The notes below the pieces were generated by a model. It saw nothing but the letters and a program-made list of their open reading frames with translations, did not search any database and was not told the origin of the DNA. A program made the position numbers and the translations under genes. DNA of 64,000 bases. Origin: a virus. Positions 1-64,000 of this stretch are shown piece after piece. How positions within the stretch are numbered: the stretch's first letter is position 1; each line of letters starts with the position of its first letter. The stretch lies in IMG/VR virus record IMGVR_UViG_3300025018_000100. The stretch is one strand, 5' to 3'.

Positions 1-77
1 ATAATAAAAAACCTAATATTAAATACAATAATTTAAATTTCACTGCGATCCTCTTGATGTTGATATATAATTTTTTC

Positions 78-111
78 AAAAAAAAAAGCGGGCTTTCCGA
101 GAAAAGCCCGC
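78..111 (-). terminator. Intrinsic terminator after Ro60 gene
   Basis: GCGGGCTTT/AAAGCCCGC inverted repeat (88-111), followed on the minus strand by a 10-nt U tract. Confidence 0.9.
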
Positions 112-124
112 CAAGTTAAACTAT

Positions 125-1657
125 TTAAAACGTATAGTTATTAACGGTTCTAATAATTTCATCAGACTTATCTGAAGTAGTCAGAAGATCAAAGACCTTG
201 TCTGACCAACCAGATAATTGAGTCCATCCACTAATTTCAGTAAATGGGTTAGCAGCGTAACCTTGTAGATCAAATAATACTTTGTTAGTACTATTATTTG
301 CTACTCCATAGTTCTCAGGCTCTAACTCGCTACGTCCATTCCAGCTTTTAAATCTATTGAATTGCATATCAGTAAATAACATAATAGTATTACCCGTTAG
401 TTTTGCATTTTTTGCGGCCTGCCAAGCAGAGTTAACATTAGTGCCATAACCAATTCTATTAACTTCATCAAGAATAGAAGTAGCAACACTTAGAGCAGTA
501 CTTCTATGACTACGTGGAGTAATTACTTTACCAATATCAGCGAAAGCTACAATCATGCTATCTCGTCCTCTACGAACACTAGCACTCCATACTGCTGATG
601 CATATACTGCTGCTAACTCTACCATACGAATAGTACTCTTATTAGAGATAGGGCTTGCCATGCTACCACTAACATCAACAACTAAGATAGTATCTCCTAA
701 GTCGGGAATATTATCAATAGAAATATCAAAAGCAGTTTCAAGAGCAGCTAATAGTTTACCATTAACCTTACTCGTATCATAACTAGAATATGATGTATAT
801 CCAATACTTCCACCTAATTCCTTATACGCAGTATAAAAACGATAAGGTAACTGTTTGCTTTTACGTACCTCTTCTTCATTAGTCAAACGACTAATTACTT
901 TAGTAAGATCAACATCGTGATTTACGAAGTTACGTAAGTTGCGAAGTAAAGCCATAAACCCAGTTTTTGGGTTGTTTGCTACTTCCTGCCAGTTTTCAGT
1001 GTTAGAACCTTCAGTAGAAATTTTAGTTTCCCAAGTATCTGGGGTTTTTAATTCGTCATTAATGATACGATTAAAAATAATATTTTGTTTGTGGTTTTGT
1101 GGTTTAGCATGAGTAATACGTAACACATCACGTAATTTTACTTCAGTTCCGCGATTATATTTAGCAAATTGATATTCATCAAACTTATAGAATGAATCTG
1201 CTACACCTTTCTTAATAGCTTGAGGTACTTTATTCTTGCTACCAAACTCACTAAGAGCGTAGGCATAAGTATCAGTAATTTCATCTGCACGGCTAATAGT
1301 CGCAGTTATAGCTTTACGTAGTAAAGGTAGTTTTACATTATGATTACGTAATTGCTTAGCAAGTATAACTTGTAAAGCAATACTAACAGTTCTCATATTC
1401 ATAACTTTACGAGCATAAACCCCTAATTTAGCTACGAAATCTGCTTTTCCTGTACGTACTAATTCACTGACAAGTTCATTCATACGTGTAATACGATCAT
1501 CACCTGATTCATAAAATTTTGGTTCTCCAAACATACAAGTTACAACTAGACGTACTAGCTCTAAATCTGCTGATTGTCGATATGCAGGTGCACCATTATA
1601 TGTAGTAGTTTCAGTTACTCTACCGCCGAAGCGCTGTGCTTTATTATTTAATTTCAT
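125..1657 (-). CDS. Ro60-like TROVE-domain RNA-binding protein with C-terminal vWA domain
   Basis: TROVE motifs (FYE, FDEYQFAKY, LRDVLRITHAKP, TPDTWET, MALLRNLRN, QLPYRF) and vWA MIDAS DVSGSM...TD. Confidence 0.92.
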   Translation of the reverse strand: MKLNNKAQRFGGRVTETTTYNGAPAYRQSADLELVRLVVTCMFGEPKFYESGDDRITRMNELVSELVRTGKADFVAKLGVYARKVMNMRTVSIALQVILAKQLRNHNVKLPLLRKAITATISRADEITDTYAYALSEFGSKNKVPQAIKKGVADSFYKFDEYQFAKYNRGTEVKLRDVLRITHAKPQNHKQNIIFNRIINDELKTPDTWETKISTEGSNTENWQEVANNPKTGFMALLRNLRNFVNHDVDLTKVISRLTNEEEVRKSKQLPYRFYTAYKELGGSIGYTSYSSYDTSKVNGKLLAALETAFDISIDNIPDLGDTILVVDVSGSMASPISNKSTIRMVELAAVYASAVWSASVRRGRDSMIVAFADIGKVITPRSHRSTALSVATSILDEVNRIGYGTNVNSAWQAAKNAKLTGNTIMLFTDMQFNRFKSWNGRSELEPENYGVANNSTNKVLFDLQGYAANPFTEISGWTQLSGWSDKVFDLLTTSDKSDEIIRTVNNYTF

Positions 1658-1705
1658 TTTTCTTCTCCTAAAGAATTTGCTGTTAGGTGAAAGAACTTTT
1701 TTTTC

Positions 1706-1783
1706 GGAGAGAAAAGGCGTTAAGGCTTTTTTATTGGTCGTGAAAGATAAATCTCTCGAAGAAATCCTTAACTACGCAGCTCC
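1706..1783 (-). ncRNA. Structured leader RNA upstream of Ro60, candidate Y-RNA-like element
   Basis: Minus strand GGAG..GCG[TAG]TTAAGG...CCTTAACGC..CTCC: 5' and 3' ends form a bulged stem around an A/U-rich loop; lies between a promoter and the Ro60 RBS. Confidence 0.55.
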
Positions 1784-1796
1784 TTCAATGTTTTTT

Positions 1797-1825
1797 ATTA
1801 TATCAATATTTTGAGAAATCACCAA
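1797..1825 (-). promoter_or_regulatory. Sigma70-type promoter for leader RNA and Ro60
   Basis: TTGGTG-N17-TATAAT with extended -10 TG. Confidence 0.7.
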
Positions 1826-1858
1826 GAAAAAATTAATTTTATTTTCTAGGTGGTTACT

Positions 1859-1896
1859 AAAAATGGGGGATATTTAAAGCCTTCCCCCAGAGGCTT
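1859..1896 (-). terminator. 3' element of hfa-like operon: terminator hairpin or H-type pseudoknot
   Basis: AAGCCT-C-TGGGGGA-AGGCTT-TAAATA-TCCCCCA-TTTTT. Confidence 0.65.
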
Positions 1897-1901
1897 AATC
1901 T

Positions 1902-2600
1902 TTAGTTACTGCGATTAACCTGAGATGTACTAGCACTAGCACCTACGCCCGAAACAGACTGAGATGCCTTACTAACACCACCGTTAAGCTGAACTCCTCC
2001 AGCAACTACAGTTGCAGTATTTACTGCAAAGTTACCAAGAGATAAGTTAGTCTGGTTATCACCGCCTACGTTCTTCTGACTAACAAAAGACCCTGCTCCA
2101 ACAGCAGCAACACTTTGTGTTGCCTTATTTGTTAGAAGATTAACCTGTCCACCAACAGCTACGATAGTTCCGGTATTAAGAGCGCCGTTTAATGCTGTGA
2201 CATTAAGTTGATCTTCGCCGGCATCACGGTTAGTCTGGCTCATAGAAGTCTGAGCACCTACGGCTAGAACGCTTTGAGTCGCCTTATTTACAAGTAAGTT
2301 ACCTTGAACTCCAGCAGCAACAATTAAAGCCTCGTTATAAGAACCATTAAGTCCTCCTAAGTTAGCTTGATTATCATCACCATCTACATTCTTCTGAGTA
2401 GTAGAAGAGACAGCGCCTACAGCTTCAACAGACTGAGAAGCTTTACCAACAAATAGATTCCCTTGTACACCAGGAACTAAGATAGTTCCAGTATTTACAG
2501 CAAAGTTACCTGCCTCAAGATTGACCTGATTATCGTCAGCCTGAACAGCAGTACTCATCAGAGCTAAAGCTGCAACTGTAGATAAAATTAAATTCTTCAT
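1902..2600 (-). CDS. Secreted N/Q/G-rich repeat protein (4 x 52-53 aa), HfaD/curlin-like amyloid candidate
   Basis: 21-aa signal peptide (..AVQA) plus four repeats NQxNLxxxNxxxNTxTI..GxQxNL..KA[ST]QSVxAVGA..QxN; directly downstream of the CsgG/HfaB gene. Confidence 0.75.
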   Translation of the reverse strand: MKNLILSTVAALALMSTAVQADDNQVNLEAGNFAVNTGTILVPGVQGNLFVGKASQSVEAVGAVSSTTQKNVDGDDNQANLGGLNGSYNEALIVAAGVQGNLLVNKATQSVLAVGAQTSMSQTNRDAGEDQLNVTALNGALNTGTIVAVGGQVNLLTNKATQSVAAVGAGSFVSQKNVGGDNQTNLSLGNFAVNTATVVAGGVQLNGGVSKASQSVSGVGASASTSQVNRSN

Positions 2601-2647
2601 ATATTATATACCTTTCTTTAAGTTAAGTTATAGTATCTTAGATACTA

Positions 2648-3427
2648 TTATTTTACGTTTTCGACGTTATCAAGTATAGCATTACACTCACTCATATCAA
2701 CATCGTCGTATAATTGGGAAGCCAGATTAAAACTTGCTTGTTGTAATACCGCTCTTGTAGCAATACCAACAGCTTCTCTCTGTTGTTCCCCAATGTCTAA
2801 TGTTACTAATGTATCACCGAAAAATCTACCAATACCCATACCATAATCTAGTGCTACAATTTGTTTATTAAGACTAGTCTGTGCTACAATCTCAGATGTA
2901 TTAGTATCTGTTAAGGTTAAGTCCATACCAACTATCATTCTATACTGTCTGGCCTTAGCTCCAACACCTGCCACGGTAACATCAAAACCACCACCAGGTA
3001 AGAAATCTAAAGTATTAATACTACCGGTAACATGATAATCAGAAGTTTTAATCTTTAAAACTCTTCCTAAGCTGTTTTCTAATAACATAACACTGAAATC
3101 ACGTCGGTTAACTACATTATCTGGTTGAATTTCAAACCAAGCATTTTGTGCAATATCTCCTGCCGCTTGAGTAACATAAAATCCGTTACCACCGTCGCCA
3201 TTTGCAAATTTACCTGTAGCATCTTTAATATCACCGACACCTACCCATGCTAAATCATGACCTTTTAACTTATCATAGGCACAAGATAAAACATCATCAT
3301 ACGGAGTATGAATATTTGTTACTGGAGGACCTTCCATAACATCCATATTTTTTGAAGGATTAGTACCTGCTGTACAAGCACTTAGAGCTAAAAGGCATCC
3401 GCCTGTTAATAATAATTTTCTTAACAT
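2648..3427 (-). CDS. CsgG/HfaB-family outer-membrane secretion lipoprotein
   Basis: Lipobox LSAC; GPPVT..TPY...LSC, VGVGDIKDATGK, VTQAA, VTGSINTLDF, VGMDLTLTDTNTSEIV, EAVGIATR as in CsgG/HfaB. Confidence 0.85.
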   Translation of the reverse strand: MLRKLLLTGGCLLALSACTAGTNPSKNMDVMEGPPVTNIHTPYDDVLSCAYDKLKGHDLAWVGVGDIKDATGKFANGDGGNGFYVTQAAGDIAQNAWFEIQPDNVVNRRDFSVMLLENSLGRVLKIKTSDYHVTGSINTLDFLPGGGFDVTVAGVGAKARQYRMIVGMDLTLTDTNTSEIVAQTSLNKQIVALDYGMGIGRFFGDTLVTLDIGEQQREAVGIATRAVLQQASFNLASQLYDDVDMSECNAILDNVENVK

Positions 3428-3440
3428 TATATAGCCTTTC

Positions 3441-3932
3441 TTATTGTGAATACTGATTAGTGATATTAGTTACTTCACTAGAAGCAGTAGTATCACCGTT
3501 AGTATTTGCATTATTGTTATCAGTTGCGTTATTTTGGTCGTTAGTAACTTCCACAGAATTACCTTTACCATCTACGTGAATAGAGGTATTATTAGTATTA
3601 CTCTGATCGTTTACTACTTGACTACCAATCGCAGTTGAATTATTTTGTTGGTCAATTTTAGTAGTACATCCACCACTAAATTTATTATCCCCACTATCAC
3701 ACTGAATATTAGTATCTCCAATAATAGTGCTTTGGTCGATATTATTAGTAGTATTATATCCACCATTTTTTTGCCATTCAATTAAGTCAGCTTGACTAAA
3801 AAGAACTGCTTTATCACTAGGACTCATAAATCCCCAGTTTGCATTCCAATCTGTAGAAGGTTGCGCATCACCCGCAATTGCAGGAATAGCAATCACGGAA
3901 GATAACAGAACCCCTAATAAAGTATATTTCAT
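3441..3932 (-). CDS. Secreted HfaA-like N/T-rich protein
   Basis: RBS AGAGG before ATG 3932; signal peptide (..PAIA); C-terminal STAIG..IHVDGKGNSVEV..NTNGDTTASS resembles the HfaA ATAIGN..N.VIV..Q.N.G.(V)TA pattern. Confidence 0.65.
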   Translation of the reverse strand: MKYTLLGVLLSSVIAIPAIAGDAQPSTDWNANWGFMSPSDKAVLFSQADLIEWQKNGGYNTTNNIDQSTIIGDTNIQCDSGDNKFSGGCTTKIDQQNNSTAIGSQVVNDQSNTNNTSIHVDGKGNSVEVTNDQNNATDNNNANTNGDTTASSEVTNITNQYSQ

Positions 3933-3985
3933 ATTTGTTCCTCTTTTCTTATATTTTAAATGAGTATCTCTCAATTAATATAACC

Positions 3986-4014
3986 ATTATATAATATATA
4001 ATAGCATCAATCAA
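3986..4014 (-). promoter_or_regulatory. Promoter of hfa-like operon
   Basis: TTGATT-N17-TATAAT. Confidence 0.7.
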
Positions 4015-4057
4015 CTAAAAAATTAATGCATATAGTTGTATCCTATAATATAATTCA

Positions 4058-4528
4058 CTAAGAATTTATCTTTATAAAATCTCTAAGAATCATAATAGTC
4101 TTACCTAATATATTTTTGCCTTTATATTCGGTATTTACACCCCAATAAATATCATTCCAAGTAGTAAATTCTACTAAAGTAGCATTACTTGTGGCTAATA
4201 GTCGTTCTATTAATTCTTTATTATATACAAATTTATGAAAACAAGTTAAAGCCATTTTATCATCTTTGATTTTATCCCAGTCATCACGTAATATTAATTG
4301 TCTACCACGTTTTTTAGCTATACCAGGTGTTGTGCTTTTTCTTATCCACTCACTACCTTTTTCGTCTACAGCTTTTAATGATTGAAATAAATGTTCTCCA
4401 CTTTTGTATATTTTACTATTATAAGTAATATCGGACTCGTAGAAATTACTTAACCAACCATAATCTCTGCTACTGCTAGAAAAATATATTACTTTATCAA
4501 AAAGATTAGGATTCCAATCGTTTTGCAT
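4058..4528 (-). CDS. NADAR (YbiA-like) family protein
   Basis: WLSNFY, EHLFQSLK, AKKRGR, LRDDW, LLAT...LVE, DIYWG, GKNILG. Confidence 0.9.
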   Translation of the reverse strand: MQNDWNPNLFDKVIYFSSSSRDYGWLSNFYESDITYNSKIYKSGEHLFQSLKAVDEKGSEWIRKSTTPGIAKKRGRQLILRDDWDKIKDDKMALTCFHKFVYNKELIERLLATSNATLVEFTTWNDIYWGVNTEYKGKNILGKTIMILRDFIKINS

Positions 4529-5096
4529 GTTTACATACCTCTAACCAATTTTTAACACGAAATACGTCTAAACCTTCCCATGCAGTATTATAACCTCTAT
4601 CCAATAAGAAAGAGGTAGCACCTTCTTCAGCACCTACTTGCGCCCATTTAACATGATCTTCTACCCAAAAAGCAATATCATATTCATTAACATACTTATT
4701 AAGGAGAGGTCGTTTATCTCCTTTCAACCCAATACAATGAACTTCCTTGAAAAAAGAAAACCCAAAGTATTCAGATATGTTAGCAAGTCTATTTTCGATA
4801 GCTTGGTCACTATCATGCCATTTGGTAATCGCAATAATATCCCAACCAGTTTCTTTTAAATAATTCATAGCAAAGATAGCGTCAGAATGTAACTCACAAG
4901 TAGCCCCAAAAGAAGACTCACTATACTCAGCTACAATAGCATCTGATAACTCAGGAGTCCAACCCATAATTTGATGCATCCGTTCATGCTCTTTATATTC
5001 TGGAGAAATCCACCTTTTATCTTTACAAAATCTCATAAAAGAGTTTCTAAAATCTAGAAAGGTTCCGTCTACATCAGTTAGTAATACTTTTTTCAT
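4506..5096 (-). CDS. HAD-superfamily 5'(3')-nucleotidase-like protein (T4 30.2-like)
   Basis: LTDVDGT motif I, WVEDH motif, RGYN, RVKNW. Confidence 0.75.
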   Translation of the reverse strand: MKKVLLTDVDGTFLDFRNSFMRFCKDKRWISPEYKEHERMHQIMGWTPELSDAIVAEYSESSFGATCELHSDAIFAMNYLKETGWDIIAITKWHDSDQAIENRLANISEYFGFSFFKEVHCIGLKGDKRPLLNKYVNEYDIAFWVEDHVKWAQVGAEEGATSFLLDRGYNTAWEGLDVFRVKNWLEVCKHAKRLES

Positions 5097-5124
5097 TTAT
5101 ATACCTTTAAATAGTTAAGGCAGC

Positions 5125-5310
5125 TTATTCAGCTGCCTTATTTTTATTGAATGTTGGTTGTGTTTTTGAAATATTTACAAACCCACCACGACTAGGGTGA
5201 GCGTAGATAACTTGATAACTATCACAAGTATCTTTTAATAAATTAGCTATATGATTAGCTGCATCATGAATAGTAGTAAAATTACCTTTATCAGTGATTT
5301 TTACTTTCAT
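5125..5310 (-). CDS. Hypothetical protein
   Basis: ATG ORF, co-oriented with neighbours. Confidence 0.55.
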   Translation of the reverse strand: MKVKITDKGNFTTIHDAANHIANLLKDTCDSYQVIYAHPSRGGFVNISKTQPTFNKNKAAE

Positions 5311-5330
5311 ATTTTATCTTTCTATAAAAT

Positions 5331-5418
5331 TGGAGGATAGAGAGGGATTCGAACCCTCGGAACCTTTCGGTTCACTTCCTTAGCAGGGAAGCACGATCAG
5401 CCGCTCTGTCACCTATCC
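5331..5418 (-). tRNA. tRNA-Ser(GCT)
   Basis: Cloverleaf, anticodon arm CTTCC-CT GCT AA-GGAAG, long variable arm, GGTTCGAATCC, encoded CCA. Confidence 0.95.
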
Positions 5419-5807
5419 GTTAATAATTTTTCTACCGTGTGTTAGTGTTATACATTTTCCTGTAAGCACATCGTGTTCAGTCCAAGTTTTTGCCCAAGGA
5501 CCTCTAATAGAAATACACCAACTAGTTTTAGTTGCTATAACTCTATGATTTTTTGATCTAGGAGTAAATTTTGGTTTTAATGATCTAGCGTATAAATAGG
5601 TTGATCCATCGTAATTTTCTTCTAATAATTCACCTTTTAAAAACCAAGTATAAGCATTAAACGCATGAGTATGATAAGTTTCTCTTTTACCTTTATTAAA
5701 TTTAAGTAAAACAATAGAAAAAAGGGATTTAATTTCAAGTAGATAATAACCATCTACTGGAGAGTCTGGCCCACCATCTTTTAATTTTTTAATTTTTTAA
5801 AAAGCAT
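5413..5807 (-). pseudogene. Cupin-like phage protein (KDGG..HTHAFN..RGPW) split by an 8-nt tandem duplication; absent from ORF track
   Basis: RBS AGGAGA, ATG CTT TTT AAA AAA TTA AAA AAT TAA; the -1 frame continues for ~120 codons (KDGGPDSPVDGYYLLEIKSLFSIVLLKF...YHTHAFNAYTW...RGPW). Confidence 0.8.
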
Positions 5808-5824
5808 TTTTTCTCCTAGTAAAT

Positions 5825-5901
5825 TGGTGCCCACGGAAGGATTCGAACCCTCAACCTACGGAGTAGAAATCCGTTGCTCTGTCCAATTGAGCTACGTGGG
5901 C
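5825..5901 (-). tRNA. tRNA-Arg(TCT)
   Basis: ACGGA-TT TCT AC-TCCGT, canonical T arm, CCA. Confidence 0.95.
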
Positions 5902-5969
5902 GTTAACTTTTATCTTAAAAGTATTTTAACATCTTTAATAAAATATAATTATTTATTTTTCACACAAAT

Positions 5970-6045
5970 TGGCAGAGGTACTAGGATTTGAACCCAGACT
6001 TGCGGTTTTGGAGACCGTCGTGCTATCCGTTAACACTATACCCCT
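5970..6045 (-). tRNA. tRNA-Trp(CCA)
   Basis: ACGGT-CT CCA AA-ACCGC (A27.C43 mismatch), G73, CCA. Confidence 0.93.
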
Positions 6046-6157
6046 ATAAATTTTATTTACCGACTACTGCAAAACTGCTTTACAAAAAGCATTAACTACG
6101 CCTTTAGTCATATTAGTATGATCAACAATTAATTTCACTTTATTTACTTTTTTAAAT

Positions 6158-6233
6158 TGGTGCTGTTACAAGGAGTCGAACCATGATTTCCGGAGTACAA
6201 AACCGGTGTGTTATCCATTAACACTATAACAGC
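6158..6233 (-). tRNA. tRNA-Thr(TGT)
   Basis: GCTGTTA/TAACAGC acceptor; CCGGT-TT TGT AC-TCCGG; CCA. Confidence 0.88.
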
Positions 6234-6317
6234 TTAGTTTCTTTAATAAAGTTTTCCTTATTTATAGTTAATTATAACAAATAATATAGTAGCCCACAAT
6301 ATAAAAGTTAAAAAATT

Positions 6318-6394
6318 TGGAGGTTCTACCGAGATTCGAACTCGGAACTTCGCATTACGAAAGCGGTATGTTAGCCAGTTATCACTACAGAACC
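6318..6394 (-). tRNA. tRNA with CGT anticodon (nominal Thr), non-canonical body
   Basis: GGTTCTG/TAGAACC acceptor, U73, CCGCT-TT CGT AA-TGCGA with two mismatches, perfect T arm, CCA. Confidence 0.8.
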
Positions 6395-6398
6395 ATTT

Positions 6399-6484
6399 TG
6401 GAGGAAGGTGGAGTAATCGAAACCCTATCATTTGCACGATACCACGGAGTTCAAATCCGCTTTGACACCTTGTCGGCACCTTCC
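6399..6484 (-). tRNA. 8/4-type tRNA-Ser(TGA)
   Basis: 8-bp acceptor GGAAGGTG/CACCTTCC, 4-bp T stem GGGT/ACTC, tiny D arm GACA-AGG-TGTC, long variable arm, GCGGA-TT TGA AC-TCCGT. Confidence 0.85.
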
Positions 6485-6485
6485 A

Positions 6486-6824
6486 TTATTTTTTAGGACC
6501 ATTTTTATTAGGTTGTTTTACACTACCCCCTTTTCCGGCCCATAAATCTTTTCTAGCCCAATAATTAGCACTAAATTTATCGTCTTTTCCTTTTATACCT
6601 GCACTTCTTGCTAGATAACTTTTTCTAGCTTTATCACTATAGTTATGCCCATAACCCGTAGCGCCGTAATGTACTAATTTAATTTCGTCGCCTTTTTTAG
6701 CTAAAACCATTTTTTTCTTGCCTGGTCTATCGCTTTTTTTAGGTTTATTAAAACCATCAAAAGTTTTACCAGAATACTCAATTTTACCGTTAGATGTTCT
6801 TTTTACGTCTTTTGCTTTCGCCAT
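6486..6824 (-). CDS. Conserved basic phage protein, probable nucleic-acid binding
   Basis: Lys-rich; KLVHYG...RKSYLAR...SANYWARK pattern typical of a widespread viral family. Confidence 0.75.
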   Translation of the reverse strand: MAKAKDVKRTSNGKIEYSGKTFDGFNKPKKSDRPGKKKMVLAKKGDEIKLVHYGATGYGHNYSDKARKSYLARSAGIKGKDDKFSANYWARKDLWAGKGGSVKQPNKNGPKK

Positions 6825-6839
6825 TTCCTTTCTCTCAAT

Positions 6840-6866
6840 AAAAAAGCGCCTTCAAAGGCGCTTTTA
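6840..6866. terminator. Intrinsic terminator (probably bidirectional)
   Basis: AAAAGCGCCT-TCAA-AGGCGCTTTT. Confidence 0.85.
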
Positions 6867-6895
6867 TGTTTCTAAATTAGAACAAAGCAGTACCT

Positions 6896-6961
6896 TCAAA
6901 TAGTAGAACTATTGTCCCCTACTCTTAACCAACTCGAAATCATAGTTTCTGTGCTATCCAT
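6896..6961 (-). CDS. 21-aa micro-ORF (MDSTETMISSWLRVGDNSSTI) with its own promoter and RBS
   Basis: TTGCTA-N17-TATTAT promoter (6990-7018), AGGAG RBS, terminator downstream. Confidence 0.4.
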   Translation of the reverse strand: MDSTETMISSWLRVGDNSSTI

Positions 6962-7038
6962 AATTTTCTCCTAATTTGAATTATTATGTATAATATCATA
7001 AGTTTAAGTAATTAGCAAATTAAAAATTTAATAATTTA

Positions 7039-7188
7039 CTATTTTTCATATTTATAATTTTTGCTTAATGATCCATCTTTATTGTAAATACCTTGGTCAA
7101 CCAAACATTTATTAGCAATTTCTACAGACATAGTATTTGCTCTAGTAAATGCAATCATAGCTTGTTTAAATGTTTCATTTTTATTCAT
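7039..7188 (-). CDS. Small hypothetical protein (49 aa, GIYNKDGSL motif)
   Basis: ATG overlaps stop of upstream gene; below ORF-track size cutoff. Confidence 0.6.
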   Translation of the reverse strand: MNKNETFKQAMIAFTRANTMSVEIANKCLVDQGIYNKDGSLSKNYKYEK

Positions 7189-7670
7189 TACAAACTCCAA
7201 TAAGTAACGTTGTCTGGACTTCTTTGAGTAATTGCATACACTATATCATAAGGAGCATTACCTAAACCTACTCCAGGCATAGCTGAGTGAAATTTAAAAT
7301 CTTTACTTCTTTCTGCAGCTATATTAAGGTGTTCTACGCTATTACTAATTAAAGAAATTGAGCTATTGTCTTTATAATGTCTTTTAGTTTGTAGTAACCC
7401 AATACCTGTTCTGTTACCATATTTAATATCCCAAGACTCGTTAAATAGGAGAAGAAAGAAATAATTTTCATTCTCGACATTATATTTTCTAATCAATTTA
7501 CCTGCTAAAGTAGGTAAATTAACAAAATAATTAGCTCCCTCCAAAGCTACACCTGCCCCCATAACTAAATTTCCATTTTTCTTTATAACATTATTAGTAG
7601 TTAAGCAAAAAATCTTATTACCGGGCTTTGTTAACTCATTAAACATATTACCTTTACTATAATTAGCCAT
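7188..7670 (-). CDS. Macrodomain-like ADP-ribose-binding/hydrolase protein
   Basis: LTTN..KKNG.LVMGAGVA, TKRHY, MPGVGLG. Confidence 0.75.
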   Translation of the reverse strand: MANYSKGNMFNELTKPGNKIFCLTTNNVIKKNGNLVMGAGVALEGANYFVNLPTLAGKLIRKYNVENENYFFLLLFNESWDIKYGNRTGIGLLQTKRHYKDNSSISLISNSVEHLNIAAERSKDFKFHSAMPGVGLGNAPYDIVYAITQRSPDNVTYWSL

Positions 7671-8352
7671 TTTTATATCCTGTTAATAATAAAATATTTC
7701 TATTAGTATAACTACTATTAAAAGTCCAGTGAGGTGTAGTTTTCCAATTAATTTTACATATATCACCGGCTGACCATGATAAATATTTTTCTTCGTTCTC
7801 TTCGTTTAAATAACCAATACCTTGTCCTGGTACTTGATCTTCTAAGAAAATAAAGTAAGACTCTAGATTTGCTTTTCTAGAAATTTGACGCCTAACAGGA
7901 TCAAAACCGCATGCAGGATCATAATTTTCATATAGTTTAGTGTAGTGATCATAATGAATACCTTTAATATCTCCAGGTTTTTGAGTATGCAAACCTATAA
8001 CATATTCACCTCCCTCAAAACCTAACTGTTTTGCATATGATTGTTCTGAAATTTTATATCTATCAAAACCATAACTAAAATTATTTTTAAAATCAGCCTC
8101 TTCACCTTTAGGAAGATATCCTGGAGTATGGTATTCCCAATTTTTAAATTCAGGTATTTTTAACGATTTTAGATTTTTATCAATTACTACGGAACCTATT
8201 ATATCTAAACCCCTAACAGAAAAAGAGCCGATATCTTTATGATGTTCCCATAAAACTTCACCTAATTCATAATAACTAGGAACTTCATCTAATAATCTTA
8301 GATAATCCCTTAAGGTATTAATAGAATACCATTTATTTATATAATCATACAT
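7663..8352 (-). CDS. 2OG-Fe(II)/AspH-like dioxygenase
   Basis: QKPG...HYD, W.AGD, PHWTFN...R.ILLLTG. Confidence 0.65.
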   Translation of the reverse strand: MYDYINKWYSINTLRDYLRLLDEVPSYYELGEVLWEHHKDIGSFSVRGLDIIGSVVIDKNLKSLKIPEFKNWEYHTPGYLPKGEEADFKNNFSYGFDRYKISEQSYAKQLGFEGGEYVIGLHTQKPGDIKGIHYDHYTKLYENYDPACGFDPVRRQISRKANLESYFIFLEDQVPGQGIGYLNEENEEKYLSWSAGDICKINWKTTPHWTFNSSYTNRNILLLTGYKNG

Positions 8353-8860
8353 TACTAATTTCCTTTAATTTTTTCTTAGCATAGTTAGGATCACTAAGTT
8401 TTTTACTAGAGTATTCACTATTATCTTTTGGTTTAAAAATAATGTTATCCTTAACAGCTTTTGGCATAAATTCTGGTTTTGTAATTCCGTGCATTTCACA
8501 CTCAGCCATAACAAAGTATAACTGATCACAATTATGAAATCTATAGAAAAAATCTACATCCCATGTCTCAGAACCAAAAATAGCAGAGTATCTAACTTTA
8601 TAAAGTTTATTTTCTGTTTCTGCCCACAACATATCATAATCTTCTTCATCGATCATAAACTCTAACTCTACAACTGAACCATTATTAAGTGTATGTTTAT
8701 AAGTAAAAATAAGACCGTGACCCTCAATAGAGCGTAATCTACCACCATCTTTAAGGTATCCTTGATAGATTTCTTTTCTAGTAAATGATTTATCTTTACT
8801 AAATAAATTTGGATTAGTATTTAAACTTAAAACGTATTTTTTCTCAAATTCAATAGGCAT
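8345..8860 (-). CDS. CYTH (triphosphate tunnel) domain protein
   Basis: IEFEKKY ExExK, IYQGYL, RLR, K.RY, AECEM. Confidence 0.85.
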   Translation of the reverse strand: MPIEFEKKYVLSLNTNPNLFSKDKSFTRKEIYQGYLKDGGRLRSIEGHGLIFTYKHTLNNGSVVELEFMIDEEDYDMLWAETENKLYKVRYSAIFGSETWDVDFFYRFHNCDQLYFVMAECEMHGITKPEFMPKAVKDNIIFKPKDNSEYSSKKLSDPNYAKKKLKEISNV

Positions 8861-8867
8861 ATATAGT

Positions 8868-8889
8868 ACAACCCCTTTTCAGGGGTTGT
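8868..8889. terminator. Hairpin, probable terminator
   Basis: ACAACCCCT-TTTC-AGGGGTTGT. Confidence 0.7.
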
Positions 8890-8893
8890 TCTC

Positions 8894-9496
8894 TTATCTA
8901 GGTGTTATTAAAGGATGTTTACGAAGAATTACCTCTCCAACCCAATCGTACAAAAATTCCATCCATGAAGGATCATCAATAAAGATTGGAAATTTTCTAC
9001 GATTTGCCGCAAGTTGCCAGTAAGTAGGAGCAAATGGTTTAATCTTAGGAGACCACTCACCTACAGGCATACTTCCACCTTTAGCATGGTTAAGAGATGA
9101 ATGAGATGCTACTACATTATCCCAGGTAGTTTTTCCACCAGCATGTTGGGGAATAACATGATCAATAGTAATATAATCAGGACTTGAGTCTTTCAAAGAC
9201 AATGGTCTACCTGAATAAGCACATTTACCATGATCTCTATAGTAAAGAAATTCTCTACTAAACCCAATCTCTTCTTTTCTCGTTAACATCTGTGTTCTTG
9301 CAACAACTGAGGGAAATTTCATCTGTAAATCTGGATTTTGTGTTTTGACGTATCTATCATACTCAGCTACAACATGACAAGTTCCATTATACACACGGGT
9401 GATCGCATCCTCAACTGGAATAGTCTGAGGATTTGGAACCAAATTAATTGGTTGATAATCAGCGTTTAATACAAGTGTTCTTAGTCCTAAAGTCAT
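8894..9496 (-). CDS. HNH endonuclease
   Basis: TLVLNADYQP, RD.GKCAY, TIDHVIP..GG.TTWDNVV, N..KG. Confidence 0.88.
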   Translation of the reverse strand: MTLGLRTLVLNADYQPINLVPNPQTIPVEDAITRVYNGTCHVVAEYDRYVKTQNPDLQMKFPSVVARTQMLTRKEEIGFSREFLYYRDHGKCAYSGRPLSLKDSSPDYITIDHVIPQHAGGKTTWDNVVASHSSLNHAKGGSMPVGEWSPKIKPFAPTYWQLAANRRKFPIFIDDPSWMEFLYDWVGEVILRKHPLITPR

Positions 9497-9549
9497 AGCT
9501 TATCTCCTAAATCTTTCTAAAAACTATTATATTCTCTTTTAATCATTTT

Positions 9550-9819
9550 TTATTTACCTTCCTTTTCTAAATATTCTACTATAATGTCTCCGTGACAAGC
9601 CAAAGGCTTACAGAAACATCCTAATTTCTTACTTCTTAAAGCAAGAACTTTTTGTTTAAACTCAGCATCTACTTCAATTTTTTCAAGGAAATAGTTTTCA
9701 TATAGTTTAATAGCTTTTTTTCTATCTTTACCTACAGGGAAAGGATTTCCAAAATCACTAGGTCTTCCTATATATACATCAAAATCTTCTTGATTTTGAT
9801 TAACTACTACAGTCCGCAA
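9550..9819 (-). CDS. DUF4326-type protein
   Basis: DVYIGRPS.FGNPF, LGCFCKP.ACHGD. Confidence 0.88.
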   Translation of the reverse strand: MRTVVVNQNQEDFDVYIGRPSDFGNPFPVGKDRKKAIKLYENYFLEKIEVDAEFKQKVLALRSKKLGCFCKPLACHGDIIVEYLEKEGK

Positions 9820-9995
9820 AAAAATACTACCTCCCCGTTTTCATCAGTATTAAATTGTATAGGTACTCCAATATACTGATTTGCATGTATATCTTCATCT
9901 AAATATAATGCATACATATCTTTAAGATTTTCGTCTACAAAATATAAAGAGTTACCAATAATACCAACAATAGTACCAAAATTAATTTGTTCCAT
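9807..9995 (-). CDS. Hypothetical protein
   Basis: ATG ORF overlapping next gene start. Confidence 0.6.
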   Translation of the reverse strand: MEQINFGTIVGIIGNSLYFVDENLKDMYALYLDEDIHANQYIGVPIQFNTDENGEVVFFCGL

Positions 9996-10014
9996 TAGTA
10001 ATCCTATAAAAATT

Positions 10015-10089
10015 TGGTAGGGATAAACGGGTTCGAACCGTTGACTTCTTTCATGTCACGAAAGTACTCTTCCACTGAGTTATATCCCT
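10015..10089 (-). tRNA. tRNA-Val(GAC)
   Basis: CTTTC-GT GAC AT-GAAAG, T arm, ACCA end; promoter TTGTCA-N18-TACTAT upstream. Confidence 0.93.
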
Positions 10090-10151
10090 ATTTTTGTTAA
10101 TTTTAAGTTCTTTATTCTATATAGTAGCATTAATTTTTAGTAGTTGACAAG

Positions 10152-11567
10152 TTAAAAATTAACGAAATCTTTAATATGGTCAAACCAATTTAAAGAAATA
10201 TCATGTCTTGTATTAGGAATTGGTTTTCCTCTCTCATTCAATGAGGTGTTAATTAACACCCTACAGTTCTCATATTCTTTAAGTTTTGTTAAGATTTTGT
10301 AAGCTATATCTTGGCTAGAATCTACCATTTGTAATCTACCTGTAGGAAATATATTATTACTATACATACTATCAAAAGTAAATAACATTTCTTTACTAAC
10401 CTTATTTTTTGTTATATAGTAATCAGACGCGTACTCGGAGAGTACCATAGGAGCGTAAGGTCTCCAATTGTCTTTAATTCTATTTTTTATATAATTTAAT
10501 TTATTAATATTATCTTTAGTAGGTATACAAAGTAAACTTCTATTACCTAAAGCTCTTGGACCCCATTCAGCCTTTCCACCTATAACAAAAGCTATATTAC
10601 CTTTTTTAATATAATTAACCCACTTATCAATATCATCATCAGTATAATCAGAATATACACCATGAAAACTATTTTCCCAAGTACCTTTGAGATTTTTATT
10701 CCAAGCTGCTCCCATAGCACATCCTGCATCACCTGCCGCAGGATTGATAAAAACATCATCGAAGACACTAAATAGTTTAGAATTAGCTACACAATTATAA
10801 GCTAAACCTCCGCTATAGTATAAAATCGATGTTTTTGTTTCGTTTTTCAACCAAGTAGCTAGAGAAACGATTATTTTTTCTATAGTATCCTGAATGCTAG
10901 CGCACAAATCAAAATCTACTTTATTAATTTTTCCTGAACCTACTATACTATTAATTAAGTATTCTTTTGGTATTACTTTATAATTACCAGAATTATAATT
11001 AACGATATGTTTTTTGAATAAAGGAGACCAAATAGGTTTACCATAATGAGAAGCACTCATTATGATATTTTCATCATATAAAGGTCTTAACCCGCTAAAA
11101 CTAGTAACAGCACTATATAATAGTCCTAAACTATTTGGATAATTAAATCTTTTTAACCAAGTAATATTTGAACCATCCCAATACCCTAAGCTAGTAGCAT
11201 AGTTTCCGCCTTTAGTATCTGCTACCATTACGGCTCCAGGTATACCTTTATTCATACCTATACTACTATAAGCGTGAGCATCATGATGATTGATAAAATC
11301 AATATTACTAATATTTATAAATTTTTTAAGTAGTTTTTTAGTTTTATACCTATCAATAAAATTATCTTCTTTATTAAAAAAAGTAACATTATCAATAGCA
11401 TATTTATTTCTTACATATTTCAATGTTAGTTTAGGAAAACTAGCATCGTGCTTTATTCCACTAAATCTTTCTTCTTGAGAAGCAAATAAAACTTCTCCTG
11501 TATCTTCCTTTACTAGAGTTATAGCACTGTCATGGTGACCATAACTAATTCCTAAATTATTAGCCAT
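10152..11567 (-). CDS. Carbamoyltransferase (NodU/CmcH family)
   Basis: HDSA, EERF..IKH, HHDAHA, SLGLLY, GG.AYNCVAN, GDAG, EWGPRALGNRS, RPYAP, NTSLN.RGKP. Confidence 0.93.
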   Translation of the reverse strand: MANNLGISYGHHDSAITLVKEDTGEVLFASQEERFSGIKHDASFPKLTLKYVRNKYAIDNVTFFNKEDNFIDRYKTKKLLKKFINISNIDFINHHDAHAYSSIGMNKGIPGAVMVADTKGGNYATSLGYWDGSNITWLKRFNYPNSLGLLYSAVTSFSGLRPLYDENIIMSASHYGKPIWSPLFKKHIVNYNSGNYKVIPKEYLINSIVGSGKINKVDFDLCASIQDTIEKIIVSLATWLKNETKTSILYYSGGLAYNCVANSKLFSVFDDVFINPAAGDAGCAMGAAWNKNLKGTWENSFHGVYSDYTDDDIDKWVNYIKKGNIAFVIGGKAEWGPRALGNRSLLCIPTKDNINKLNYIKNRIKDNWRPYAPMVLSEYASDYYITKNKVSKEMLFTFDSMYSNNIFPTGRLQMVDSSQDIAYKILTKLKEYENCRVLINTSLNERGKPIPNTRHDISLNWFDHIKDFVNF

Positions 11568-11574
11568 AATAAAA

Positions 11575-11596
11575 GGCGGTAGATTTCTCTACCGCC
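11575..11596 (-). terminator. Terminator after Hsp20
   Basis: GGCGGTAGA/TCTACCGCC hairpin followed by TTTT on minus strand. Confidence 0.8.
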
Positions 11597-11609
11597 CCCC
11601 TATTAGTTA

Positions 11610-12044
11610 CTATACACTTGGTTGTGTAGATTGTTTCGTTGAGGGTTCTTTAATATCAATTTTTTGTACATCTTTTTGATATTTAATAAAATGAATTTTA
11701 AGAATACCATTTTCAAGAACAACATCTCCTATAGTATACATACTAGGAATTATAAAGTTACTTTTGAAAGATTTACTACTAATACCTTTGTAGACATATT
11801 CAAGATTACTATCATTTTTAGTAGCATTAATACTTAAAATACCGTCTTTAGCGGTAACTTCAATATCATCAAGGAAATAACCGGCCATGGCTATTTCTAC
11901 GGTTAAGTTTCCTTTATCATCCTTAATAACATTATAAGGTAAATGCATTAACTTATTGGTATGATTAATTCCGGATACCCAACTATCTAAAAGATAATCA
12001 ATCATGTCGAAAGTCTTTATATGTAAATTATTTGATTTATTCAT
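11610..12044 (-). CDS. Small heat-shock protein (Hsp20, IbpA-like)
   Basis: PYNVI, EIAMAG, YKGIS.KSF, LENGILKI. Confidence 0.92.
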   Translation of the reverse strand: MNKSNNLHIKTFDMIDYLLDSWVSGINHTNKLMHLPYNVIKDDKGNLTVEIAMAGYFLDDIEVTAKDGILSINATKNDSNLEYVYKGISSKSFKSNFIIPSMYTIGDVVLENGILKIHFIKYQKDVQKIDIKEPSTKQSTQPSV

Positions 12045-12099
12045 TTATTTCTCCTTTTAAAGCAAGAATATGTAGATTTCCTATTATAGGCAAATCTAA
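12045..12099 (-). promoter_or_regulatory. ROSE-like RNA thermometer in Hsp20 5'UTR
   Basis: Hairpin 1 TAGATTTGCCTAT..AGGAAATCTA; hairpin 2 TTCTTGCT-TTAAA-AGGAGAA places UUGCU opposite the SD; TTGCTA-N17-TATTCT promoter just upstream. Confidence 0.75.
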
Positions 12100-12146
12100 T
12101 TTAGAATAACAAAGTTATTAGTAAATAGCAATAAAAATTTTTAAAA

Positions 12147-12896
12147 TTATGCTAAATTCTTATTTATATAAGGATTAACAAATTTATTTCTCAGTTTTCT
12201 ATAATGATTTTGAAAAAGTAATCCATGACCCTGACTTACATCTTCTTCTACTATATGTAAATAATATTCTAATTTTTGAAATATATGAGCTATTTCATGA
12301 CATAGAATAGATAAAATATATATTAAAGGATTAAGAGTTATTAAATTTCCAATCTCAGTATCTTTTTTATAATCACTACCCATTTCTTCTAATTTAAAAA
12401 CATACTGACTTAAATCTTTATTTATACACTCTTCATTAATAAATATTAAATAACTAGAATCAATTCTACCTGCGCATCCTATTATCATACTGTCTTTTTC
12501 ATGTAACTTACTAATAGTTTTATTATCAATAATTTTTCCATAGGAAAAAGATAGTTCATCTTTAATAAAATAACTATAATTATATATATGATTACTTTTA
12601 ATGTCTAAAATATTAGCATAATCTTCAGCTATAAACCTACATATTCTTTCAATATTATCTTTCCAATATTGTTTGTCCGAAGTATTTTTTCCACAAGGAT
12701 GTGTAATTGTTTTTATCGGGGCAATCGTTGATCCATCGGACGATTGCCCATCTATTGCTAGTTGGATTGACGACTTGATGAACCATGAAGCTAGGGAATG
12801 TGACTCTTTTGCCCGCGACTGGGTATATTTCTGCAAGTATTTCGGTTGGCACGGGGGCTGAGAATTCGGTTTGATATACTCTTTTTGATAATCCAT
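12147..12896 (-). CDS. SprT-like zinc metalloprotease-domain protein (true start uncertain, probably near 12650-12700)
   Basis: LCHEIAH (HExxH) and GHG..F; the first ~80 codons overlap the oxygenase gene. Confidence 0.6.
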   Translation of the reverse strand: MDYQKEYIKPNSQPPCQPKYLQKYTQSRAKESHSLASWFIKSSIQLAIDGQSSDGSTIAPIKTITHPCGKNTSDKQYWKDNIERICRFIAEDYANILDIKSNHIYNYSYFIKDELSFSYGKIIDNKTISKLHEKDSMIIGCAGRIDSSYLIFINEECINKDLSQYVFKLEEMGSDYKKDTEIGNLITLNPLIYILSILCHEIAHIFQKLEYYLHIVEEDVSQGHGLLFQNHYRKLRNKFVNPYINKNLA

Positions 12897-13200
12897 TAAA
12901 ATTACCTATCTGTAAAGGAGAGCCAGTTGTTAAATAAGTTATTTCAGAGAAAAAACGACTAGTACGAGGCATAGTTAATTTATTATTTTCCCAATTTAAA
13001 TTATCAAAATGCCATTTATATGTATCCCCTGGTTTAATTAAAATACAAGTAACTGAGGGTATAACATTAGCAATCCATTGTTCTCCGTAATATTCTACTT
13101 TTTTTTCGCATTCTTTTACTATTATATCAGCATTTTCTGCAACTTGTCTAGAAAAATCTATATTTACAAATTCTTCCCATCCCTCTTTTATGAAATCCAT
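12655..13200 (-). CDS. 2OG-Fe(II) oxygenase
   Basis: YKWHFD, P.AG..V.FPS.MVH.V, RWAIV.W. Confidence 0.85.
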   Translation of the reverse strand: MDFIKEGWEEFVNIDFSRQVAENADIIVKECEKKVEYYGEQWIANVIPSVTCILIKPGDTYKWHFDNLNWENNKLTMPRTSRFFSEITYLTTGSPLQIGNFNGLSKRVYQTEFSAPVPTEILAEIYPVAGKRVTFPSFMVHQVVNPTSNRWAIVRWINDCPDKNNYTSLWKKYFGQTILER

Positions 13201-13733
13201 TTTTTATCCTTTATAGTCTTAACTATAAAATTTAATAGCTTTTCATTATTCTTTACATCCATGTGATTTCCAGGATTTAAAGGGTTATGAATTATCCCTA
13301 ATTCATCTAAATGAAAAGTTAATCCATTAGAAAATTTATAATAATCTACTGACCAATGAAAGTGTATAGTTTTTTCTTTTACTATCTTATCTATAATGGT
13401 ATAATAGTTATAATGGTCTATAATATCTTTTTCTTTGTCATATAAAAGAAATATATACTCTTCAAAAAAAGCTCTAAGTTTTTTATGTCTCTCAATAGTA
13501 GCAAAATTATAATCTCTACTCATTCTCGGAAAAAATAACCTATTTTTGTTTGTATGAAAAATAATAGTAATATTTTTACTATCATAATACTCTTTTAATT
13601 GTTTTAAAATCCTATATTCACTTGATCCTGCGGTAGCATAATTACTACTTAAAGGTATTTTTTGAGTCCATTCGTATATATTACCTGGATGAATAGCAGC
13701 ATAACTGTCACCGTAGATATTTATATTAACCAT
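13188..13733 (-). CDS. SGNH/GDSL-like protein
   Basis: IYGDSY, NYA.AGSS, C-terminal NHM...N. Confidence 0.65.
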   Translation of the reverse strand: MVNINIYGDSYAAIHPGNIYEWTQKIPLSSNYATAGSSEYRILKQLKEYYDSKNITIIFHTNKNRLFFPRMSRDYNFATIERHKKLRAFFEEYIFLLYDKEKDIIDHYNYYTIIDKIVKEKTIHFHWSVDYYKFSNGLTFHLDELGIIHNPLNPGNHMDVKNNEKLLNFIVKTIKDKKWIS

Positions 13734-14314
13734 TCTAAATCTCTTAATTTTTGGTACATTACTAATGAAAAAGCGTTGTGACCTTCTTGATTTACGTGAC
13801 CGCTTCCATCAGGATATTTATTTCTATATTCACCAAAATTTGATCTGTAAATACTAGGGTGATGAAATATTATTTTATTATTAGTAATGCTGTTTCTAAA
13901 TAAAGGCATTACTAATATTTTATCTTTATCTATAGAATTTAACACACTAATAACACTTAGTAAAGCTATTCTATGATGCCATTTAGAAGTAGTAAAAAAA
14001 TCATACCATAAGGTTTTACTTTTCTTACCCCATATATCTTTAACACCCCAAGCATATTTCATCATAAACGACCCATCACCTCTAGGGTCTGCTACTAATT
14101 CATGTCCTAATACCCATATAATTTTATCAAAACTGTCTTTTTCTAAATTTAATATAAGATTAGCTTGGTAATCTAGGGAAGAACCTTCAGTTACAAAATT
14201 ATTAAGAGATAATAGTTCAGGCCATGGTAAAGACACAGATAAACTACTAGCGCAGAAACTATTTCCTACAACTAAAATTTTCTTGCTTTCTTCTTGATTT
14301 ATGTTATAATACAT
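13721..14314 (-). CDS. SGNH/GDSL-like protein
   Basis: VVGNSF, WPELL, GSS, DGSGHVN.EGH; start uncertain. Confidence 0.65.
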   Translation of the reverse strand: MYYNINQEESKKILVVGNSFCASSLSVSLPWPELLSLNNFVTEGSSLDYQANLILNLEKDSFDKIIWVLGHELVADPRGDGSFMMKYAWGVKDIWGKKSKTLWYDFFTTSKWHHRIALLSVISVLNSIDKDKILVMPLFRNSITNNKIIFHHPSIYRSNFGEYRNKYPDGSGHVNQEGHNAFSLVMYQKLRDLEWLI

Positions 14315-14317
14315 AGT

Positions 14318-14953
14318 ATGAAAATCATTTGTTGTGGAGACAGTTATACCCAAGGAGAGGGTTTAGCTGATTATAAAAAAGAATGCTGGCCTTATTTAAT
14401 AGAACGTAAGCTAAAAGCTGACGTTATGCTTAACTACGGAAATTCAGGTGCTAGCGAAATGATGATTACTGAGCAAGTAGAAAGAGCTGTAACTCATAAA
14501 CCAGATTTAGTTATGGTTGCCCACACATCTCCCTATAGGTGGCAAACTAGAAAAAACAATTCTTGGCAAGGTTTTATAGTAGCCAATAGCTCTCAATGGA
14601 TACTATCTGAACAAATAATAGGTAGTAAACATAAAGCTGCATGGCATGGCGCTGGAATGATTTTTTACTCAGAACCAGAATTAGTAGGTAGAATTTATAG
14701 GTCAGCACTAGCACTACAAATAGCTATTTTAGAAAAAAATAATATCCCTCATATTCATATGTGTTGTTTTGATAACACATTATATCATTTAGAAAAGTTA
14801 ACAGATAACTATATAAATTATCATTTAGATAAAATGAAAGTTCAAGATTTTGCTCCTGATAGAAGTCATGCAGGTCCTGCTTCGCATAAGATTGTAACTT
14901 ATGCTTTAATTAAAAAAATACAAGAACTATATCCAAATTTACTTGTTATATAA
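14318..14953 (+). CDS. SGNH/GDSL-like protein; lone plus-strand gene in the minus block, probably leaderless
   Basis: MKIICCGDSYTQG, WP, NYG.SGAS, D.SHAGP.SH; TTGCTT-N16-TATAAT ends 7 nt before ATG. Confidence 0.8.
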   Translation: MKIICCGDSYTQGEGLADYKKECWPYLIERKLKADVMLNYGNSGASEMMITEQVERAVTHKPDLVMVAHTSPYRWQTRKNNSWQGFIVANSSQWILSEQIIGSKHKAAWHGAGMIFYSEPELVGRIYRSALALQIAILEKNNIPHIHMCCFDNTLYHLEKLTDNYINYHLDKMKVQDFAPDRSHAGPASHKIVTYALIKKIQELYPNLLVI

Positions 14954-15205
14954 ATCAACTAATCTACTAAATTCATCCGTTTTTTCTTCTTCGTCTTCAA
15001 TATTATTTTTATAAATAGTAGTAGCCACTTTTCTAATAGTCGGTTTATTAAGCCCATAAGTTTCTGAAAGATGTTTAACTAAAGAGGTCACACTTTCTCT
15101 ACTATCAGCTTGCTTAACCATTTCATCAACAATAGTATCAATACATCTTTTATAATCTTTTAAATCTAATTCTTTATATACTTTTTCTTTTTTTTCTTCT
15201 GTCAT
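14939..15205 (-). CDS. Small dsDNA-binding protein (T4 DsbA/GapR-like)
   Basis: Helical pattern ..IVDEM..Q...E.V......E.YGL.K.TIRKVA..YK......EE....LY. Confidence 0.55.
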   Translation of the reverse strand: MTEEKKEKVYKELDLKDYKRCIDTIVDEMVKQADSRESVTSLVKHLSETYGLNKPTIRKVATTIYKNNIEDEEEKTDEFSRLVDLYNK

Positions 15206-15209
15206 TTTT

Positions 15210-15602
15210 TTATCTCTCGTTATTCACTATTAAACTAATACCTTCCTCTCTTTTAAGAGCAGGAAATATTCTTATTATTCTCTTTTTCTCTAATTCTTCT
15301 GCTATAGATTCCCAAATAATTTCAGAACTCTTTTTTACTGCTTTGACGTCTTTTATATTTAAAGATTCCATATTTTCTATACAGACGTTATATATATGTT
15401 GTCTAGCCCAAGTTAAATTAGCTAATCCAATCTTAGAAGAAGTAAAACTCCCTTCTTCTAGTTCTATCTCTCTGGGAGATACTAATTCATATCTACTATT
15501 AGAAAAACTTACATCATGCTCTTCACTATATATATCTATAGGAGTACCTAATATTAATTGTTTTACTTCTTCAAATAAACTTTCAAATAAACTTGTATTC
15601 AT
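15210..15602 (-). CDS. Hypothetical protein
   Basis: ATG ORF in operon. Confidence 0.7.
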   Translation of the reverse strand: MNTSLFESLFEEVKQLILGTPIDIYSEEHDVSFSNSRYELVSPREIELEEGSFTSSKIGLANLTWARQHIYNVCIENMESLNIKDVKAVKKSSEIIWESIAEELEKKRIIRIFPALKREEGISLIVNNER

Positions 15603-15610
15603 AGTACTTC

Positions 15611-16495
15611 CTATTGTTGAATAGCTGGAACATAATGAGTAGTTCTTCCGTCATTAAGTTTAATCTTAATTACAGGATTTCCAAATGGGTCTACTTTTTG
15701 ATTATATACCATTATTCCTGACATTTCTTCAATTTCTTCTTGAGCGTGATTAAATTTAGTATTATTTCTGGCTGCAACTATCTCTTTTGGATTACTAGCG
15801 AATCTAGTATACTGCCCTTCATTATTAAACATATCTGTATAATTACTAATTGTAGCACCACCTAAACGATAACTGTTATTTAAAACTTTAATAATACTAT
15901 AATATAGTTTTGAGCGTTCAACAAATGATAAATCACCAATTTTTCTACTAGGGTGAACTCCTGCTAGATACATACTTTCGCTCTTATAAATATTACCTAC
16001 ACCACTTATAATAGTTTGTTCCATTAAAAAACTAACTAAACTTCTCCCTTTATGTTTATTACATAAATTGTGAAATTCTTCTAAAGTACAAGGATTAGAT
16101 AACATATCAGGTCCTATACTACTAAGTTTCTTTAACAACTCTTTTTGGTTAGTAAATTTAATAGTACCAAAATTTCGCATATCACAATAATATAAATCAA
16201 ATAACTCAAACCTAAATTTAATTCGAGCATATTTATTAGCTTCTGTTTTCCAAGTACCTGTCATTCCTAGTGTGGTAAATATTACATCGTCACTATCAAA
16301 CTCAATATAAATAAATTTACCTTTACAGGATACATCTTTTACAACTTTAGGTAGTGAGGAAGAAAAAGAAGAAATACCTTCAGGAGGTTTTTTAGTATAT
16401 CTTCCTGTAAGTATTGTTACTTCTAATAATTCTTCTTCAAGAAGTATATCTTGTAGTTGTACTACTAATCTTTTGACTTCTGGACCTTCTGGCAT
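15611..16495 (-). CDS. Fpg/Nei DNA glycosylase with zincless finger
   Basis: MPEGPEV, KGK, LGMTG, D.RNFG, GPD, H2TH SGVGNIYKSE, GRTTHYVP without zinc cysteines. Confidence 0.93.
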   Translation of the reverse strand: MPEGPEVKRLVVQLQDILLEEELLEVTILTGRYTKKPPEGISSFSSSLPKVVKDVSCKGKFIYIEFDSDDVIFTTLGMTGTWKTEANKYARIKFRFELFDLYYCDMRNFGTIKFTNQKELLKKLSSIGPDMLSNPCTLEEFHNLCNKHKGRSLVSFLMEQTIISGVGNIYKSESMYLAGVHPSRKIGDLSFVERSKLYYSIIKVLNNSYRLGGATISNYTDMFNNEGQYTRFASNPKEIVAARNNTKFNHAQEEIEEMSGIMVYNQKVDPFGNPVIKIKLNDGRTTHYVPAIQQ

Positions 16496-16996
16496 TTAAA
16501 ACTTTCTTGATTTTTGTAACTTATACATTATATCAATATTATTTAAACATTCTGCTGCATCTTCAAGAGAATCTAATATAAGCATGTCATACATATCAGC
16601 TATAAATAATACATTAGTACGTTTAGCGTAACCCTCTGGACATACTACTATATTTCTTTCACCTCTTGAGGCAAATAAACCTAACTCAAGTAAACTAATA
16701 GGACTAACACTATTAGAGGTAAAATAATATAACCTATAAGTAGCGTTAAGTTGTTGATTAATTTCCCAAGATATTTGTTCTTTTAATTCTTCACTACCCT
16801 CTCCCCAATTAGAATCCCAATAACCTCTTCTTGGGTTATATACATCAAAAGAATTTTCTGAATCTAATAAACTAATAAAATAGGTTTGCCAATCAAGGGA
16901 TTTACCCATATCAATAGTACCCCCTAAGAATACACTTAAGGGACTTGGATTGTTAATAAATTGTAGTGGTTTAATTACGTTTACCATTTTATTCAT
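16496..16996 (-). CDS. Nucleoside 2-deoxyribosyltransferase-like protein
   Basis: VFLGGTI..G...WQ, NPRR, QI.WE, SPISLLELGL. Confidence 0.85.
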   Translation of the reverse strand: MNKMVNVIKPLQFINNPSPLSVFLGGTIDMGKSLDWQTYFISLLDSENSFDVYNPRRGYWDSNWGEGSEELKEQISWEINQQLNATYRLYYFTSNSVSPISLLELGLFASRGERNIVVCPEGYAKRTNVLFIADMYDMLILDSLEDAAECLNNIDIMYKLQKSRKF

Positions 16997-17480
16997 GCCT
17001 TATTACTAAAGTATCGATTAAAAAATCTCTACAAGCATTGTAGATACCTTTATTTTTTTCTTCTCTATTTCCAGCCACATTCAATACCTTAACATTATTA
17101 TCGATAATAAATTTCCTGAAGGCTTCAATAGAATATAGAGTTACAGGAGTATTAGCATCCCAATAGTGATGATAAGATGGTTTATGATGCTGTTTACAAA
17201 AACTTCTAGTAAGTTTACTACCCCCGCTATTTTTTCCGAATATAAGAGTAGCGTCTGAATTTAATACATTAAGTTCTGTTCTAGGAACGTAACTGGTATT
17301 ATAATCTTCTACAACCCCATATTTTTCAGCGTACTCAGGTTTATTACCATTTTCAGTTCTATAACCTTTAGGCATAGTACCGCCAGTTTTTAAATTAAGA
17401 TATAAACCGACATCTAATCCTGATAAATCAGCACCACTTTGACCACCACTAATAATTTTCTCAACGATTAAGATTTCCAT
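16989..17480 (-). CDS. SLOG-superfamily 'putative molybdenum carrier' protein
   Basis: KIISGGQSGAD..GLD, GG..PKG, RT.LNV..SDATL, LNVAGNRE. Confidence 0.85.
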   Translation of the reverse strand: MEILIVEKIISGGQSGADLSGLDVGLYLNLKTGGTMPKGYRTENGNKPEYAEKYGVVEDYNTSYVPRTELNVLNSDATLIFGKNSGGSKLTRSFCKQHHKPSYHHYWDANTPVTLYSIEAFRKFIIDNNVKVLNVAGNREEKNKGIYNACRDFLIDTLVIRHE

Positions 17481-17635
17481 TTTACTACTTTTCCACATTT
17501 TTTACAGTATATAATGTTTCGAACTTCTATAGGTAACTCTCTATTACTACGACTATATACCTTAGTCATAGTAGGTTCGCTATAATCATGAGTACAATCT
17601 AAAGTAAGAATATATTGTATAATTTTTCTAAGCAT
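17468..17635 (-). CDS. Small CxH/CxxC zinc-binding protein (55 aa)
   Basis: MLRKII...CTHDY...YCKKCGKV; ATG overlaps upstream stop; not in ORF track. Confidence 0.65.
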   Translation of the reverse strand: MLRKIIQYILTLDCTHDYSEPTMTKVYSRSNRELPIEVRNIIYCKKCGKVVKWKS

Positions 17636-18009
17636 TAATTATCTAGAGGAACTTCTGCTAAATTCCTCTCTCTATCTAGATATTTATATTCTATTTTTAC
17701 GGGATCAAAATTATATAAAGCATCAAAGATAATACTAGTTTTTAACGGCCCGCAAGTATACACATCAAGTTGTAATAGACCTGGATTGACTTCATCCCAA
17801 ACATGCATAACAATGTGACTTGTTTCAATAATAGCGGCTACAGTAAGACCTTTATTACCTGGCATATCTACGTATGCGCTATGCGGTCCAATTAGTACTT
17901 TCATTCCTATATCATTGATTAATTCTAACAACCATTGTTCCGCCCAAGTAGGGTCTCTTGGTGGTTGAAGCACTTCTGCTCTTACTATTAAGTGTTTATG
18001 AACTAACAT
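17635..18009 (-). CDS. speD: S-adenosylmethionine decarboxylase proenzyme
   Basis: HKHLI, GLT...IETSHI..H.W, QLDVYTC. Confidence 0.88.
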   Translation of the reverse strand: MLVHKHLIVRAEVLQPPRDPTWAEQWLLELINDIGMKVLIGPHSAYVDMPGNKGLTVAAIIETSHIVMHVWDEVNPGLLQLDVYTCGPLKTSIIFDALYNFDPVKIEYKYLDRERNLAEVPLDN

Positions 18010-18011
18010 AT

Positions 18012-18221
18012 TTATTCTTTTGCCTTAAATAATACATAATTACAATGACGCCACCAGAACGCAATAGGTCCTAGTAACATAACTACTGATAACATCTTTA
18101 AATCTCTTACATGGATATTACGTTTATCAACTTTAGTAACTTTATTAACATAAAGATAGTTAGTTAAGAACCCCATAAAAAACCAAAAAAGAATAATACA
18201 AAATAAAGTAAATTCAAACAT
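18012..18221 (-). CDS. Small two-TM membrane protein
   Basis: Two hydrophobic stretches. Confidence 0.65.
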   Translation of the reverse strand: MFEFTLFCIILFWFFMGFLTNYLYVNKVTKVDKRNIHVRDLKMLSVVMLLGPIAFWWRHCNYVLFKAKE

Positions 18222-18430
18222 TACTCTGTTTCTTCCTTATTTAGTTCTTTAAAGATAAAAAATAAGATACCAAGAGGTCCTGCGATCATAAATAAAATAA
18301 CTATTGCTACAGTTATATAGCTATTAATTCCTAATGCTAGCGTATTTTCTATCTCTTTAATATCTTCTTTTGTTAATACTAACTTTGCGTAAATTGCAGT
18401 TAAAATTCCGTATAAAAACCATGATAACAT
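18221..18430 (-). CDS. Small two-TM membrane protein
   Basis: Two hydrophobic stretches; GP motif like its neighbour. Confidence 0.65.
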   Translation of the reverse strand: MLSWFLYGILTAIYAKLVLTKEDIKEIENTLALGINSYITVAIVILFMIAGPLGILFFIFKELNKEETE

Positions 18431-18443
18431 TGTTAAACTCCGT

Positions 18444-18578
18444 TTAAGTTTTTTCTAGTGACCCTAGGTAGCCGCCTAAAATAATAATTAATAAATTCCA
18501 TACTCCTAGAGGAAATATGAATAACATTATACTAGAACAAATAATACCAACAAGTATTCCTAGTAACATATTATTCAT
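18444..18578 (-). CDS. Small hydrophobic protein (44 aa)
   Basis: MNNMLLGILVGYY...ILGGYLGSLEKT; fills the gap between co-oriented genes. Confidence 0.55.
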   Translation of the reverse strand: MNNMLLGILVGIICSSIMLFIFPLGVWNLLIIILGGYLGSLEKT

Positions 18579-18579
18579 T

Positions 18580-18981
18580 CTAAAATCTCACCCAATCTTC
18601 TCTGTTTTTATCTGCGTAAAAATAGTCTGTTGCAATTTCGAGATCGCGAATCTTCGCTGCTGAACTTCGTTCAGATGTCATAGCCATAATAAAATCATGC
18701 ATATAAACAAACCAGGGGTTTAAAGTTCTACTGTGTGCATCATTATCGCTTAAATTCTTAGCAAAATTAGGGCATAGTTCCCACCTATCTTTATCAAAAT
18801 TCTGATTATAGCTGGGATGACGGTAAAAAAATCTATCAAAAGTATTAAATTTAGTATCATTTAATACTGTTTCTAGAATACTAATTTTATCTTCATCATT
18901 TTTGTCAGTTCTAAGAACACTCCTAATATTCTTAGAGATATTTCTAAACACATTCTTACTATTATTTTTTAACAGACTCAT
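18580..18981 (-). CDS. Hypothetical protein with own promoter
   Basis: AGAGG RBS; TTGACT-N17-TACTAT at 19039-19067. Confidence 0.75.
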   Translation of the reverse strand: MSLLKNNSKNVFRNISKNIRSVLRTDKNDEDKISILETVLNDTKFNTFDRFFYRHPSYNQNFDKDRWELCPNFAKNLSDNDAHSRTLNPWFVYMHDFIMAMTSERSSAAKIRDLEIATDYFYADKNREDWVRF

Positions 18982-18992
18982 ATTTTTCCTCT

Positions 18993-19026
18993 TTAGCGCA
19001 ACGTTTATTTCGTTAGCGCATACGTT
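18993..19026. repeat. Direct repeat TTAGCGCA(T)ACGTT x2, 20-bp period
   Basis: Copies at 18993-19005 and 19013-19026, between promoter and RBS. Confidence 0.6.
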
Positions 19027-19133
19027 AACAACATTAATATAGTATCATAAAAATTTGTAAAAGTCAATACAAAAATTTATGCAACCGATTTTACTAGTAA
19101 TTTTTTATTATTTTACTCTTCAAAATAAGCATT

Positions 19134-19159
19134 TAGGGGTAGACAAATGCCTACCCCTA
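19134..19159. terminator. Hairpin, probable terminator
   Basis: TAGGGGTAG..CTACCCCTA. Confidence 0.7.
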
Positions 19160-19164
19160 TTATC

Positions 19165-19398
19165 TTAACTTGCGATAACCTTTAAATCTAAGTCAGAAAG
19201 ACCTTTCTTTCCTCGATTACGACGGTTTAACTCTCGACGACAAGCACTAACTAAACTACGTGCTAGATTACAATCCTCTTCTACATTTCCATATTCAAGA
19301 TGATATTCTTGAATAGCTTTAGCTCCCTCAAAACGTACTAAATCTTTTTGAATTTGCTCTGTAGAAAGTGTATGAATATTCTTAATATAAGGTTCCAT
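19165..19398 (-). CDS. Hypothetical protein
   Basis: ATG ORF with RBS. Confidence 0.65.
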   Translation of the reverse strand: MEPYIKNIHTLSTEQIQKDLVRFEGAKAIQEYHLEYGNVEEDCNLARSLVSACRRELNRRNRGKKGLSDLDLKVIAS

Positions 19399-19447
19399 TA
19401 ATTTTTACCTGTGTTTATTGTTTACGATAAGTTTATTATATTACTAA

Positions 19448-19672
19448 TTATAAGCTACTGTCAACTTCTTTTTTTAATTCTAGTTCCTTTTCCTTAATTT
19501 GATTTTCTAGATAATCTGCTACAAATCTTAGAATTTCTATTGAGGTTTTACTAGTTATATCTATTTTAGCAACGGGAGTCATATAAAACTCTTTTTCATT
19601 TTTACTAGCAAAAACATCAAATGATTCTATCCCCGAAGCAATTGTAGTTCTTCGTAAAATATAATTAGACAT
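19448..19672 (-). CDS. Hypothetical protein
   Basis: ATG ORF coupled to upstream gene. Confidence 0.65.
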   Translation of the reverse strand: MSNYILRRTTIASGIESFDVFASKNEKEFYMTPVAKIDITSKTSIEILRFVADYLENQIKEKELELKKEVDSSL

Positions 19673-20030
19673 ATTTCATCCAATCATTAGGACTAATAAT
19701 AGTTTCATCTATTAATTCTAGTCTACGAGGATTTCCTTTCATTACTAGTACTTTTTCTTTCTTTTCTTTTACGTATTCATATACACCCCAGAAAAGACCA
19801 ACATCACAGTAACGCATGCTCTCGATATTAGCTACAGTATCATTCATTTGTTTAGCATGTTTATTCCAAAACTTAGCTTGGACTTCACTAGTAATTCTAA
19901 CTTGTGCTGATTCCATCCATTCGAATGCTAAATGAGGATACCATCTAACTACATTAGATGCTGTTGATATTTGTTCTTGAATGCTATTAAATTGGAATTT
20001 AATAGTTTTAAAGTATCTCTTTTGTTTCAT
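19665..20030 (-). CDS. Hypothetical protein
   Basis: ATG ORF with RBS. Confidence 0.7.
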   Translation of the reverse strand: MKQKRYFKTIKFQFNSIQEQISTASNVVRWYPHLAFEWMESAQVRITSEVQAKFWNKHAKQMNDTVANIESMRYCDVGLFWGVYEYVKEKKEKVLVMKGNPRRLELIDETIISPNDWMKYV

Positions 20031-20220
20031 TTTGTCTATTTTTTACCTCTATGCTTTTATTGTATACGCTTAATATCAAATATGCTGCGTGAAATTCTAA
20101 TCCTTGATCTTTTAAATTTTGTACGTCATTCATTAAATTTTTTGCTTCTGGATAGCCCTGTTTTGCTAAAGCTTCAAATGTTCTACGCGCTTCTGGGTAC
20201 TTAGTAAATTCAACTGTCAT
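20008..20220 (-). CDS. Hypothetical protein, first gene of leftward unit
   Basis: AAGGAG RBS before ATG 20220. Confidence 0.7.
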   Translation of the reverse strand: MTVEFTKYPEARRTFEALAKQGYPEAKNLMNDVQNLKDQGLEFHAAYLILSVYNKSIEVKNRQNETKEIL

Positions 20221-20250
20221 TATAACTCCTTTATCTTGAGACACAATTAT

Positions 20251-20348
20251 ATTATAGCTCAAAAATGACTATCGAGCAATAAAAAAGTGTAGCAAGCGAC
20301 AGTTGCAGTCAAAAAATTCTTGCTTATTTTTTATACATATGGTATATT
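20251..20348. promoter_or_regulatory. Divergent promoter pair at the strand switch
   Basis: Minus: TTGCTC-N17-TATAAT (20279-20251). Plus: TTGCTT-N17-TATATT (20320-20348). Confidence 0.8.
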
Positions 20349-20355
20349 AATAATT

Positions 20356-20568
20356 ATGTATGTAACCGAATCACAACTAAGAGCCGAAATTAGAGAATTA
20401 CACGCCACCATTAAAGCTTTAGCAAAAGATCATGGTGCTGAATTTTTACAACTCTATACAGAACTTGAAAGCTATAAAGAGCAATTTGAAACACAACAGG
20501 ATGTTATGAACCAAATTATAAAATCTATAAATATTATAGAGAAAAAATTAGATATGGAGCAAGAATAA
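20356..20568 (+). CDS. Coiled-coil hypothetical protein, probably leaderless
   Basis: ATG 7 nt after the -10 box; no SD. Confidence 0.7.
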   Translation: MYVTESQLRAEIRELHATIKALAKDHGAEFLQLYTELESYKEQFETQQDVMNQIIKSINIIEKKLDMEQE

Positions 20569-20569
20569 A

Positions 20570-20830
20570 ATGACCGAACGTAGAGTTGTTGGTATATATA
20601 GAAATGATTATTTGAAGAATTATGTGTCTTTAGAGCTTAAAAAAATTGAAGATAAAGGTATTAATACAGAATTTGTAGAAGCTGATGATACCTTTTACGA
20701 CGAACGTTTCGGAATTACACGATTTCCGGTGTTTTTATTTATGAAAGATGACTCCTTAGTTTGTAAGATAAACGGCAAATATATGGACGATACTTTGATT
20801 AAGCAATTAGAGTCCTTAAAGTGGATTTAA
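20570..20830 (+). CDS. Thioredoxin-fold protein lacking CxxC
   Basis: FVEAD, RFGITRFPVFLF.KD..V.K.NG (cis-Pro loop region). Confidence 0.6.
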   Translation: MTERRVVGIYRNDYLKNYVSLELKKIEDKGINTEFVEADDTFYDERFGITRFPVFLFMKDDSLVCKINGKYMDDTLIKQLESLKWI

Positions 20831-20919
20831 TTGCTTTGCACCAGTATTAAATCTAAAAATACCATCCAAAAAGTGGGTCCGGATTTGAGGATTTACTATC
20901 TAAAATGAAGTCTAGTTAA

Positions 20920-21972
20920 ATGAAGAGTGATATGAAAAGTTTTGAACAAAGTTATTTATATGATGATACGCGTAAGTATTTTACCTATACACAATTAATT
21001 AATCACTATAAGGGCGGTGAATTAAAATTAGAGGCTGATAATAATATATTGAATAACTATGATTGGACTGTAGAGCCAGAACAAGGAATTATTCAATTAA
21101 GTGATGATAGAATCAAAAGATTAAGAAAAAGCTGTGAGTATATACGTCTATTCTATTCAGGTGGTAGTGATAGTAGTATGATACTCAAGCTTTTTTTATT
21201 TAATGGTATTATTCCTGATGAAATTATATTATATAGACAAAGTCCTATAGATGATTTTAAAAATAGTTATTACAATCAAGATTTAAATAAAGAAGCTATT
21301 CCACAGCTTAGAAGAATACAACAGGATTATATTAATACTAATATTAAAGTATTAGATATAGGTGCTGCTGAAAGTGCTAGATTTTTTGATAGCAAAGTTT
21401 ATATGGAAGATGATTTTAACTGGACTTTCAACTGGAGAGCTATGTGTCTATTAGACCCTAGTATACTTTTTAAAGATTATATAAAACCTAAAAATAAAGT
21501 AACCAATATAATAGGGTTAGAAAAACCTAAACTACAGAGACAAAATGGTTCTTGGTACGCTAGAATTAATCATTGGGAGACTATCGCTACACCGCATACT
21601 AATTTCTTTACTAGTAGTAAAACGATTCCTCTTATGATAAAACAAGCTCACGCAGCTAAAAACTATTTACAATTTAAATATCCTGATAATTCAGTAGATG
21701 AATACGATTTTACTGATGTTAATCCTAAGTATCGAAAATATATGATTGAAACTACAAGAATGAATTACTTAAATGCTTATGAATTAGATAAAGGCAGAAA
21801 TGCAGGCCATAGAAAAAGTAAAAAGACAGAATCTTTTATGGCTGATGCTAAAGAAAATGTAGAATTATATAATAAGTATAAGGAAATGATGGAATATTTT
21901 TTTAGTAATCCATTAGCTATTAATAGTAATCTAGGAATTAAAAGTGCTAATAGCGAATACCGAATTGGATAA
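20920..21972 (+). CDS. PP-loop (adenine nucleotide alpha hydrolase) protein
   Basis: IRLFYSGGSDS, G.EKP. Confidence 0.7.
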   Translation: MKSDMKSFEQSYLYDDTRKYFTYTQLINHYKGGELKLEADNNILNNYDWTVEPEQGIIQLSDDRIKRLRKSCEYIRLFYSGGSDSSMILKLFLFNGIIPDEIILYRQSPIDDFKNSYYNQDLNKEAIPQLRRIQQDYINTNIKVLDIGAAESARFFDSKVYMEDDFNWTFNWRAMCLLDPSILFKDYIKPKNKVTNIIGLEKPKLQRQNGSWYARINHWETIATPHTNFFTSSKTIPLMIKQAHAAKNYLQFKYPDNSVDEYDFTDVNPKYRKYMIETTRMNYLNAYELDKGRNAGHRKSKKTESFMADAKENVELYNKYKEMMEYFFSNPLAINSNLGIKSANSEYRIG

Positions 21973-22016
21973 TAATGAAAAATTATTCTCTTTCGTATAG
22001 GATTTAATGTTAAAAA

Positions 22017-23522
22017 ATGCAATTTGTAGCAACTAAAAGTTTGGATTATATAAGAAATTATGAATCTATGAATTTACTTAAATATAATGGACTATATATT
22101 TATTATGATCATAGTTTCGAAAAATACGAAGATAGTAAAAAAATAATATTATTAAGTGGGGTTATATTTAATAAAGATATTAACGAAGTTACAACCGATT
22201 TTAATGATTTAGAGTTCGGACCTATACTAATATATATAGATAAAATATCTGATGATATATATTTCTTAAATGATAAGTTTAAGGTTGTTACTATTATATA
22301 TGATGTTGTTAGGTCCGTAATTACCAATAATTGGATGTTTTTAAACAGCAATACATATTATTTTAATGGTGATAGCGTAAATTCTATTTTATACAATCCT
22401 AGGCTACACGCTATAAAATATAATAAAATGATTGTGTCTCCTGTTAAAGTATATTCTTTTGATATTACGCACAATAATGATATCGATTATGACTCTCATA
22501 CTAATTTAATTGAAGAAACAATACAAAATAATATTGATAAAATCCTAAAAAGATATAAAAAACCACTTTTTATGTGTTCTCCTAGAGGTGTAGATAGTAA
22601 TCTTATTGCTCAATGTATAGAAAAAAATAGAACAAAAGTTCAAACTTATACTAGGTGGGGTAATAAATTAGATTATAAATATCTATCTTTCTACCAAAAT
22701 ATAACCGACTCTCCTACAATTAAGTATATAAACGATTATACTCCTGAAATAAATTCTAATAAGAATTGGAGTTTAAACGGTAGACATGCATGGCATTATT
22801 TTCTTGATGATTTTCCGGACAATTTAGATTATGACTGTATACTATTAGGAACTAATGGTGATAATGCTTTACCGCATACAGCAGAAATGGCTTTTAGTGT
22901 TGATTACTATGATGATAAAGAGAAGAGATTAGTAGAAGTATTAAAAAAATTAGATATATCTAAAGGTTTAACACCTTTTCATTCTAGAATAATTAGTGAG
23001 TGGGCTAAAAAATATAGAGATAAATATTTTTTTAATGATAAAGGTATTTTAGGGTTTGTAGGTTATTTACAGAAAAAATTTAATCTAATTGATTGTATGT
23101 TTTTTATAGAAAATATAGGATATATACAAGAGTTAGGTTTACAAAAAAATAAACCTATTATAACTCCTTTTTACGATACTAGGTTATATCAAATATTGCT
23201 CAAAACTAAAAAAGAACATCTTAACTACATATTAAATAGTGAAATATTAACTCGTAATGTATTAAAAGAAAGATTTGATTTAGTTGATGAGCATAGAAAT
23301 CAAACAGAAGGATTATTTGAAACAGATATATATTATATTTCAAATGACTTTAAAGATAAATTGTTTCAAGTTTATGTAGAAATGTCTGACATATCTAGTA
23401 AAAGAACTAAAGAAAAATTGGTTGGTTTATACCATAATATTGCTGATAGAGATAGTTTTGAACTATTATTGAAGCATAATTTCAAAGTAGAATATGAAAA
23501 AAATAGCATTCGTACCTCATAA
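22017..23522 (+). CDS. Asparagine-synthase-like protein (degenerate)
   Basis: S..GVDS, LLGTNGD, TPFYD. Confidence 0.55.
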   Translation: MQFVATKSLDYIRNYESMNLLKYNGLYIYYDHSFEKYEDSKKIILLSGVIFNKDINEVTTDFNDLEFGPILIYIDKISDDIYFLNDKFKVVTIIYDVVRSVITNNWMFLNSNTYYFNGDSVNSILYNPRLHAIKYNKMIVSPVKVYSFDITHNNDIDYDSHTNLIEETIQNNIDKILKRYKKPLFMCSPRGVDSNLIAQCIEKNRTKVQTYTRWGNKLDYKYLSFYQNITDSPTIKYINDYTPEINSNKNWSLNGRHAWHYFLDDFPDNLDYDCILLGTNGDNALPHTAEMAFSVDYYDDKEKRLVEVLKKLDISKGLTPFHSRIISEWAKKYRDKYFFNDKGILGFVGYLQKKFNLIDCMFFIENIGYIQELGLQKNKPIITPFYDTRLYQILLKTKKEHLNYILNSEILTRNVLKERFDLVDEHRNQTEGLFETDIYYISNDFKDKLFQVYVEMSDISSKRTKEKLVGLYHNIADRDSFELLLKHNFKVEYEKNSIRTS

Positions 23523-24606
23523 AGAAAGAATAAGTAGACATAAATTAGAGTATTTAAAAGCTATCTCTAAGGCTATGGACGATCCTTATCAAAGTGAAGA
23601 TGGAAGAGAACCTAATGATTTAGAATTAGAACTTGCTGAGAAGTGTTCTCATTTGACTACCAATAAGCATTTTCTTTTTACAGATAGTTGTACGCAAGCT
23701 CTTCAAGTTGCTATTTATGCACTATCTAAGCCCAATGATTTAATACTTGTTCCAGCGTATGGTTGGAGAGCTTTTGCAAATAGTGTACTATTTATGGGTA
23801 GAAGAATAGAGTTTATAGATATTGATGTGTCTGGTAATATATCAACTAACTTATTAATTGAAAGACTAAAAAACCAGTCTAAAGAAAAACCTCGTATTGC
23901 TATCATAGTTCATAATTTTGGAGCTATTACAGAGACACAAGAAATTTCTAAAATAGCAAGAGAGCAAAATGTAAGTATAGTAGAAGATGCTGCTCCGGCT
24001 TTCTTTATGCAAGATCCAATAATTTCATCAAAGCCAGGAACTTATAGTGATTTTGTTTGTTATAGTTTTGATTTTACTAAATACCCTGGCACTCTTGGTA
24101 GCGGGGGGGCTATTGCTACTAATAATAAAGATTTACATTTATTAGCTAAAGAGATAATAAGTCATGGTAGGGATAGTATAACTAAATCTATAAAATCTGT
24201 AGGAACTAAGTGTTATATGGATAATATTAGTAAGGCTGTCCTTAGCACTGAAATTGATATACATATTAAAGAAGGTTATAGAGAAAAAAGAAGAAACGTA
24301 GCCGAGTGGTATAAGAAAAATTTAGACTTAAAGCATATTCCAGGAGATAACCAAATTTGGGAAAGATATACTGTTTATGTTCCTAATTGCGTACAGATTA
24401 ATAATATGCTTTATAATTTAAATAAAGAAGGGATTTTAGCTAAAACATTTTTTAAAGAACCCCTAAATAAATTATTTAAGTCAGATCAAATATGTTGTAT
24501 GACGACTAGGTTTGTAAATTATACGTTTCATTTACCTAGTCATCAATATCTTGATATAAGTGATTTAGAAAAGATAAGAAGTACATTAAAAGGAAATATA
24601 AGTTGA
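23494..24606 (+). CDS. DegT/DnrJ/EryC1 PLP sugar aminotransferase
   Basis: SCTQAL, VH.FG, VEDAA, SFD.TK..G..G.GGAI. Confidence 0.9.
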   Translation: MKKIAFVPHKERISRHKLEYLKAISKAMDDPYQSEDGREPNDLELELAEKCSHLTTNKHFLFTDSCTQALQVAIYALSKPNDLILVPAYGWRAFANSVLFMGRRIEFIDIDVSGNISTNLLIERLKNQSKEKPRIAIIVHNFGAITETQEISKIAREQNVSIVEDAAPAFFMQDPIISSKPGTYSDFVCYSFDFTKYPGTLGSGGAIATNNKDLHLLAKEIISHGRDSITKSIKSVGTKCYMDNISKAVLSTEIDIHIKEGYREKRRNVAEWYKKNLDLKHIPGDNQIWERYTVYVPNCVQINNMLYNLNKEGILAKTFFKEPLNKLFKSDQICCMTTRFVNYTFHLPSHQYLDISDLEKIRSTLKGNIS

Positions 24607-25553
24607 TTTTAGTTACCGGTGGGAGAGGTTTTATTGGTAGTTATGTAGTAGAATTATTACGTAATATGCAAAAAACCGTAATAGTATTAGATAATTATAG
24701 CACTACGTATCCTGGATTTTGCAAAATACATAGAGGAAATTTAGGATTAGATGAAATAAACGATGTTGAAAGGAAACATAGAGGTAATGCTTTTATGTAC
24801 AGAAAAAGTTTTTTCTCTGATAGTACTGTAGTAAAAAGTACTAGTTTTGAGTTAGAAACTTGGGAACACGAAAAACCAGAATTAATTATTAATTGTGGAA
24901 ATTTAAGTGAGGCTGTTCTATCACAATATTATAATAAGTTAACATTTGATAGTATGGTTAAAGGAATGAAATGGCTTAAAAAAGAATTTCCAGGAGTGCC
25001 AATTATACATTTTAGTAGTAGTATGGTATATGGTACTTGGAATAATAATATAAAAGAAACAGATGATTGTAATCCAGTAGATTGGTATGGTACATGTAAA
25101 TTAATGACCGAAACCTTATTGGATTATAAAAAAGATGTTATATTGAGACCAATACATGTATTTGGTTACGGTGATGGTAAATTTCCTATCACTATGAATA
25201 TAGAAAGACAAGTATTAACAAAGAAACCTGTAAATATAGAAACTGCTGGATGTATTTATATACATGATCTAATAATGTTAATTAGAAAAATTATAAATTC
25301 CTATAAGCCAGGTATATACAATGTTAGTAGTGGTTATATAAGAGATGGGGAAATCGTTAAACAATATGCTAAAAGTATCTTAGGTTATGATATTAAAATT
25401 CATAATAAATTAGGACCAACAGGTAAAGAAAGAGGGGACCTTAATACTGATAATATTAAGAAGACTTTTGACTGGCAGCCTAATTTTAGAACCTATGAGA
25501 AAGCAATAGAACACTATTTTAGAGAGTATTATGAGAATAACAGTAAGAAATAA
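24603..25553 (+). CDS. NAD-dependent epimerase/dehydratase
   Basis: ILVTGGRGFIG, SSSMVYG, YGTCK. Confidence 0.9.
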   Translation: MILVTGGRGFIGSYVVELLRNMQKTVIVLDNYSTTYPGFCKIHRGNLGLDEINDVERKHRGNAFMYRKSFFSDSTVVKSTSFELETWEHEKPELIINCGNLSEAVLSQYYNKLTFDSMVKGMKWLKKEFPGVPIIHFSSSMVYGTWNNNIKETDDCNPVDWYGTCKLMTETLLDYKKDVILRPIHVFGYGDGKFPITMNIERQVLTKKPVNIETAGCIYIHDLIMLIRKIINSYKPGIYNVSSGYIRDGEIVKQYAKSILGYDIKIHNKLGPTGKERGDLNTDNIKKTFDWQPNFRTYEKAIEHYFREYYENNSKK

Positions 25554-25806
25554 TAATGCGTTAAAAGCTTATAAAGTATTAAAGAAGAAACTTGAGAGAG
25601 ATGGGTTTTTTAATGAACTTAAAGAACGTCAATTCTATATACCTAAAGGAGAAAAAAGAAGAAGAGCACTAAACTCTGCAGTGTATAGACATAAAAAAGA
25701 ACAAGTTAAACGAGAGTTAGAGTTCGAAGCTGCAGAAGTTAATGCTTTGATTGATAGCAAGAAGAGAGCACGTAAATTTAAACAAGAGCGTAAAGCAAAA
25801 AAGTAA
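25531..25806 (+). CDS. rpsU: Ribosomal protein bS21 homolog
   Basis: ITVRNNN..KA..VLKKKLERDG.F.ELK.RQFY...GEKRRR. Confidence 0.88.
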   Translation: MRITVRNNNALKAYKVLKKKLERDGFFNELKERQFYIPKGEKRRRALNSAVYRHKKEQVKRELEFEAAEVNALIDSKKRARKFKQERKAKK

Positions 25807-25823
25807 AAAATTTAATTTTACTC

Positions 25824-25855
25824 TTGCTAATCTTCCAAAAATAAGTTATTATAAT
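25824..25855 (+). promoter_or_regulatory. Promoter for tRNA-like RNA and tmRNA
   Basis: TTGCTA-N17-TATTAT(AAT). Confidence 0.75.
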
Positions 25856-25866
25856 ATATAAATAAA

Positions 25867-25949
25867 GAATATGTTCACCGTTGATCACGGTCGCTTGGAG
25901 CTAGTAGTGGATGCGCAGCTATGAGAGGTTCAATTCCTCGAACATATTC
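25867..25949 (+). ncRNA. tRNA-like structured RNA
   Basis: 10-bp closing stem GAATATGTTC/GAACATATTC, hairpin ACCGT-TGATC-ACGGT, AGCT..AGCT hairpin, T-arm GAGG-TTCAATT-CCTC; no canonical anticodon arm or CCA. Confidence 0.6.
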
Positions 25950-25957
25950 GGACATAT

Positions 25958-26292
25958 TGCCTTGATGAAATAAGCTGAAAGATATACAGGACTCGGGGGC
26001 AGAACCCGACGGCTCCACCAAAAATACACTTGGTTTAGATTTGTTAATTGCAAATAACAGATTTAAATACGCTACGACCAAAGAAGATCGTTTAAAGCGA
26101 AGACCGGGCTTAGGGTGTATTTTTGATGGGGCCGAAATAGGATCGACTGGTGTTGAATAAGTAAATGGAGAGGCAGGCGTGATCTCCTTATCGATCAAAA
26201 AAAGTAAATGCAAATGATAATTCAAACGAGAGATTAGCACTAGCTGCATAATCTTCCGGGGAATGGAAGCGCCCTGTAACCGAAAGACTTCC
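25958..26292 (+). ncRNA. ssrA: Circularly permuted two-piece tmRNA, tag ANDNSNERLALAA
   Basis: Acceptor piece ends GGACTCGGGGGCAGAACCCGACGGCTCCACCA (26020); 107-nt intervening segment closed by AAAATACAC/GTGTATTTT; coding piece starts GGGGCCGAAATAGGATCGAC (26128); tag ORF 26210-26251; outer ends approximate. Confidence 0.93.
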
Positions 26293-26318
26293 GTTAGATA
26301 GGTAGAGAGAAAAATAGT

Positions 26319-26612
26319 ATGATATTAAAATTTATTTGTAATAATGAGGGTTTACAAACCACCTGGTTTTATGATAACTTGTCGAGAGTAACCTATACTA
26401 GAATTAAAGATAGCGAAACTCAGTTCTATAAAAAAAGCATAGATAGTAATTTTTCAAGCTTTAATGAAGAAGAAAAAATAATTAAAATTAATGCAAAAAA
26501 AGAGATTACTAACAAAGATTTTGATGATGAGTTTATAGTATTATTAGGAGAAAAATCTACTAAATGTTACCTACTTAATGATAAAGGTACTACAGTAGAT
26601 AGATTAGTTTAA
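26319..26612 (+). CDS. Hypothetical protein
   Basis: ATG ORF; C-terminal YLLNDKG.TVDRL. Confidence 0.7.
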   Translation: MILKFICNNEGLQTTWFYDNLSRVTYTRIKDSETQFYKKSIDSNFSSFNEEEKIIKINAKKEITNKDFDDEFIVLLGEKSTKCYLLNDKGTTVDRLV

Positions 26613-26618
26613 AAATAG

Positions 26619-26650
26619 ATAAGCGAGTATGAAAAATACTCGCTTATTTT
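26619..26650 (+). terminator. Intrinsic terminator
   Basis: ATAAGCGAGTAT..ATACTCGCTTAT-TTT. Confidence 0.85.
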
Positions 26651-26712
26651 AGTATCTAAATTTTTAAGTAAAATTAAAAATTTATAAAACAATTAGTAGG
26701 GGAAATTAAGTA

Positions 26713-27420
26713 GTGCAGATTTATTTTAGAGCGTGTGAAAAACAAGAAACTATAAGCTATGTTGATAGATGGAAAGAGGTATCTAAAACAGAAATACTTA
26801 AAAAGTGTTGGCTATCACTTCAAAAAAGTATCACTAGTGAAGATAGAGTTGTAATAATTCACGATTCTGTAAGTAAAGAAACATTAGAATTTATGCAAAG
26901 AACTGCGTCTGGTATGATTTTTTTACAAGAAGTACCTAACCATGAATGGGGCTATCACCTGCATACAGTAACTATGGTTAATCTTTTAGAGAAAGAATGT
27001 TTAAATAGTAACTCACGTGAAGTATTTTATTTAGTAGAAGATGATTATTTACATACTCCTAATGCCTTACATGTTATTAGAGATATGATGAAATATTGGG
27101 GACATTTTGGTGTTCCATATGATTATCCTGATAGATATAAAACTCCCACCAACACACAAGTATTTGTAGGACCTGATAGACATTGGAGAACCGTTCCAAG
27201 TTCAACTATGACTATTTTTGCCCACGCACAAACATGGCTATCTCATATAGAAGCTTTGAAAGACTGCGCACCTACAAGTAACGATCAAGTATTCCAAGAT
27301 ATTTTTCAAAAAGAAGCTTGTTTAAGCCCTCTTCCGGGTATAGCATCACATCTAACACCTTATCATATGACACCCCTTGTTGACTGGAATAGTATTTGGA
27401 ATAGTATAAATGTGGGATAA
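26713..27420 (+). CDS. GT-A fold glycosyltransferase-like protein
   Basis: FYLVEDDYLH, PYDYPDRY, STMT, SPLPG.A.H. Confidence 0.75.
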   Translation: MQIYFRACEKQETISYVDRWKEVSKTEILKKCWLSLQKSITSEDRVVIIHDSVSKETLEFMQRTASGMIFLQEVPNHEWGYHLHTVTMVNLLEKECLNSNSREVFYLVEDDYLHTPNALHVIRDMMKYWGHFGVPYDYPDRYKTPTNTQVFVGPDRHWRTVPSSTMTIFAHAQTWLSHIEALKDCAPTSNDQVFQDIFQKEACLSPLPGIASHLTPYHMTPLVDWNSIWNSINVG

Positions 27421-27970
27421 GTTACCTAGAGCCAGTGAAGGTCATTTTACTGAAAAAGATGAGTATATTATTCAAGAAGTACTTGATAGAATTAATATTG
27501 CATACAGAGATAATATAGTAGAAATAGGATTTAATGCCGGTCATAGTGCTTATATGTGGTTACATAATTCAGCTAATATGGATACTCACTTAACTAGTAT
27601 TGATATTGGTAGACATAATTATACAAGAGAAGGTGTAACACTAATTAAAAAAGAATATAACGATAGATTTAACTACATTGAATGTGATAGTCTAGAAGCT
27701 GGACTTTATCTACAAAAATACATAATAGTAAATGATCAATTAACTAATAATATTATTAATTATAAATTATTTAGCATCGATGGGTCACATGATAGACTAC
27801 ATATAATTAATGACATTCAATTAGCTTATTTTTATAACACAAAATATATATTATTAGATGATTATAGTGGGATTGTTAGAGAAATAACACAAAAAATGAT
27901 ACCAAAAACATGTCTGGAAGAAGTATATACAAATACTGAAGCTGTAAAAGCTCTATATAGATTAAAATAA
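27410..27970 (+). CDS. Class I SAM methyltransferase
   Basis: EIGFNAGHS, SIDI, IDGSH, LLDD. Confidence 0.85.
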   Translation: MWDKLPRASEGHFTEKDEYIIQEVLDRINIAYRDNIVEIGFNAGHSAYMWLHNSANMDTHLTSIDIGRHNYTREGVTLIKKEYNDRFNYIECDSLEAGLYLQKYIIVNDQLTNNIINYKLFSIDGSHDRLHIINDIQLAYFYNTKYILLDDYSGIVREITQKMIPKTCLEEVYTNTEAVKALYRLK

Positions 27971-27980
27971 AGGATAAAAT

Positions 27981-28994
27981 ATGAGTAAAACCGTGTACAT
28001 TACAGGCATAGCAGGATTAATGGGCAGTAATCTAGCTAAACATTTTGTAACTAAAGGATATATTGTAAAAGGTTGTGATAATATGATAGGTGGTTATAAG
28101 GATAATGTACCTCATAAGTACGTAGATTATCAAGAATTAGATATATTTGATTTAGATAAATTAAAAGAACATATGAAAGGTAGCGATGTAGTATTACATA
28201 CTGCGGCTCTTGCTTATGAGGGTTTAAGTGTTTTTAGCCCAAATATAATTACTAAAAACATTTATAGTGGAACAGTAAGCGTAGCTACTGCAGCTATTGC
28301 TAATAATGTAGAATTATTTATTAATTTTAGTAGTATGGCTAGATATGGTGATGTAATACCTCCATTTTCTGAAGATATGATTTGTAAACCTACAGATCCT
28401 TATGGAATGGCTAAATATCAAGCAGAATTAATGTTAAATCTTCTAAATGATATACACGGGTTAAAAGTATATCATATTGTACCTCATAATATTATAGGCC
28501 CAGGACAGAGATATAATGATCCATTTAGAAATGTAGCTGCTATTATGATTAATAGGTTATTACAAAATAAACATTTGATTATATATGGTGATGGTGATCA
28601 AAAACGTAGTTTTAGTGACGTTAAAGATTGTGTAGAGCCTGTATTTAGATTAGTAGAAAGTCAGAGATTTGATAGCGGAGAAGTGTTTAATATCGGTCCT
28701 GATGGTAATGAGATTACTATTAAAGAATTAGGTTATGTATGTGGTAGAATACTTAATAAATACCCACATTTTGATTATTATCCTGACAGACCAAGAGAAG
28801 TTAAAAATGCTTGGTGTAATAGTAATAAAGCTAGAACACAACTAAACTATAACCCTTCAGGTAATATTGATATAACTATTGGTAGTTTAGCAAGTTGGAT
28901 ACAGAAACGCGGCAGCCGAGAATTTGACTATCACTTACCTCTAGAGATTGAAAAAGAAAATACCCCAGAAACCTGGACAAAAAAACTAATTTAA
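27981..28994 (+). CDS. NAD-dependent epimerase/dehydratase
   Basis: ITGIAGLMGS, HTAA, SSMARYG, YGMAK, GDG.Q.RSF. Confidence 0.92.
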   Translation: MSKTVYITGIAGLMGSNLAKHFVTKGYIVKGCDNMIGGYKDNVPHKYVDYQELDIFDLDKLKEHMKGSDVVLHTAALAYEGLSVFSPNIITKNIYSGTVSVATAAIANNVELFINFSSMARYGDVIPPFSEDMICKPTDPYGMAKYQAELMLNLLNDIHGLKVYHIVPHNIIGPGQRYNDPFRNVAAIMINRLLQNKHLIIYGDGDQKRSFSDVKDCVEPVFRLVESQRFDSGEVFNIGPDGNEITIKELGYVCGRILNKYPHFDYYPDRPREVKNAWCNSNKARTQLNYNPSGNIDITIGSLASWIQKRGSREFDYHLPLEIEKENTPETWTKKLI

Positions 28995-29005
28995 AGAAAA
29001 AATAA

Positions 29006-29911
29006 ATGAATTACGAGTTAAAAGGTATTGTAGTTAATAATCAAGCATTTGGAGATATGTTATTAGGTACACATGCTTGTGCCTTAATGAAGAAAAAATA
29101 TCCAAATAGTTATATTGCTATGGTTATCAGCGAAAATACTACTTTAACAACGGTGGAGAGAAAAGGTTTCTCTGAAATAATTGAGATATTAAAACTACAA
29201 CCAGGTATAGATGATGTTATAACTTATGGCGGAAGATGTTTTAGAACTATTAGTAGAGGTAAGCCTTTTAATAATAGAGTAGATTTTAAATTACATCAAT
29301 TTGAATGGTATAGTGACTTAGGTATTGTAAAAAGTATGCAAACAGAGTTTTTGTTAAATTCATATATTGATTCTTTTGATACAGAAACTTATTTTTCTAC
29401 TGGTAATATTAATATTATTAAAAATAGTGAAATAACTACTGCTGGAGAGTTAGATTGGGTTAGAAAAATTGGTTTCTTTCCTAAAAAATTATTTAATTAC
29501 ATAACTGACAAAGGCTATATTATTAAATATTTAGGAGCAGATACTAGACAAGGTACTTATCTAGATAGTTTAAAAGAATTAGAAAAAACATTACTATACA
29601 TTGGACCTATAGGAAGTATGTCTCATTTTGCTGCGGGTTTAGGTCTTAGTACAATAAATGTATGTAGTGTGTTTCCTGCGCAATATGATAGCCCCGAATA
29701 TTACCATTCAGGTTTTCACAAAAGCGTATTAACTAATAGAAAAGAAGATTATAGTATGATTACTCCAAAATATTATAGTAACGAAATACAACAAGGATGG
29801 GGTAATCCCAAAACAGTAAAAGGTTTTTGGGATTATGTAGATTCTGATGATTATTATATTATTGAGCAAGATTTAATTAAAAAATTCGAGGAATGGTCAT
29901 GGACACAGTAG
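29006..29911 (+). CDS. GT9 (heptosyltransferase-like) glycosyltransferase
   Basis: FGDMLL..., KKKYPNS.I, P.ID.VI, SHFAAGLG. Confidence 0.65.
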   Translation: MNYELKGIVVNNQAFGDMLLGTHACALMKKKYPNSYIAMVISENTTLTTVERKGFSEIIEILKLQPGIDDVITYGGRCFRTISRGKPFNNRVDFKLHQFEWYSDLGIVKSMQTEFLLNSYIDSFDTETYFSTGNINIIKNSEITTAGELDWVRKIGFFPKKLFNYITDKGYIIKYLGADTRQGTYLDSLKELEKTLLYIGPIGSMSHFAAGLGLSTINVCSVFPAQYDSPEYYHSGFHKSVLTNRKEDYSMITPKYYSNEIQQGWGNPKTVKGFWDYVDSDDYYIIEQDLIKKFEEWSWTQ

Positions 29912-30405
29912 AATTTAAAGGTAAAACGTATCCTAAACTTATAACTGAAGGGCAACATAGTCAGTATATAATTCCTACAGCTAAGAAATTTTGTACAGGT
30001 TTAATAGGGTATGATATAGGGTGTAATAAAAAAGAATGGGCTTTTCCAGGGGCAATACCTATTGATATTACATTAGATAATAATAATTATGATGCTTTTA
30101 ATTTACCAACCAAACCAGTAGATTATATATTTAGTAGTCATTGTTTAGAGCATTTAAATAATTATGTAGACGCTTTAGAATATTGGACTTTCCGAATAAA
30201 AAAAGGTGGAACATTATTTCTATATTTACCACATGAAAATTGTGAATACTGGAAACCTTGGATTATGCCTACAAAAAAGCATCTACATCAATTTTATCCA
30301 GAACAAATTAAAGAAATATTAAGTAACTTAGGGTATATAAATATATTTAGTACTGGCTGCGATTTAGCTTTTAGTTTTGCAGTAGTAGGAGAAAAAGCTT
30401 GGTAA
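29893..30405 (+). CDS. Class I SAM methyltransferase
   Basis: DIGC, DYIFSSHCLEH, W...IK.GG.LFLYLPH. Confidence 0.88.
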   Translation: MVMDTVEFKGKTYPKLITEGQHSQYIIPTAKKFCTGLIGYDIGCNKKEWAFPGAIPIDITLDNNNYDAFNLPTKPVDYIFSSHCLEHLNNYVDALEYWTFRIKKGGTLFLYLPHENCEYWKPWIMPTKKHLHQFYPEQIKEILSNLGYINIFSTGCDLAFSFAVVGEKAW

Positions 30406-31151
30406 AGATTATAATTCCTTATATTTTTGAAAACGAAATTCAAGAATTACAGAACAGATTATGGGATTTACCTGTAGATTTTCAAGAAGATATAGGAAAA
30501 ATAGGTAGTGATTTAATGTATCAAAAAATGTGGAATGAAAATCCCACAGAAGATATATTTATTATGCATTCAGATATGTTACCTATAGAAGAGGATACAA
30601 GTAATCAATGGTTTTCAGACGTATTACATTATGCAAATAAATATCCAGAAGCAGGGATGTTAGGGTGTAAATTATTATATCCCGCTAAATCAGAAAAAAA
30701 CAATTTTTATATACAATGCGCTGGTGGACAGTTCAATATAGCTTCGGGCATGCCTGATCACTACGGAAGCGGGTTAGATATAAATAGTGGAAATCAGTTT
30801 AAAGAATTAGAGGAAGATGTAGGACAGTATGATTATGTTAGAGAGGTAGCTTGGACTACTTTTGGTGGTCTTTATATAAGAAGGGAACTTATAAATCAAA
30901 TAGGAGATTTTGATCCTAGTTTTGAGTGGACTTATAATAGAGATGTAGATTATTGTTTTGAAGCTAGAAATAAAGGATGGAAAATATACCAAATACCAGT
31001 TCCTCTTCTTCATTACGAGAGTAAAGATAATAAAAGATTAATGCATGGAAATTCTGAATTAAACGCTAAATGGGCAAGAAATATGAAAAGATTACAAGAA
31101 AAATGGGCTAATAGTCCTTTATGGAGAACAATAAACGAGATGGTATTATAA
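30399..31151 (+). CDS. GT2-family glycosyltransferase
   Basis: HSD, G.KLLYP, GDFDP.F, DVDYC, HYES. Confidence 0.85.
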   Translation: MVKIIIPYIFENEIQELQNRLWDLPVDFQEDIGKIGSDLMYQKMWNENPTEDIFIMHSDMLPIEEDTSNQWFSDVLHYANKYPEAGMLGCKLLYPAKSEKNNFYIQCAGGQFNIASGMPDHYGSGLDINSGNQFKELEEDVGQYDYVREVAWTTFGGLYIRRELINQIGDFDPSFEWTYNRDVDYCFEARNKGWKIYQIPVPLLHYESKDNKRLMHGNSELNAKWARNMKRLQEKWANSPLWRTINEMVL

Positions 31152-31459
31152 TGGATGAATACGACGATAGTGATCCCGAAATCTTAATAGATAAGGATGA
31201 TTTATTATATCATTTAAAAAATAGTAAAGTATTGAATAGTGTAATAACAAAACCTAATTTAATATCTTATACATTATATCCATTTATTGCTTTAGCAATA
31301 ATTTTAGCATTAGTTTTAGCCATAATTGCGCTAAGCATTTGGGGAATAGTAATATTTATATTTACGGTTATATGGTTTACTTTTGTAGGTCCTATTGTCT
31401 TAGTAAATAAAATATACAGCAATATATTGAGTAAAAAGGAAGATTTAATAAGTGAATAA
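31151..31459 (+). CDS. Membrane protein
   Basis: Long hydrophobic segment. Confidence 0.65.
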   Translation: MDEYDDSDPEILIDKDDLLYHLKNSKVLNSVITKPNLISYTLYPFIALAIILALVLAIIALSIWGIVIFIFTVIWFTFVGPIVLVNKIYSNILSKKEDLISE

Positions 31460-32204
31460 AATAGAAGAATATAAAAAGTTAGTAGATAGTGCTATCTCAT
31501 TAGCAGATAAAGAAACTAGTAAAGTAGCTAATCTTAATGTTTTACAGGTGTACGGGTTAACTTCATCTAGGATTAAACATTTAATACATAATTTAGTTGA
31601 TAATCCAAACACAAATTATCTAGAAGTTGGTGTATATAGAGGATCTACTATTATCGTGGCTGCTGTTTCTAGGTGTAATAGTTGTATCGGTATTGATAAT
31701 TTTTCATATAATCCCTATTCTGCTGAAACTTGGAAACAAGAGGGGTGGAATAATGTGAGAAATGCTATGCATGATTGTATAGAAAAATATAGAGTACAAC
31801 ACAAAGTCAAAATAATTGAGCAAGATGTATTAACAAATATTAATAAATATAATAATTTTATTGATACTAAACAAGATGTAATATTTTTTGATATTGATAC
31901 CTTTTCTCCAGAACAAATTGAAAATACATTAGGCAATGTCCTGACTGTAGGCAATGATACGTTTATTTTATTAATGTCTAATATTAATAAAGATAAAACC
32001 GTAGTAGCTCTTAAAAACGTGTTAGCAAAAGAAAATATTACTATTGATCATGAAGTACTTGTAAGAAGTAGTGGTAGAGGTAATGATAATAATTGGTGGA
32101 ACGGAGTTGGGGTATATGTGCTTAGTAAACCCGTAGTGCCAGAAGAACCAAAAGTAGCTGTTAAAACTCCTGTAGCTAAAACTCCCCCTACTAAGAAGGT
32201 GTAA
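31452..32204 (+). CDS. Class I SAM methyltransferase-like protein
   Basis: YLEVGVYRGST, GIDNFS, WWNG. Confidence 0.8.
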   Translation: MNKIEEYKKLVDSAISLADKETSKVANLNVLQVYGLTSSRIKHLIHNLVDNPNTNYLEVGVYRGSTIIVAAVSRCNSCIGIDNFSYNPYSAETWKQEGWNNVRNAMHDCIEKYRVQHKVKIIEQDVLTNINKYNNFIDTKQDVIFFDIDTFSPEQIENTLGNVLTVGNDTFILLMSNINKDKTVVALKNVLAKENITIDHEVLVRSSGRGNDNNWWNGVGVYVLSKPVVPEEPKVAVKTPVAKTPPTKKV

Positions 32205-32207
32205 AAG

Positions 32208-33032
32208 ATGAAAATAAGCGTAATTAGTTTAATAAGTTATGATGCGGACATGATTATGAGTAGCATTAAAAGTTATTATAACTACGTAGATCAAATTGTA
32301 TTAGGATTAGACGTAAATAGAATAACCTGGAGCGGTAATCCTTTCAGCTTTGATGAAGAAAAATTATGGAAACAATTAGATGATATTGACACAGATAATA
32401 AAATTTTGATTGTAGAAGATAATTTTCATAAAAGTAGTATTCCTATGGAAAATGATACTTATGAGAGAAATTTCTTAAAAAATTATTGTACAGGAGATTG
32501 GATATTAAGTTTTGATGCGGATGAAGTATTATTAAACGCCCATGATTTTTTCTATCGTTTTGTACCTTTATTTGAGCCCTATAAAACTAAAAAAGATTTA
32601 TTATTTACTTGGTTTTTACCTTATAAATATTTACCAGTTACTGATTCGTATTTAGTTATAACCAATAATGACAATACTATTTTTAGAGGTGACACTCAAG
32701 GTTTTGCTACAGATAAAAATAATACATATACTTATGCTAGATGGACTAATAATAAAAATATAGTACAAAGCCCTTTATGTATATTACATTGGAGTTTCTG
32801 TAGACCTGCTAAAGCTATAGATATGAAAATTAATAATTTTGGGCACAGTGATCGAACAAAAGATGATCCTTTCTTTGATAATTGGAAGAAAGTAGACCAT
32901 ACAAATTATAAACAATTAAGAAATTTCAAAACATCAGGTTTTGGGGATAATCAATGGGAAAAATTATTAGAAGTTCCAGCAAATAATTTTCAGGATTGGA
33001 TGAAATCACAAACAGATAAGGTTTACAGATGA
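32208..33032 (+). CDS. GT2-like glycosyltransferase
   Basis: ERN, DWILSFDADE, HWS..R....KI.NFGH. Confidence 0.75.
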   Translation: MKISVISLISYDADMIMSSIKSYYNYVDQIVLGLDVNRITWSGNPFSFDEEKLWKQLDDIDTDNKILIVEDNFHKSSIPMENDTYERNFLKNYCTGDWILSFDADEVLLNAHDFFYRFVPLFEPYKTKKDLLFTWFLPYKYLPVTDSYLVITNNDNTIFRGDTQGFATDKNNTYTYARWTNNKNIVQSPLCILHWSFCRPAKAIDMKINNFGHSDRTKDDPFFDNWKKVDHTNYKQLRNFKTSGFGDNQWEKLLEVPANNFQDWMKSQTDKVYR

Positions 33033-34180
33033 AAGTAATAGAAATTATAAGCAAATTTTATGATAATCATAGTCTATCTATAGTTAGTAGAAATTTAGCT
33101 ACATATTTAGATAGTATGGGAATTTACAATGTCTGTATTACCCCACTTGATTCATTTAATAGTAAGTATAAATTAAATACTAGCGTTGTTAAGCAATTAA
33201 AGAATTTGGAATCTAAAAATTTTGAAGCTAAGGATGTAGATATTCAAATTAGGCATAGCTACCCTCCTATTTGGAGATGGCCTGTATCTAATAAGACTAA
33301 GGTTATCTTTATTCAACCTTGGGAATATAGTAAAGTACCTTTTGAGTGGCAATATAAGTTTGAAACTTTTGCAGATGCTCTTATTACTCCTAGTAGATGG
33401 TCTGGGGATAGATTCTTAGATAGCGGCTTAAATCCTGAAAAGTTATTTATTTTACCTAATGGATTTGATAATAAAGTTTTTCATAATAACGATAGACAGA
33501 AGCTAAATAAATTTACTTTTACCTATGTAGGAAATCATCAGTTCAGAAAAGGTCTAGATATAATGCTACAGGCGTGGGTAAAAGCCTTTAGTAGTGGTGA
33601 TAACTGTCAACTTATTATTAAAGATAATCCTAATGTATATGGACAAAATAATATCTTAAACGATATATTAAAAATTCAGTATAGAACAAAATGTGCCAAA
33701 ATAAGATATATTGATGATGATCTAAGTGATGATCAGATTGGAAATTTATATAGGTCTACTGATGTAATAGTACACCCTTATAGAGGTGAAGGTTTTGGTA
33801 TGCATATTCAAGAAGCAATGGCTTGTGGAGCTTATCCTTTAGTATCTTCTAATGGTCCTACAGATGATTTTGTTACTGATCAGTGTGGTGACAAAATCAC
33901 TGTTATTAGAAAGTTCTTAGATTTAACACAACCAGACGTGTTTGCTACTAAACCAGGAGATAGTCTCACTTTGATGGGTCAACATGCATGGATAGATGAA
34001 CCAGATATAAAAGATTTGACAAATAAATTATATAAACTTTATAATATGCATAATAGAGAAGAGTATTTATCTAAAGTAAATGATGCAATTTTATTTCCTT
34101 GGGAAAAAGTAGTTGAAGATTTATCTGGGATTATCGAAACAATAGCTGAGAGACCTGTTTTTAGAATTTTAAATGAATAA
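33029..34180 (+). CDS. GT4-family glycosyltransferase
   Basis: PNG.D, RKG.D, PYRGEGFG..IQEAMACG. Confidence 0.9.
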   Translation: MKVIEIISKFYDNHSLSIVSRNLATYLDSMGIYNVCITPLDSFNSKYKLNTSVVKQLKNLESKNFEAKDVDIQIRHSYPPIWRWPVSNKTKVIFIQPWEYSKVPFEWQYKFETFADALITPSRWSGDRFLDSGLNPEKLFILPNGFDNKVFHNNDRQKLNKFTFTYVGNHQFRKGLDIMLQAWVKAFSSGDNCQLIIKDNPNVYGQNNILNDILKIQYRTKCAKIRYIDDDLSDDQIGNLYRSTDVIVHPYRGEGFGMHIQEAMACGAYPLVSSNGPTDDFVTDQCGDKITVIRKFLDLTQPDVFATKPGDSLTLMGQHAWIDEPDIKDLTNKLYKLYNMHNREEYLSKVNDAILFPWEKVVEDLSGIIETIAERPVFRILNE

Positions 34181-34796
34181 CTATCGAGAAATAGTAGAAT
34201 TTAGTCATCTACCTTGGTTAAAATTAGATATAGAGGTACCTCACGAAGCAATGCTAGAAGAAGCTATAAATATTCAACAATATTATGTAGCACATAGAAG
34301 TGAAGAATCTGTTATAGGACTAAGTCATAAAGGGTGGAGCAGTACTTGTATACATGGGATAGAATGGAATAAAACTAATCATTATACTTCTTATGGGTAT
34401 GAAAGTAATGACTCTACACCCTATAAATGGACTATAATTAGTGATTTATGTCCTACTATTACTAAATTTTTTAAATACTCCTTTCCAATGACTGAGTATT
34501 ATAGATTAAGAATAATGAAATTGGAAGCTAGGGGCTTTATAATGCCGCACAAAGATATGGAAGAAAATAGATTATCCCCAATAAATATTTCACTAAATCA
34601 ACCTAAAGAATGTATATTTAAAATGAGAGATAAAGGTGTAGTACCTTTTAGTCCTGGAGACGCTTACTTATTAGATGTAGGTAACGAACATGCGGTTATT
34701 AATAATAGTAATGAAGATAGATACCATATAATAGTTCATGGAATACCTAATAAAGATTATAAAGAGTTGGTAATAAAAAGTTATGCAAAAAAATAA
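34173..34796 (+). CDS. Aspartyl/asparaginyl beta-hydroxylase-like 2OG oxygenase
   Basis: R.M.L...G.I.PHKD, EHAV.N.S.EDRYHII.HG. Confidence 0.85.
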   Translation: MNNYREIVEFSHLPWLKLDIEVPHEAMLEEAINIQQYYVAHRSEESVIGLSHKGWSSTCIHGIEWNKTNHYTSYGYESNDSTPYKWTIISDLCPTITKFFKYSFPMTEYYRLRIMKLEARGFIMPHKDMEENRLSPINISLNQPKECIFKMRDKGVVPFSPGDAYLLDVGNEHAVINNSNEDRYHIIVHGIPNKDYKELVIKSYAKK

Positions 34797-36108
34797 ATTA
34801 GTTGTTGGTATTCACAGAGAAAATGTTAAAAATATACAAGATGTAAAAAATATAGAAAGATTAACTAATTTATTTACTAAAAATAAATATTTTGGTGATA
34901 TTATAAGAAAAGATACAATTAAAGAAGTATTAGATGATGCCGCAGTTAGAGGGTATGATTACTGCTTAGTTCAAGCTATCGGACATTTTATTAAGGAAAT
35001 CCCGTTTTTTGATTACATAAATGACTGGATAAATAATATGGATTTTTTTATTACCGGACATATTGTACATAAAGAAGATAGTTTTGGATTACATAATCAA
35101 TGTATATTAGTAAACTTAAACTACTATAGGGATTTTGGAAATCCTTCTTGTGGTAAGAAGGGGGAGAAGGTTGAAATAGTAGTTCCTCGTAGAAGTGAGA
35201 AGAATATTCACCATGATTATACGCCTATTTGGCTAAAACCTACTAACGAAACAAAGGTGTGTACTCCCGTCGTAGATGGGTGGAATTTTATAGACCAAAG
35301 TTTAAGAGAAAATCTTACAGTTTATAATTTTCATCCAAAAATGAGAGAATGTAAAGAATATTGTTATCCTCATAAATCTCTAAAGGAATTAGAAGAACAA
35401 TTAAGTTGGATAGGTAGAATTATAGAATTTGCCCCTCAAAGCGTATTTTTCTGGAATACAGAAAATTATATAGATATTAAAGATCAAATTCAAGAACCTA
35501 TTGATAAAATTTACTGTGTGGCAGCAGGATTTAAACCAAATATGTTTTTACATAAATTTGGATTTAAAGACTCCACAGAAGTTATTTACTATGATTATAG
35601 TAAGAGTGCCTTAGCGTTTAAAAAGCTTTTAATTAGTAAATGGGATGGTAAAAATTACCCAGCATTTATTAAAGCAGTTAAAGAACAGTTTTTTATTCGC
35701 GAAAGCACACATAATCCATTCGGAAATGATGATTATGATAGCTTATGGACCCAAGAACTTGAACGATGGGGAGGTGAACAAAATTTACACCAACATTGGC
35801 TACGTTACAGAAAGTTAAAGCATACTTTCATTCATTGTGACATAGTTAAAGATTCATCTAAATTAATTAATTTAGTTGATGATGAAGGCACTCAAGTAAT
35901 TTGGTGGAGTAACTGTTTCCACACAGTAAACTCGCATTATTTAAATAATAATGAAGGATTATATAATATATATAAAGAATGGGTAAACGGTTTAGCTAAT
36001 AAAAATCCTAATTTATTTATATTTGGTAAAGATTATTTAAATAATAGTTTAAAAGGCGGTAAAATAAAACAATATGATATACCTAGCGAGTACAGCCCTA
36101 AAAGGTGA
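34783..36108 (+). CDS. Hypothetical protein of the modification cluster
   Basis: Long coupled ORF; AAGFKP..YYDYS..AL may be a methyltransferase-like fold. Confidence 0.75.
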   Translation: MQKNKLVVGIHRENVKNIQDVKNIERLTNLFTKNKYFGDIIRKDTIKEVLDDAAVRGYDYCLVQAIGHFIKEIPFFDYINDWINNMDFFITGHIVHKEDSFGLHNQCILVNLNYYRDFGNPSCGKKGEKVEIVVPRRSEKNIHHDYTPIWLKPTNETKVCTPVVDGWNFIDQSLRENLTVYNFHPKMRECKEYCYPHKSLKELEEQLSWIGRIIEFAPQSVFFWNTENYIDIKDQIQEPIDKIYCVAAGFKPNMFLHKFGFKDSTEVIYYDYSKSALAFKKLLISKWDGKNYPAFIKAVKEQFFIRESTHNPFGNDDYDSLWTQELERWGGEQNLHQHWLRYRKLKHTFIHCDIVKDSSKLINLVDDEGTQVIWWSNCFHTVNSHYLNNNEGLYNIYKEWVNGLANKNPNLFIFGKDYLNNSLKGGKIKQYDIPSEYSPKR

Positions 36109-36664
36109 TTGGGAAGATAGTTTAAATCATTTACCTTTCACAGAACATACAGATAAAGATTTATTAAATAATCAAGCCGTAGCTTTAAAAAGTGAAGATG
36201 GAAAGTACACAAGTTTTTATAGAAGTAAGAACTTGGAAAAACCTAAAGATTATAGTTTTACTAGTATTTATTATGAATATTCAGGTATTAAAAGACTAGT
36301 AGATTTTTTTGAGTTAGAATCTACTAGAATAAGAATACATAAACAAAATCCTGGCGTAAAAGTAGCTTTACATAGTGATTTTAATAATGAAGACCATATT
36401 GATACTATAGATAACTATAGAGTTAGAATTATGGTTCCTTTAAATTACGATAAACATTTTATATATCATTTTCATGATGGTAAAAAACATAGTGTTTATA
36501 ACTTTAAGAAAGGACAGATAGTTACTTTTGACCCTGATTTGGTATATCATGGGACAGAAAATAATTCACAAATACCAAGATACTTGCTAGTTATGGTAGT
36601 AAAACCTAATAAATGGTTATATAGTTTACATAATAGTAAGGTTAAAAGAGAGATATATGTATGA
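36074..36664 (+). CDS. AspH-like 2OG oxygenase
   Basis: RIRI..Q.PG..LHSD, HGT.N.S..PRY.L. Confidence 0.8.
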   Translation: MIYLASTALKGDWEDSLNHLPFTEHTDKDLLNNQAVALKSEDGKYTSFYRSKNLEKPKDYSFTSIYYEYSGIKRLVDFFELESTRIRIHKQNPGVKVALHSDFNNEDHIDTIDNYRVRIMVPLNYDKHFIYHFHDGKKHSVYNFKKGQIVTFDPDLVYHGTENNSQIPRYLLVMVVKPNKWLYSLHNSKVKREIYV

Positions 36665-36957
36665 TAGTAGAAGATTTTGAACTTGATATAGGAGCAGCAT
36701 ACATTAAACCTATAAGTGGTAATAAAGTTACTGTAAAAATGAATCAATTCAGAGGTCAAGTATACGTGCATATAAGAGAATATGGAATGGATGGTGACAC
36801 TGGTAAATTTTTTCCTACAAAAAACGGCTATGCAATTTTAGGGGAAGAAGTAGATAGTGTTATTGAAAAATTAGAAATAGCTAGTAATTTATTAGCAGAA
36901 TTTTATAGAAGAAATACAAATCAATATGAATTTGATTTTATGAAGGAGAATGAATAA
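36661..36957 (+). CDS. PC4-family ssDNA-binding protein
   Basis: FRGQ.YVHIREY......PTK.G. Confidence 0.8.
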   Translation: MIVEDFELDIGAAYIKPISGNKVTVKMNQFRGQVYVHIREYGMDGDTGKFFPTKNGYAILGEEVDSVIEKLEIASNLLAEFYRRNTNQYEFDFMKENE

Positions 36958-37264
36958 TATGTCAACGAAAGCCTGGAGCGAAGAAGATGAACAAGCTCTT
37001 ATAGATTTATACACTAGTGAAAAAATGGATGTTTATGGATTAGCAAAACATTTTAATAAAGGACACCGAAGTGTTATTAGTAAGTTAGTTCAATTAAAAA
37101 TTTATAAAAGAGAAGAGACTGATAAGAAAAAAACTGAAACCGTAAAAGCTATGATAAGAGAAATAGAAGATCAACTAGGTATTGAAATAGAAGGTACAAA
37201 CCTTAATAAAAAGTCTAATCTTGTTAATTTAGTTACAGCCCTCAGAGGTAAGGTAGAAAAATAA
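36950..37264 (+). CDS. Hypothetical HTH protein
   Basis: WSEEDE..L..LY, LA.HF.K..RSVISKL. Confidence 0.7.
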   Translation: MNNMSTKAWSEEDEQALIDLYTSEKMDVYGLAKHFNKGHRSVISKLVQLKIYKREETDKKKTETVKAMIREIEDQLGIEIEGTNLNKKSNLVNLVTALRGKVEK

Positions 37265-37821
37265 TGTTTATATTGGGAATTCACGGTAAAATAGGTAGCG
37301 GTAAAGATACTTTAGCAGATTATATAATTAGCAAAGAATCTAGTTTTGTAAAAAAATCATATGCGTATAAATTAAAATATATAACTAGTTTTCTAACCGG
37401 AGTATCTTTGGAGGACTGTTTTACTCAAGAAGGTAAAAATAAATATATGCCAGAATGGGGTATGACGGTAGGTGAATTTCAACAAAAACTAGGTACAGAA
37501 GCGATTAGAGATGGACTTCATGAAGATGGGTGGACGTTAGCACTATTTGCGGAATATGATGCAGATAATTACGAAACTAATTGGATTATTACAGATGTAA
37601 GATTTCCTAACGAAGCAGAAGCGATACTTGCTAGAGGAGGAAAATTATTAAAACTAGAGGGTGATCCTAATCATATTAGGGCTAATAGTAAAAGGGATAT
37701 GAGTCACCCAAGTGAAACTTCTTTAGATAATTGGACAAAATGGGATTTTACTTATACAAATGACAAATCTCTTGAAGAATTATATAAGTTTGGCGACCAT
37801 CTTCTGAAAGAATTAATTTGA
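37264..37821 (+). CDS. Deoxynucleoside monophosphate kinase
   Basis: GKIGSGKDT, LGTEA.R, ITDVRFPNE, HPSE. Confidence 0.9.
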   Translation: MFILGIHGKIGSGKDTLADYIISKESSFVKKSYAYKLKYITSFLTGVSLEDCFTQEGKNKYMPEWGMTVGEFQQKLGTEAIRDGLHEDGWTLALFAEYDADNYETNWIITDVRFPNEAEAILARGGKLLKLEGDPNHIRANSKRDMSHPSETSLDNWTKWDFTYTNDKSLEELYKFGDHLLKELI

Positions 37822-37851
37822 TATTAAGTTAAATTTCTTATATAATAAATT

Positions 37852-38076
37852 ATGTTAGAAGCAGTTATAATATATACATTAATCATTACAGACGTACAAC
37901 CAGCTAGTGTTACACAAGGGTACTTTTATAATACGAAGTACCCTTGGACACTGGAATACTGTGAAAATTATGTATTGCCAGAATTTACGGTCAATATTAA
38001 TTCGGTTGATAATATAGAACTTCGCCATGCAAAATGTGAGATGGTAGAAGTTAATAGACAAGGAGAAAAGAAATGA
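37852..38076 (+). CDS. Small hypothetical protein, probably leaderless
   Basis: TTGATA-N17-TATAAT (37818-37846) ends 5 nt before ATG. Confidence 0.65.
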   Translation: MLEAVIIYTLIITDVQPASVTQGYFYNTKYPWTLEYCENYVLPEFTVNINSVDNIELRHAKCEMVEVNRQGEKK

Positions 38077-38447
38077 CTTAGGAAGATCCTACATTAAGAT
38101 TATATGCAATAGTTAGAAGAGATTTAGAAATGCCACCAGGAAAGCTGGCTACACAAGCAGGACATGCGTATACTAATACGCTATTACAAGCAGATTATGA
38201 AACAGTTATTGAGTACCAAGGTGAAGATAATATAGGTACTAAAGCACTATTATTTGTAAACAGCCAAAAAGAATTAGAAGAATTATATTGTGAAGCACAA
38301 TATTTGGGATTAAATTGTAACTTAGTGATAGATAAAGGACACGTTTTACCGCCGCATTTTGATGGTTCAGAGGTTATTACAGCACTAGGAGTCGGTCCTA
38401 TAAACAGGAAAGACGCTCACTTTATAAAAGACTTAAAAACAAAATAA
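38073..38447 (+). CDS. Peptidyl-tRNA hydrolase PTH2 family with in-frame TAG at codon 3
   Basis: AGGAG RBS, ATG ACT TAG GAA...; LRLYAIVRRDLEMPPGKLATQAGHA, ID.G, TALGVGP. Confidence 0.8.
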
Positions 38448-38452
38448 CAATA

Positions 38453-38504
38453 AAGGCAACTAAGATAATTTTTAGTTGCCTTTTACTTTTTTTGAGATTA
38501 TAAT
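38453..38504 (+). terminator. Terminator hairpin overlapping a TTGCCT-N17-TATAAT promoter
   Basis: AAAGGCAACTAA..TTAGTTGCCTTT followed by T tract. Confidence 0.75.
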
Positions 38505-38510
38505 ATGAAG

Positions 38511-38645
38511 ATGATAAAAGATGAACCTTTAGAATTAATTTCAGATAATAACTTGTGCGGTTCAGATTTTAAAACTCAAGATTCGTGGAATGTTTTAGTA
38601 GAGCTTCTATACTACATAACAAATATTAATATGGAATATATATAA
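38511..38645 (+). CDS. 44-aa hypothetical protein, probably leaderless
   Basis: ATG 6 nt after the -10 box; stop abuts ligase ATG. Confidence 0.45.
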   Translation: MIKDEPLELISDNNLCGSDFKTQDSWNVLVELLYYITNINMEYI

Positions 38646-40406
38646 ATGAAATATGATGAATTAGTAGAAACAATAATTAAACATGATATTGCTTATTATG
38701 ATCATAATAAACCTACTATCAGTGATACCGAATATGATAAACTATATGATGCATTATTAATAACAGAAAAATCTCAGGGCTGGGCAGCACATAATTCTCC
38801 CTCACGTAGGGTCGGTGGTTTTAACGGCAAAATTAAACATAAGCATCGTTTATACTCTTTAAAAAAGGTATACGAGAAAAGCGAAGTAGATCCTATATTT
38901 GACGTTAAAACCCCAAAAATTGATGGGGCTAACTTAACTCTTACCTTTATCAAAGGTAAGATATTTAATATGCTTACAAGAGGTAGGGATGGTGCTTATG
39001 GCGAAGATGTACTTCATTTATTTCCTTATTTAAAAGGTACGCCAAAGTCTATACCTGAAAACTACACAGAAATTGTTGTTACAGGAGAATGCGTTACTGA
39101 AAATGGTGACGTAGAAAATTTTCGTAACTATGTTTCAGGAGCATTAGGATTAAAAGATGTAGAGGAGTTTAAATTCCGCAATATTAGATTTATTGCTCAC
39201 GATTGGTTAGGTATTGATATGCCTTATACCAAAAGAATGGAAGTTTTAGCTAATATGGGATTTGAAACTGTATTTACTATAGACCCAGATAAATATCCTA
39301 CAGATGGTGTTGTATATAGAGTAAATAGTTTTAAAGTATCTAAAGAATTAGGATATACAGCTAAATATCCTAGATTTGCAGTAGCATTAAAACCTAGAGG
39401 AAAGCTAACAGCTATTACTACATTACAAAATGTAGAATGGGTAGTTGGTCGTTCTGGTGTAGTTGCTCCTACGGGTATTGTTATGCCTGTTATATTAGAC
39501 GATGCTACTATTACAAGAGTTACATTACATAACATCGGTATTATTGAGCAACACAAACTCTGTCTTGGTGATACTATTGAAATTGAGAGAGCTGGCGGGG
39601 TTATTCCGAAGTTCGTTCGTAAGGTAGTAAATAGCCCACATAATGCTTTTATTACTGCTGATATGGCAGAAGAAGCTATCGGCTGTAGTACTTATAGAGA
39701 AGGTCCTAGACTGTTTGTTGCAGAAGGACATGCTAATATTAACCGTAAAAATCTTGAACATTATATTAAAACTATGGGAATCAAAGGTTTAGGACCTAGA
39801 AGTTTAGATAAACTAGATTTTACTCATATTGTTGATATTTACCGGAATGACGTTAAATGGACTGCGATATTAGGAGCTAATGGACTTAAAATAAAAGAAG
39901 AAATTGAACAGAGTAAAACAAAACCTTATACAGTAGTATTAGCCTCTTTAGGTATTCCGGGGGTTGGAACATCTACTGCCTTAGAGATTTGTAAATATAT
40001 TAAAGAATTTGGTAAATTAAGAGATATTGAATATACTCAAATCAAAGGCATTGCTAATAAAACTAAAGAAAAAATTCTTAGTTGGTTAGATGTAAACGAA
40101 GAATGGGTATATAGTCTACCTGTAAATTTAGTAGCAGAAGATAAAGATATTGCTTTTGAGGAAAGTGATTCTGTTGCCGAACGAAAAGTTTGTGTTACAG
40201 GAAAAATGGATATGACGAAAGGTGATTTAAAAGAACATTTAGGTCAATTTGGGTATAAACTAGTTGATGCCGTCACTAAAGATTGTTACGTATTAATTGT
40301 AGCAGGCGATTATGCCTCTACAAAAGCAGAAAAAGCAGAAAAATATGGGATAAGAATTATAGACTACTGGAAGCAAAAGTCAGACATTTTAAAAGGCCAG
40401 CTTTGA
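38646..40406 (+). CDS. ligA: NAD+-dependent DNA ligase
   Basis: YY..P.ISD.EYD.L, KIDG, TRG, RN..SG, DGVV, PRFAVA.K, TLHN, RAG.VIP, HhH repeats, BRCT. Confidence 0.95.
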   Translation: MKYDELVETIIKHDIAYYDHNKPTISDTEYDKLYDALLITEKSQGWAAHNSPSRRVGGFNGKIKHKHRLYSLKKVYEKSEVDPIFDVKTPKIDGANLTLTFIKGKIFNMLTRGRDGAYGEDVLHLFPYLKGTPKSIPENYTEIVVTGECVTENGDVENFRNYVSGALGLKDVEEFKFRNIRFIAHDWLGIDMPYTKRMEVLANMGFETVFTIDPDKYPTDGVVYRVNSFKVSKELGYTAKYPRFAVALKPRGKLTAITTLQNVEWVVGRSGVVAPTGIVMPVILDDATITRVTLHNIGIIEQHKLCLGDTIEIERAGGVIPKFVRKVVNSPHNAFITADMAEEAIGCSTYREGPRLFVAEGHANINRKNLEHYIKTMGIKGLGPRSLDKLDFTHIVDIYRNDVKWTAILGANGLKIKEEIEQSKTKPYTVVLASLGIPGVGTSTALEICKYIKEFGKLRDIEYTQIKGIANKTKEKILSWLDVNEEWVYSLPVNLVAEDKDIAFEESDSVAERKVCVTGKMDMTKGDLKEHLGQFGYKLVDAVTKDCYVLIVAGDYASTKAEKAEKYGIRIIDYWKQKSDILKGQL

Positions 40407-40586
40407 GCAAATAAAGTAAAAATCATCTTGCCCTCTTGATTTCTTTGTGTTATTATAACTCATAAATGAAAAACAGAGTTTACAAAGATAAATTCTGATT
40501 TATTTTAATAAAACTCAATAGTTTTATTATTAATCATTCACACTAGGATTTAAAAATCCATAAAACAAACCAGGAGAAAATATAAT

Positions 40587-41267
40587 ATGAGTAAATTTCA
40601 GTATACAGAAGAAATGGTAAAGCGCATGACAGATGCTGCGGAAAACGGTGTAACAGAAGAGCTAGTAGAAACATTAGTTTCTGAGTTCGAATTTCCTCGT
40701 CGTAGCGTAACCGCTAAATATCGTAAGTTAGGATTTGAAGTTCCTAAAAAGCAAAACGTACCTGTATTTAGTGCAGAAGAGTCTGAAGCACTAAAGAACT
40801 TATTAGAAGCCAATAACGGTGAGCTAACAGCAGAAGAAATTGCTGCACAGTTTGCTGATGGTAAATTCACTTCTCGCCAGATCAATGGTAAGGCTCTTAG
40901 CCTTGAAATGACTGGTAGCATTAAGGCTGCTGAGAAGAAGGAAACACCTAAGACCTATACTCCAGAACAAGAAAGTGTAATTACTGAACTTGTTGAGGCA
41001 GGTAAGTTCATCGAAGAAATCGCTGAAGCACTTGGTAAGGAAGTCTCTAGTGTACGTGGTAAGCTTCTTAGCATGGGTCTAAAAGCCCCTCAACGTGATA
41101 AGAAGGCCTCTCGTACAGATACTTATGAAGGTATCGAAGATATTGCAGCAGATAAAACTGTTGCAGAGCTTGCTGAACATTATGGCAAAACTGAGCGTGG
41201 TGTTAGAACTGTTCTTACTCGCCGTAGTATCGCAGCTAAAGATCATCCGATCAAAGAAAAGGAATAA
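40587..41267 (+). CDS. T5 D5-like DNA-binding protein (tandem HTH repeats)
   Basis: RSVTAKYRKLGFEV, RQINGKALSLE, SVRGKLLS, RGVRTVLTRR; position after ligase as in T5; TTGCCC-N17-TATTAT promoter at 40428-40456. Confidence 0.8.
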   Translation: MSKFQYTEEMVKRMTDAAENGVTEELVETLVSEFEFPRRSVTAKYRKLGFEVPKKQNVPVFSAEESEALKNLLEANNGELTAEEIAAQFADGKFTSRQINGKALSLEMTGSIKAAEKKETPKTYTPEQESVITELVEAGKFIEEIAEALGKEVSSVRGKLLSMGLKAPQRDKKASRTDTYEGIEDIAADKTVAELAEHYGKTERGVRTVLTRRSIAAKDHPIKEKE

Positions 41268-41296
41268 AATACTCTGTAAAAGAGTATAGTTAAAAC

Positions 41297-41333
41297 AAGC
41301 GGTAGAAGTGTGAGCTTCTACCGCTTTATTTTT
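41297..41333 (+). terminator. Intrinsic terminator
   Basis: AAGCGGTAGAAG..CTTCTACCGCTT followed by T tract. Confidence 0.85.
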
Positions 41334-41343
41334 TGAGGTAAAT

Positions 41344-41652
41344 ATGGCAGATAAATTTTCATTAGAACAATTAAGAGATGATAAATTAGAAATAATTCTT
41401 AGTCTAGATGATCGAGAATTAGCTATTTATTTAGATAACTTAGTACAAAGATTTTATCCTCATGCTAGAGATTATTCTTTAGAGCGATATCAGGAATTGT
41501 GTGATCAATATATTAATAGTTTTCATTTAGAAAGAATATACAGGCAGTCAGAAGAACTTCAAGAAGGATTTGTTCCTGTTTATACAGACACAGGCATGAT
41601 TCAAGAATTAACTAATAAACTTTATGCACTTCCTGTATCAATAAAAAATTAA
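41344..41652 (+). CDS. Hypothetical protein
   Basis: GAGG RBS. Confidence 0.7.
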   Translation: MADKFSLEQLRDDKLEIILSLDDRELAIYLDNLVQRFYPHARDYSLERYQELCDQYINSFHLERIYRQSEELQEGFVPVYTDTGMIQELTNKLYALPVSIKN

Positions 41653-41708
41653 AAACTATTGCTAAGTAAGTCTTAATTACAATAAAATAAATAATTAAGG
41701 AGATAAAT

Positions 41709-42716
41709 ATGACTAAAGATTATTTTAATCGAGATCAAACTGATTATCGAATTACTACTTGTTGTCAATTCCATGACGCTTCCCTAAAGAAACAAATGAA
41801 TATTGGTACTTGTACTAAAACTAATGCACTAAAAGATCACCAAAAAGCTACGTTAAAAGCTGTAAGTAATTGTAAAGAATTAATTAAATTTATGAATTAC
41901 TTTGCTAAACAACCTGTCAATCTTCGATCATTTCGAATTAGTAGTACTATGTTCCCTTGTTTCACTGTTCCTGAGATTAATCCTTACTACGAAGAAGTAT
42001 GGGAAGAAATAAATAAATTATTAAAAATTGCTGGAAATATAGCTATAGAAAATAAAATACGTCTGAGCATGCACCCAGATCAATTCTGTGTACTCGCCAG
42101 TAATAGATCAGATGTAGTTAAAAATAGTATTGATGAAATGCATTATCATGGATATATAGGAGAAATGTTAGGCATTGAACCTGAAAGCTTTAGTATAAAT
42201 ATTCATTTACAAGGTAAATACGGAATAGCTAGTAGTGAACCAGGTATTCAAAGATTTGTTAGTGCGTATCAAGATCTAAATGATTATTGTAAGAAAGCTA
42301 TTAGTGTAGAAAACGAAGATAAACCTAATGGTTATGATATTTATGATACCTTAGAATTAGCACAAAGAATACCTATTAGATGTACTTTAGATATACACCA
42401 TTATGAGTGTTGGCGTAAAAAAGACTGTGAATATCCAAGTGTTACAGATGATTTCTTTAAAGAAGCAGTAAAAACCTGGAAAGGACACAGACCTTTATTT
42501 CATAAATCTCAAAGTATTCCCGGAGAACCTAGAATAAATTCTCATAGCGATATATATTATGATGAAGATCGTATGAGCAGAGCTGTCCCTATGCTAGAGT
42601 ATGCTGATTTTGATATTGAAGCTAAACATAAAGAAGTAGCTGTTAAACATTTTTACAATTTTATTAAAGAAGAAGAAGAAATGGCTGGAGAGTTTTTAGT
42701 ATGCAAAACTCTATAA
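41709..42716 (+). CDS. uvsE: UV damage endonuclease
   Basis: FRISS..FP, RLSMHPDQF.VLAS, NIH, VENED, LDIHH, H.S, HSD, EAKHKE. Confidence 0.92.
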   Translation: MTKDYFNRDQTDYRITTCCQFHDASLKKQMNIGTCTKTNALKDHQKATLKAVSNCKELIKFMNYFAKQPVNLRSFRISSTMFPCFTVPEINPYYEEVWEEINKLLKIAGNIAIENKIRLSMHPDQFCVLASNRSDVVKNSIDEMHYHGYIGEMLGIEPESFSINIHLQGKYGIASSEPGIQRFVSAYQDLNDYCKKAISVENEDKPNGYDIYDTLELAQRIPIRCTLDIHHYECWRKKDCEYPSVTDDFFKEAVKTWKGHRPLFHKSQSIPGEPRINSHSDIYYDEDRMSRAVPMLEYADFDIEAKHKEVAVKHFYNFIKEEEEMAGEFLVCKTL

Positions 42717-43648
42717 AAGCTTTAATTTCTCATAAAAAAACTATAAATGTATGGTGGCTTACAACTATGAGATGTAATTACAGTTGTTGGTATTGTGCTA
42801 GTTTTGCTAATAATTTGCCGGGAGATAGATTTAAAAGTTGGGATGATTATGTAATAGCTTTATCTTATTTAAGATTATTATGGCCTTTAGAAGAGACAAT
42901 AGTAATTACTTTAACGGGAGGAGAGCCTTTATTATATAAAGATTGGGATAAGTTTTTAAAAACTAAATTTGATAATATGATTATACATATACTTACAAAC
43001 TTATCTTTACCGTTAAATATCATAAAAGATAGATTAGATGGTACTCAAGGTAAAAAGAATTTTACTGTAAGTTATCATGCTAGTTTTTGTGATATTAATG
43101 TTTTATTACCCAAATTATTATACTTAAAAGAAAAAAACTATTTAAATTGTGTAAAAATATTAAACGATACTAGATATACAGAAAAAGTAAACGAGGCTTA
43201 TAAGATATGTGTTGAGAATGATTTATCTGTAGTTTTTACTTATTTAGATAATCAAGTAGAGGAAAATGCGATAATAGGTAGTACTGTTTCTATTGAAAAT
43301 AGTAGTAAATCTACTAAAATTCAAAAAGATTTAGAAGTAGTATATGAAGATAGTTCTGTTATGGTAGATAGCAATTACTTATATACAAATGAGCTAAATA
43401 ATTTTAAGGGTATGTTGTGTGAATTAGGCCAGCGTAATTTATATATTGATTATCAAGGTAATGCTTTTCCTTCTGCTTGTATGCTTAATTTTAAGAAAAC
43501 TAACTTGGGTAATATTTACAAGCAAAATATTAAATTATATACAAAACCTAAAACTTGCCCATTTAATTTCTGTGCATGTGGTTCAGATTTCGAATTTTCT
43601 AAATGGGATAAGGTTTATTATGAAGAATTACGTCAGCAAACATCTTAA
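42701..43648 (+). CDS. Radical SAM protein with C-terminal Cys cluster
   Basis: CNYSCWYC, TGGEP, SYH, C..G...C...CP..FCAC. Confidence 0.88.
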   Translation: MQNSIKALISHKKTINVWWLTTMRCNYSCWYCASFANNLPGDRFKSWDDYVIALSYLRLLWPLEETIVITLTGGEPLLYKDWDKFLKTKFDNMIIHILTNLSLPLNIIKDRLDGTQGKKNFTVSYHASFCDINVLLPKLLYLKEKNYLNCVKILNDTRYTEKVNEAYKICVENDLSVVFTYLDNQVEENAIIGSTVSIENSSKSTKIQKDLEVVYEDSSVMVDSNYLYTNELNNFKGMLCELGQRNLYIDYQGNAFPSACMLNFKKTNLGNIYKQNIKLYTKPKTCPFNFCACGSDFEFSKWDKVYYEELRQQTS

Positions 43649-43728
43649 AAATTTAGCTTGCTAGAACGGCAAAATTTTAGTATAATTAAACATATCAGAT
43701 ATTATATATAAAGGAAGAGGAAAAGGGT

Positions 43729-44490
43729 ATGCCTAGAGCAGGTACTAAAATAGGAGAACTTGATGAAGCTAAAATTCGTCAAGCTATCTGGATGCTTAAA
43801 GTAGGGAAAACAAAAAAAGAATGTTGTGAGCATTTAGGCATTGCTTATAATACTACTAGATTAACTAAAATTTTGGATGAGTTTAAGTTAAATGAAGAAA
43901 AAGTAGCTAAACTTAAAGAGAAAGCTAAAACTAAAGAATTTTCTGAGCTTGAAAAGAAAGAAATAGCCCAAGAATATTTAGAAGGTAAAGCTGTAAGTAA
44001 TATAGCTAAAATGTATCACGTAACCGATTATCGTATTAAGAAAATCCTCAAGGAATTACAAGTACCTATTCGAGGTCGCGGAAAAAATAAAGAAGCTAAA
44101 GTAGATCACATAGTACAAAATCTAGATACTAGATTAAGTGTAGGTGATAGAGTATTCTATGTTCCCACCAGCGATACTTGCTTAATTAAACAAATATATG
44201 ATGAAGAATATGCAGAATACCTTTCTAACCCAGTTAGAGAAAGGTACGTACATATGTTTGACGCAAAAGATGAATACCAACAAACTAGAGAAGGTGTACA
44301 CTATGAGGTTTATTGGGTTTATGACAATGGTAAAGAAATGAAGAGACTAGCCGTTCAGTCTATAGTTAACGGAATATATGATAATATTGAAAAAAATGGA
44401 AGAGAAAGCTATTTAATATGGAGACTAGGAGATTATGCTAGATATATTGAAAGCTCTAGAGAAAACATTCTTCCAATCGAGGTAAAATGA
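43729..44490 (+). CDS. Hypothetical HTH-containing protein
   Basis: TKKECCEHLGIAYNTTRL and second HTH; TTGCTA-N17-TATAAT promoter at 43658-43686. Confidence 0.75.
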   Translation: MPRAGTKIGELDEAKIRQAIWMLKVGKTKKECCEHLGIAYNTTRLTKILDEFKLNEEKVAKLKEKAKTKEFSELEKKEIAQEYLEGKAVSNIAKMYHVTDYRIKKILKELQVPIRGRGKNKEAKVDHIVQNLDTRLSVGDRVFYVPTSDTCLIKQIYDEEYAEYLSNPVRERYVHMFDAKDEYQQTREGVHYEVYWVYDNGKEMKRLAVQSIVNGIYDNIEKNGRESYLIWRLGDYARYIESSRENILPIEVK

Positions 44491-44660
44491 ATATAAAAAG
44501 ATTAGAGAAACTAAATATCGGAGACGTTATTTACGAATGTGAGTATGGGATGACTATTGCTGCCGAACTTACAACTAAGCCAAAAATTTGTATTGCAGAG
44601 GACGGTAAATTATATTTAGATAACGGAATGCTTGAGGGCCAAGAGATACATATTAGATGA
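44487..44660 (+). CDS. 57-aa hypothetical protein
   Basis: ATGA overlaps at both ends. Confidence 0.55.
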   Translation: MNIKRLEKLNIGDVIYECEYGMTIAAELTTKPKICIAEDGKLYLDNGMLEGQEIHIR

Positions 44661-46075
44661 ATTTAGATTTACAGAAGATCACACTTAGACGATTAATTGA
44701 AACACAAGATCATGAATTATATACCAAATTAGCCCGTCAATATTTTAGCGGGCTAAATTTGTTATTATTTGTTAAGATTGAGGGTTTTTATAAAAAATCA
44801 CTTAGACTTCCTAGTATAGAAGAATTTACCAGTATTAGGAAAGATAGTACACTACAACAACATTGGGAGAATGAAATTCTCCATGAAGAAAATATAAGTG
44901 CTACTGTCCAAAGCGAATTTCTTGTTGCACAATTACAGGATTATTGTGTTAGAGAAGAAACTATTAAATTTCTTAATGAGTTTTTAGATAGCTTCGAAGA
45001 ATACGAAAGTGTTGAGATCGTAGATGCTTTTCAAAATCATCTATTACGACTGAATGAGGCTATACCTATTAGTGATGAATGTTACGATATTGCAGACATG
45101 GATTTAATTCCGAAAGGTGATAGTTTTACTCTATATACTAGTGGGTTGAGTAGTGAATATGACGCTAGAAATGGTGGATTTGCCCTACAAGAACTAGTTA
45201 TGTTAGGTGGTAGACGTGGTAGTGGTAAGAGCATAATATCATTGAATTTAGCATTACATAGATTTTTACAAGGTAATACAGTTAGTTTCTTTACAATCGA
45301 AATGAGACATAAAGAAGTACATGATAGATTATTAAGTATTATTAGCGGTGTACCTTTCCTTGATATTTTCAAAAATCAAACTACTTTAAAACAAGATTCT
45401 CACATAATTAATTCTAAGCTAGATTTATTATATAAATCTACAGATAAACTTAATTATTTTAAAACATTATTTAGTAATGCCAAGAATAAACAAGATTTAA
45501 TCAGAGCTGAACAATTATTTAAAAATGACAAGCCAGAATTTAAAGAGCATAGATTTTTTATTATTGATGATGAAAGTTTAACTCTTAATAGAATTGATCA
45601 CTATTCTAATATGTTTAGTAATAAATATTCTAAATACACTATGGGAGTAGTAGATTATCTTAATATTATTAAAACACCTGATGGTAAGGATTGGAAAGCT
45701 CAAATTCAAGTAGCAGAGGAATTAAAACGAGTTAGTAGAAAATATGATCTTACTATGTTAACCCCATATCAAACAGATGCTACCGGTGAGGCTAGATTTT
45801 CTAAAGGTATTCTTGATAGTGCTGATAGAAGTTTTATTTTCCATAGGGGTGAAGAAACCGAGAATACTAAAGGCGGGAATTATCAATACGATAATGGGCC
45901 TATTTTAGTTAATACAACTAAAATAAGAAACGGTGCACGTATGGATTTTGATGTAGATATGGACTGGGAATGCGTAAAAGTTATTAGCGATAAAAGTAGT
46001 TTAAGTAAAGAAAAACCTCATAAAATAGCAATGTATGGTAGTGACCAAGAAGAAAAAGAGATGGACCTGAGCTAA
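44657..46075 (+). CDS. Replicative DnaB-like helicase (T5 D6-like)
   Basis: GGRRGSGKS, FTIEM, VVDYLN, PYQ, RFSKGILD.AD, K.RN. Confidence 0.9.
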   Translation: MNLDLQKITLRRLIETQDHELYTKLARQYFSGLNLLLFVKIEGFYKKSLRLPSIEEFTSIRKDSTLQQHWENEILHEENISATVQSEFLVAQLQDYCVREETIKFLNEFLDSFEEYESVEIVDAFQNHLLRLNEAIPISDECYDIADMDLIPKGDSFTLYTSGLSSEYDARNGGFALQELVMLGGRRGSGKSIISLNLALHRFLQGNTVSFFTIEMRHKEVHDRLLSIISGVPFLDIFKNQTTLKQDSHIINSKLDLLYKSTDKLNYFKTLFSNAKNKQDLIRAEQLFKNDKPEFKEHRFFIIDDESLTLNRIDHYSNMFSNKYSKYTMGVVDYLNIIKTPDGKDWKAQIQVAEELKRVSRKYDLTMLTPYQTDATGEARFSKGILDSADRSFIFHRGEETENTKGGNYQYDNGPILVNTTKIRNGARMDFDVDMDWECVKVISDKSSLSKEKPHKIAMYGSDQEEKEMDLS

Positions 46076-46947
46076 TGGACATTATTGATTTATTAAATGA
46101 AAAAGGTGTAGAATATAAGACTAGTAACAATCCTAATGAGATTCTTGTTAGATGTACTAGTGGCATACATGAGGATAAAACCCCAAGTATGCAGTACAAC
46201 TTAGAAAAAAATATGTTCCATTGCTGGTCTTGTGATTTTAAAGGAGGCAGTAGAAAATTTTTAGCTTCTTTAGGTATTAAAGTAAAAGTAGATGTTGAGA
46301 GTAAACAACCTTATAAAGTTCAGCAGTTAAAAAATAAGTTATTAGAAATTAAAGATCAAAAAGAGCTTCATATACCTGAAGATGCAGTTGCTGCAGTAGG
46401 CAGGATGAGTGGAATTAGTAGTGAGATAATTACTGGTTTTGATGCTTTCTTTACTCATAGATATGATATGGATGATTATGTATGTTTTCCTATATATCAA
46501 TATGGTAAGTTAAGATTTTTTGAAGGTAAAATTAAGTATAAAAATAGTCCAAAAGCTAAGTACACTCGTCAGCCTCAAGGAGTAAATACTAAAGATATAT
46601 TATTCCCTTTAGATAAAATAAAAAATAAAAGTCATCTTATTTTAGTAGAAGGGTTATTTGATATGTTAAACATGTGGCAAATGGGGTATACTAATACAGT
46701 ATGTATTTTCGGCGTTAGTAATTTTGGTAAGAAAAAAGCTGACCTTTTAGATAGTATAAATTGTACAAGAATAACTGTGTTATTTGATGGTGATTTAGCG
46801 GGTAGAAGTGGGGCTCAAAAAATTAAGGATTTATTAGAAAGTAGAAGTCTAGAAACAGATATTGTTTATTTACCAGAGGGTAGAGACCCAGGCGATTTAA
46901 CCAAGGAAGAGGCAGATAAATTTTTATACTCCTCGTTGTCAAAATAG
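46075..46947 (+). CDS. DNA primase
   Basis: C..H.D..PS...HCWSC zinc finger, LVEG.FD, FDGD.AG, DPG. Confidence 0.92.
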   Translation: MDIIDLLNEKGVEYKTSNNPNEILVRCTSGIHEDKTPSMQYNLEKNMFHCWSCDFKGGSRKFLASLGIKVKVDVESKQPYKVQQLKNKLLEIKDQKELHIPEDAVAAVGRMSGISSEIITGFDAFFTHRYDMDDYVCFPIYQYGKLRFFEGKIKYKNSPKAKYTRQPQGVNTKDILFPLDKIKNKSHLILVEGLFDMLNMWQMGYTNTVCIFGVSNFGKKKADLLDSINCTRITVLFDGDLAGRSGAQKIKDLLESRSLETDIVYLPEGRDPGDLTKEEADKFLYSSLSK

Positions 46948-47011
46948 TTCTTGACTACTGCTTAAATATATAATATAATTTAATTTATAGAAATTATTAT
47001 TGGAGAAATAT

Positions 47012-49273
47012 ATGACTAAATTAGCATTTGTTTTACCTGCTAAGACGGGTAATGCAAAAGAGCCTTTTAATGAGTATGCACATGGATTAGATTATGATAT
47101 TCATTTTTTATGCTCTCAAGAGAAGGACAAAATACTTAAAAAAGATATTGACTTAGATATGTCAATACTCAATGCTTACGATGCATTAGTTCTTGTAGGA
47201 GCAGAAAGTTTAAAATATGTAGCTGGACTTACAGGTATTATTAAATATAACGGTATGTTCGTGGAGAAAAAATATATACCATTAATTCATCCTAATATGA
47301 CTGTTTTTAAACCTCAATATAAAGTTGAGATTGTAAAAGCTTTTGACAATATTAGAAAAATTGTAAGTGGTGAAATAGATAGTACTAATAATAAAAAACG
47401 CTATCAGTATATAACTACTAAAGAAGAGTTTGAAGAGTATTTAGGTGAATTAGAATTAGCAGATGAAATTGTAGTCGATATTGAAACTACAAGTTTATCC
47501 CCAAGAGACGGTAATATCTTGGGAGTAGTTTTTAGTACAAAACCACATGAAGGTATTTTCGTAGATATTGATGTAATTAAACATTTTGTTTCTGAATTAC
47601 AAGAAGTGTTTAATAATGCTACTATTATATTTCATAATGGTAAATTCGATATTAAGTTCCTAGCTTACGAATTAGGTTTTACCTTTAATAAGGTAGAAGA
47701 TACTATGCTATTACATTATGTTTTAGATGAGAGCGTTGGTACTCACGGACTAAAACCCTTAGCAATGAAATATACTGATTTAGGTGATTATGATAGAGAA
47801 CTAGACGAGTATAAAAAGAAATTCTGTAGAGAAAATAAAATAAAATTAACTGATTTCAATTATGGACTATTTCCAATTGATATTCTAGGCACTTATGCTT
47901 GTAAAGATGGTGATGCAACATTCCAAATTTTTAAAAAGTTTAAGCCTTTAGTAGATAATAATCCTAGATTTAAGAAACTATATGAGACAATATTGTTACC
48001 TGCTAGTTATGCTTTACGAGTATTAGAGGATAATGGTGGGCCGTTAAATAAAGACCAACTAACTGTTCTAGAAGAGAGTTATCTTATTGATATTGAAGAG
48101 GCTAAAGAAGAGATTTGGCGTCACCCTGCTGTATTAAGATATGAAAGAATCTATAATAAAGTCTTCAATCCTAATAGCGTTCAGCAGTTAAGAGAAGTAT
48201 TTTTTAATATTTTAAAACTACAACCTATTAAAAAAACTGACACAGGTGCATTTTCTACGGACGCAGAAACTCTAGAAACTTTAGATCACCCGTTAGCAGA
48301 AGCTATTTTAGATTTACGTAAAAAAAGTAAAATCTATGGTACCTATATTGCAGGTATTAAAAGAGGTTTAGACGAAGACGGTAGACTTAGAAGTAACTTC
48401 AATATTCACGGTACAACTAGTGGACGACTAAGTAGTAGTGGTGTTATTAACTATCAAAATATTCCTAGAGACAATAAAGACATTAAGAAATTATTCAAAG
48501 CTCGTCCTGGGTATAAGATTGTTCAATGTGACTTAGGAACCGCAGAAGTTTATTATGCTGCTGTATTATCTGGTGATAAATTCTTACAAAAAGCGTTTAC
48601 AGATAAATTAGATTTCCACAGTTATATAGCAAAACAAATGTTTAATTTGCCTTGTGAAATTGACGCAATTAAAACTGAGTATAAAAACTATAGACAGATT
48701 AGTAAAGCTATTACTTTCGGTATTATGTATCAGGCTGGACCTGCTAAAATAGCTGAAACTGTAAATAATGATGCTACTCCGGGAAATGAAATCTCTGTTA
48801 ATGAATCTAAACAACATATTAATAAATATTTCAGAGAAGCTAAACAACTTAAACATTTTATTGATTTAAGTAATGCTCAAATTACAGATAACGCCTATAT
48901 TTATAGTTTTTTTGGTAGAAAAAGAAGACTACCAGAAAGTAGAAGCCCTAATCCAGGTATTGCTAAACACGCAATTAGAAGTGGTGTTAACTTTCTTATT
49001 CAAAGTGTAGCTAGTGATATTAATATATTAGGAGTAATTGATTTAGTTAATTGGATTGAAGAAAATAATTATCAAAAAGATATTATGCCTTTTACTGTGG
49101 TTCATGACTCTATTGTATCAGAAGTTAAAGACGAATTAATAGATGAATATGTTAAAGTTACTAAGCAATTTTTACAAAAAGATAGAGGCTTAAGTATTCC
49201 AGACTGTCCTATTAACGTAGATTTTGAAGTAGGTACAAGTTGGGGTGAATTAGAAGATTATAAAAAGGTATAG
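47012..49273 (+). CDS. Family A DNA polymerase with 3'-5' exonuclease
   Basis: DIET, HNGKFD, YACKD, TTSGRLSS, DLGTAE, RQISKAITFGIMY, VHDS; TTGACT-N17-TATAAT promoter at 46951-46979. Confidence 0.95.
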   Translation: MTKLAFVLPAKTGNAKEPFNEYAHGLDYDIHFLCSQEKDKILKKDIDLDMSILNAYDALVLVGAESLKYVAGLTGIIKYNGMFVEKKYIPLIHPNMTVFKPQYKVEIVKAFDNIRKIVSGEIDSTNNKKRYQYITTKEEFEEYLGELELADEIVVDIETTSLSPRDGNILGVVFSTKPHEGIFVDIDVIKHFVSELQEVFNNATIIFHNGKFDIKFLAYELGFTFNKVEDTMLLHYVLDESVGTHGLKPLAMKYTDLGDYDRELDEYKKKFCRENKIKLTDFNYGLFPIDILGTYACKDGDATFQIFKKFKPLVDNNPRFKKLYETILLPASYALRVLEDNGGPLNKDQLTVLEESYLIDIEEAKEEIWRHPAVLRYERIYNKVFNPNSVQQLREVFFNILKLQPIKKTDTGAFSTDAETLETLDHPLAEAILDLRKKSKIYGTYIAGIKRGLDEDGRLRSNFNIHGTTSGRLSSSGVINYQNIPRDNKDIKKLFKARPGYKIVQCDLGTAEVYYAAVLSGDKFLQKAFTDKLDFHSYIAKQMFNLPCEIDAIKTEYKNYRQISKAITFGIMYQAGPAKIAETVNNDATPGNEISVNESKQHINKYFREAKQLKHFIDLSNAQITDNAYIYSFFGRKRRLPESRSPNPGIAKHAIRSGVNFLIQSVASDINILGVIDLVNWIEENNYQKDIMPFTVVHDSIVSEVKDELIDEYVKVTKQFLQKDRGLSIPDCPINVDFEVGTSWGELEDYKKV

Positions 49274-49435
49274 AAACTATGAGTGTATTTCCAGAAAAAC
49301 TTAGTAATGAATCTATCGAAGAAGATGTGAAAATAATTATTAGAAATATGGAATTTTTCATAGAGAATAGAAGTTATGATTATTTTTTATATTTTTCTAT
49401 ATTACAATTAAAAGATTTATTAAATAAAGTAAAAA

Positions 49436-49945
49436 ATGAGTAAATTTAAAGGAATAACTTTTCCTTTTTTTGGATTACTAAAGAAACCTATTACATTATC
49501 GTATGACAGTAATAGAATAACAATAAAGAAGATAACTAATGGGGCCAATTTTATATTAGACGATAGAAGTATATCTGGCTCCAGTTATCTTGATAGAATA
49601 TATAAATTAGAAGATAAATACGATAAACAAAGAGTTATATTTGATATAACTGCCCGTAAAATGGAAGAACTTATAAATAGTGGATGTGTTTGGGGAATAG
49701 ATAACCAAGCAAAAGTTTTTGACTTATCTAAAAAAGAAAAATTTAAATATAAAGTTACAGATATTTCTCGTATAAAAGATAATTTATTTTGGGTAAATGG
49801 GATTAGCTACCCTTTTCAACTACCTGATCATTTAGTTGGTGTTAATTTAAAAGACTTAAAAGCTAAACTTGTGTATATTGACGGAGTTTGGTATTTACAT
49901 AGATTTGATCTATTAATAAAATATCAAAATACTATAAAACTATGA
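49436..49945 (+). CDS. Hypothetical protein between Pol and helicase
   Basis: ORF in T5-like position. Confidence 0.75.
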   Translation: MSKFKGITFPFFGLLKKPITLSYDSNRITIKKITNGANFILDDRSISGSSYLDRIYKLEDKYDKQRVIFDITARKMEELINSGCVWGIDNQAKVFDLSKKEKFKYKVTDISRIKDNLFWVNGISYPFQLPDHLVGVNLKDLKAKLVYIDGVWYLHRFDLLIKYQNTIKL

Positions 49946-52428
49946 AAAAAATAAAAATAAAAAAAATACATGTCAGTGATAAAATTAGATTTAGTATTAA
50001 TGATTTAATTGACTCAGATATTTACGACCTAAGAGATCGCTTTTCTTGGAATTTACAGGATGAGAGATTTTCTATATTAGATGAGTATGAAGGTAGTGAT
50101 ATAGTAGAACTACCAAGCAACGCTTGGTGGGCTTTAGAATACGATGAAGTAGTCGACGAAAGATGTTTCCCTAAAAAACAAGAATTTGAATTTGAAGGCA
50201 CACTAAGAGCTGAACAAGAGGCTGTTAGTGATGCTTTTTTATTGACTAAAAGTGGAAACATTAGGTCAGGTATTTTTCAAGCAGCGTGCGGATGGGGTAA
50301 ATGTAAACCACACTTCTCTCGTATTTTAACAGATAAAGGATATTTATCTTTAGAAGAGTTAAAATATTGCTGGAATAATACCAAAGTAATTAATCATAAA
50401 GGTAAATACAAAATAATAGATTTTTATGACAACAAACTCGAAGAATGTTATGAAGTAAAAACTCAGATAGGTAACATTGTAAGAGGTACTGCAAAACATC
50501 CTTTACTAACATGGAATGCGCAATTATTACGACTGGAATTTAAAAAAATAAATGATTTAACTACTCAAGATTATATAGTAGGAAAATATAATACTAACTT
50601 ATTCGGAAGTAATAAAATAGAAGATCCTTATTTAATTGGAATTTTAATAGGTGATGGTAGTTTAACAGTACTTAACAGGATAGGGTTTGCAAGTGCAGAT
50701 AAAGAATTACAAGAATATTTTACAAAAATATTTCCAAATTCTATAGTAGTCACAAAAAATAATCATAAAGAGTATTATATAAATAATAAGTCACTTTATA
50801 AAAAATATGTTACTAATTTTAACATAGGTTGCAAATCTATAGAAAAACCAATTTGTTCAGAATTAAGACAATTAAATAAAGAACAAACTATATTATTACT
50901 TAGAGGTTTATTTGATACAGATGGTTGTGCTAATAATGACGGAACTGTTGAATTTTGTAGTAGTTCTAAAGACATAGCTTATTATGTATTCGAACAATTA
51001 CTTAATTTAGGTATTATTTCTAGAATCAAAAAGAAAAAAACAAATAAAAATGATACTTATATTATTGATATTAATTCTAAATATGAATGCCTAAAATTTT
51101 ATAATTTAGTAGGGTTTTCTATAGAAAGAAAACAAAAAAGAAAAGACATTATAGGTAATAAATCTTTTGGATCTACTTTAACAGGTAATTTTGTAAATTT
51201 AAATAAACTAGTATATAAATTATATAAAGAATTTTTAACTAATAAAGGTTATAGTAAAAAATTTAGTAATTATAAGAATAACAATATAAGTTTGAGAAAA
51301 TTTAATGAATCTGTAGAAATTCTTGGTAAGTATAATGTTGATTATACTGAAATAAAAGATTATATTAATAGCTATGCTGCCAAAGTAGTATCAATAAATA
51401 GTATTGGAGTACAACAAACCTATGATATTTCAGTAGATGAAACTGCCTGTTATGTTTCTGAGGGTATAATAAATCATAATACTTTCGCAGGTACTCAAAT
51501 GCTAGCTAAAAGTAAAACTAAATGTTTAGTATTAGTACATAGTACTTTATTATTTAATCAGTGGATAGCAGAGTTGAAAAATTTAGTTCCAGATGCAACC
51601 ATAGGTATGATAGGTGATGGACACGACACAACCGGAGATATTGATGTAGGTATTTATAAAAGTGTAGTAAATAGATTAGATAAGGTAAGAAGTAGGTACG
51701 GGTTAGTACTTGTTGATGAAGTACATTTATGTCCCGCTGATTTATTTGGGTCATGTTTAAACGGTATTAACGCGAAAATTAAAATCGGTGTTAGTGCTAC
51801 ACCTAAGAGAAAAGATGGTAGACATGCGGCGTTACCTTATTATTTTACTACGTTCAATGTAGTAGCAGAAGATTTTAATAAGCGATCTGCTGAGTACGAA
51901 ATTATAAAGACCGATATACCTTTCAATATTAGAGACCCTAAAGTTGATTGGGCAAGATCGTTAAATAAGCTAAGTAAAGATGAAGCTTATATAAATTTAA
52001 TAGCAAATAGAGCTATTAGAGATATAAATAGAGGTAGAGTACCTTTAATATTATTTCCTAGATTAGAAATGTTGGATGCGTTAGCTAAAAAAATTCCTAA
52101 TAGTATTAAAATTACTGGGTCAACTACTAATAGAGAAGAGTTATTAAAAGATGTAGGATCGATATACAAATGCGTATTAAGTACTACTATTTTTGATGAA
52201 GGTGTTAGTTGTCACAGATTAGATACATATTATAGTATATGTCCCGAAAATAATCCATATAAAAGAGAACAGAGAATAGGAAGAATACAGAGAGATCATG
52301 CCTCTGCTAAATATCCCTGTATTAGGGACTTCTTTTTAAAAGGTAAATTTGTAGAAAAACAACAGATAAATAGACTAAACTGGTATAAACAAGTAGGGTA
52401 TAAAGAAATCTATGATAACTTATTATAA
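49942..52428 (+). CDS. SF2 helicase (T5 D10/UvsW-like) with intein
   Basis: ACGWGK|T Walker A split by intein, DEVH, SATP.R.DG, Q.IGRIQR. Confidence 0.9.
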   Translation: MKKIKIKKIHVSDKIRFSINDLIDSDIYDLRDRFSWNLQDERFSILDEYEGSDIVELPSNAWWALEYDEVVDERCFPKKQEFEFEGTLRAEQEAVSDAFLLTKSGNIRSGIFQAACGWGKCKPHFSRILTDKGYLSLEELKYCWNNTKVINHKGKYKIIDFYDNKLEECYEVKTQIGNIVRGTAKHPLLTWNAQLLRLEFKKINDLTTQDYIVGKYNTNLFGSNKIEDPYLIGILIGDGSLTVLNRIGFASADKELQEYFTKIFPNSIVVTKNNHKEYYINNKSLYKKYVTNFNIGCKSIEKPICSELRQLNKEQTILLLRGLFDTDGCANNDGTVEFCSSSKDIAYYVFEQLLNLGIISRIKKKKTNKNDTYIIDINSKYECLKFYNLVGFSIERKQKRKDIIGNKSFGSTLTGNFVNLNKLVYKLYKEFLTNKGYSKKFSNYKNNNISLRKFNESVEILGKYNVDYTEIKDYINSYAAKVVSINSIGVQQTYDISVDETACYVSEGIINHNTFAGTQMLAKSKTKCLVLVHSTLLFNQWIAELKNLVPDATIGMIGDGHDTTGDIDVGIYKSVVNRLDKVRSRYGLVLVDEVHLCPADLFGSCLNGINAKIKIGVSATPKRKDGRHAALPYYFTTFNVVAEDFNKRSAEYEIIKTDIPFNIRDPKVDWARSLNKLSKDEAYINLIANRAIRDINRGRVPLILFPRLEMLDALAKKIPNSIKITGSTTNREELLKDVGSIYKCVLSTTIFDEGVSCHRLDTYYSICPENNPYKREQRIGRIQRDHASAKYPCIRDFFLKGKFVEKQQINRLNWYKQVGYKEIYDNLL
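50302..51480 (+). mobile_element. Intein (393 aa) with LAGLIDADG homing endonuclease in helicase P-loop
   Basis: C1 (CKPH), GTAKHP, IGILIGDG, LRGLFDTDG, TYDISV, HN|T. Confidence 0.93.
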
Positions 52429-52870
52429 TTGGAATCAATTACTTCAGCACGGAGACCAGCACAATGCTGCTATTTTAATTTTGACACTTGCTATCCTCAA
52501 AGGGTATAATAATATTATTGCTGGAAACAGTAGCGAACTCATGGAAAAATTATATATAAATAATATTCCTCCAATACTATTTAGAAGAGGTTACTTATCT
52601 GTAAATAAATATGGCGGTATTAAAGGTTTCTATAAAGTTACTGAACCAACAAGTTATTTTACAAACAATAAATTCTTATACTATAAAATACCTTTGAGAA
52701 GTAAAATAGAATATCTTTGGATGTTAAGTTTAAGAAGAATAAATGAAAAACAAGACTACATTCCTGAAAATTACGTTAGCGAAAAAAGATGGAATAATAT
52801 ATTAATAGAGCGAAAACAAGGTAGATTATATTTTATACCTGAGTGTAGCTCTCCACAGACCAGAACATAG
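52412..52870 (+). CDS. Hypothetical protein
   Basis: Coupled ORF in T5-like position. Confidence 0.7.
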   Translation: MITYYNWNQLLQHGDQHNAAILILTLAILKGYNNIIAGNSSELMEKLYINNIPPILFRRGYLSVNKYGGIKGFYKVTEPTSYFTNNKFLYYKIPLRSKIEYLWMLSLRRINEKQDYIPENYVSEKRWNNILIERKQGRLYFIPECSSPQTRT

Positions 52871-52889
52871 TTCATAAAAGGAGACAAAC

Positions 52890-53549
52890 ATGGTATCATG
52901 GGATCAAGCAAAAGCCCCACAAGGTGGAGGTCAAAGAAAAGAAATTGATAGATTAAAATTTGAAATAGGAGATACTAAAATCAGATTAATAGGAGATGTT
53001 GTACCCCGATATGTATATTGGGTTACTACAAAAGAAGGTAAAAAGGCACCAGTAGAGTGTTTAAGTTTTAATAGAGAGACTGAAAGTTTTAATGATGGAG
53101 TACCTGACCCTATTAAGGAAATTACGTCAGAAGCAACTGGGGGTGAAGAATTAAAACCACAGTTTGCATATGTGTGTAATGCTATTGATAGAAAAGCTAA
53201 GTCAGTAAAGGTATTCGATTTAAAATCAACAATCTTTAAACAGATTGTAGACTTTGCTAAGAATGTTGAATATGGTAGTCCTGCTGATCCAGTTAATGGA
53301 TATGATTTAACTATTAAAAAAGAAAAGACAGGTAATTTACCTCAAAACGTCAAATATACTGTTATACCTGGCAGAAGCTCTACTCCCTTAACTGAAGAAG
53401 AGCAAAAGATGGAAACTTATGAATTAAGTAAAATGCATAAAGTTCCTACTTATGAAGAACAAAAAGAGTGGCTCATTAAAAACACTTTTTATTTTAGTAG
53501 TGATAATAGTGAATTCTCTCCAGACGAAAGTGCAGAGGATTTAACATAA
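52890..53549 (+). CDS. T5 D11-like ssDNA-binding protein
   Basis: RL.G.V.PRYVYWV, ECLSF.R, DP..GYD....K.KTG....V.Y, acidic tail. Confidence 0.8.
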   Translation: MVSWDQAKAPQGGGQRKEIDRLKFEIGDTKIRLIGDVVPRYVYWVTTKEGKKAPVECLSFNRETESFNDGVPDPIKEITSEATGGEELKPQFAYVCNAIDRKAKSVKVFDLKSTIFKQIVDFAKNVEYGSPADPVNGYDLTIKKEKTGNLPQNVKYTVIPGRSSTPLTEEEQKMETYELSKMHKVPTYEEQKEWLIKNTFYFSSDNSEFSPDESAEDLT

Positions 53550-54464
53550 ATGGTAAAAAGAGTATCTGAAGATAAAATTTTAATTTCAGATGCAAACGTG
53601 GAAGCACAGGCTCATGAAGAGCCTGTGCTTGACACTGCATCGTCTTCTGAATCTTCTACTCCTGCTATTACAGGAGTAGATGGTAATAAACTACAAATTG
53701 ACGTAAATTACCTACGTAAGTATAATATATTTTTTGCTACCCCTTGTTATGGTGGTATGCTAACAGACCAATATTTTTTGAGCATGTTTAGAACTACACA
53801 AAAGTTAATGCAATTAGGTATTAACTTTAGAATTACTACTTTAAGAAATGAAAGTCTTATTACAAGAGGTAGAAACATATTAAACGCTATGTTTATGGAT
53901 AGTGATTGTACTCATTTAATGTTTATTGATAGTGATATTGAATGGGATCCCGACAGCATAGTTAGGATGTTAGCAATGAATAAGCCAATTATTGCAGGTG
54001 CGTACCCTAAAAAAACAGTTAATTGGGGTAACGTAAAAGAGGCAGCCGCGCGAGGAGAAAAGGATTTAGAAAATTTCCAGGCTGATTATGCTATTAATTT
54101 ACATTTTGCAGATAAAGAAACTAAAAAAGTTGAGTATAAAGATGGAGCTATTAAGGTTCTTGACGCAAGCACTGGATTTTTTATGATAAAACGTGAAGTA
54201 GTTGAAAAAATGATGAAACATTATCCAGAATTGCATTATAAAAATGATAGTCATATTGATCCTAGATTTGATAAGTGGTGTTATAGCTTATTTGATACTA
54301 TGCATGATCCAAAAGATAATAGGTATTTATCAGAAGATTATACATTTTGTAGAAGATGGCAAATGATGGGCGGAGAAATTTGGTTAGACCCACACACTAG
54401 TTTAAATCACGTTGGTAGTTACACATTTCATGGAAACCCTAGTAGAATGTTTAGGAATGCTTAA
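53550..54464 (+). CDS. GT-A fold glycosyltransferase-like phage protein
   Basis: ATPCYGG, ESLITRGRN, FIDSD, YPKK, TGF, LSEDY.FC. Confidence 0.8.
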   Translation: MVKRVSEDKILISDANVEAQAHEEPVLDTASSSESSTPAITGVDGNKLQIDVNYLRKYNIFFATPCYGGMLTDQYFLSMFRTTQKLMQLGINFRITTLRNESLITRGRNILNAMFMDSDCTHLMFIDSDIEWDPDSIVRMLAMNKPIIAGAYPKKTVNWGNVKEAAARGEKDLENFQADYAINLHFADKETKKVEYKDGAIKVLDASTGFFMIKREVVEKMMKHYPELHYKNDSHIDPRFDKWCYSLFDTMHDPKDNRYLSEDYTFCRRWQMMGGEIWLDPHTSLNHVGSYTFHGNPSRMFRNA

Positions 54465-54886
54465 TGAAATACTGTTTAGGATTTATTCATGAAAACTACA
54501 CTAAAAATATATTATTAATTAGAAAAAACAGACCTTCCTGGCAAGCAGGATTTTTAAATGGTGTTGGAGGTAAAGTAGAATTAGGTGAAACCTCTAAAGA
54601 AGCAATGTCTAGAGAAACAGAGGAAGAAACTGGATTTCAAATTCCAATAGATAACTGGAATTTATTTGCTACCCTACAAGAAAAAGATAAATTTAAAATA
54701 GATGTTTTTAATATATTTGTTGATAATTTAAGTGAATTTGAGCAGAAAACAGATGAGAAATTAGAAATTCATGAATGGGATAAATTATCTAAAGAATTAT
54801 ATATAATACAAAACCTATTATGGTTAATACCTTTAGGGCTATACAGTTTATCCAATAAAATTGATATAGTAGAGGTAAATTATTAA
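54464..54886 (+). CDS. Nudix hydrolase
   Basis: GGKVE.GE...AM.RE..EETG. Confidence 0.9.
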   Translation: MKYCLGFIHENYTKNILLIRKNRPSWQAGFLNGVGGKVELGETSKEAMSRETEEETGFQIPIDNWNLFATLQEKDKFKIDVFNIFVDNLSEFEQKTDEKLEIHEWDKLSKELYIIQNLLWLIPLGLYSLSNKIDIVEVNY

Positions 54887-55398
54887 TGATAGTAATTAAT
54901 CTATTTGGAGGGCCGGGAGTTGGTAAATCTACTATCGCTTCTGGTCTTTTTTCTTTAATGAAAAAGCAAAGATTAAATGTAGAATTAGTAACTGAATATG
55001 CTAAGGATATGACTTGGGAACGTAGATTAAATGTATTACAAGATCAGTTATATGTTACAGCGAAACAAAATAGAAGGTTAGCTAGACTTATAGACCATAA
55101 AGTAGACTGGGTTATAACAGATAGCCCACTACCTATAGGTTTATTATATACACCAGAAGATTATTATAGTAACTATAAACCTTTTTTATTAGAAGTCTTT
55201 AATAGTTACAACAATGTAAATTTTTTAATTGAAAGAAGAGTTAAATATGATACTACAGGTAGAAATCAAAATGAATATGAGGCTAAATTAATTGATGAAA
55301 AACTAAGAAAGTTTTTAGTAGATTTTAATATTTCTTACCATAGTGCTGCTGACGAACACGAAATACTAAAAGAATTATTAGGTGAAAGATTGATTTAG
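54886..55398 (+). CDS. NadR-type P-loop kinase/ATPase
   Basis: GGPGVGKST, EYAK, TDSP, GR.Q. Confidence 0.8.
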   Translation: MIVINLFGGPGVGKSTIASGLFSLMKKQRLNVELVTEYAKDMTWERRLNVLQDQLYVTAKQNRRLARLIDHKVDWVITDSPLPIGLLYTPEDYYSNYKPFLLEVFNSYNNVNFLIERRVKYDTTGRNQNEYEAKLIDEKLRKFLVDFNISYHSAADEHEILKELLGERLI

Positions 55399-55430
55399 AG
55401 TATATTCATTAAAGATTTGGAGAGTTATTT

Positions 55431-56411
55431 ATGATGAAAATATTAATGAGTGCAGATTGGCACATACTTCTTCATAAGAAGAAAGTTCCTAAAGAATGGC
55501 AAACAAATAGATTTAAGCTATTTTTTGATAAAATTTTAGAGTTAGAAAAAGATTGCGATATTCATATAATTGCTGGAGACGTATTTGATACAGCCCCTAA
55601 ATTAGATGAATCTACTCTATTTGAAGATTTTGCTAATAGAGCAAGTATAAAAACTATCATTATTCCTGGTAATCATGAGGCTACTAAAAAAGGTAAAAGT
55701 TTTTTAAGTGAATATGTTGATAATCCTAATGCTATTAGTAATCCACTAGTAGAAATATATACCTATAATACAAGAATTGAACATATGGGTCAGGGTTTTC
55801 AGTTATTTCCTTATGGTGAGATGCAGCTTGATAAAATACCTAATTATGTAGAAAATGATATATTAGTTACACATATTAGAGGTGAAGTACCACCACATGT
55901 CACCGCTGAATATGACTTCGAAAAACTTAGAAAATGGAAATTAATATTACTCGGAGATTTACATTTTAATCATAAATATAAAGATTATCCTGCATATTAT
56001 CCGGGTAGTCCTATGAATGTTACTTTTGATAGGTCAGATAATCGAGATTATGGTGTATATATTATAGATTTCAATGATATTGATGATTATAAAGTTAATT
56101 TTATTCCTTTAAAACTTCCTAAGCTAATTAGAAAAACAATTAAATCAGATGAGCAAGATCAAATTAAAAAAGATCAATTTCATCATATTATTTATGAAAT
56201 TACAGGAAATGTAAGTGAATTAGGTAATGTAGATATTAAAAATGAATTAATTGATAAAAAAGTAGCTCATAGGCCTATTGAAAGTAGTAGTTTAGATTTA
56301 TCAACTGCTAAAAATATTAGAGAAGAATTAGGTAGATACTTAGATTACAACAAAATAGATAATAAAACAGGAATACTCAAAGAATTTGAAGATTTAGGGG
56401 TTATAGACTAA
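55431..56411 (+). CDS. Mre11/SbcD-like nuclease (T5 D12-like)
   Basis: ADWH, GDVFD, GNHE, GDLH, YPGSP. Confidence 0.9.
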   Translation: MMKILMSADWHILLHKKKVPKEWQTNRFKLFFDKILELEKDCDIHIIAGDVFDTAPKLDESTLFEDFANRASIKTIIIPGNHEATKKGKSFLSEYVDNPNAISNPLVEIYTYNTRIEHMGQGFQLFPYGEMQLDKIPNYVENDILVTHIRGEVPPHVTAEYDFEKLRKWKLILLGDLHFNHKYKDYPAYYPGSPMNVTFDRSDNRDYGVYIIDFNDIDDYKVNFIPLKLPKLIRKTIKSDEQDQIKKDQFHHIIYEITGNVSELGNVDIKNELIDKKVAHRPIESSSLDLSTAKNIREELGRYLDYNKIDNKTGILKEFEDLGVID

Positions 56412-56478
56412 TACGTCAATATCTAATAAAATAGTGTTGTGTTATTATTAATCGTTTGTGAGAAGGTAAATAACTAAA

Positions 56479-56679
56479 TTGAAATGCGTAAAATGTAAAA
56501 AAGTAATCAATAATACGGAGTATTATGATAAAAGTAATGTTATAGGTCCCCTATATTTTAAAGCTAAAGTGGTAAAGGGACCTTCTTATTTTATATATAG
56601 TGAAGATCACGAAAATGATTTACCTTTTTGCTCGAGCAAATGTTCTTTAGAGCATTATGAAATGTTAAAAAATGACTAA
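56479..56679 (+). CDS. Small zinc-finger protein
   Basis: CVKC...FCSSKC. Confidence 0.65.
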   Translation: MKCVKCKKVINNTEYYDKSNVIGPLYFKAKVVKGPSYFIYSEDHENDLPFCSSKCSLEHYEMLKND

Positions 56680-57493
56680 TACTGACCTAAATAGAGTATA
56701 CTGGAAATATAAAAATAGTTCCCTAATGAGGCCAAAAATATATGAGGGCGTTTATGTAACAATCCCTAGATATAAATCATTTACTAATTTTTATGATGAT
56801 TTAATATACGAGGTCTCAGAATTTCATAATAGATGGGGTAAGTCTTATAATTATGTATTAGCTTTAAGTGGTGGGGTTGACAGTGAAGCTACTGCTTGCG
56901 CTTTTAATCATCTTAAAATACCTTATTCAGCTATTAGCTTAAATTTATTTAATAGAAATAAGTATGATTTAGATTGGGCTTACTCTTTTTGTAAACGTAA
57001 TAAAATAGAACATACAATTATAGATATAGATTTACAAAAACTATGTTATAAATTACCTAAATTTGTAAAGTATGGTCAATTTAGTGAGAGTTTAAGTCAA
57101 GCGGTACTGTGCGAATTATTAGATGTTCAAAGTACAAATCAAATAACTATTTTTAGTGGTCATAATCCTGATTTTCATAACAAACTAGGTTTTGGTTGGT
57201 GGGAAGACTGTATTAATATGGTTAAATATGCTATCAACACAAATAAAAGATTTTATACTTTTACTAGTTTAGAAAGCATTTTTTGTCATTATGCAAGAAA
57301 TATAGATTTAAATCAAGCAGGAAACAAAGATAGTACATTTATTCATAACGCCTTTCCAGAAATTAAAAAAAGACCTAAATATACTGGGTGGGAAAATTGT
57401 CATGATATACATTATGAATTTAGTAGATTTTTAAACAAAACAACCTGGTCAGACACAGATGAAAGAACTCAAATTTTTGTGACATGGAGATAG
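56672..57493 (+). CDS. PP-loop protein
   Basis: LALSGGVDSE, RPKYTGWE. Confidence 0.75.
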   Translation: MTNTDLNRVYWKYKNSSLMRPKIYEGVYVTIPRYKSFTNFYDDLIYEVSEFHNRWGKSYNYVLALSGGVDSEATACAFNHLKIPYSAISLNLFNRNKYDLDWAYSFCKRNKIEHTIIDIDLQKLCYKLPKFVKYGQFSESLSQAVLCELLDVQSTNQITIFSGHNPDFHNKLGFGWWEDCINMVKYAINTNKRFYTFTSLESIFCHYARNIDLNQAGNKDSTFIHNAFPEIKKRPKYTGWENCHDIHYEFSRFLNKTTWSDTDERTQIFVTWR

Positions 57494-57494
57494 A

Positions 57495-59324
57495 ATGATA
57501 GAATTAGAAAGATTAGAATGGAGTCACATGTACAGTTATGGAGCAGATAATGTACTTGACCTAAATAAAGAAAAAATCACACAGTTAACAGCCCCTAATG
57601 GTACTGGTAAGACTAGTATATCTTTAATTATTCAAGAATTACTATTTAGTAAAAATATTAAAAAAATTAAAAAAGGAGAAATTCTGCATAGACATAGCGG
57701 TGCAAAGTCTTGGTCAGGAAACTTGTATTTTAAAAAAGATGCAAACGATTATTGTATTAAAGTAATTAGAACAGGTGCTTCTACTAAAGTAACTCTGTTA
57801 GAGAACGGAAAAGATATTAGTGAACACAAGGTACCAGATACCTATAAAAAAGTATTAGATATTCTTGGTATAGATTTTGATATATTTACTCAGTTAAATT
57901 ATCAAAGTAGCAAAAATGTATTAGAATTTCTTTTAACTACGGATGCAAAGAGAAAGCAGTTTCTTATCAATTTGTTTAAACTTAATAAATATTTAGAAAT
58001 TGGAGAGACCGCTAAATTTAAATTACAACAAGTAGAAAAACAAACTACTAAGTTAGAAGGTGAGTTGGAAGGTGTAATTAAGTTTTTAAATGAAGCTAGA
58101 ATACCAGAAAAAAAATATGAAATTGATGTCCCAAAAATTGATGAAGATTTAAGAACTCAACAAGCATATCTTATGGCAGAAATTAAAAACCATAGAGAAA
58201 AAGCTAGATCAATTGATAAGAATAATATATTAAAAAATGAAAGAGATAGTATAAGTTTTGATATGAATATAGAAGAATTTGATTATGATACTTTTAAGAA
58301 TAAAAATACTAAACATCAAATTATGGCTTCTGAAATTAAAACTTTACAACAAGAACAAGCTAAAATTGCAAAGAAAATTAAAGATCTAGATTTAAAAGAT
58401 ACATGTTATGCTTGTGGTCAAACTATAGATATTAGCCACAGTTTAGTAATTAAAAATAACTTTGAATCTGAGTCTTTAGAATTAATGAAGAAAGAACATG
58501 AAGCTAAGAATGTATATTTAGAAATTGCTTCTGAATTATCTTCTTTATTAGAAGATAAGAAGAAATACGAGGAAAATAAAAAAGCTATTGAGAGATTTGA
58601 ACAGTTATCCCAGCTTATTGATGAAGAAATGGACAGTACTATTGATGATTTTGATAAACTGGAAGTAGATTTACGTACCATCAATGCTACTATTAAAACT
58701 CAAGAAGAAGAGAGAGAAAAAGCACAAAAGCATAATGAATCTGTGAGAATCTCTAATACGAAAATCGAAGCCCTAGTAGAGCAACGTCGAGAATTTTTAG
58801 CTAGACAAAAGCTACTAGAAGATGATATAATACAGTTTAAATCAAGAGTAAATGATTTAACAATTCTACGTAAAGCCTTTAGTCCTAGCGGTATAGTGGC
58901 ATATAAGATAGAGAATTTAACTAAGGAACTAGAGGACGCAATTAACTCCTACCTAGCTGAGCTTTCAGACGGTCAATTCCATATTGTATTTAGACTCGAT
59001 GGAGAGAAACTAAATATTGTTGTTATAGATCAAGGTGTAGAATCACCTATCGAAACAGCCTCTGATGGAGAGTTTAGCAGAATCCAAACAGCAGTATTAT
59101 TGGCTATCAGAAAGTTACTATCTAACATTAGTGGTAGCTATATAAATCTTTTATTCTTAGATGAAATAACAGGTGTATTGGATGAAGCCGGTAAAGAAAA
59201 ACTAATTGATGTATTAAGAGAAGAAAAGAATTTAAATGTATTCTTAATTTCTCATGATCTTACACACCCTCTAATAAGTAAGGTTAATATAAATAAGAAT
59301 GATAAGATAAGTTATATAGAATAA
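57495..59324 (+). CDS. Rad50/SbcC-like ATPase (T5 D13-like)
   Basis: NGTGKT, coiled coil with CYAC hook, SDGE signature, LFLDE, SH. Confidence 0.92.
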   Translation: MIELERLEWSHMYSYGADNVLDLNKEKITQLTAPNGTGKTSISLIIQELLFSKNIKKIKKGEILHRHSGAKSWSGNLYFKKDANDYCIKVIRTGASTKVTLLENGKDISEHKVPDTYKKVLDILGIDFDIFTQLNYQSSKNVLEFLLTTDAKRKQFLINLFKLNKYLEIGETAKFKLQQVEKQTTKLEGELEGVIKFLNEARIPEKKYEIDVPKIDEDLRTQQAYLMAEIKNHREKARSIDKNNILKNERDSISFDMNIEEFDYDTFKNKNTKHQIMASEIKTLQQEQAKIAKKIKDLDLKDTCYACGQTIDISHSLVIKNNFESESLELMKKEHEAKNVYLEIASELSSLLEDKKKYEENKKAIERFEQLSQLIDEEMDSTIDDFDKLEVDLRTINATIKTQEEEREKAQKHNESVRISNTKIEALVEQRREFLARQKLLEDDIIQFKSRVNDLTILRKAFSPSGIVAYKIENLTKELEDAINSYLAELSDGQFHIVFRLDGEKLNIVVIDQGVESPIETASDGEFSRIQTAVLLAIRKLLSNISGSYINLLFLDEITGVLDEAGKEKLIDVLREEKNLNVFLISHDLTHPLISKVNINKNDKISYIE

Positions 59325-59336
59325 GGAGATTTATAT

Positions 59337-62300
59337 ATGTTAGCACCTGGATATATTCCATTAAAGTTTCATTTAAATGAGGCATTCAAAACTAAATTAA
59401 GAAATAAACCTGTAAAGTGGGGTTTTGGTGGGTTAAGTGAATTTACTTTTTACAGAACATATTCTCGCCCTAAAGAAGATGGTTCCTTAGAAACATGGGC
59501 AGATTGTGTATTAAGAGTTATTGAAGGAATGTTTACTATTCTTAAAACTAATGCTCAATACTCTCACATTCCTTGGGAAGTGGATAAAGCAGAGAAGCTT
59601 GCCGAGGAAGCTGCTGAGAGAATGTTTGACTTTAAATGGACTCCCCCTGGACGAGGTCTATGGGTTATGGGTACCGATATGGTATGGGATAAGGGCGGAG
59701 CTGCCTTAAATAACCCTCTCCATGAAGATACCAAAATTCTTACCGAGGAATATGGTTGGATTGCTTTGAAAGAGATTGAAGGGCAAAACGTAAGAGTATT
59801 ATCTAAGCTACGTAGTAAGCAAAAATTTACTGGAGGAGCAGGGTTTGTGGATGCTTATATTTCTACTAAAGAAATGCAGCCTTCTTATAAAATTACTATT
59901 GAAACTCTACTAGGTAATATTAAAGAAATTATAGCATCTGAAAACCATAGATGGTTTGTTATTACTGATAAAAAAAATAGTTTTGAAAACCGAATTACTA
60001 CAGATTATCTTACTAATAAACATTATTTGCCAAGAGCTACACCCACTAAGCAGTACGAACCTAGCTTTGCAGGTTACTGTCATGGGTTTTTCTTCGGCGA
60101 TGGTACACGTAGTAATGGAGAATTACATCAATTCACAGAAGATAATAAAAAAATATTAAATAGTATATTTCCTGAAATTAGTTTTAGAGAAAATATCTAT
60201 AAATTACCTTCAGGTTTAGAAGCTAAGATAGTAAAAAACCTTCCTAAAGCTTGGTCTAAAGTTCCTGAGGGAGATTATGCTACAGATAAGAAGTATGTCT
60301 TTGGATTTTTAGCGGGATATTTTGCTGCAGATGGTTCTGTAGGGACTACCTATAGAATTGCCTCTTCAAAGATAGAAGAACTAGAAAAGGTCCAAGAATT
60401 ATTTGAATATGTAGGTATTGAAACTAAAATCATTAAAGATAGCTCTAATTCAACCAATTTTAGTGAAGATAGAGATTTATACCAATTAAATATTTGTAAA
60501 CATGATTTAAATGAGAAATTCTTCTTAAAAGAAAGTCACTTACATCATTGGGTAGAAAATAAATCTAAAATAAAAAGACCACTCCATAAAGTAATATCTA
60601 TAGAAAAACTAGAAGAACTGCAGCCTGTTTTATGTGCTGTAGTTCCAGAACACGAAAACTTTGTTATTGACGGGTTTACTGTAACTTCTAATTGTGCTTT
60701 CGTAACAACTAAAAATATTGGTACTGAGTGGAGTAAACCTTTTGGATTCTTAATGGATATGAGTATGTTAGGAGTTGGTGTTGGATTTGATACAAAAGGG
60801 GCTGGTAATATTGATATATACAAACCTGAAGGTGATCCAGAAGTAATTACTGTGGAAGATAGTAGAGAGGGGTGGGTAGACTTAATATGTACTCTTATCG
60901 ACAGCTATATGGACCCGGATGGAGTTCCTATTATTCCAGATACTCATTTAGTTAGAGAATATGGAACTCCTATTAAAGGATTTGGAGGAGTAGCTAGCGG
61001 CCCAGAACCTTTAGTACAAGGTTTCTACGGAATCATGGATATTCTTAATAAAAGAGCTAATAGTGACGATAATTATATTACTAGTACCGATATTGTTGAT
61101 ATCATGAATATTATTGGAAAAATTGTTGTAGCAGGAAACGTTAGAAGATGTTTACCTGAAGATACACTAATTCATACAAAAACAGGATTAAAAGAAATAA
61201 AAAATATTATTCCTGGAGAAGAAGTTTACACTTCCAAGGGTGTTAGTAAAGTATCGGAATTAGTATATCAAGGAGAGCAAGAAGTTATTTCTATAAATAC
61301 TCAGCTAGGTAGTTTTAAATGTACTCCAAAACATAAAATAGCTGTCTTAGACTCTACAAATACTTATTATTGGACCCAAGCCCAGTATCTAAAGACTGGA
61401 GATAGATTAGTATTTCCAGAACATGAAATAGAAGGGATAAAAACTAGTTTACCTAGTTGGGAATATAATAAAACAGAAAAATCAACAACATGTAAAGATA
61501 TTACAATACCTGAATTAAATAAAGACGTATCTTGGTTACTAGGATTATTTCACGGAGACGGATACACATATCCTAATTTTGAAAAAAATGGATATAATGC
61601 TTATATTAGTATTGCATGTGATAATGTTAATTATCCAAGTATTACAGTTAAAGCAAAAGAAACACTAGCTAGTTTTGGACCTAACTTACATTTTTGTGAT
61701 ATACCAGATTCAGAAAAAGATAAAAGTTATAAAATTAGAATACAATCTAAACAATTATCTTGGTATTTTTCTAAGTTTAAAGAAGCACATAAATGTATAA
61801 GTGTGCCTGATTTTATTCTTCAAGGTACTAAAGAAATTAGAGCTTCGTATCTAGCAGGCCTTTTTGATGCTGATGGTTCTAGTATAGACAGAACTACTAT
61901 AGCTGTTTATACAGTTTATGAAAAGTATGCGAAACAAATACAAGCATTGTATGCTAGTCTAGGTATTCCTACACGTATAAAAGAAAATTGGCAAAAAATA
62001 TATTTAGTTTCTATCATAGGACAGGATACAATAGAAAAATTTGAAAAACTAATAGCTATTCACTCTGAAAAGTACCATAATTATAATAAGACTAATAGGA
62101 GTCAAAATGATTTTGGGTATCCGAGTGCTTGGATAGACAAAGAAGTAGTAAATTATGGTAAATCTTGGACTCCTCAACAAGAGCAAATGACTTACCATAA
62201 ATTCAAATCTTTAAAAGGAGATAGTAATTTAATTCCTATTAAAGTAGAATCTATAGAATATAATAACGAAGTAGTAAATACATATGATATTAGTGTTCCA

Positions 62301-63653
62301 GGAGCAAACGAGTTTATTGCTGGTGAAGGACTATTAGTCCATAATACTGCTGAAATTGCTTTCTCAGAACCAGACGATGAAAATTTCATGACCATGAAAG
62401 ATTATACTAAGTTTCCTGTAGAAGTAGGAGCAAAAGCTCCTCTTGAGTTAAAGGAAGTTGATCCAGAAGCTTATGAAAAATATAACTCGTTTATCAGTAG
62501 AAAAATAATTGAGGAAAAGTACCAAGAAGAGCCTTGGGCATATAAGTTTGGAGGCTGGAGATGGGCTTCTAATAATAGCTTATTAGGAGTTGTAGGTATG
62601 AATTACGATAAAGCCGCAGCAAGTATTGCTGTAAATGGTGAACCAGGGTTTGCATGGTTAGATAATATGCGTAAATATGGTAGAATGAAAGATGGAATTA
62701 ATAATAAAGATCATAGAGTAATGGGGGGAAATCCTTGTCTGGAACAATCTCTAGAGAGTTATGAGCTTTGTTGTTTAGTTGAGAATTTTCCTAATGCTCA
62801 TAAAGATTATTGGGATTTCCAACGTACTTTAAAATTCTCTTATTTATACGCAAAAACTGTAACTCTAATGGGTACTCATTGGAGCGAGACAAACAGAGTC
62901 ATTGCTAGAAATAGAAGAATTGGTTGTTCTCAGAGCGGTATTCAAGAAGCTATTGGACGTTTTGGACGTCGTAAATACTTTGATGAATTTTGTGATAGAG
63001 CGTACAATTACATTCAATATGTAGATAAAAAATATAGTGAGTGGTTAGGTATTCCTCTTAGTATTAAAACTACAAGTGTTAAGCCTAGCGGAACTGTTTC
63101 TCTAGTAGCAGGAGCTCTTCCAGGTATTCATTATGCGGAAAGTGAAAGTTATTATAGAACAGTTAGAGTGTCTGCTATTAGTCCTTTAGTTGAAATTTTA
63201 AGAAAATCTAACTATAGAATTGAACCTAGCGTAACAGATAGTAAAAAAACGGTAGTTATATATTTTCCAGTTTTACACGATGTGGGAACTGTAACAAAAA
63301 GTAGCGTAAGTATTTGGGAACAGTTTAAAAATGCTGCCGACATGCAATATTGGTATGCTGATAACCAAGTAAGTATTACAATTACCTTTAAAAAAGAAGA
63401 AGCTAGTGAAATTAGTAGATGTTTAAGTACTTTTGATAATGAATTAAAAGGGGTTAGTTTATTACCTTTAGCAGATCATAATTATGAACAAGCTCCTTAT
63501 ACGTCCGCTCCAAGAGAGGAAATAGAAGCTTATCAAAAACAACTATTACCGTTAGATTTTAGTATTCTAACAACTACACAGGTAGAGGAAGCTAGTGGAG
63601 AAAATCTAGAAGCAAATAAATTTTGTGAGGGAGATTCTTGTCAATTATTCTAA
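59337..63653 (+). CDS. nrdJ: Class II (B12-dependent) monomeric ribonucleotide reductase with two inteins; 713 aa after splicing
   Basis: RTYSR, PPGRGLW, LNN|CAF, GNVRR|TA, GGNPCLEQ.L, TTSVKPSGT, C-terminal FCEGDSC. Confidence 0.95.
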   Translation: MLAPGYIPLKFHLNEAFKTKLRNKPVKWGFGGLSEFTFYRTYSRPKEDGSLETWADCVLRVIEGMFTILKTNAQYSHIPWEVDKAEKLAEEAAERMFDFKWTPPGRGLWVMGTDMVWDKGGAALNNPLHEDTKILTEEYGWIALKEIEGQNVRVLSKLRSKQKFTGGAGFVDAYISTKEMQPSYKITIETLLGNIKEIIASENHRWFVITDKKNSFENRITTDYLTNKHYLPRATPTKQYEPSFAGYCHGFFFGDGTRSNGELHQFTEDNKKILNSIFPEISFRENIYKLPSGLEAKIVKNLPKAWSKVPEGDYATDKKYVFGFLAGYFAADGSVGTTYRIASSKIEELEKVQELFEYVGIETKIIKDSSNSTNFSEDRDLYQLNICKHDLNEKFFLKESHLHHWVENKSKIKRPLHKVISIEKLEELQPVLCAVVPEHENFVIDGFTVTSNCAFVTTKNIGTEWSKPFGFLMDMSMLGVGVGFDTKGAGNIDIYKPEGDPEVITVEDSREGWVDLICTLIDSYMDPDGVPIIPDTHLVREYGTPIKGFGGVASGPEPLVQGFYGIMDILNKRANSDDNYITSTDIVDIMNIIGKIVVAGNVRRCLPEDTLIHTKTGLKEIKNIIPGEEVYTSKGVSKVSELVYQGEQEVISINTQLGSFKCTPKHKIAVLDSTNTYYWTQAQYLKTGDRLVFPEHEIEGIKTSLPSWEYNKTEKSTTCKDITIPELNKDVSWLLGLFHGDGYTYPNFEKNGYNAYISIACDNVNYPSITVKAKETLASFGPNLHFCDIPDSEKDKSYKIRIQSKQLSWYFSKFKEAHKCISVPDFILQGTKEIRASYLAGLFDADGSSIDRTTIAVYTVYEKYAKQIQALYASLGIPTRIKENWQKIYLVSIIGQDTIEKFEKLIAIHSEKYHNYNKTNRSQNDFGYPSAWIDKEVVNYGKSWTPQQEQMTYHKFKSLKGDSNLIPIKVESIEYNNEVVNTYDISVPGANEFIAGEGLLVHNTAEIAFSEPDDENFMTMKDYTKFPVEVGAKAPLELKEVDPEAYEKYNSFISRKIIEEKYQEEPWAYKFGGWRWASNNSLLGVVGMNYDKAAASIAVNGEPGFAWLDNMRKYGRMKDGINNKDHRVMGGNPCLEQSLESYELCCLVENFPNAHKDYWDFQRTLKFSYLYAKTVTLMGTHWSETNRVIARNRRIGCSQSGIQEAIGRFGRRKYFDEFCDRAYNYIQYVDKKYSEWLGIPLSIKTTSVKPSGTVSLVAGALPGIHYAESESYYRTVRVSAISPLVEILRKSNYRIEPSVTDSKKTVVIYFPVLHDVGTVTKSSVSIWEQFKNAADMQYWYADNQVSITITFKKEEASEISRCLSTFDNELKGVSLLPLADHNYEQAPYTSAPREEIEAYQKQLLPLDFSILTTTQVEEASGENLEANKFCEGDSCQLF
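59715..60692 (+). mobile_element. Class 3 intein (Pro1, WCT triad) with LAGLIDADG domain, 326 aa
   Basis: Starts PLHEDT; block B SENHRW; block F VLCAVV; block G VTSN|C; GFFFGDG and LAGYFAADG. Confidence 0.9.
61149..62345 (+). mobile_element. Class 1 intein with LAGLIDADG domain, 399 aa
   Basis: CLPEDT, CTPKH, LGLFHGDG, LAGLFDADG, TYDISV, VHN|T. Confidence 0.93.
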
Positions 63654-63674
63654 AAATTGATATAGTAATAATTT

Positions 63675-64000
63675 ATGACCCATTTACCTTTACCTACAGA
63701 TAAAGTAGATATTATAAGTTTGTTTGATTTAAGTGGTTTGGCTATAATACCTTTTACAAAGAAAGGGTATAAAACGCTAGTAGTAGATAATCAAGCTACT
63801 GAGTTAAATAGTAGAGCCACTTATACAAGCAACGTTGATATATTAAATTATGAACACGAAATAACTAACTTAGCAAAAACTGCTAAGTTAGTTATTGCTT
63901 TTCCACCCTGTACTGATCTTGCTGTTTCTGGCGCTAAACACTTTAAAAATAAGGCTGCAAAAAATCCAAATTTTCAAAAAGAGGCATTACATCTTTTTAA
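63675..64000 (+). CDS. C5 DNA cytosine methyltransferase-like protein (runs off window end)
   Basis: IISLFDLSG motif I and AFPPCTDLAVSGAKHF motif IV. Confidence 0.82.
   Translation, partial: MTHLPLPTDKVDIISLFDLSGLAIIPFTKKGYKTLVVDNQATELNSRATYTSNVDILNYEHEITNLAKTAKLVIAFPPCTDLAVSGAKHFKNKAAKNPNFQKEALHLF

Follow-up and report, generated by a model that had tools for sequence, protein, structure and literature searches.

Does a phage that carries a short operon of exported proteins install a secretion system of its own in the infected cell and, if so, what does this system place on the cell surface? The window (the whole stretch of 64,000 nucleotides that was analysed, from the IMG/VR virus record IMGVR_UViG_3300025018_000100) contains three minus-strand ORFs, A, B and D, which we confirmed between a sigma-70-like promoter candidate and a hairpin. 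Gene A (3441..3932) encodes a 163-aa secreted protein, gene B (2648..3427) a 259-aa predicted outer-membrane lipoprotein of the CsgG/HfaB family and gene D (1902..2600) a 232-aa secreted repeat protein, the presumed cargo or fibre subunit. The gaps between them are 13 nt (A–B) and 47 nt (B–D), each with an RBS, and the unit is flanked by intergenic regions of 125 nt and 244 nt. Export signals are predicted on all three products. The promoter candidate (TTGATT-17-TATAAT; 3986..4014, minus strand) lies in the 125-nt gap upstream of A and is a joint-best sigma-70 match of the region (10/12). A promoter at this place is plausible, though unproven, since the stricter pattern TTGA-N18-20-TATAAT is enriched in the window (13 occurrences vs 3.8 expected). 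A second promoter-like site (TTGATA-16-TATACT with TG; 2673..2700, minus strand), a consensus match only, lies inside the 3' end of B and could drive D separately. The terminator candidate (1858..1896, minus strand) consists of one or more hairpins followed by a U5 tail, with an MFE of -16.1 kcal/mol, a folding energy that is unremarkable (z -1.5). The ORFs, RBSs, signal peptides and flanking candidates agree with the self-contained three-gene unit of exported proteins described in the original prediction.

The phage appears to be a distant T5-like one. The best phage matches of its PolA are T5-like Salmonella and Escherichia phages (42-43% identity over about 90% of the length), and it also encodes an NAD-ligase and a DnaB-like helicase, besides a tRNA cluster; the T5-like label given earlier is tentative and refers to the replication module. 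The contig carrying the cassette spans 200.7 kb, and a sequencing-run search found its carriers in DNA runs labelled 'aquifer metagenome', with no RNA run among the carriers listed. The cassette has no match at the DNA level in 50,697 phage records. Its neighbours are tRNA, NADAR, Ro60 and HNH genes; in positions 1-12000 Rfam matches the six tRNAs and nothing else, and the Ro60 gene has no partner of the Y-RNA type there. Genes for FecR, kinases or cyclases are absent from the cassette, holdfast polysaccharide (hfs) genes are not found next to it in the window and the PADLOC defence models match none of A, B and D. This setting bears on whether D, A or both could belong to the virion, for instance as fibre or decoration proteins. 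Tail fibres often contain beta-helical repeat proteins, and the BFVD matches include a few weak ones to tail or structural proteins. But A and D carry cleavable Sec signal peptides, are operonic with an outer-membrane lipoprotein and are encoded in the tRNA/accessory region, with the replication block on the other strand and no virion genes adjacent. We regard virion parts as hardly credible; the preference of the original prediction for a role in the host envelope agrees with the position of the cassette outside the virion module.

Protein B matches the Pfam CsgG family (PF03783) with 42.6 bits (gathering cut-off 20.8, E 5.5e-11), and a profile of its own family (24 sequences) aligns over the full length with the solved CsgG of E. 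coli (3x2r/4q79/6l7a; E 4e-9, chain residues 8-245). It has the lipobox L-S-A-C18, of which Cys18 is conserved in at least 90% of the 24 homologues, and the C49/C248 pair is conserved as well. In the alignment to CsgG, which is one of sequences only, both membrane-hairpin segments are found without large gaps; N81 aligns with the constriction residue Asn55, and Tyr51 and Phe56 are without clear counterparts. Judged by its sequence, B is a true CsgG-family lipoprotein, as had been claimed for the middle gene, and presumably a secretion channel.

Within this family, B scores better on the model of HfaB than on that of E. coli-type CsgG, but it lies far from true HfaB. The HfaB equivalog (NCBIfam NF037935) gives 93.1 bits in two stretches, against a cut-off of 300 and the 368-410 bits reached by true HfaB proteins; the equivalog of E. 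coli-type CsgG gives 11.9 bits, below the score of the HfaB model. In the tree, B falls in a 48-row clade which a branch of 4.78 separates from true HfaB. The phage B proteins of the A-B-D type group together in a single clade (SH-aLRT 99) with the Nitrospinota clade as its sister, and the closest cellular homologues are also those of Nitrospinota (51-56% identity). A tblastn search of B against the 50,697 phage records gives matches only in Caulobacter and Brevundimonas phages, and none in pelagiphages. In IMG/VR, a search with the single B protein found nothing, and an alignment query was needed to find the relatives.

Concerning A, the ORF lister places its start at TTG 3974; ATG 3932, behind AAGAGGAA, is likelier and is also chosen by the gene caller. 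The protein begins with the Sec signal peptide MKYTLLGVLLSSVIAIPAIA, followed by GD. Its conserved N-terminal motif DW-x-x-NWGF...QA-x-LIE...GGY is a predicted helix. The protein also has a C-x12-C pair, and its disordered tail, rich in N/Q/T/D, contains the motif IGSQ...G-x-N-x-V. The structure model is mostly disordered, with only helix 38-55 confident. An iterated HMM assigns 96 ORFs in 93 loci to the A family, and almost every one of them immediately precedes a B gene. This is the case in about 90 of about 100 loci, which span Nitrospinota, Sneathiella, Acinetobacter, Brucella plasmids, Paracoccaceae, IMG/VR contigs and the phages CcrColossus (gp241 is a member of the family) and Kabachok; the synteny search that had been proposed earlier is thereby answered with a linkage of A and B in both bacteria and phages. 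In nearly all of the A–B loci a signal-peptide protein lies directly downstream of B.

The relation of A to known partners of CsgG-type channels is less clear. A has no match in Pfam at E ≤ 10 (a set searched without the HfaA model) and none in NCBIfam; it is not demonstrably a CsgF, as no match to a CsgF family is found in either collection. The HfaA model (NCBIfam NF037934), on which true HfaA scores 79-128 bits, gives no match at E ≤ 1, and hhalign of the A family with HfaA is non-significant (probability 14% over a 32-column motif). The two families were not connected by jackhmmer in both directions, nor by way of intermediate HfaB-like loci from 15 alphaproteobacterial genomes, where the search converged without joining them. 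The nearest ESM Atlas cluster to A, from a protein language model, is named 'HfaA family' (0.92; the cluster of true HfaA scores 0.84); this is the sole support for a link of A with HfaA and serves as a lead. The predicted A–B complex, with a disordered partner, scores 0.00 against a mark of 0.32, a value that speaks neither for nor against an interaction.

Protein D has a signal peptide that ends at VQA, before DD, and four repeats of 52-53 aa which are 45-58% identical to each other. Each repeat contains three Q-x-N motifs with a spacing of 21, 23 and 9 residues, and this Q/N ladder is invariant. Tandem Repeats Finder detects no DNA-level tandem repeat in the gene, which argues that the repeats are old. 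The AF2 model is all beta (pLDDT 79.7, pTM 0.72) and consistent with a beta-solenoid. Among 48,161 PDB chains its best match is the E. coli CsgA fibril (Z 6.5, rmsd 7.5 Å, 93 aligned), and P. korlensis CsgA follows with Z 5.0; the top Foldseek match in the PDB is FapC (9u4u; E 3.3e-3, probability 0.25), for which VIA gives Z 4.9, rmsd 3.5 Å, 107 aligned residues and 17% identity. All of these are weak, with Z below 8, the range that the structural tool calls common for repeat folds. A FapF-type barrel is not found in the cassette. The BFVD fold search likewise gives weak matches only, to uncharacterised 'uncultured Caudovirales' proteins and to a few 'Curlin associated' entries (E 0.04-0.13). 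Matches to Rhagium and springtail antifreeze proteins (Z 4.5-5.1) are of the generic flat-solenoid kind, and an antifreeze or ice-binding reading was set aside because of this and because the gene context is that of a secretion channel.

At the level of profiles, D stands apart from the known cargo families. The curlin repeat PF07012 has no Pfam match in D or A at E ≤ 10, the HfaD model (NCBIfam NF037936) has none in D at E ≤ 1 and hhalign of D with HfaD gives a probability of 0.1%, below the reversed control. The third genes of Kabachok and CcrColossus, the Nitrospinota downstream proteins and three other groups of downstream proteins, compared in the same way, stay with HfaD at ≤ 1.4%, about the level of the reversed controls. 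With filters off, the best sub-threshold matches of the D HMM are A-family proteins (E 0.3-1, non-significant); hhalign of the A and D families gives 0.3%. In the ESM Atlas, the nearest cluster to D is auto-named 'Adhesin' (0.89), and a cluster with HfaD in 70% of its members reaches 0.85, no more than a lead. The family has 14 members among 1.84 billion representative proteins, and all of the readable contexts are phage-like, mostly ordered A-B-D. The comparisons with CsgG, HfaA and HfaD suggested earlier therefore divide: B aligns to CsgG, whereas A and D do not match their HfaA and HfaD counterparts, so that 'hfaABD-like' is right for the architecture and wrong for family membership. The amyloid-like repeat cargo expected as the last gene does fit the Q-x-N repeats, the all-beta model and the weak CsgA and FapC matches.

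Whether D polymerises is the point on which the readings of the cargo differ. D may instead be a monomeric beta-solenoid adhesin or coat, exported via B and held by A, which would bind a ligand or mask a receptor without forming fibres. In the AF2 model D forms a closed monomeric solenoid with good packing, many second-rank structural matches (Z 4-5) are beta-helix adhesins, two-partner-secretion domains and antifreeze proteins, the 'Adhesin' name of the nearest language-model cluster points the same way and HfaD has been described as adhesin- or S-layer-like (PMC6707917). On the other hand, the top structural matches are the amyloids CsgA and FapC, and a Q/N ladder with a spacing of 21-23 residues is a hallmark of curlins. 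Also, two phage contigs (L105/L125) carry a second, divergent D-like gene after D; the two resemble a CsgA/CsgB pair by analogy, which would fit a nucleator and a subunit. We consider the monomeric adhesin unlikely, and an amyloid-like fibre or coat the better reading of D.

The order A-B-D is found in the window, in L005/L007 (IMG/VR, 76 kb), L105/L125, the P0107 contig and L108, and L104 has B-D-TROVE, as in the window. In one phage-like contig family (L101-L103) a D homologue has no A or B within 8 kb, so D may not strictly need a phage-encoded channel. Pairwise identities among the phage cassettes are 31-39% for A, 55-71% for B and 32-54% for D, which points to long maintenance within phages, and by gene order and protein comparison phages pass the module on as one unit. 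That the cassette is merely a passenger, bacterial DNA recently captured and with no role in infection, might be suspected from its G+C content (cassette 37%, gene D 42.5%, window 30%) and from the identity of 51-56% between B and its Nitrospinota homologues. Against this, none of the three ORFs is broken and each has an RBS. The single clade of phage B proteins is distributed over at least five divergent backbones, all occurrences of D known to date are in phage-like contexts and the identities listed above show long upkeep in phages; a passenger is very improbable. Since the cassette has been kept across several backbones, rebuilding the surface of the infected cell would be of general selective value. 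It is conceivable, though we would not expect it, that D is the first of a new class of functional amyloid, so far known from phage-like DNA only; a phage lineage would have captured the channel and adaptor once, joined them to a Q/N-ladder fibre subunit of its own and passed the trio between unrelated backbones. If D is such a new phage amyloid, its fibre would wrap infected cells, block rivals, spare progeny from debris or clump hosts.

We favour, on balance, a phage-borne, self-contained cassette for type-VIII-like secretion (of the curli or holdfast-anchor type), of which the exported surface fibre or coat would remodel the infected cell. The host RNA polymerase would transcribe the cassette from its own sigma-70-type promoter during infection, and A, B and D, given their signal peptides, would cross the inner membrane by Sec. 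B would then be lipidated, sorted to the outer membrane and oligomerise into a channel like that of its homologue CsgG. D, as an eight-rung Q/N-ladder beta-solenoid, would pass unfolded through B and, once at the cell surface, fold or polymerise to give an amyloid-like fibre or coat. A, which is mostly disordered apart from its N-terminal helix and has a short D-like motif in the tail, may serve as adaptor, anchor or nucleator where the channel opens to the outside, a role suggested by the conserved gene linkage; its position would be that of CsgF/CsgB in curli and of HfaA in the holdfast anchor. The surface of infected cells thus probably bears a fibre or coat made by the phage, a function deduced for the cassette from its genes. 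The most likely pay-off would be surface remodelling, with either receptor masking (superinfection exclusion, and progeny kept off debris) or cell clumping. The small lipoprotein Llp of phage T5 is sent to the outer membrane in infection, where it binds FhuA and masks this receptor, and the block prevents both superinfection and the loss of progeny on debris. As a product of a T5-type phage, Llp sets a precedent, in function, for the pay-off proposed here; unlike the cassette, it is a single protein, with no homology and no channel or cargo. As to origin, a single capture from a bacterium close to the Nitrospinota/Campylobacterales branch of the B subfamily may have brought the cassette into phages, among which it would then have travelled together with a cargo family that has so far turned up on phage-like contigs only.

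A different pay-off would follow if the B pore itself were the point, permeabilising the outer membrane for lysis timing or solute uptake, with A and D as regulators or plugs. Such a role has been proposed for the CsgGF pair of the Methylophilales phage Melnitz and of pelagimyophages (PMC9004378, PMC7029224), and import is listed as an option for pelagiphages (PMC9599517). These earlier proposals, however, predate any recognised cargo, while here a signal-peptide repeat protein co-evolves with B in a phage-only clade. No lysis genes adjoin the cassette, and a sigma-70-type promoter would fit early or middle expression better than late expression. We hold the pore reading to be improbable and retain surface remodelling by an exported D.

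The original prediction had not recognised a complete pore-plus-two-cargo operon of the hfaABD type from a T5-like phage, and this claim of novelty is overstated. Complete, expressed curli systems with pore, CsgF and CsgA/B have been published for pelagiphages (PMC9599517), and CsgG, CsgF and CsgA/B, with FecR and adenylate cyclase in addition, are found in SAR11 podo- and myophages and in Melnitz (PMC7029224, PMC9004378, PMC9599517). SAR11, the host of the pelagiphages, itself lacks any system of the CsgG family. The cassette is a variant of these curli systems already described in ocean phages. In both, the phage encodes a CsgG-family channel together with repeat 'fibre' proteins and a small partner outside the cell; both are of bacterial origin with later block transfer between phage lineages, and both have attracted the same functional hypotheses (superinfection defence, 'sibling capture' and import). 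Unlike in the pelagiphage modules, B belongs to another CsgG branch, the partner is of the A family and not CsgF, the cargo is a new 52-aa repeat family and not curlin, FecR, kinase and cyclase are lacking and the backbone is T5-like. Curli-type secretion by phages is known from pelagiphages, and the cassette adds a second case: an unrelated branch of the CsgG/HfaB superfamily, recruited by phages independently and with different adaptor and cargo families.

The HfaA-HfaB-HfaD anchor of Caulobacter crescentus (PMC6707917) has the same order of a small secreted protein, a CsgG-like lipoprotein and a larger secreted protein, and the surface display of HfaA and HfaD depends on HfaB (PMC6707917). 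The cassette resembles it also in that B scores higher with HfaB than with the CsgG equivalog and in the 'HfaA family' cluster of A; it differs in the B score below the HfaB cut-off, the long separate branch and the lack of a match of A or D to HfaA or HfaD. A Caulobacterales host is unlikely given the G+C content of the phage (30%), and the hijack of a host holdfast proposed earlier is unlikely for this reason and because the nearest relatives of B are from Nitrospinota and not Caulobacterales. CcrColossus (gp241-243), CcrPW and Brevundimonas jumbo phages (Kabachok and others) share the three-gene order followed by a terminator, and are further examples of phage cassettes already known. Their upstream genes belong to the A family (E 1e-17 to 1e-22); their B proteins are near true HfaB (207-235 bits) and 27-30% identical to that of the window, and the third genes give weak HfaD matches and fall outside the D family. 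Their annotations go no further than hypothetical or 'CsgG-like', and our literature search returned no paper on them.

Bacterial loci in Nitrospinota, Sneathiella, the Acinetobacter lwoffii group, Brucella plasmids, Paracoccaceae and others contain the same B subfamily (40-56% identity), with an A-family gene immediately upstream and a repeat-rich protein with a signal peptide, X, immediately downstream. Unlike D, the bacterial X proteins are of other families, with no significant profile similarity to it. The literature search found no study of these A-B-X cassettes, and the phage cassette points to them as a widespread, unstudied group. The phage cassette is a compact three-gene system that should lend itself to expression in E. 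coli, and its layout is shared by cultured relatives, CcrColossus and the Brevundimonas jumbo phages. The X protein of Nitrospinota has 47-aa repeats with the motif S-T-x-A-V-G-A, which resembles the Q-S-V-x-A-V-G-A of D.

The cassette lies on the minus strand at 3932-1902 and consists of three genes: gene A (3441-3932, 163 aa), encoding a small secreted protein; gene B (2648-3427, 259 aa), encoding a CsgG-family lipoprotein; and gene D (1902-2600, 232 aa), encoding a secreted repeat protein. The start of gene A was taken at an ATG with a good RBS and not at an upstream TTG. The A-B and B-D gaps measure 13 nt and 47 nt, with an RBS in each, and the unit is flanked by a 125-nt and a 244-nt spacer. 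The former holds a sigma-70-like promoter candidate (TTGATT-17-TATAAT, 4014-3986, minus strand), which is plausible because the window contains this pattern more often than expected (13 observed vs 3.8 expected); the latter starts with a hairpin followed by U5 (1896-1858, minus strand), whose folding energy does not stand out. Classic Sec signal peptides with A-x-A-type end sites are seen in A and D, and a lipobox (LSAC18) in B. The original observation of a self-contained three-gene unit with exported products (Sec, lipoprotein, Sec) is therefore confirmed.

B scores 42.6 bits against Pfam CsgG (curated cut-off 20.8), and a profile built from 24 homologues can be aligned to nearly the whole chain of the solved E. 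coli CsgG (E 4e-9), the two membrane-hairpin segments and the constriction Asn included. The scores are 93 bits against the HfaB equivalog (cut-off 300) and 11.9 bits against the E. coli-type CsgG equivalog. When seven true HfaB proteins (scoring 368-410 bits) are used to root a tree, B belongs to a clade of 48 sequences that a very long branch divides from HfaB as well as from the proteins of the cultured phages CcrColossus and Kabachok. Its members come from Nitrospinota, a Campylobacterales MAG, Sneathiella, the Acinetobacter lwoffii group, Brucella plasmids, Paracoccaceae, Comamonadaceae, an OM43-type Methylophilales genome and three IMG/VR contigs. B is thus, as predicted, genuinely a CsgG-superfamily protein; its HfaB score is far under the cut-off and its clade is separate, and it represents a distinct, unstudied subfamily and not HfaB itself.

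An iterated HMM seeded with A retrieved 96 ORFs at 93 loci, essentially all immediately upstream of a B-type gene, including CcrColossus gp241 and its Kabachok equivalent. Family members have in common a signal peptide and the motif DW-x-x-(S/N)W-x-F ... QA-x-LIE ... GGY; a Cys pair is frequent, and the tail, rich in N/Q/T/G, includes IG-x-Q ... G-x-N-x-V. For A itself, AlphaFold predicts one confident helix (38-55) and disorder in the remainder. A matches neither HfaA (NF037934), CsgF nor any Pfam family. Comparison of the A family with true HfaA by hhalign found just a short AIGN...G-N-x-V motif (14% probability), and jackhmmer left the two unjoined in both directions, even with 15 added intermediate alphaproteobacterial loci. 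The sole positive hint, to be taken as a lead, is a language-model neighbour cluster auto-named 'HfaA family' at 0.92, together with a true HfaA cluster at 0.84. An assignment of A to HfaA is not supported; A is best described as a conserved partner of the B channel subfamily, a positional analogue of HfaA or CsgF.

Mature D comprises four repeats of 52-53 residues (mutual identity 45-58%), each with three invariant Q-x-N motifs spaced by 21, 23 and 9 residues, a curlin-like spacing; the protein is rich in V, G, N, A, S and Q. The repeats are undetectable at the DNA level and therefore ancient. AlphaFold models D as an all-beta protein (pLDDT 79.7, pTM 0.72). Among solved structures the top match is FapC by Foldseek (E 3e-3) and the E. 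coli CsgA fibril by exhaustive VIA search (Z 6.5), followed by P. korlensis CsgA (Z 5.0), FapC (Z 4.9 at 3.5 A), and generic beta-helix adhesins and antifreeze proteins, all with scores within the range that the tool flags as commonplace. Concerning the amyloid-like cargo originally proposed, the modelled beta-solenoid fold class is well supported and the top matches are functional amyloids, but the designation 'amyloid' is not well supported. No sequence relation of D to curlin, to the downstream proteins of bacterial cassettes or to HfaD was found, which speaks against its assignment as HfaD. The downstream secreted proteins of Nitrospinota nevertheless have a repeat period close to that of D (47 aa) and an S-T-x-A-V-G-A motif similar to D's Q-S-V-x-A-V-G-A.

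A word-indexed search of 5.8 billion clusters returned four D-family members, and exhaustive HMMER against 1.84 billion representatives returned 14 at E <= 1e-3. Six of the nine non-window members looked up are on contigs with phage-like gene content, while the other three (L106, L107, L124) are on contigs of <= 3 kb, too short to judge; the family is rare and, among judgeable contexts, so far seen on phage-like DNA only. Besides L104 and L101-L103, taken up below, the six with phage-like content are L005/L007 (a 76 kb IMG/VR UViG; also on a 228 kb contig), the P0107 contig with phage-like gene content, L108 beside a clamp-loader-like AAA gene, and L105/L125, where A-B-D adjoins RlaP, radical SAM, HNH and ATP-ligase genes. 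The last also has a second, divergent D-like gene after D (L105 4930-5673, L125 4001-4744; 247 aa; matching the D profile at E 1e-6), giving A-B-D-D', an arrangement reminiscent of csgA and csgB. The B proteins of D-bearing cassettes form one clade (SH-aLRT 99) beside a Nitrospinota/Campylobacterales clade, and when four cassettes are compared pairwise, A proteins are 31-39% identical, B proteins 55-71% and D proteins 32-54%; the module has therefore long been retained in phages and moves between different backbones. Other CsgG/HfaB-type loci (L003 5961-7184 and L111-L116, from a Nitrospinaceae MAG and several alphaproteobacterial genomes), some without an A-type gene, have quite different downstream secreted proteins, either D-x-D-V-D repeat-rich or starting with F-D-x-V-x-W-x-W-D, and the superfamily's cargo partners seem to be of many unrelated types.

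The best-supported reading is that of a type-VIII-like export module, the mechanism of which would copy the known pattern of curli and of HfaB-dependent HfaA/HfaD display (PMC6707917). The sequences show that A, B and D carry signals for Sec export, and B, as its homology indicates, would be lipidated and inserted in the outer membrane as a CsgG-type channel, probably oligomeric. Linkage, signal peptide and fold suggest that D passes through B and folds or polymerises outside; A, given its universal linkage, may act as exit adaptor or nucleator. Against the export module stand the weak structural scores and the lone D-family gene of L101-L103 (8001-8732), a phage-like contig that lacks A and B over the 8 kb around that gene and encodes RNA ligase, CCA-adding enzyme, peptidyl-tRNA hydrolase PTH2, SodFe (Fe-superoxide dismutase) and a PAS protein. 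With its lipoprotein Llp, T5 offers a functional precedent for remodelling of the outer membrane. As to purpose, we can only guess at receptor masking and superinfection exclusion, progeny protection from debris, clumping of cells ('sibling capture') or import; each of these has been discussed before in connection with pelagiphage curli (PMC7029224, PMC9004378, PMC9599517).

It has been known since 2020 that phages can carry CsgG genes, and a 2022 paper described an entire phage T8SS, fibre genes included, that is expressed in metatranscriptomes (PMC9599517); the novelty originally suggested for the cassette is overstated. CcrColossus gp242 is annotated 'CsgG-like' and its CcrPW homologue 'hfaB'; our literature search found no paper on these cassettes. 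What the window contributes is a backbone that appears T5-like, a channel clade clearly made up of phage sequences only, the finding that A and B are linked almost universally across bacteria, and explicit negative membership tests against HfaA, HfaB, HfaD, CsgF and curlin.

The window (mean G+C 30%) belongs to a 200.7 kb contig, and the sole sequencing run found to contain it is labelled aquifer metagenome. Six tRNA genes are present, along with a family-A DNA polymerase that shares 42-43% identity with its counterparts in T5-like Salmonella and Escherichia phages. Further genes are an NAD-ligase, a DnaB-like helicase, and a helicase (49942-52428, plus strand) and a class II (B12-dependent) ribonucleotide reductase (59337-63653, plus strand), both bearing an intein that contains a homing endonuclease of the LAGLIDADG type (Pfam Intein_splicing and LAGLIDADG_3). 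The first 20 kb form a minus-strand phage block. Directly 3' of the cassette lies a Ro60/TROVE and vWA protein gene (125-1657, minus strand; Pfam TROVE 8e-26; phrog_850 'RNA-binding protein'), near which Rfam found no Y-RNA-like gene; the B-D-TROVE order recurs in the related 3-kb contig L104 (65-69% identical to the window, TROVE 69%). A NADAR-domain protein (4058-4528, minus strand) immediately upstream of the promoter candidate and a phosphatase-like protein (7188-7670, minus strand; phrog_335) among the tRNA genes may be ADP-ribose or RNA-repair-related accessory genes. The accessory region also contains a NodU/CmcH-type carbamoyltransferase adjoining tRNA-Val (10152-11567, minus strand; Carbam_trans_N/C; phrog_1601 'Nol-like carbamoyltransferase'). 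At ~20000-20900 the GC skew changes sign and gene orientation turns from minus to plus, which marks a divergent transcription point between the accessory and replication blocks.

What the first reader, a model, noticed from the sequence alone, without database searches (positions are those of the whole stretch)
1902..2600. Amyloid-like repeat architecture: four in-register 52-53-aa N/Q-ladder repeats
Seen: after a 21-aa signal peptide the whole mature protein is four repeats (53+53+52+53 aa) with fixed Q, N, N, N, Q, N, KA[ST]QSV, VGA, Q, N positions. It has no Cys and only one Pro. Repeats 1 and 4 share GNFAVNT; repeats 2 and 3 share LNG and NKATQSV. Known: curlin (~22 aa) and FapC (~37 aa) repeats use N/Q ladders in stacked beta-arcs. 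Inference: a longer-period beta-solenoid with open ends able to polymerise, possibly a distinct functional-amyloid family.
Basis: partly seen in the sequence, partly recalled or inferred. Interest (0 to 1): 0.75.

Follow-up and report, generated by a model that had tools for sequence, protein, structure and literature searches.

The report
Phage-encoded curli-like fibre subunit candidate
A large T5-like phage carries a three-gene export module whose last gene encodes a secreted protein of four 53-residue Asn/Gln-ladder repeats, predicted to fold like curli and Fap amyloid subunits; it is probably pushed out through the phage's own CsgG-type outer-membrane channel to build a fibre or anchor on the infected cell.

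Summary
ORF 1902-2600 (-) encodes a 232-aa protein: a 21-aa signal peptide, then exactly four 52-53-aa repeats (46-58% identical, z 13-21 against shuffles), no Cys, one Pro.

Across 46 repeat units from 13 homologues, Q4, N6, N15, Q25, G41 and N50 are invariant. N27 is present in 45 of 46.

AlphaFold2 gives a confident all-beta model (pLDDT 85) with no caps. Its best structural matches are the FapC and CsgA fibrils and flattened beta-helices, but the scores are middling.

The main new evidence is context. The gene is the third in a compact operon: a small secreted protein, a CsgG/HfaB-family lipoprotein, then the repeat protein. In five of six independent contigs the repeat gene sits directly after a CsgG-like gene, and those with readable flanks look like phage.

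The family is very small (11 representatives among 1.84 billion) and none was found in 80 bacterial hfaB-like loci. It has no detectable sequence relation to curlin, FapC or HfaD.

Complete phage curli (type VIII secretion) modules were already described in pelagiphages in 2022. This is therefore a new variant of a known kind: a different channel branch with a new, longer-period substrate.

Fibre formation is inferred, not shown.

The parts
1902..2600 (-). Gene for the 232-aa secreted repeat protein. Signal-peptide codons 2538-2600; repeat 1 2379-2537; repeat 2 2220-2378; repeat 3 2064-2219; repeat 4 1905-2063; stop 1902-1904.
   Evidence: repeats and conservation; AF2 pLDDT 85, all-beta; FapC, CsgA and beta-helix matches; very small family.
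2648..3427 (-). CsgG/HfaB-family outer-membrane lipoprotein (259 aa, lipobox L-S-A-C). It is the presumed secretion channel and ends 47 nt upstream of the repeat gene.
   Evidence: Pfam CsgG 5.5e-11, 42.6 bits against a cutoff of 20.8. NCBIfam HfaB 1.6e-26 but 93 bits against a cutoff of 300. The family profile matches E. coli CsgG structures at 8e-16 over chain residues 36-230 of example chain 4uv2_A. PHROG 20175 at 1.9e-24.
3441..3932 (-). Small secreted protein (163 aa from the ATG; a TTG-extended ORF reaches 3974). It has a conserved N-terminal W-x-F motif plus a helix, and an N/T/S/D-rich tail. It is a conserved partner of the channel, possibly an adaptor or nucleator. It ends 13 nt before the channel gene.
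   Evidence: Homologues lie directly upstream of the CsgG/HfaB-like gene in L001, L090, L092, L009, CcrColossus, Domovoi, L095 and L010. No Pfam, NCBIfam or PDB family. AF2 model is poor (pLDDT 40) with one helix at 38-55. Match to the E. coli CsgF N-terminus is weak (hhalign E 0.045).
3986..4014 (-). Promoter-like site (TTGATT, 17-nt spacer, TATAAT) upstream of the small gene. Candidate operon promoter.
   Evidence: 10 of 12 matches. The number of such sites in the region is not above shuffles, so this is weak evidence.
1859..1889 (-). Terminator-like hairpin (UGGGGGA ... UCCCCCA followed by UUUUU), 13 nt after the stop codon of the repeat gene.
   Evidence: One search gives the fold, but the energy is no better than shuffles (z -0.09). 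Read directly.

Best explanation
The repeat protein is the secreted substrate of a phage-borne curli-like (type VIII, CsgG-family) export module.

Proposed sequence of events:
1. All three products cross the inner membrane by Sec.
2. [quoted passage not shown]
3. The Cys-free, Gly/Ala/Ser/Asn/Gln-rich repeat protein passes through it unfolded.
4. Outside, it folds into a flat, uncapped beta-solenoid. Its core is lined by small residues and invariant Asn/Gln ladders, probably with two rungs per 53-aa repeat.
5. With no caps at either end, it stacks head to tail into a fibre or a surface-anchored polymer. The small W-x-F protein may nucleate or tether it.

For the phage, the result is a remodelled surface of the infected cell: aggregation or attachment ('sibling capture'), or masking against superinfection.

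Shown here: the repeats, the conservation, the CsgG-family neighbour, the conserved gene order and the confident beta-solenoid-type model. Inferred: export through the channel, polymerisation, and the benefit to the phage.
For: - Repeat architecture and invariant Q/N/G positions.
- AF2 pLDDT 85, pTM 0.78, all-beta from residue 25 to 230 with no extra domains. The ESM Atlas's own model is also fairly confident (pTM 0.69).
- Best structural matches: FapC fibril (Foldseek E 6.6e-5, prob 0.85); CsgA fibril (Z 7.3 and 7.1); SufB/SufD flattened beta-helix (Z 5.4-5.9, rmsd 3.1-3.5 A over 128-139 residues); Pontibacter CsgA and FapC (Z 5.1).
- The upstream gene is CsgG-family.
- The repeat gene lies directly after a CsgG/HfaB-like gene in the window, L001, L090, L092 and L089. 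These contigs range from 30 to 49% GC.
- The same three-gene layout, with an HfaD-like third gene, occurs in Caulobacter phage CcrColossus, Brevundimonas phages, a 499-kb phage contig and Stellaceae. HfaB is needed for surface display of HfaA and HfaD in Caulobacter (PMC6707917).
- One relative (L090) carries a second, divergent paralogue right after the first, like a major/minor subunit pair.
- GC3 of the module equals that of the rest of the phage, so it is a long-resident phage gene set.
- Complete curli modules in pelagiphages set a precedent (PMC9599517).
Against: - There is no experimental or transcript evidence.
- Structural similarity to CsgA and FapC is only middling (rmsd about 8 A, TM 0.19-0.25). 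Such Z values are common for repeat folds.
- The AF2 alignment is shallow (12 sequences) and model coordinates could not be inspected, so the rung topology and the open ends are read from the DSSP string only.
- One family member (P0003; L003-L006) has no CsgG-like gene within 8 kb.
- There is no equivalent of the CsgA N-terminal targeting segment, nor of CsgE.
- The small partner protein cannot be assigned to CsgF, CsgB or HfaA.
- The host is unknown.
Confidence: 0.55

Rival explanations
1. It is a non-polymerising surface adhesin or anchor: a functional analogue of HfaD. It would be exported by the HfaB-like channel and stay as a monomer or small complex at the outer membrane, for example to tether a polysaccharide made by the phage's large glycan-synthesis island, or to coat the cell. 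It would not be an amyloid-type fibre.
For: - It occupies the gene position that HfaD-like proteins hold after hfaB-like genes in CcrColossus, Domovoi, L095 and L010.
- The channel scores better against HfaB than against classical CsgG.
- Protein-language-model neighbours are clusters labelled 'Adhesin', plus one cluster in which 70% of members carry the HfaD Pfam domain (scores 0.85-0.89, leads only).
I did not check it.
Against: - There is no sequence or profile similarity to HfaD-like proteins.
- The protein is nothing but repeats, with no anchoring or capping domain.
- HfaD itself forms high-molecular-weight complexes with HfaA (PMC6707917), so the boundary between this rival and the best explanation is soft.
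Confidence: 0.27
2. It is a secreted or periplasmic beta-solenoid that works independently of the neighbouring channel. Examples would be a receptor-masking or superinfection-exclusion protein, an ice- or mineral-binding protein, or a decoy. The CsgG-like pore would then serve another role, such as the permeability or lysis timing proposed for the Melnitz phage.
For: - P0003 is encoded without an adjacent channel gene.
- Flat beta-solenoid antifreeze proteins appear among the structural matches (Z 5.0-5.2).
- A channel-only role for phage CsgG has been proposed in the literature (PMC9004378).
Against: - Tight gene linkage in 5 of 6 contexts across very different phage genomes.
- There are no Thr-x-Thr arrays typical of ice-binding faces. 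The conserved positions are alternating small and Asn/Gln residues, typical of a solenoid core, rather than a surface site.
Confidence: 0.13
3. It is not a real protein-coding feature: a chance ORF or low-complexity artefact.
For: None beyond the biased composition (V, A, G, N, S, L make up 70% of residues).
Against: - Homologues at 41-58% identity exist in at least five other distinct contigs, with the repeat register and invariant residues conserved.
- It has a signal peptide, a ribosome-binding-site-like AAGAAAGG upstream and a confident fold prediction.
Confidence: 0.01

Closest known systems
Curli (type VIII secretion): CsgA/CsgB subunits exported by CsgG, including the complete curli modules described in pelagiphages (PMC9599517, PMC7029224, PMC9004378)
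   Same: - A secreted, Cys-free, Asn/Gln-ladder repeat protein encoded next to a CsgG-family lipoprotein channel.
- An uncapped beta-solenoid-type model whose best VIA match is the CsgA fibril (Z 7.1-7.3).
- Carried by a phage as an accessory module.
   Different: - The repeat unit is 52-53 aa, not 19-23.
- No Curlin_rpt Pfam hit, and no profile similarity to E. coli CsgA or CsgB.
- The channel belongs to the HfaB-like branch. tblastn at E<=1e-3 matched only Brevundimonas and Caulobacter phage records; whether pelagiphage or Melnitz genomes are in that collection was not checked.
- No recognisable CsgF, CsgE, CsgC, FecR or adenylate cyclase.
- The phage is a distant T5-like virus from an aquifer sample, not a pelagiphage.
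Holdfast anchor HfaA-HfaB-HfaD of Caulobacter, and the hfaB-like trios of Caulobacter and Brevundimonas jumbo phages (CcrColossus gp241-243)
   Same: - Three-gene layout: small secreted protein, HfaB/CsgG-like lipoprotein, secreted repeat protein with a period of about 50 aa.
- The small protein is homologous to CcrColossus gp241 and its relatives.
- The channel's best NCBIfam hit is HfaB.
   Different: - The third protein has no detectable similarity to HfaD-like proteins.
- The channel scores far below the HfaB equivalog cutoff (93 against 300 bits).
- The small protein does not match the HfaA model.
- No holdfast polysaccharide genes are known for the unknown host.
FapC functional amyloid of Pseudomonas (cryo-EM structures 9u4u, 9nqd)
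   Same: - Best Foldseek match (E 6.6e-5, prob 0.85).
- An imperfect-repeat, Asn/Gln-rich, secreted beta-solenoid subunit with repeats longer than curlin's.
   Different: - No sequence similarity.
- TM only 0.19-0.25.
- FapC is exported by the FapF barrel within a fapA-F operon, none of which is present here. FapC also has long variable linkers, whereas this protein has none.

Membership tests
Curlin (CsgA/CsgB, Pfam Curlin_rpt) | Tandem 19-23-aa repeats matching the curlin consensus (Ser-x5-Gln-x-Gly-x-Gly-Asn-x-Ala-x3-Gln) | tested here: not met
   The period is 52-53 aa. No Pfam hit at E<=0.1. hhalign of the unit profile against E. coli CsgA and CsgB gives nothing. The profile against all PDB sequences gives no hit at E<=1.
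Curlin (CsgA/CsgB, Pfam Curlin_rpt) | Encoded with, and exported by, a CsgG-family channel | tested here: inconclusive
   Gene adjacency to a CsgG-family gene holds in 5 of 6 contexts. Export itself cannot be tested with these tools.
Curlin (CsgA/CsgB, Pfam Curlin_rpt) | Strand-turn-strand beta-solenoid that polymerises into amyloid fibres | tested here: inconclusive
   The AF2 model is all-beta and its top VIA match is the CsgA fibril, at Z 7.1-7.3 but rmsd about 8 A. Polymerisation cannot be tested here.
FapC (Pseudomonas functional amyloid) | Sequence homology to FapC repeats, and a fapA-F operon with the FapF exporter | tested here: not met
   No PDB-sequence hit to FapC. The neighbours are a CsgG-like gene and a small W-x-F protein, not fap genes. 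Only a fold-level Foldseek match exists (E 6.6e-5, TM 0.19-0.25).
HfaD (holdfast anchor protein, NCBIfam NF037936) | Match to the HfaD model or to HfaD-like proteins | tested here: not met
   No NCBIfam hit at E<=0.1. hhalign of the family and unit profiles against HfaD-like alignments from phages and bacteria matches only the signal peptide. CcrColossus gp243 and bacterial neighbours do hit HfaD weakly.
HfaD (holdfast anchor protein, NCBIfam NF037936) | Gene placed next to hfaB, with a small secreted partner | tested here: met
   The window's gene order is small, HfaB-like, repeat protein. This is the same order as in CcrColossus, Domovoi, L095 and L010, which carry HfaD-like third genes.
CsgG family (the neighbouring gene 2648-3427) | Pfam CsgG domain above the gathering score, an N-terminal lipobox, and alignment to solved CsgG | tested here: met
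   42.6 bits against a cutoff of 20.8. Lipobox L-S-A-C read. The profile matches E. coli CsgG chains at 8e-16 over chain residues 36-230 of example chain 4uv2_A.
HfaB equivalog (NCBIfam NF037935; the neighbouring gene) | Score above the curated equivalog cutoff (300 bits) | tested here: not met
   93 bits. It belongs to the HfaB-like branch but is not an HfaB equivalog.

The most novel reading that the evidence does not exclude
This would be the founding member of a phage-restricted family of functional-amyloid-type fibre subunits. Its 53-aa composite repeat, with two non-identical rungs, has no cellular homologue among about 15 billion predicted proteins. It is exported by a phage-encoded HfaB-branch CsgG channel together with a new small adaptor protein. 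Diverse large phages would then build their own extracellular fibres on infected cells, independently of the curlin-based modules of pelagiphages.
Probability: 0.35. Interest if true: 0.75.

Novelty: new variant of a known kind. Interest (0 to 1): 0.58.

Why it matters
Phage curli-type secretion modules are abundant in the ocean, yet what they secrete and why is unresolved ('sibling capture', pore-only and lysis-timing ideas; PMC7029224, PMC9004378, PMC9599517).

This locus offers a compact three-gene module that can be cloned. Its substrate is obvious, short, Cys-free and confidently modelled, and it has no sequence relation to curlin, FapC or HfaD. Two things follow:
- It gives amyloid structural biology a new repeat class with a 53-aa unit to test.
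- It shows that the CsgG/HfaB channel has been paired with interchangeable substrates: this family, HfaD-like proteins, or Asp/Asn-rich paralogues in a Nitrospinaceae genome bin. That makes substrate recognition by CsgG-type channels directly testable.

If the protein does not polymerise, it is still a new family of phage-encoded surface proteins.

Tried and rejected
- Pfam, NCBIfam and PHROGs scans of the repeat protein: no family.
- Family profile against all PDB sequences: no hit at E<=1.
- tblastn of the repeat protein against 50,697 phage records: no match.
- Megablast of window 1-8000 against phages: no match.
- hhalign against HfaD-like proteins, E. coli CsgA/CsgB, and the three Nitrospinaceae paralogues: only signal-peptide matches.
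- Unit-profile search of longer proteins: no relatives beyond the known family.
- IMG/VR scan: only one viral contig, identical to L002.
- BFVD fold search: nothing convincing. Two 'Curlin associated' proteins of uncultured phages appear at E 0.009-0.09.
- Small partner protein: no Pfam, PDB or HfaA match. AF2 model is unusable (pLDDT 40). The CsgF N-terminal resemblance is only hhalign E 0.045. All its homologues are unnamed.
- Extra similarity between the terminal repeats (as with CsgA R1/R5) is not family-wide.
- A search for an internal half-repeat within the 53-aa unit gave only a weak V-x-A-x-G match at offset 18 (P 0.009). The number of rungs per unit therefore stays unresolved.
- The terminator hairpin is no more stable than shuffles.
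- No whole genome is held for this window.
- No RNA holder is listed among sequencing runs. The only full holder is an aquifer metagenome that may be the source itself.

Full report
**Observation**

The minus-strand ORF 1902-2600 encodes 232 residues. Residues 1-21 have the form of a Sec signal peptide ending V-Q-A. This was read from the sequence; no predictor was available.

The remaining 211 residues divide without remainder into units of 53, 53, 52 and 53. Self-comparison peaks at offset 53 (33.5% identity), with echoes at 105/106. The four units are 46-58% identical pairwise, and their local alignment scores lie 13-21 standard deviations above shuffled controls.

**Family**

A full HMMER pass over 1.84 billion representative proteins found 11 representatives, 10 of them at E<=1e-10. 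The word-indexed search of 5.8 billion clusters found four, counting the window's own protein. A profile of the 53-aa unit found nothing further among longer proteins.

The unit model detects 3-5 complete units of 51-53 aa in each full-length member. Across 46 complete units from 13 proteins:
- Q4, N6, N15, Q25, G41 and N50 are invariant, and N27 is 45/46.
- G23, Q35, V37, A42, Q48, A21, A33 and A39 are nearly invariant.

The conserved positions alternate and are small (A, G, V) or Asn/Gln. That is what a thin two-sheet solenoid core with polar ladders would need.

No member has a non-repeat domain before or after the repeats, except inserts in P0010 and P0011. Pfam, NCBIfam, PHROGs and PDB-sequence searches give nothing.

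**Structure**

AlphaFold2 on the 12-sequence family alignment gives mean pLDDT 85 and pTM 0.78. The model is all-beta from residue 25 to 230. Each unit shows strands at unit positions 4-9, 12-15, 19-28 and 32-51; the last contains the invariant G41-A42. The ESM Atlas holds its own fairly confident model (pTM 0.69).

Structural matches:
- Foldseek's only PDB match below E 0.001 is the FapC fibril (E 6.6e-5, prob 0.85, but TM 0.19-0.25).
- The exhaustive VIA search ranks the CsgA fibril first (Z 7.3, rmsd 8.2 A over 98 residues).
- Next come the flattened beta-helices of SufB/SufD (Z 5.4-5.9, rmsd 3.1-3.5 A over 128-139 residues), FapC and Pontibacter CsgA (Z 5.1), a flat antifreeze solenoid, RTX beta-rolls and the CAP beta-helix.

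Everything on the list is a beta-solenoid, but the tool's own guidance is that Z below 8 may reflect only a common arrangement. I conclude the fold class (uncapped flattened beta-solenoid) is well supported. Specific kinship to CsgA or FapC is not.

Four long strand segments per unit suggest two strand-turn-strand rungs per 53-aa unit, about 26 aa each and eight in all.

**Context**

This is the decisive addition. Forty-seven nucleotides upstream on the same strand lies a 259-aa lipoprotein (lipobox L-S-A-C). It passes the Pfam CsgG threshold, and its best NCBIfam hit is the holdfast channel HfaB, at 93 bits against a cutoff of 300. Its family profile aligns to solved E. coli CsgG at 8e-16.

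Thirteen nucleotides upstream of that is a 163-aa secreted protein with a conserved N-terminal W-x-F motif and an N/T/S/D-rich tail. A promoter-like site precedes the trio and a GC-stem/U-run hairpin follows it. Neither is statistically remarkable.

The same order, small protein then CsgG/HfaB-like then repeat protein, recurs with family members in L001/L002, L090/L091 and L092. In the 940-bp contig L089 the repeat gene is preceded by the C-terminal end of a CsgG-like ORF. That makes five of six independent contexts, in genomes from 30 to 49% GC. Only P0003 (L003-L006) lacks a channel gene within 8 kb. In L090 a second, divergent two-unit paralogue follows the first.

None of 80 bacterial hfaB-like loci contains a member of the repeat family. 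All member contexts with readable flanks look like phage: DNA ligase, HNH, clamp loader, RNA ligase. One is an IMG/VR viral genome.

**The window is a phage**

It is 30% GC and has six tRNAs. It carries a family-A DNA polymerase closest to T5-like phages (42% identity), plus helicases, ribonucleotide reductase, NAD ligase and SbcC. The contig is about 200 kb. The only full holder among sequencing runs is an aquifer metagenome, which may be the source. GC3 of the three genes (0.19-0.25) equals that of the rest of the phage (0.14-0.24). The module is therefore long resident, and its higher GC only reflects Gly/Ala/Val codons.

**Relation to known systems**

*Holdfast anchor.* Caulobacter phage CcrColossus (gp241-243), Brevundimonas jumbo phages, a 499-kb phage contig (L095) and a Stellaceae genome all have the same trio. 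There the third gene is HfaD-like, with A-V-G-N repeats of about 47-50 aa and weak NF037936 hits. The window's small protein is homologous to theirs. In Caulobacter, HfaB is required for surface display of HfaA and HfaD, and these form SDS- and heat-resistant multimers (PMC6707917).

Profile-profile comparisons nevertheless find no similarity between the window's family and HfaD-like proteins, E. coli CsgA/CsgB, or the three Asp/Asn-rich paralogues that follow the closest bacterial channel (54% identity, a Nitrospinaceae genome bin). The picture is a conserved channel-plus-small-protein pair with interchangeable substrates.

*The small protein.* It matches neither the HfaA model nor CsgF convincingly. 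The resemblance of W-x-F/FQFRNP to the CsgF N-terminus scores only E 0.045. Its AF2 model is unusable apart from one helix.

*Novelty.* Phage CsgG/CsgF were reported in pelagimyophages (PMC7029224) and in the Melnitz methylophage (PMC9004378). A 2022 study explicitly identified complete phage type VIII modules, including curlin-repeat fibre genes with transcript evidence (PMC9599517). A phage-encoded amyloid export system is thus a known kind.

What is new here:
- the HfaB-like channel branch in a T5-like phage;
- a substrate family with a 53-aa composite repeat that is unrelated in sequence to curlin, FapC and HfaD;
- the apparent restriction of that family to phages.

**Mechanism and confidence**

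I put about 0.7 on the protein being a surface-exposed substrate of the adjacent channel. I put about 0.4-0.45 on it forming true fibre polymers. The combined best explanation is given 0.55, with a monomeric HfaD-like anchor as the main rival.

The benefit to the phage (aggregation or attachment of infected cells, or shielding from superinfection) is inference from the literature on phage curli and from the location of the operon among accessory genes.

Noticed in passing
L009:3444-6967 (Nitrospinaceae genome-bin contig, 106 kb): This is the closest cellular relative of the window's channel (54% identity) and small protein. It is followed by three tandem paralogous secreted proteins of about 200 aa, rich in Asp/Asn, which replace the 53-aa repeat family. 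hhalign finds no relation to the window's protein. They look like an alternative substrate set for the same channel type.
   Followed up: partly
L090:6930-7673 (and L091:4880-5623): A second, divergent family member (P0015, 247 aa) lies directly after the main repeat gene. It has only two recognisable units, separated by Gly/Thr/Pro-rich spacers. It could be a minor or nucleator subunit.
   Followed up: partly
L001:8940-10226: A subtilisin-like S8 peptidase with a C-terminal hydrophobic anchor lies immediately downstream of the repeat gene in this related phage contig. It might process or release the secreted protein.
   Followed up: no
L095:2394-5309 (IMG/VR contig of 499,572 bp): A very large, high-GC phage contig carries a trio of small protein, HfaB-like and HfaD-like (475 aa) genes. 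Its small protein begins with FQFRNP after the signal peptide, the same six residues as the mature N-terminus of E. coli CsgF. The overall similarity is not significant.
   Followed up: partly
window 2630-2648: A perfect 9+9-nt palindrome (ATAGTATCT T AGATACTAT) sits between the stop codon of the channel gene and the ribosome-binding site of the repeat gene. It may be an mRNA hairpin that sets the relative expression of the two genes.
   Followed up: no
window 47000-49273: The family-A DNA polymerase is closest to those of T5-like Salmonella and Escherichia phages (about 42% identity over 90%). This places the roughly 200-kb phage as a distant T5-like virus.
   Followed up: partly
BFVD entries A0A6J5M3R0 and A0A6J5TA70: Uncultured Caudovirales proteins annotated 'Curlin associated' appear as weak fold matches. 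Curlin-repeat proteins therefore already exist in phage databases.
   Followed up: no
window 59337-63653: The 1438-aa ribonucleotide reductase ORF also matches an endonuclease family in its middle (residues 832-905). This suggests an intein or a homing-endonuclease insertion.
   Followed up: no
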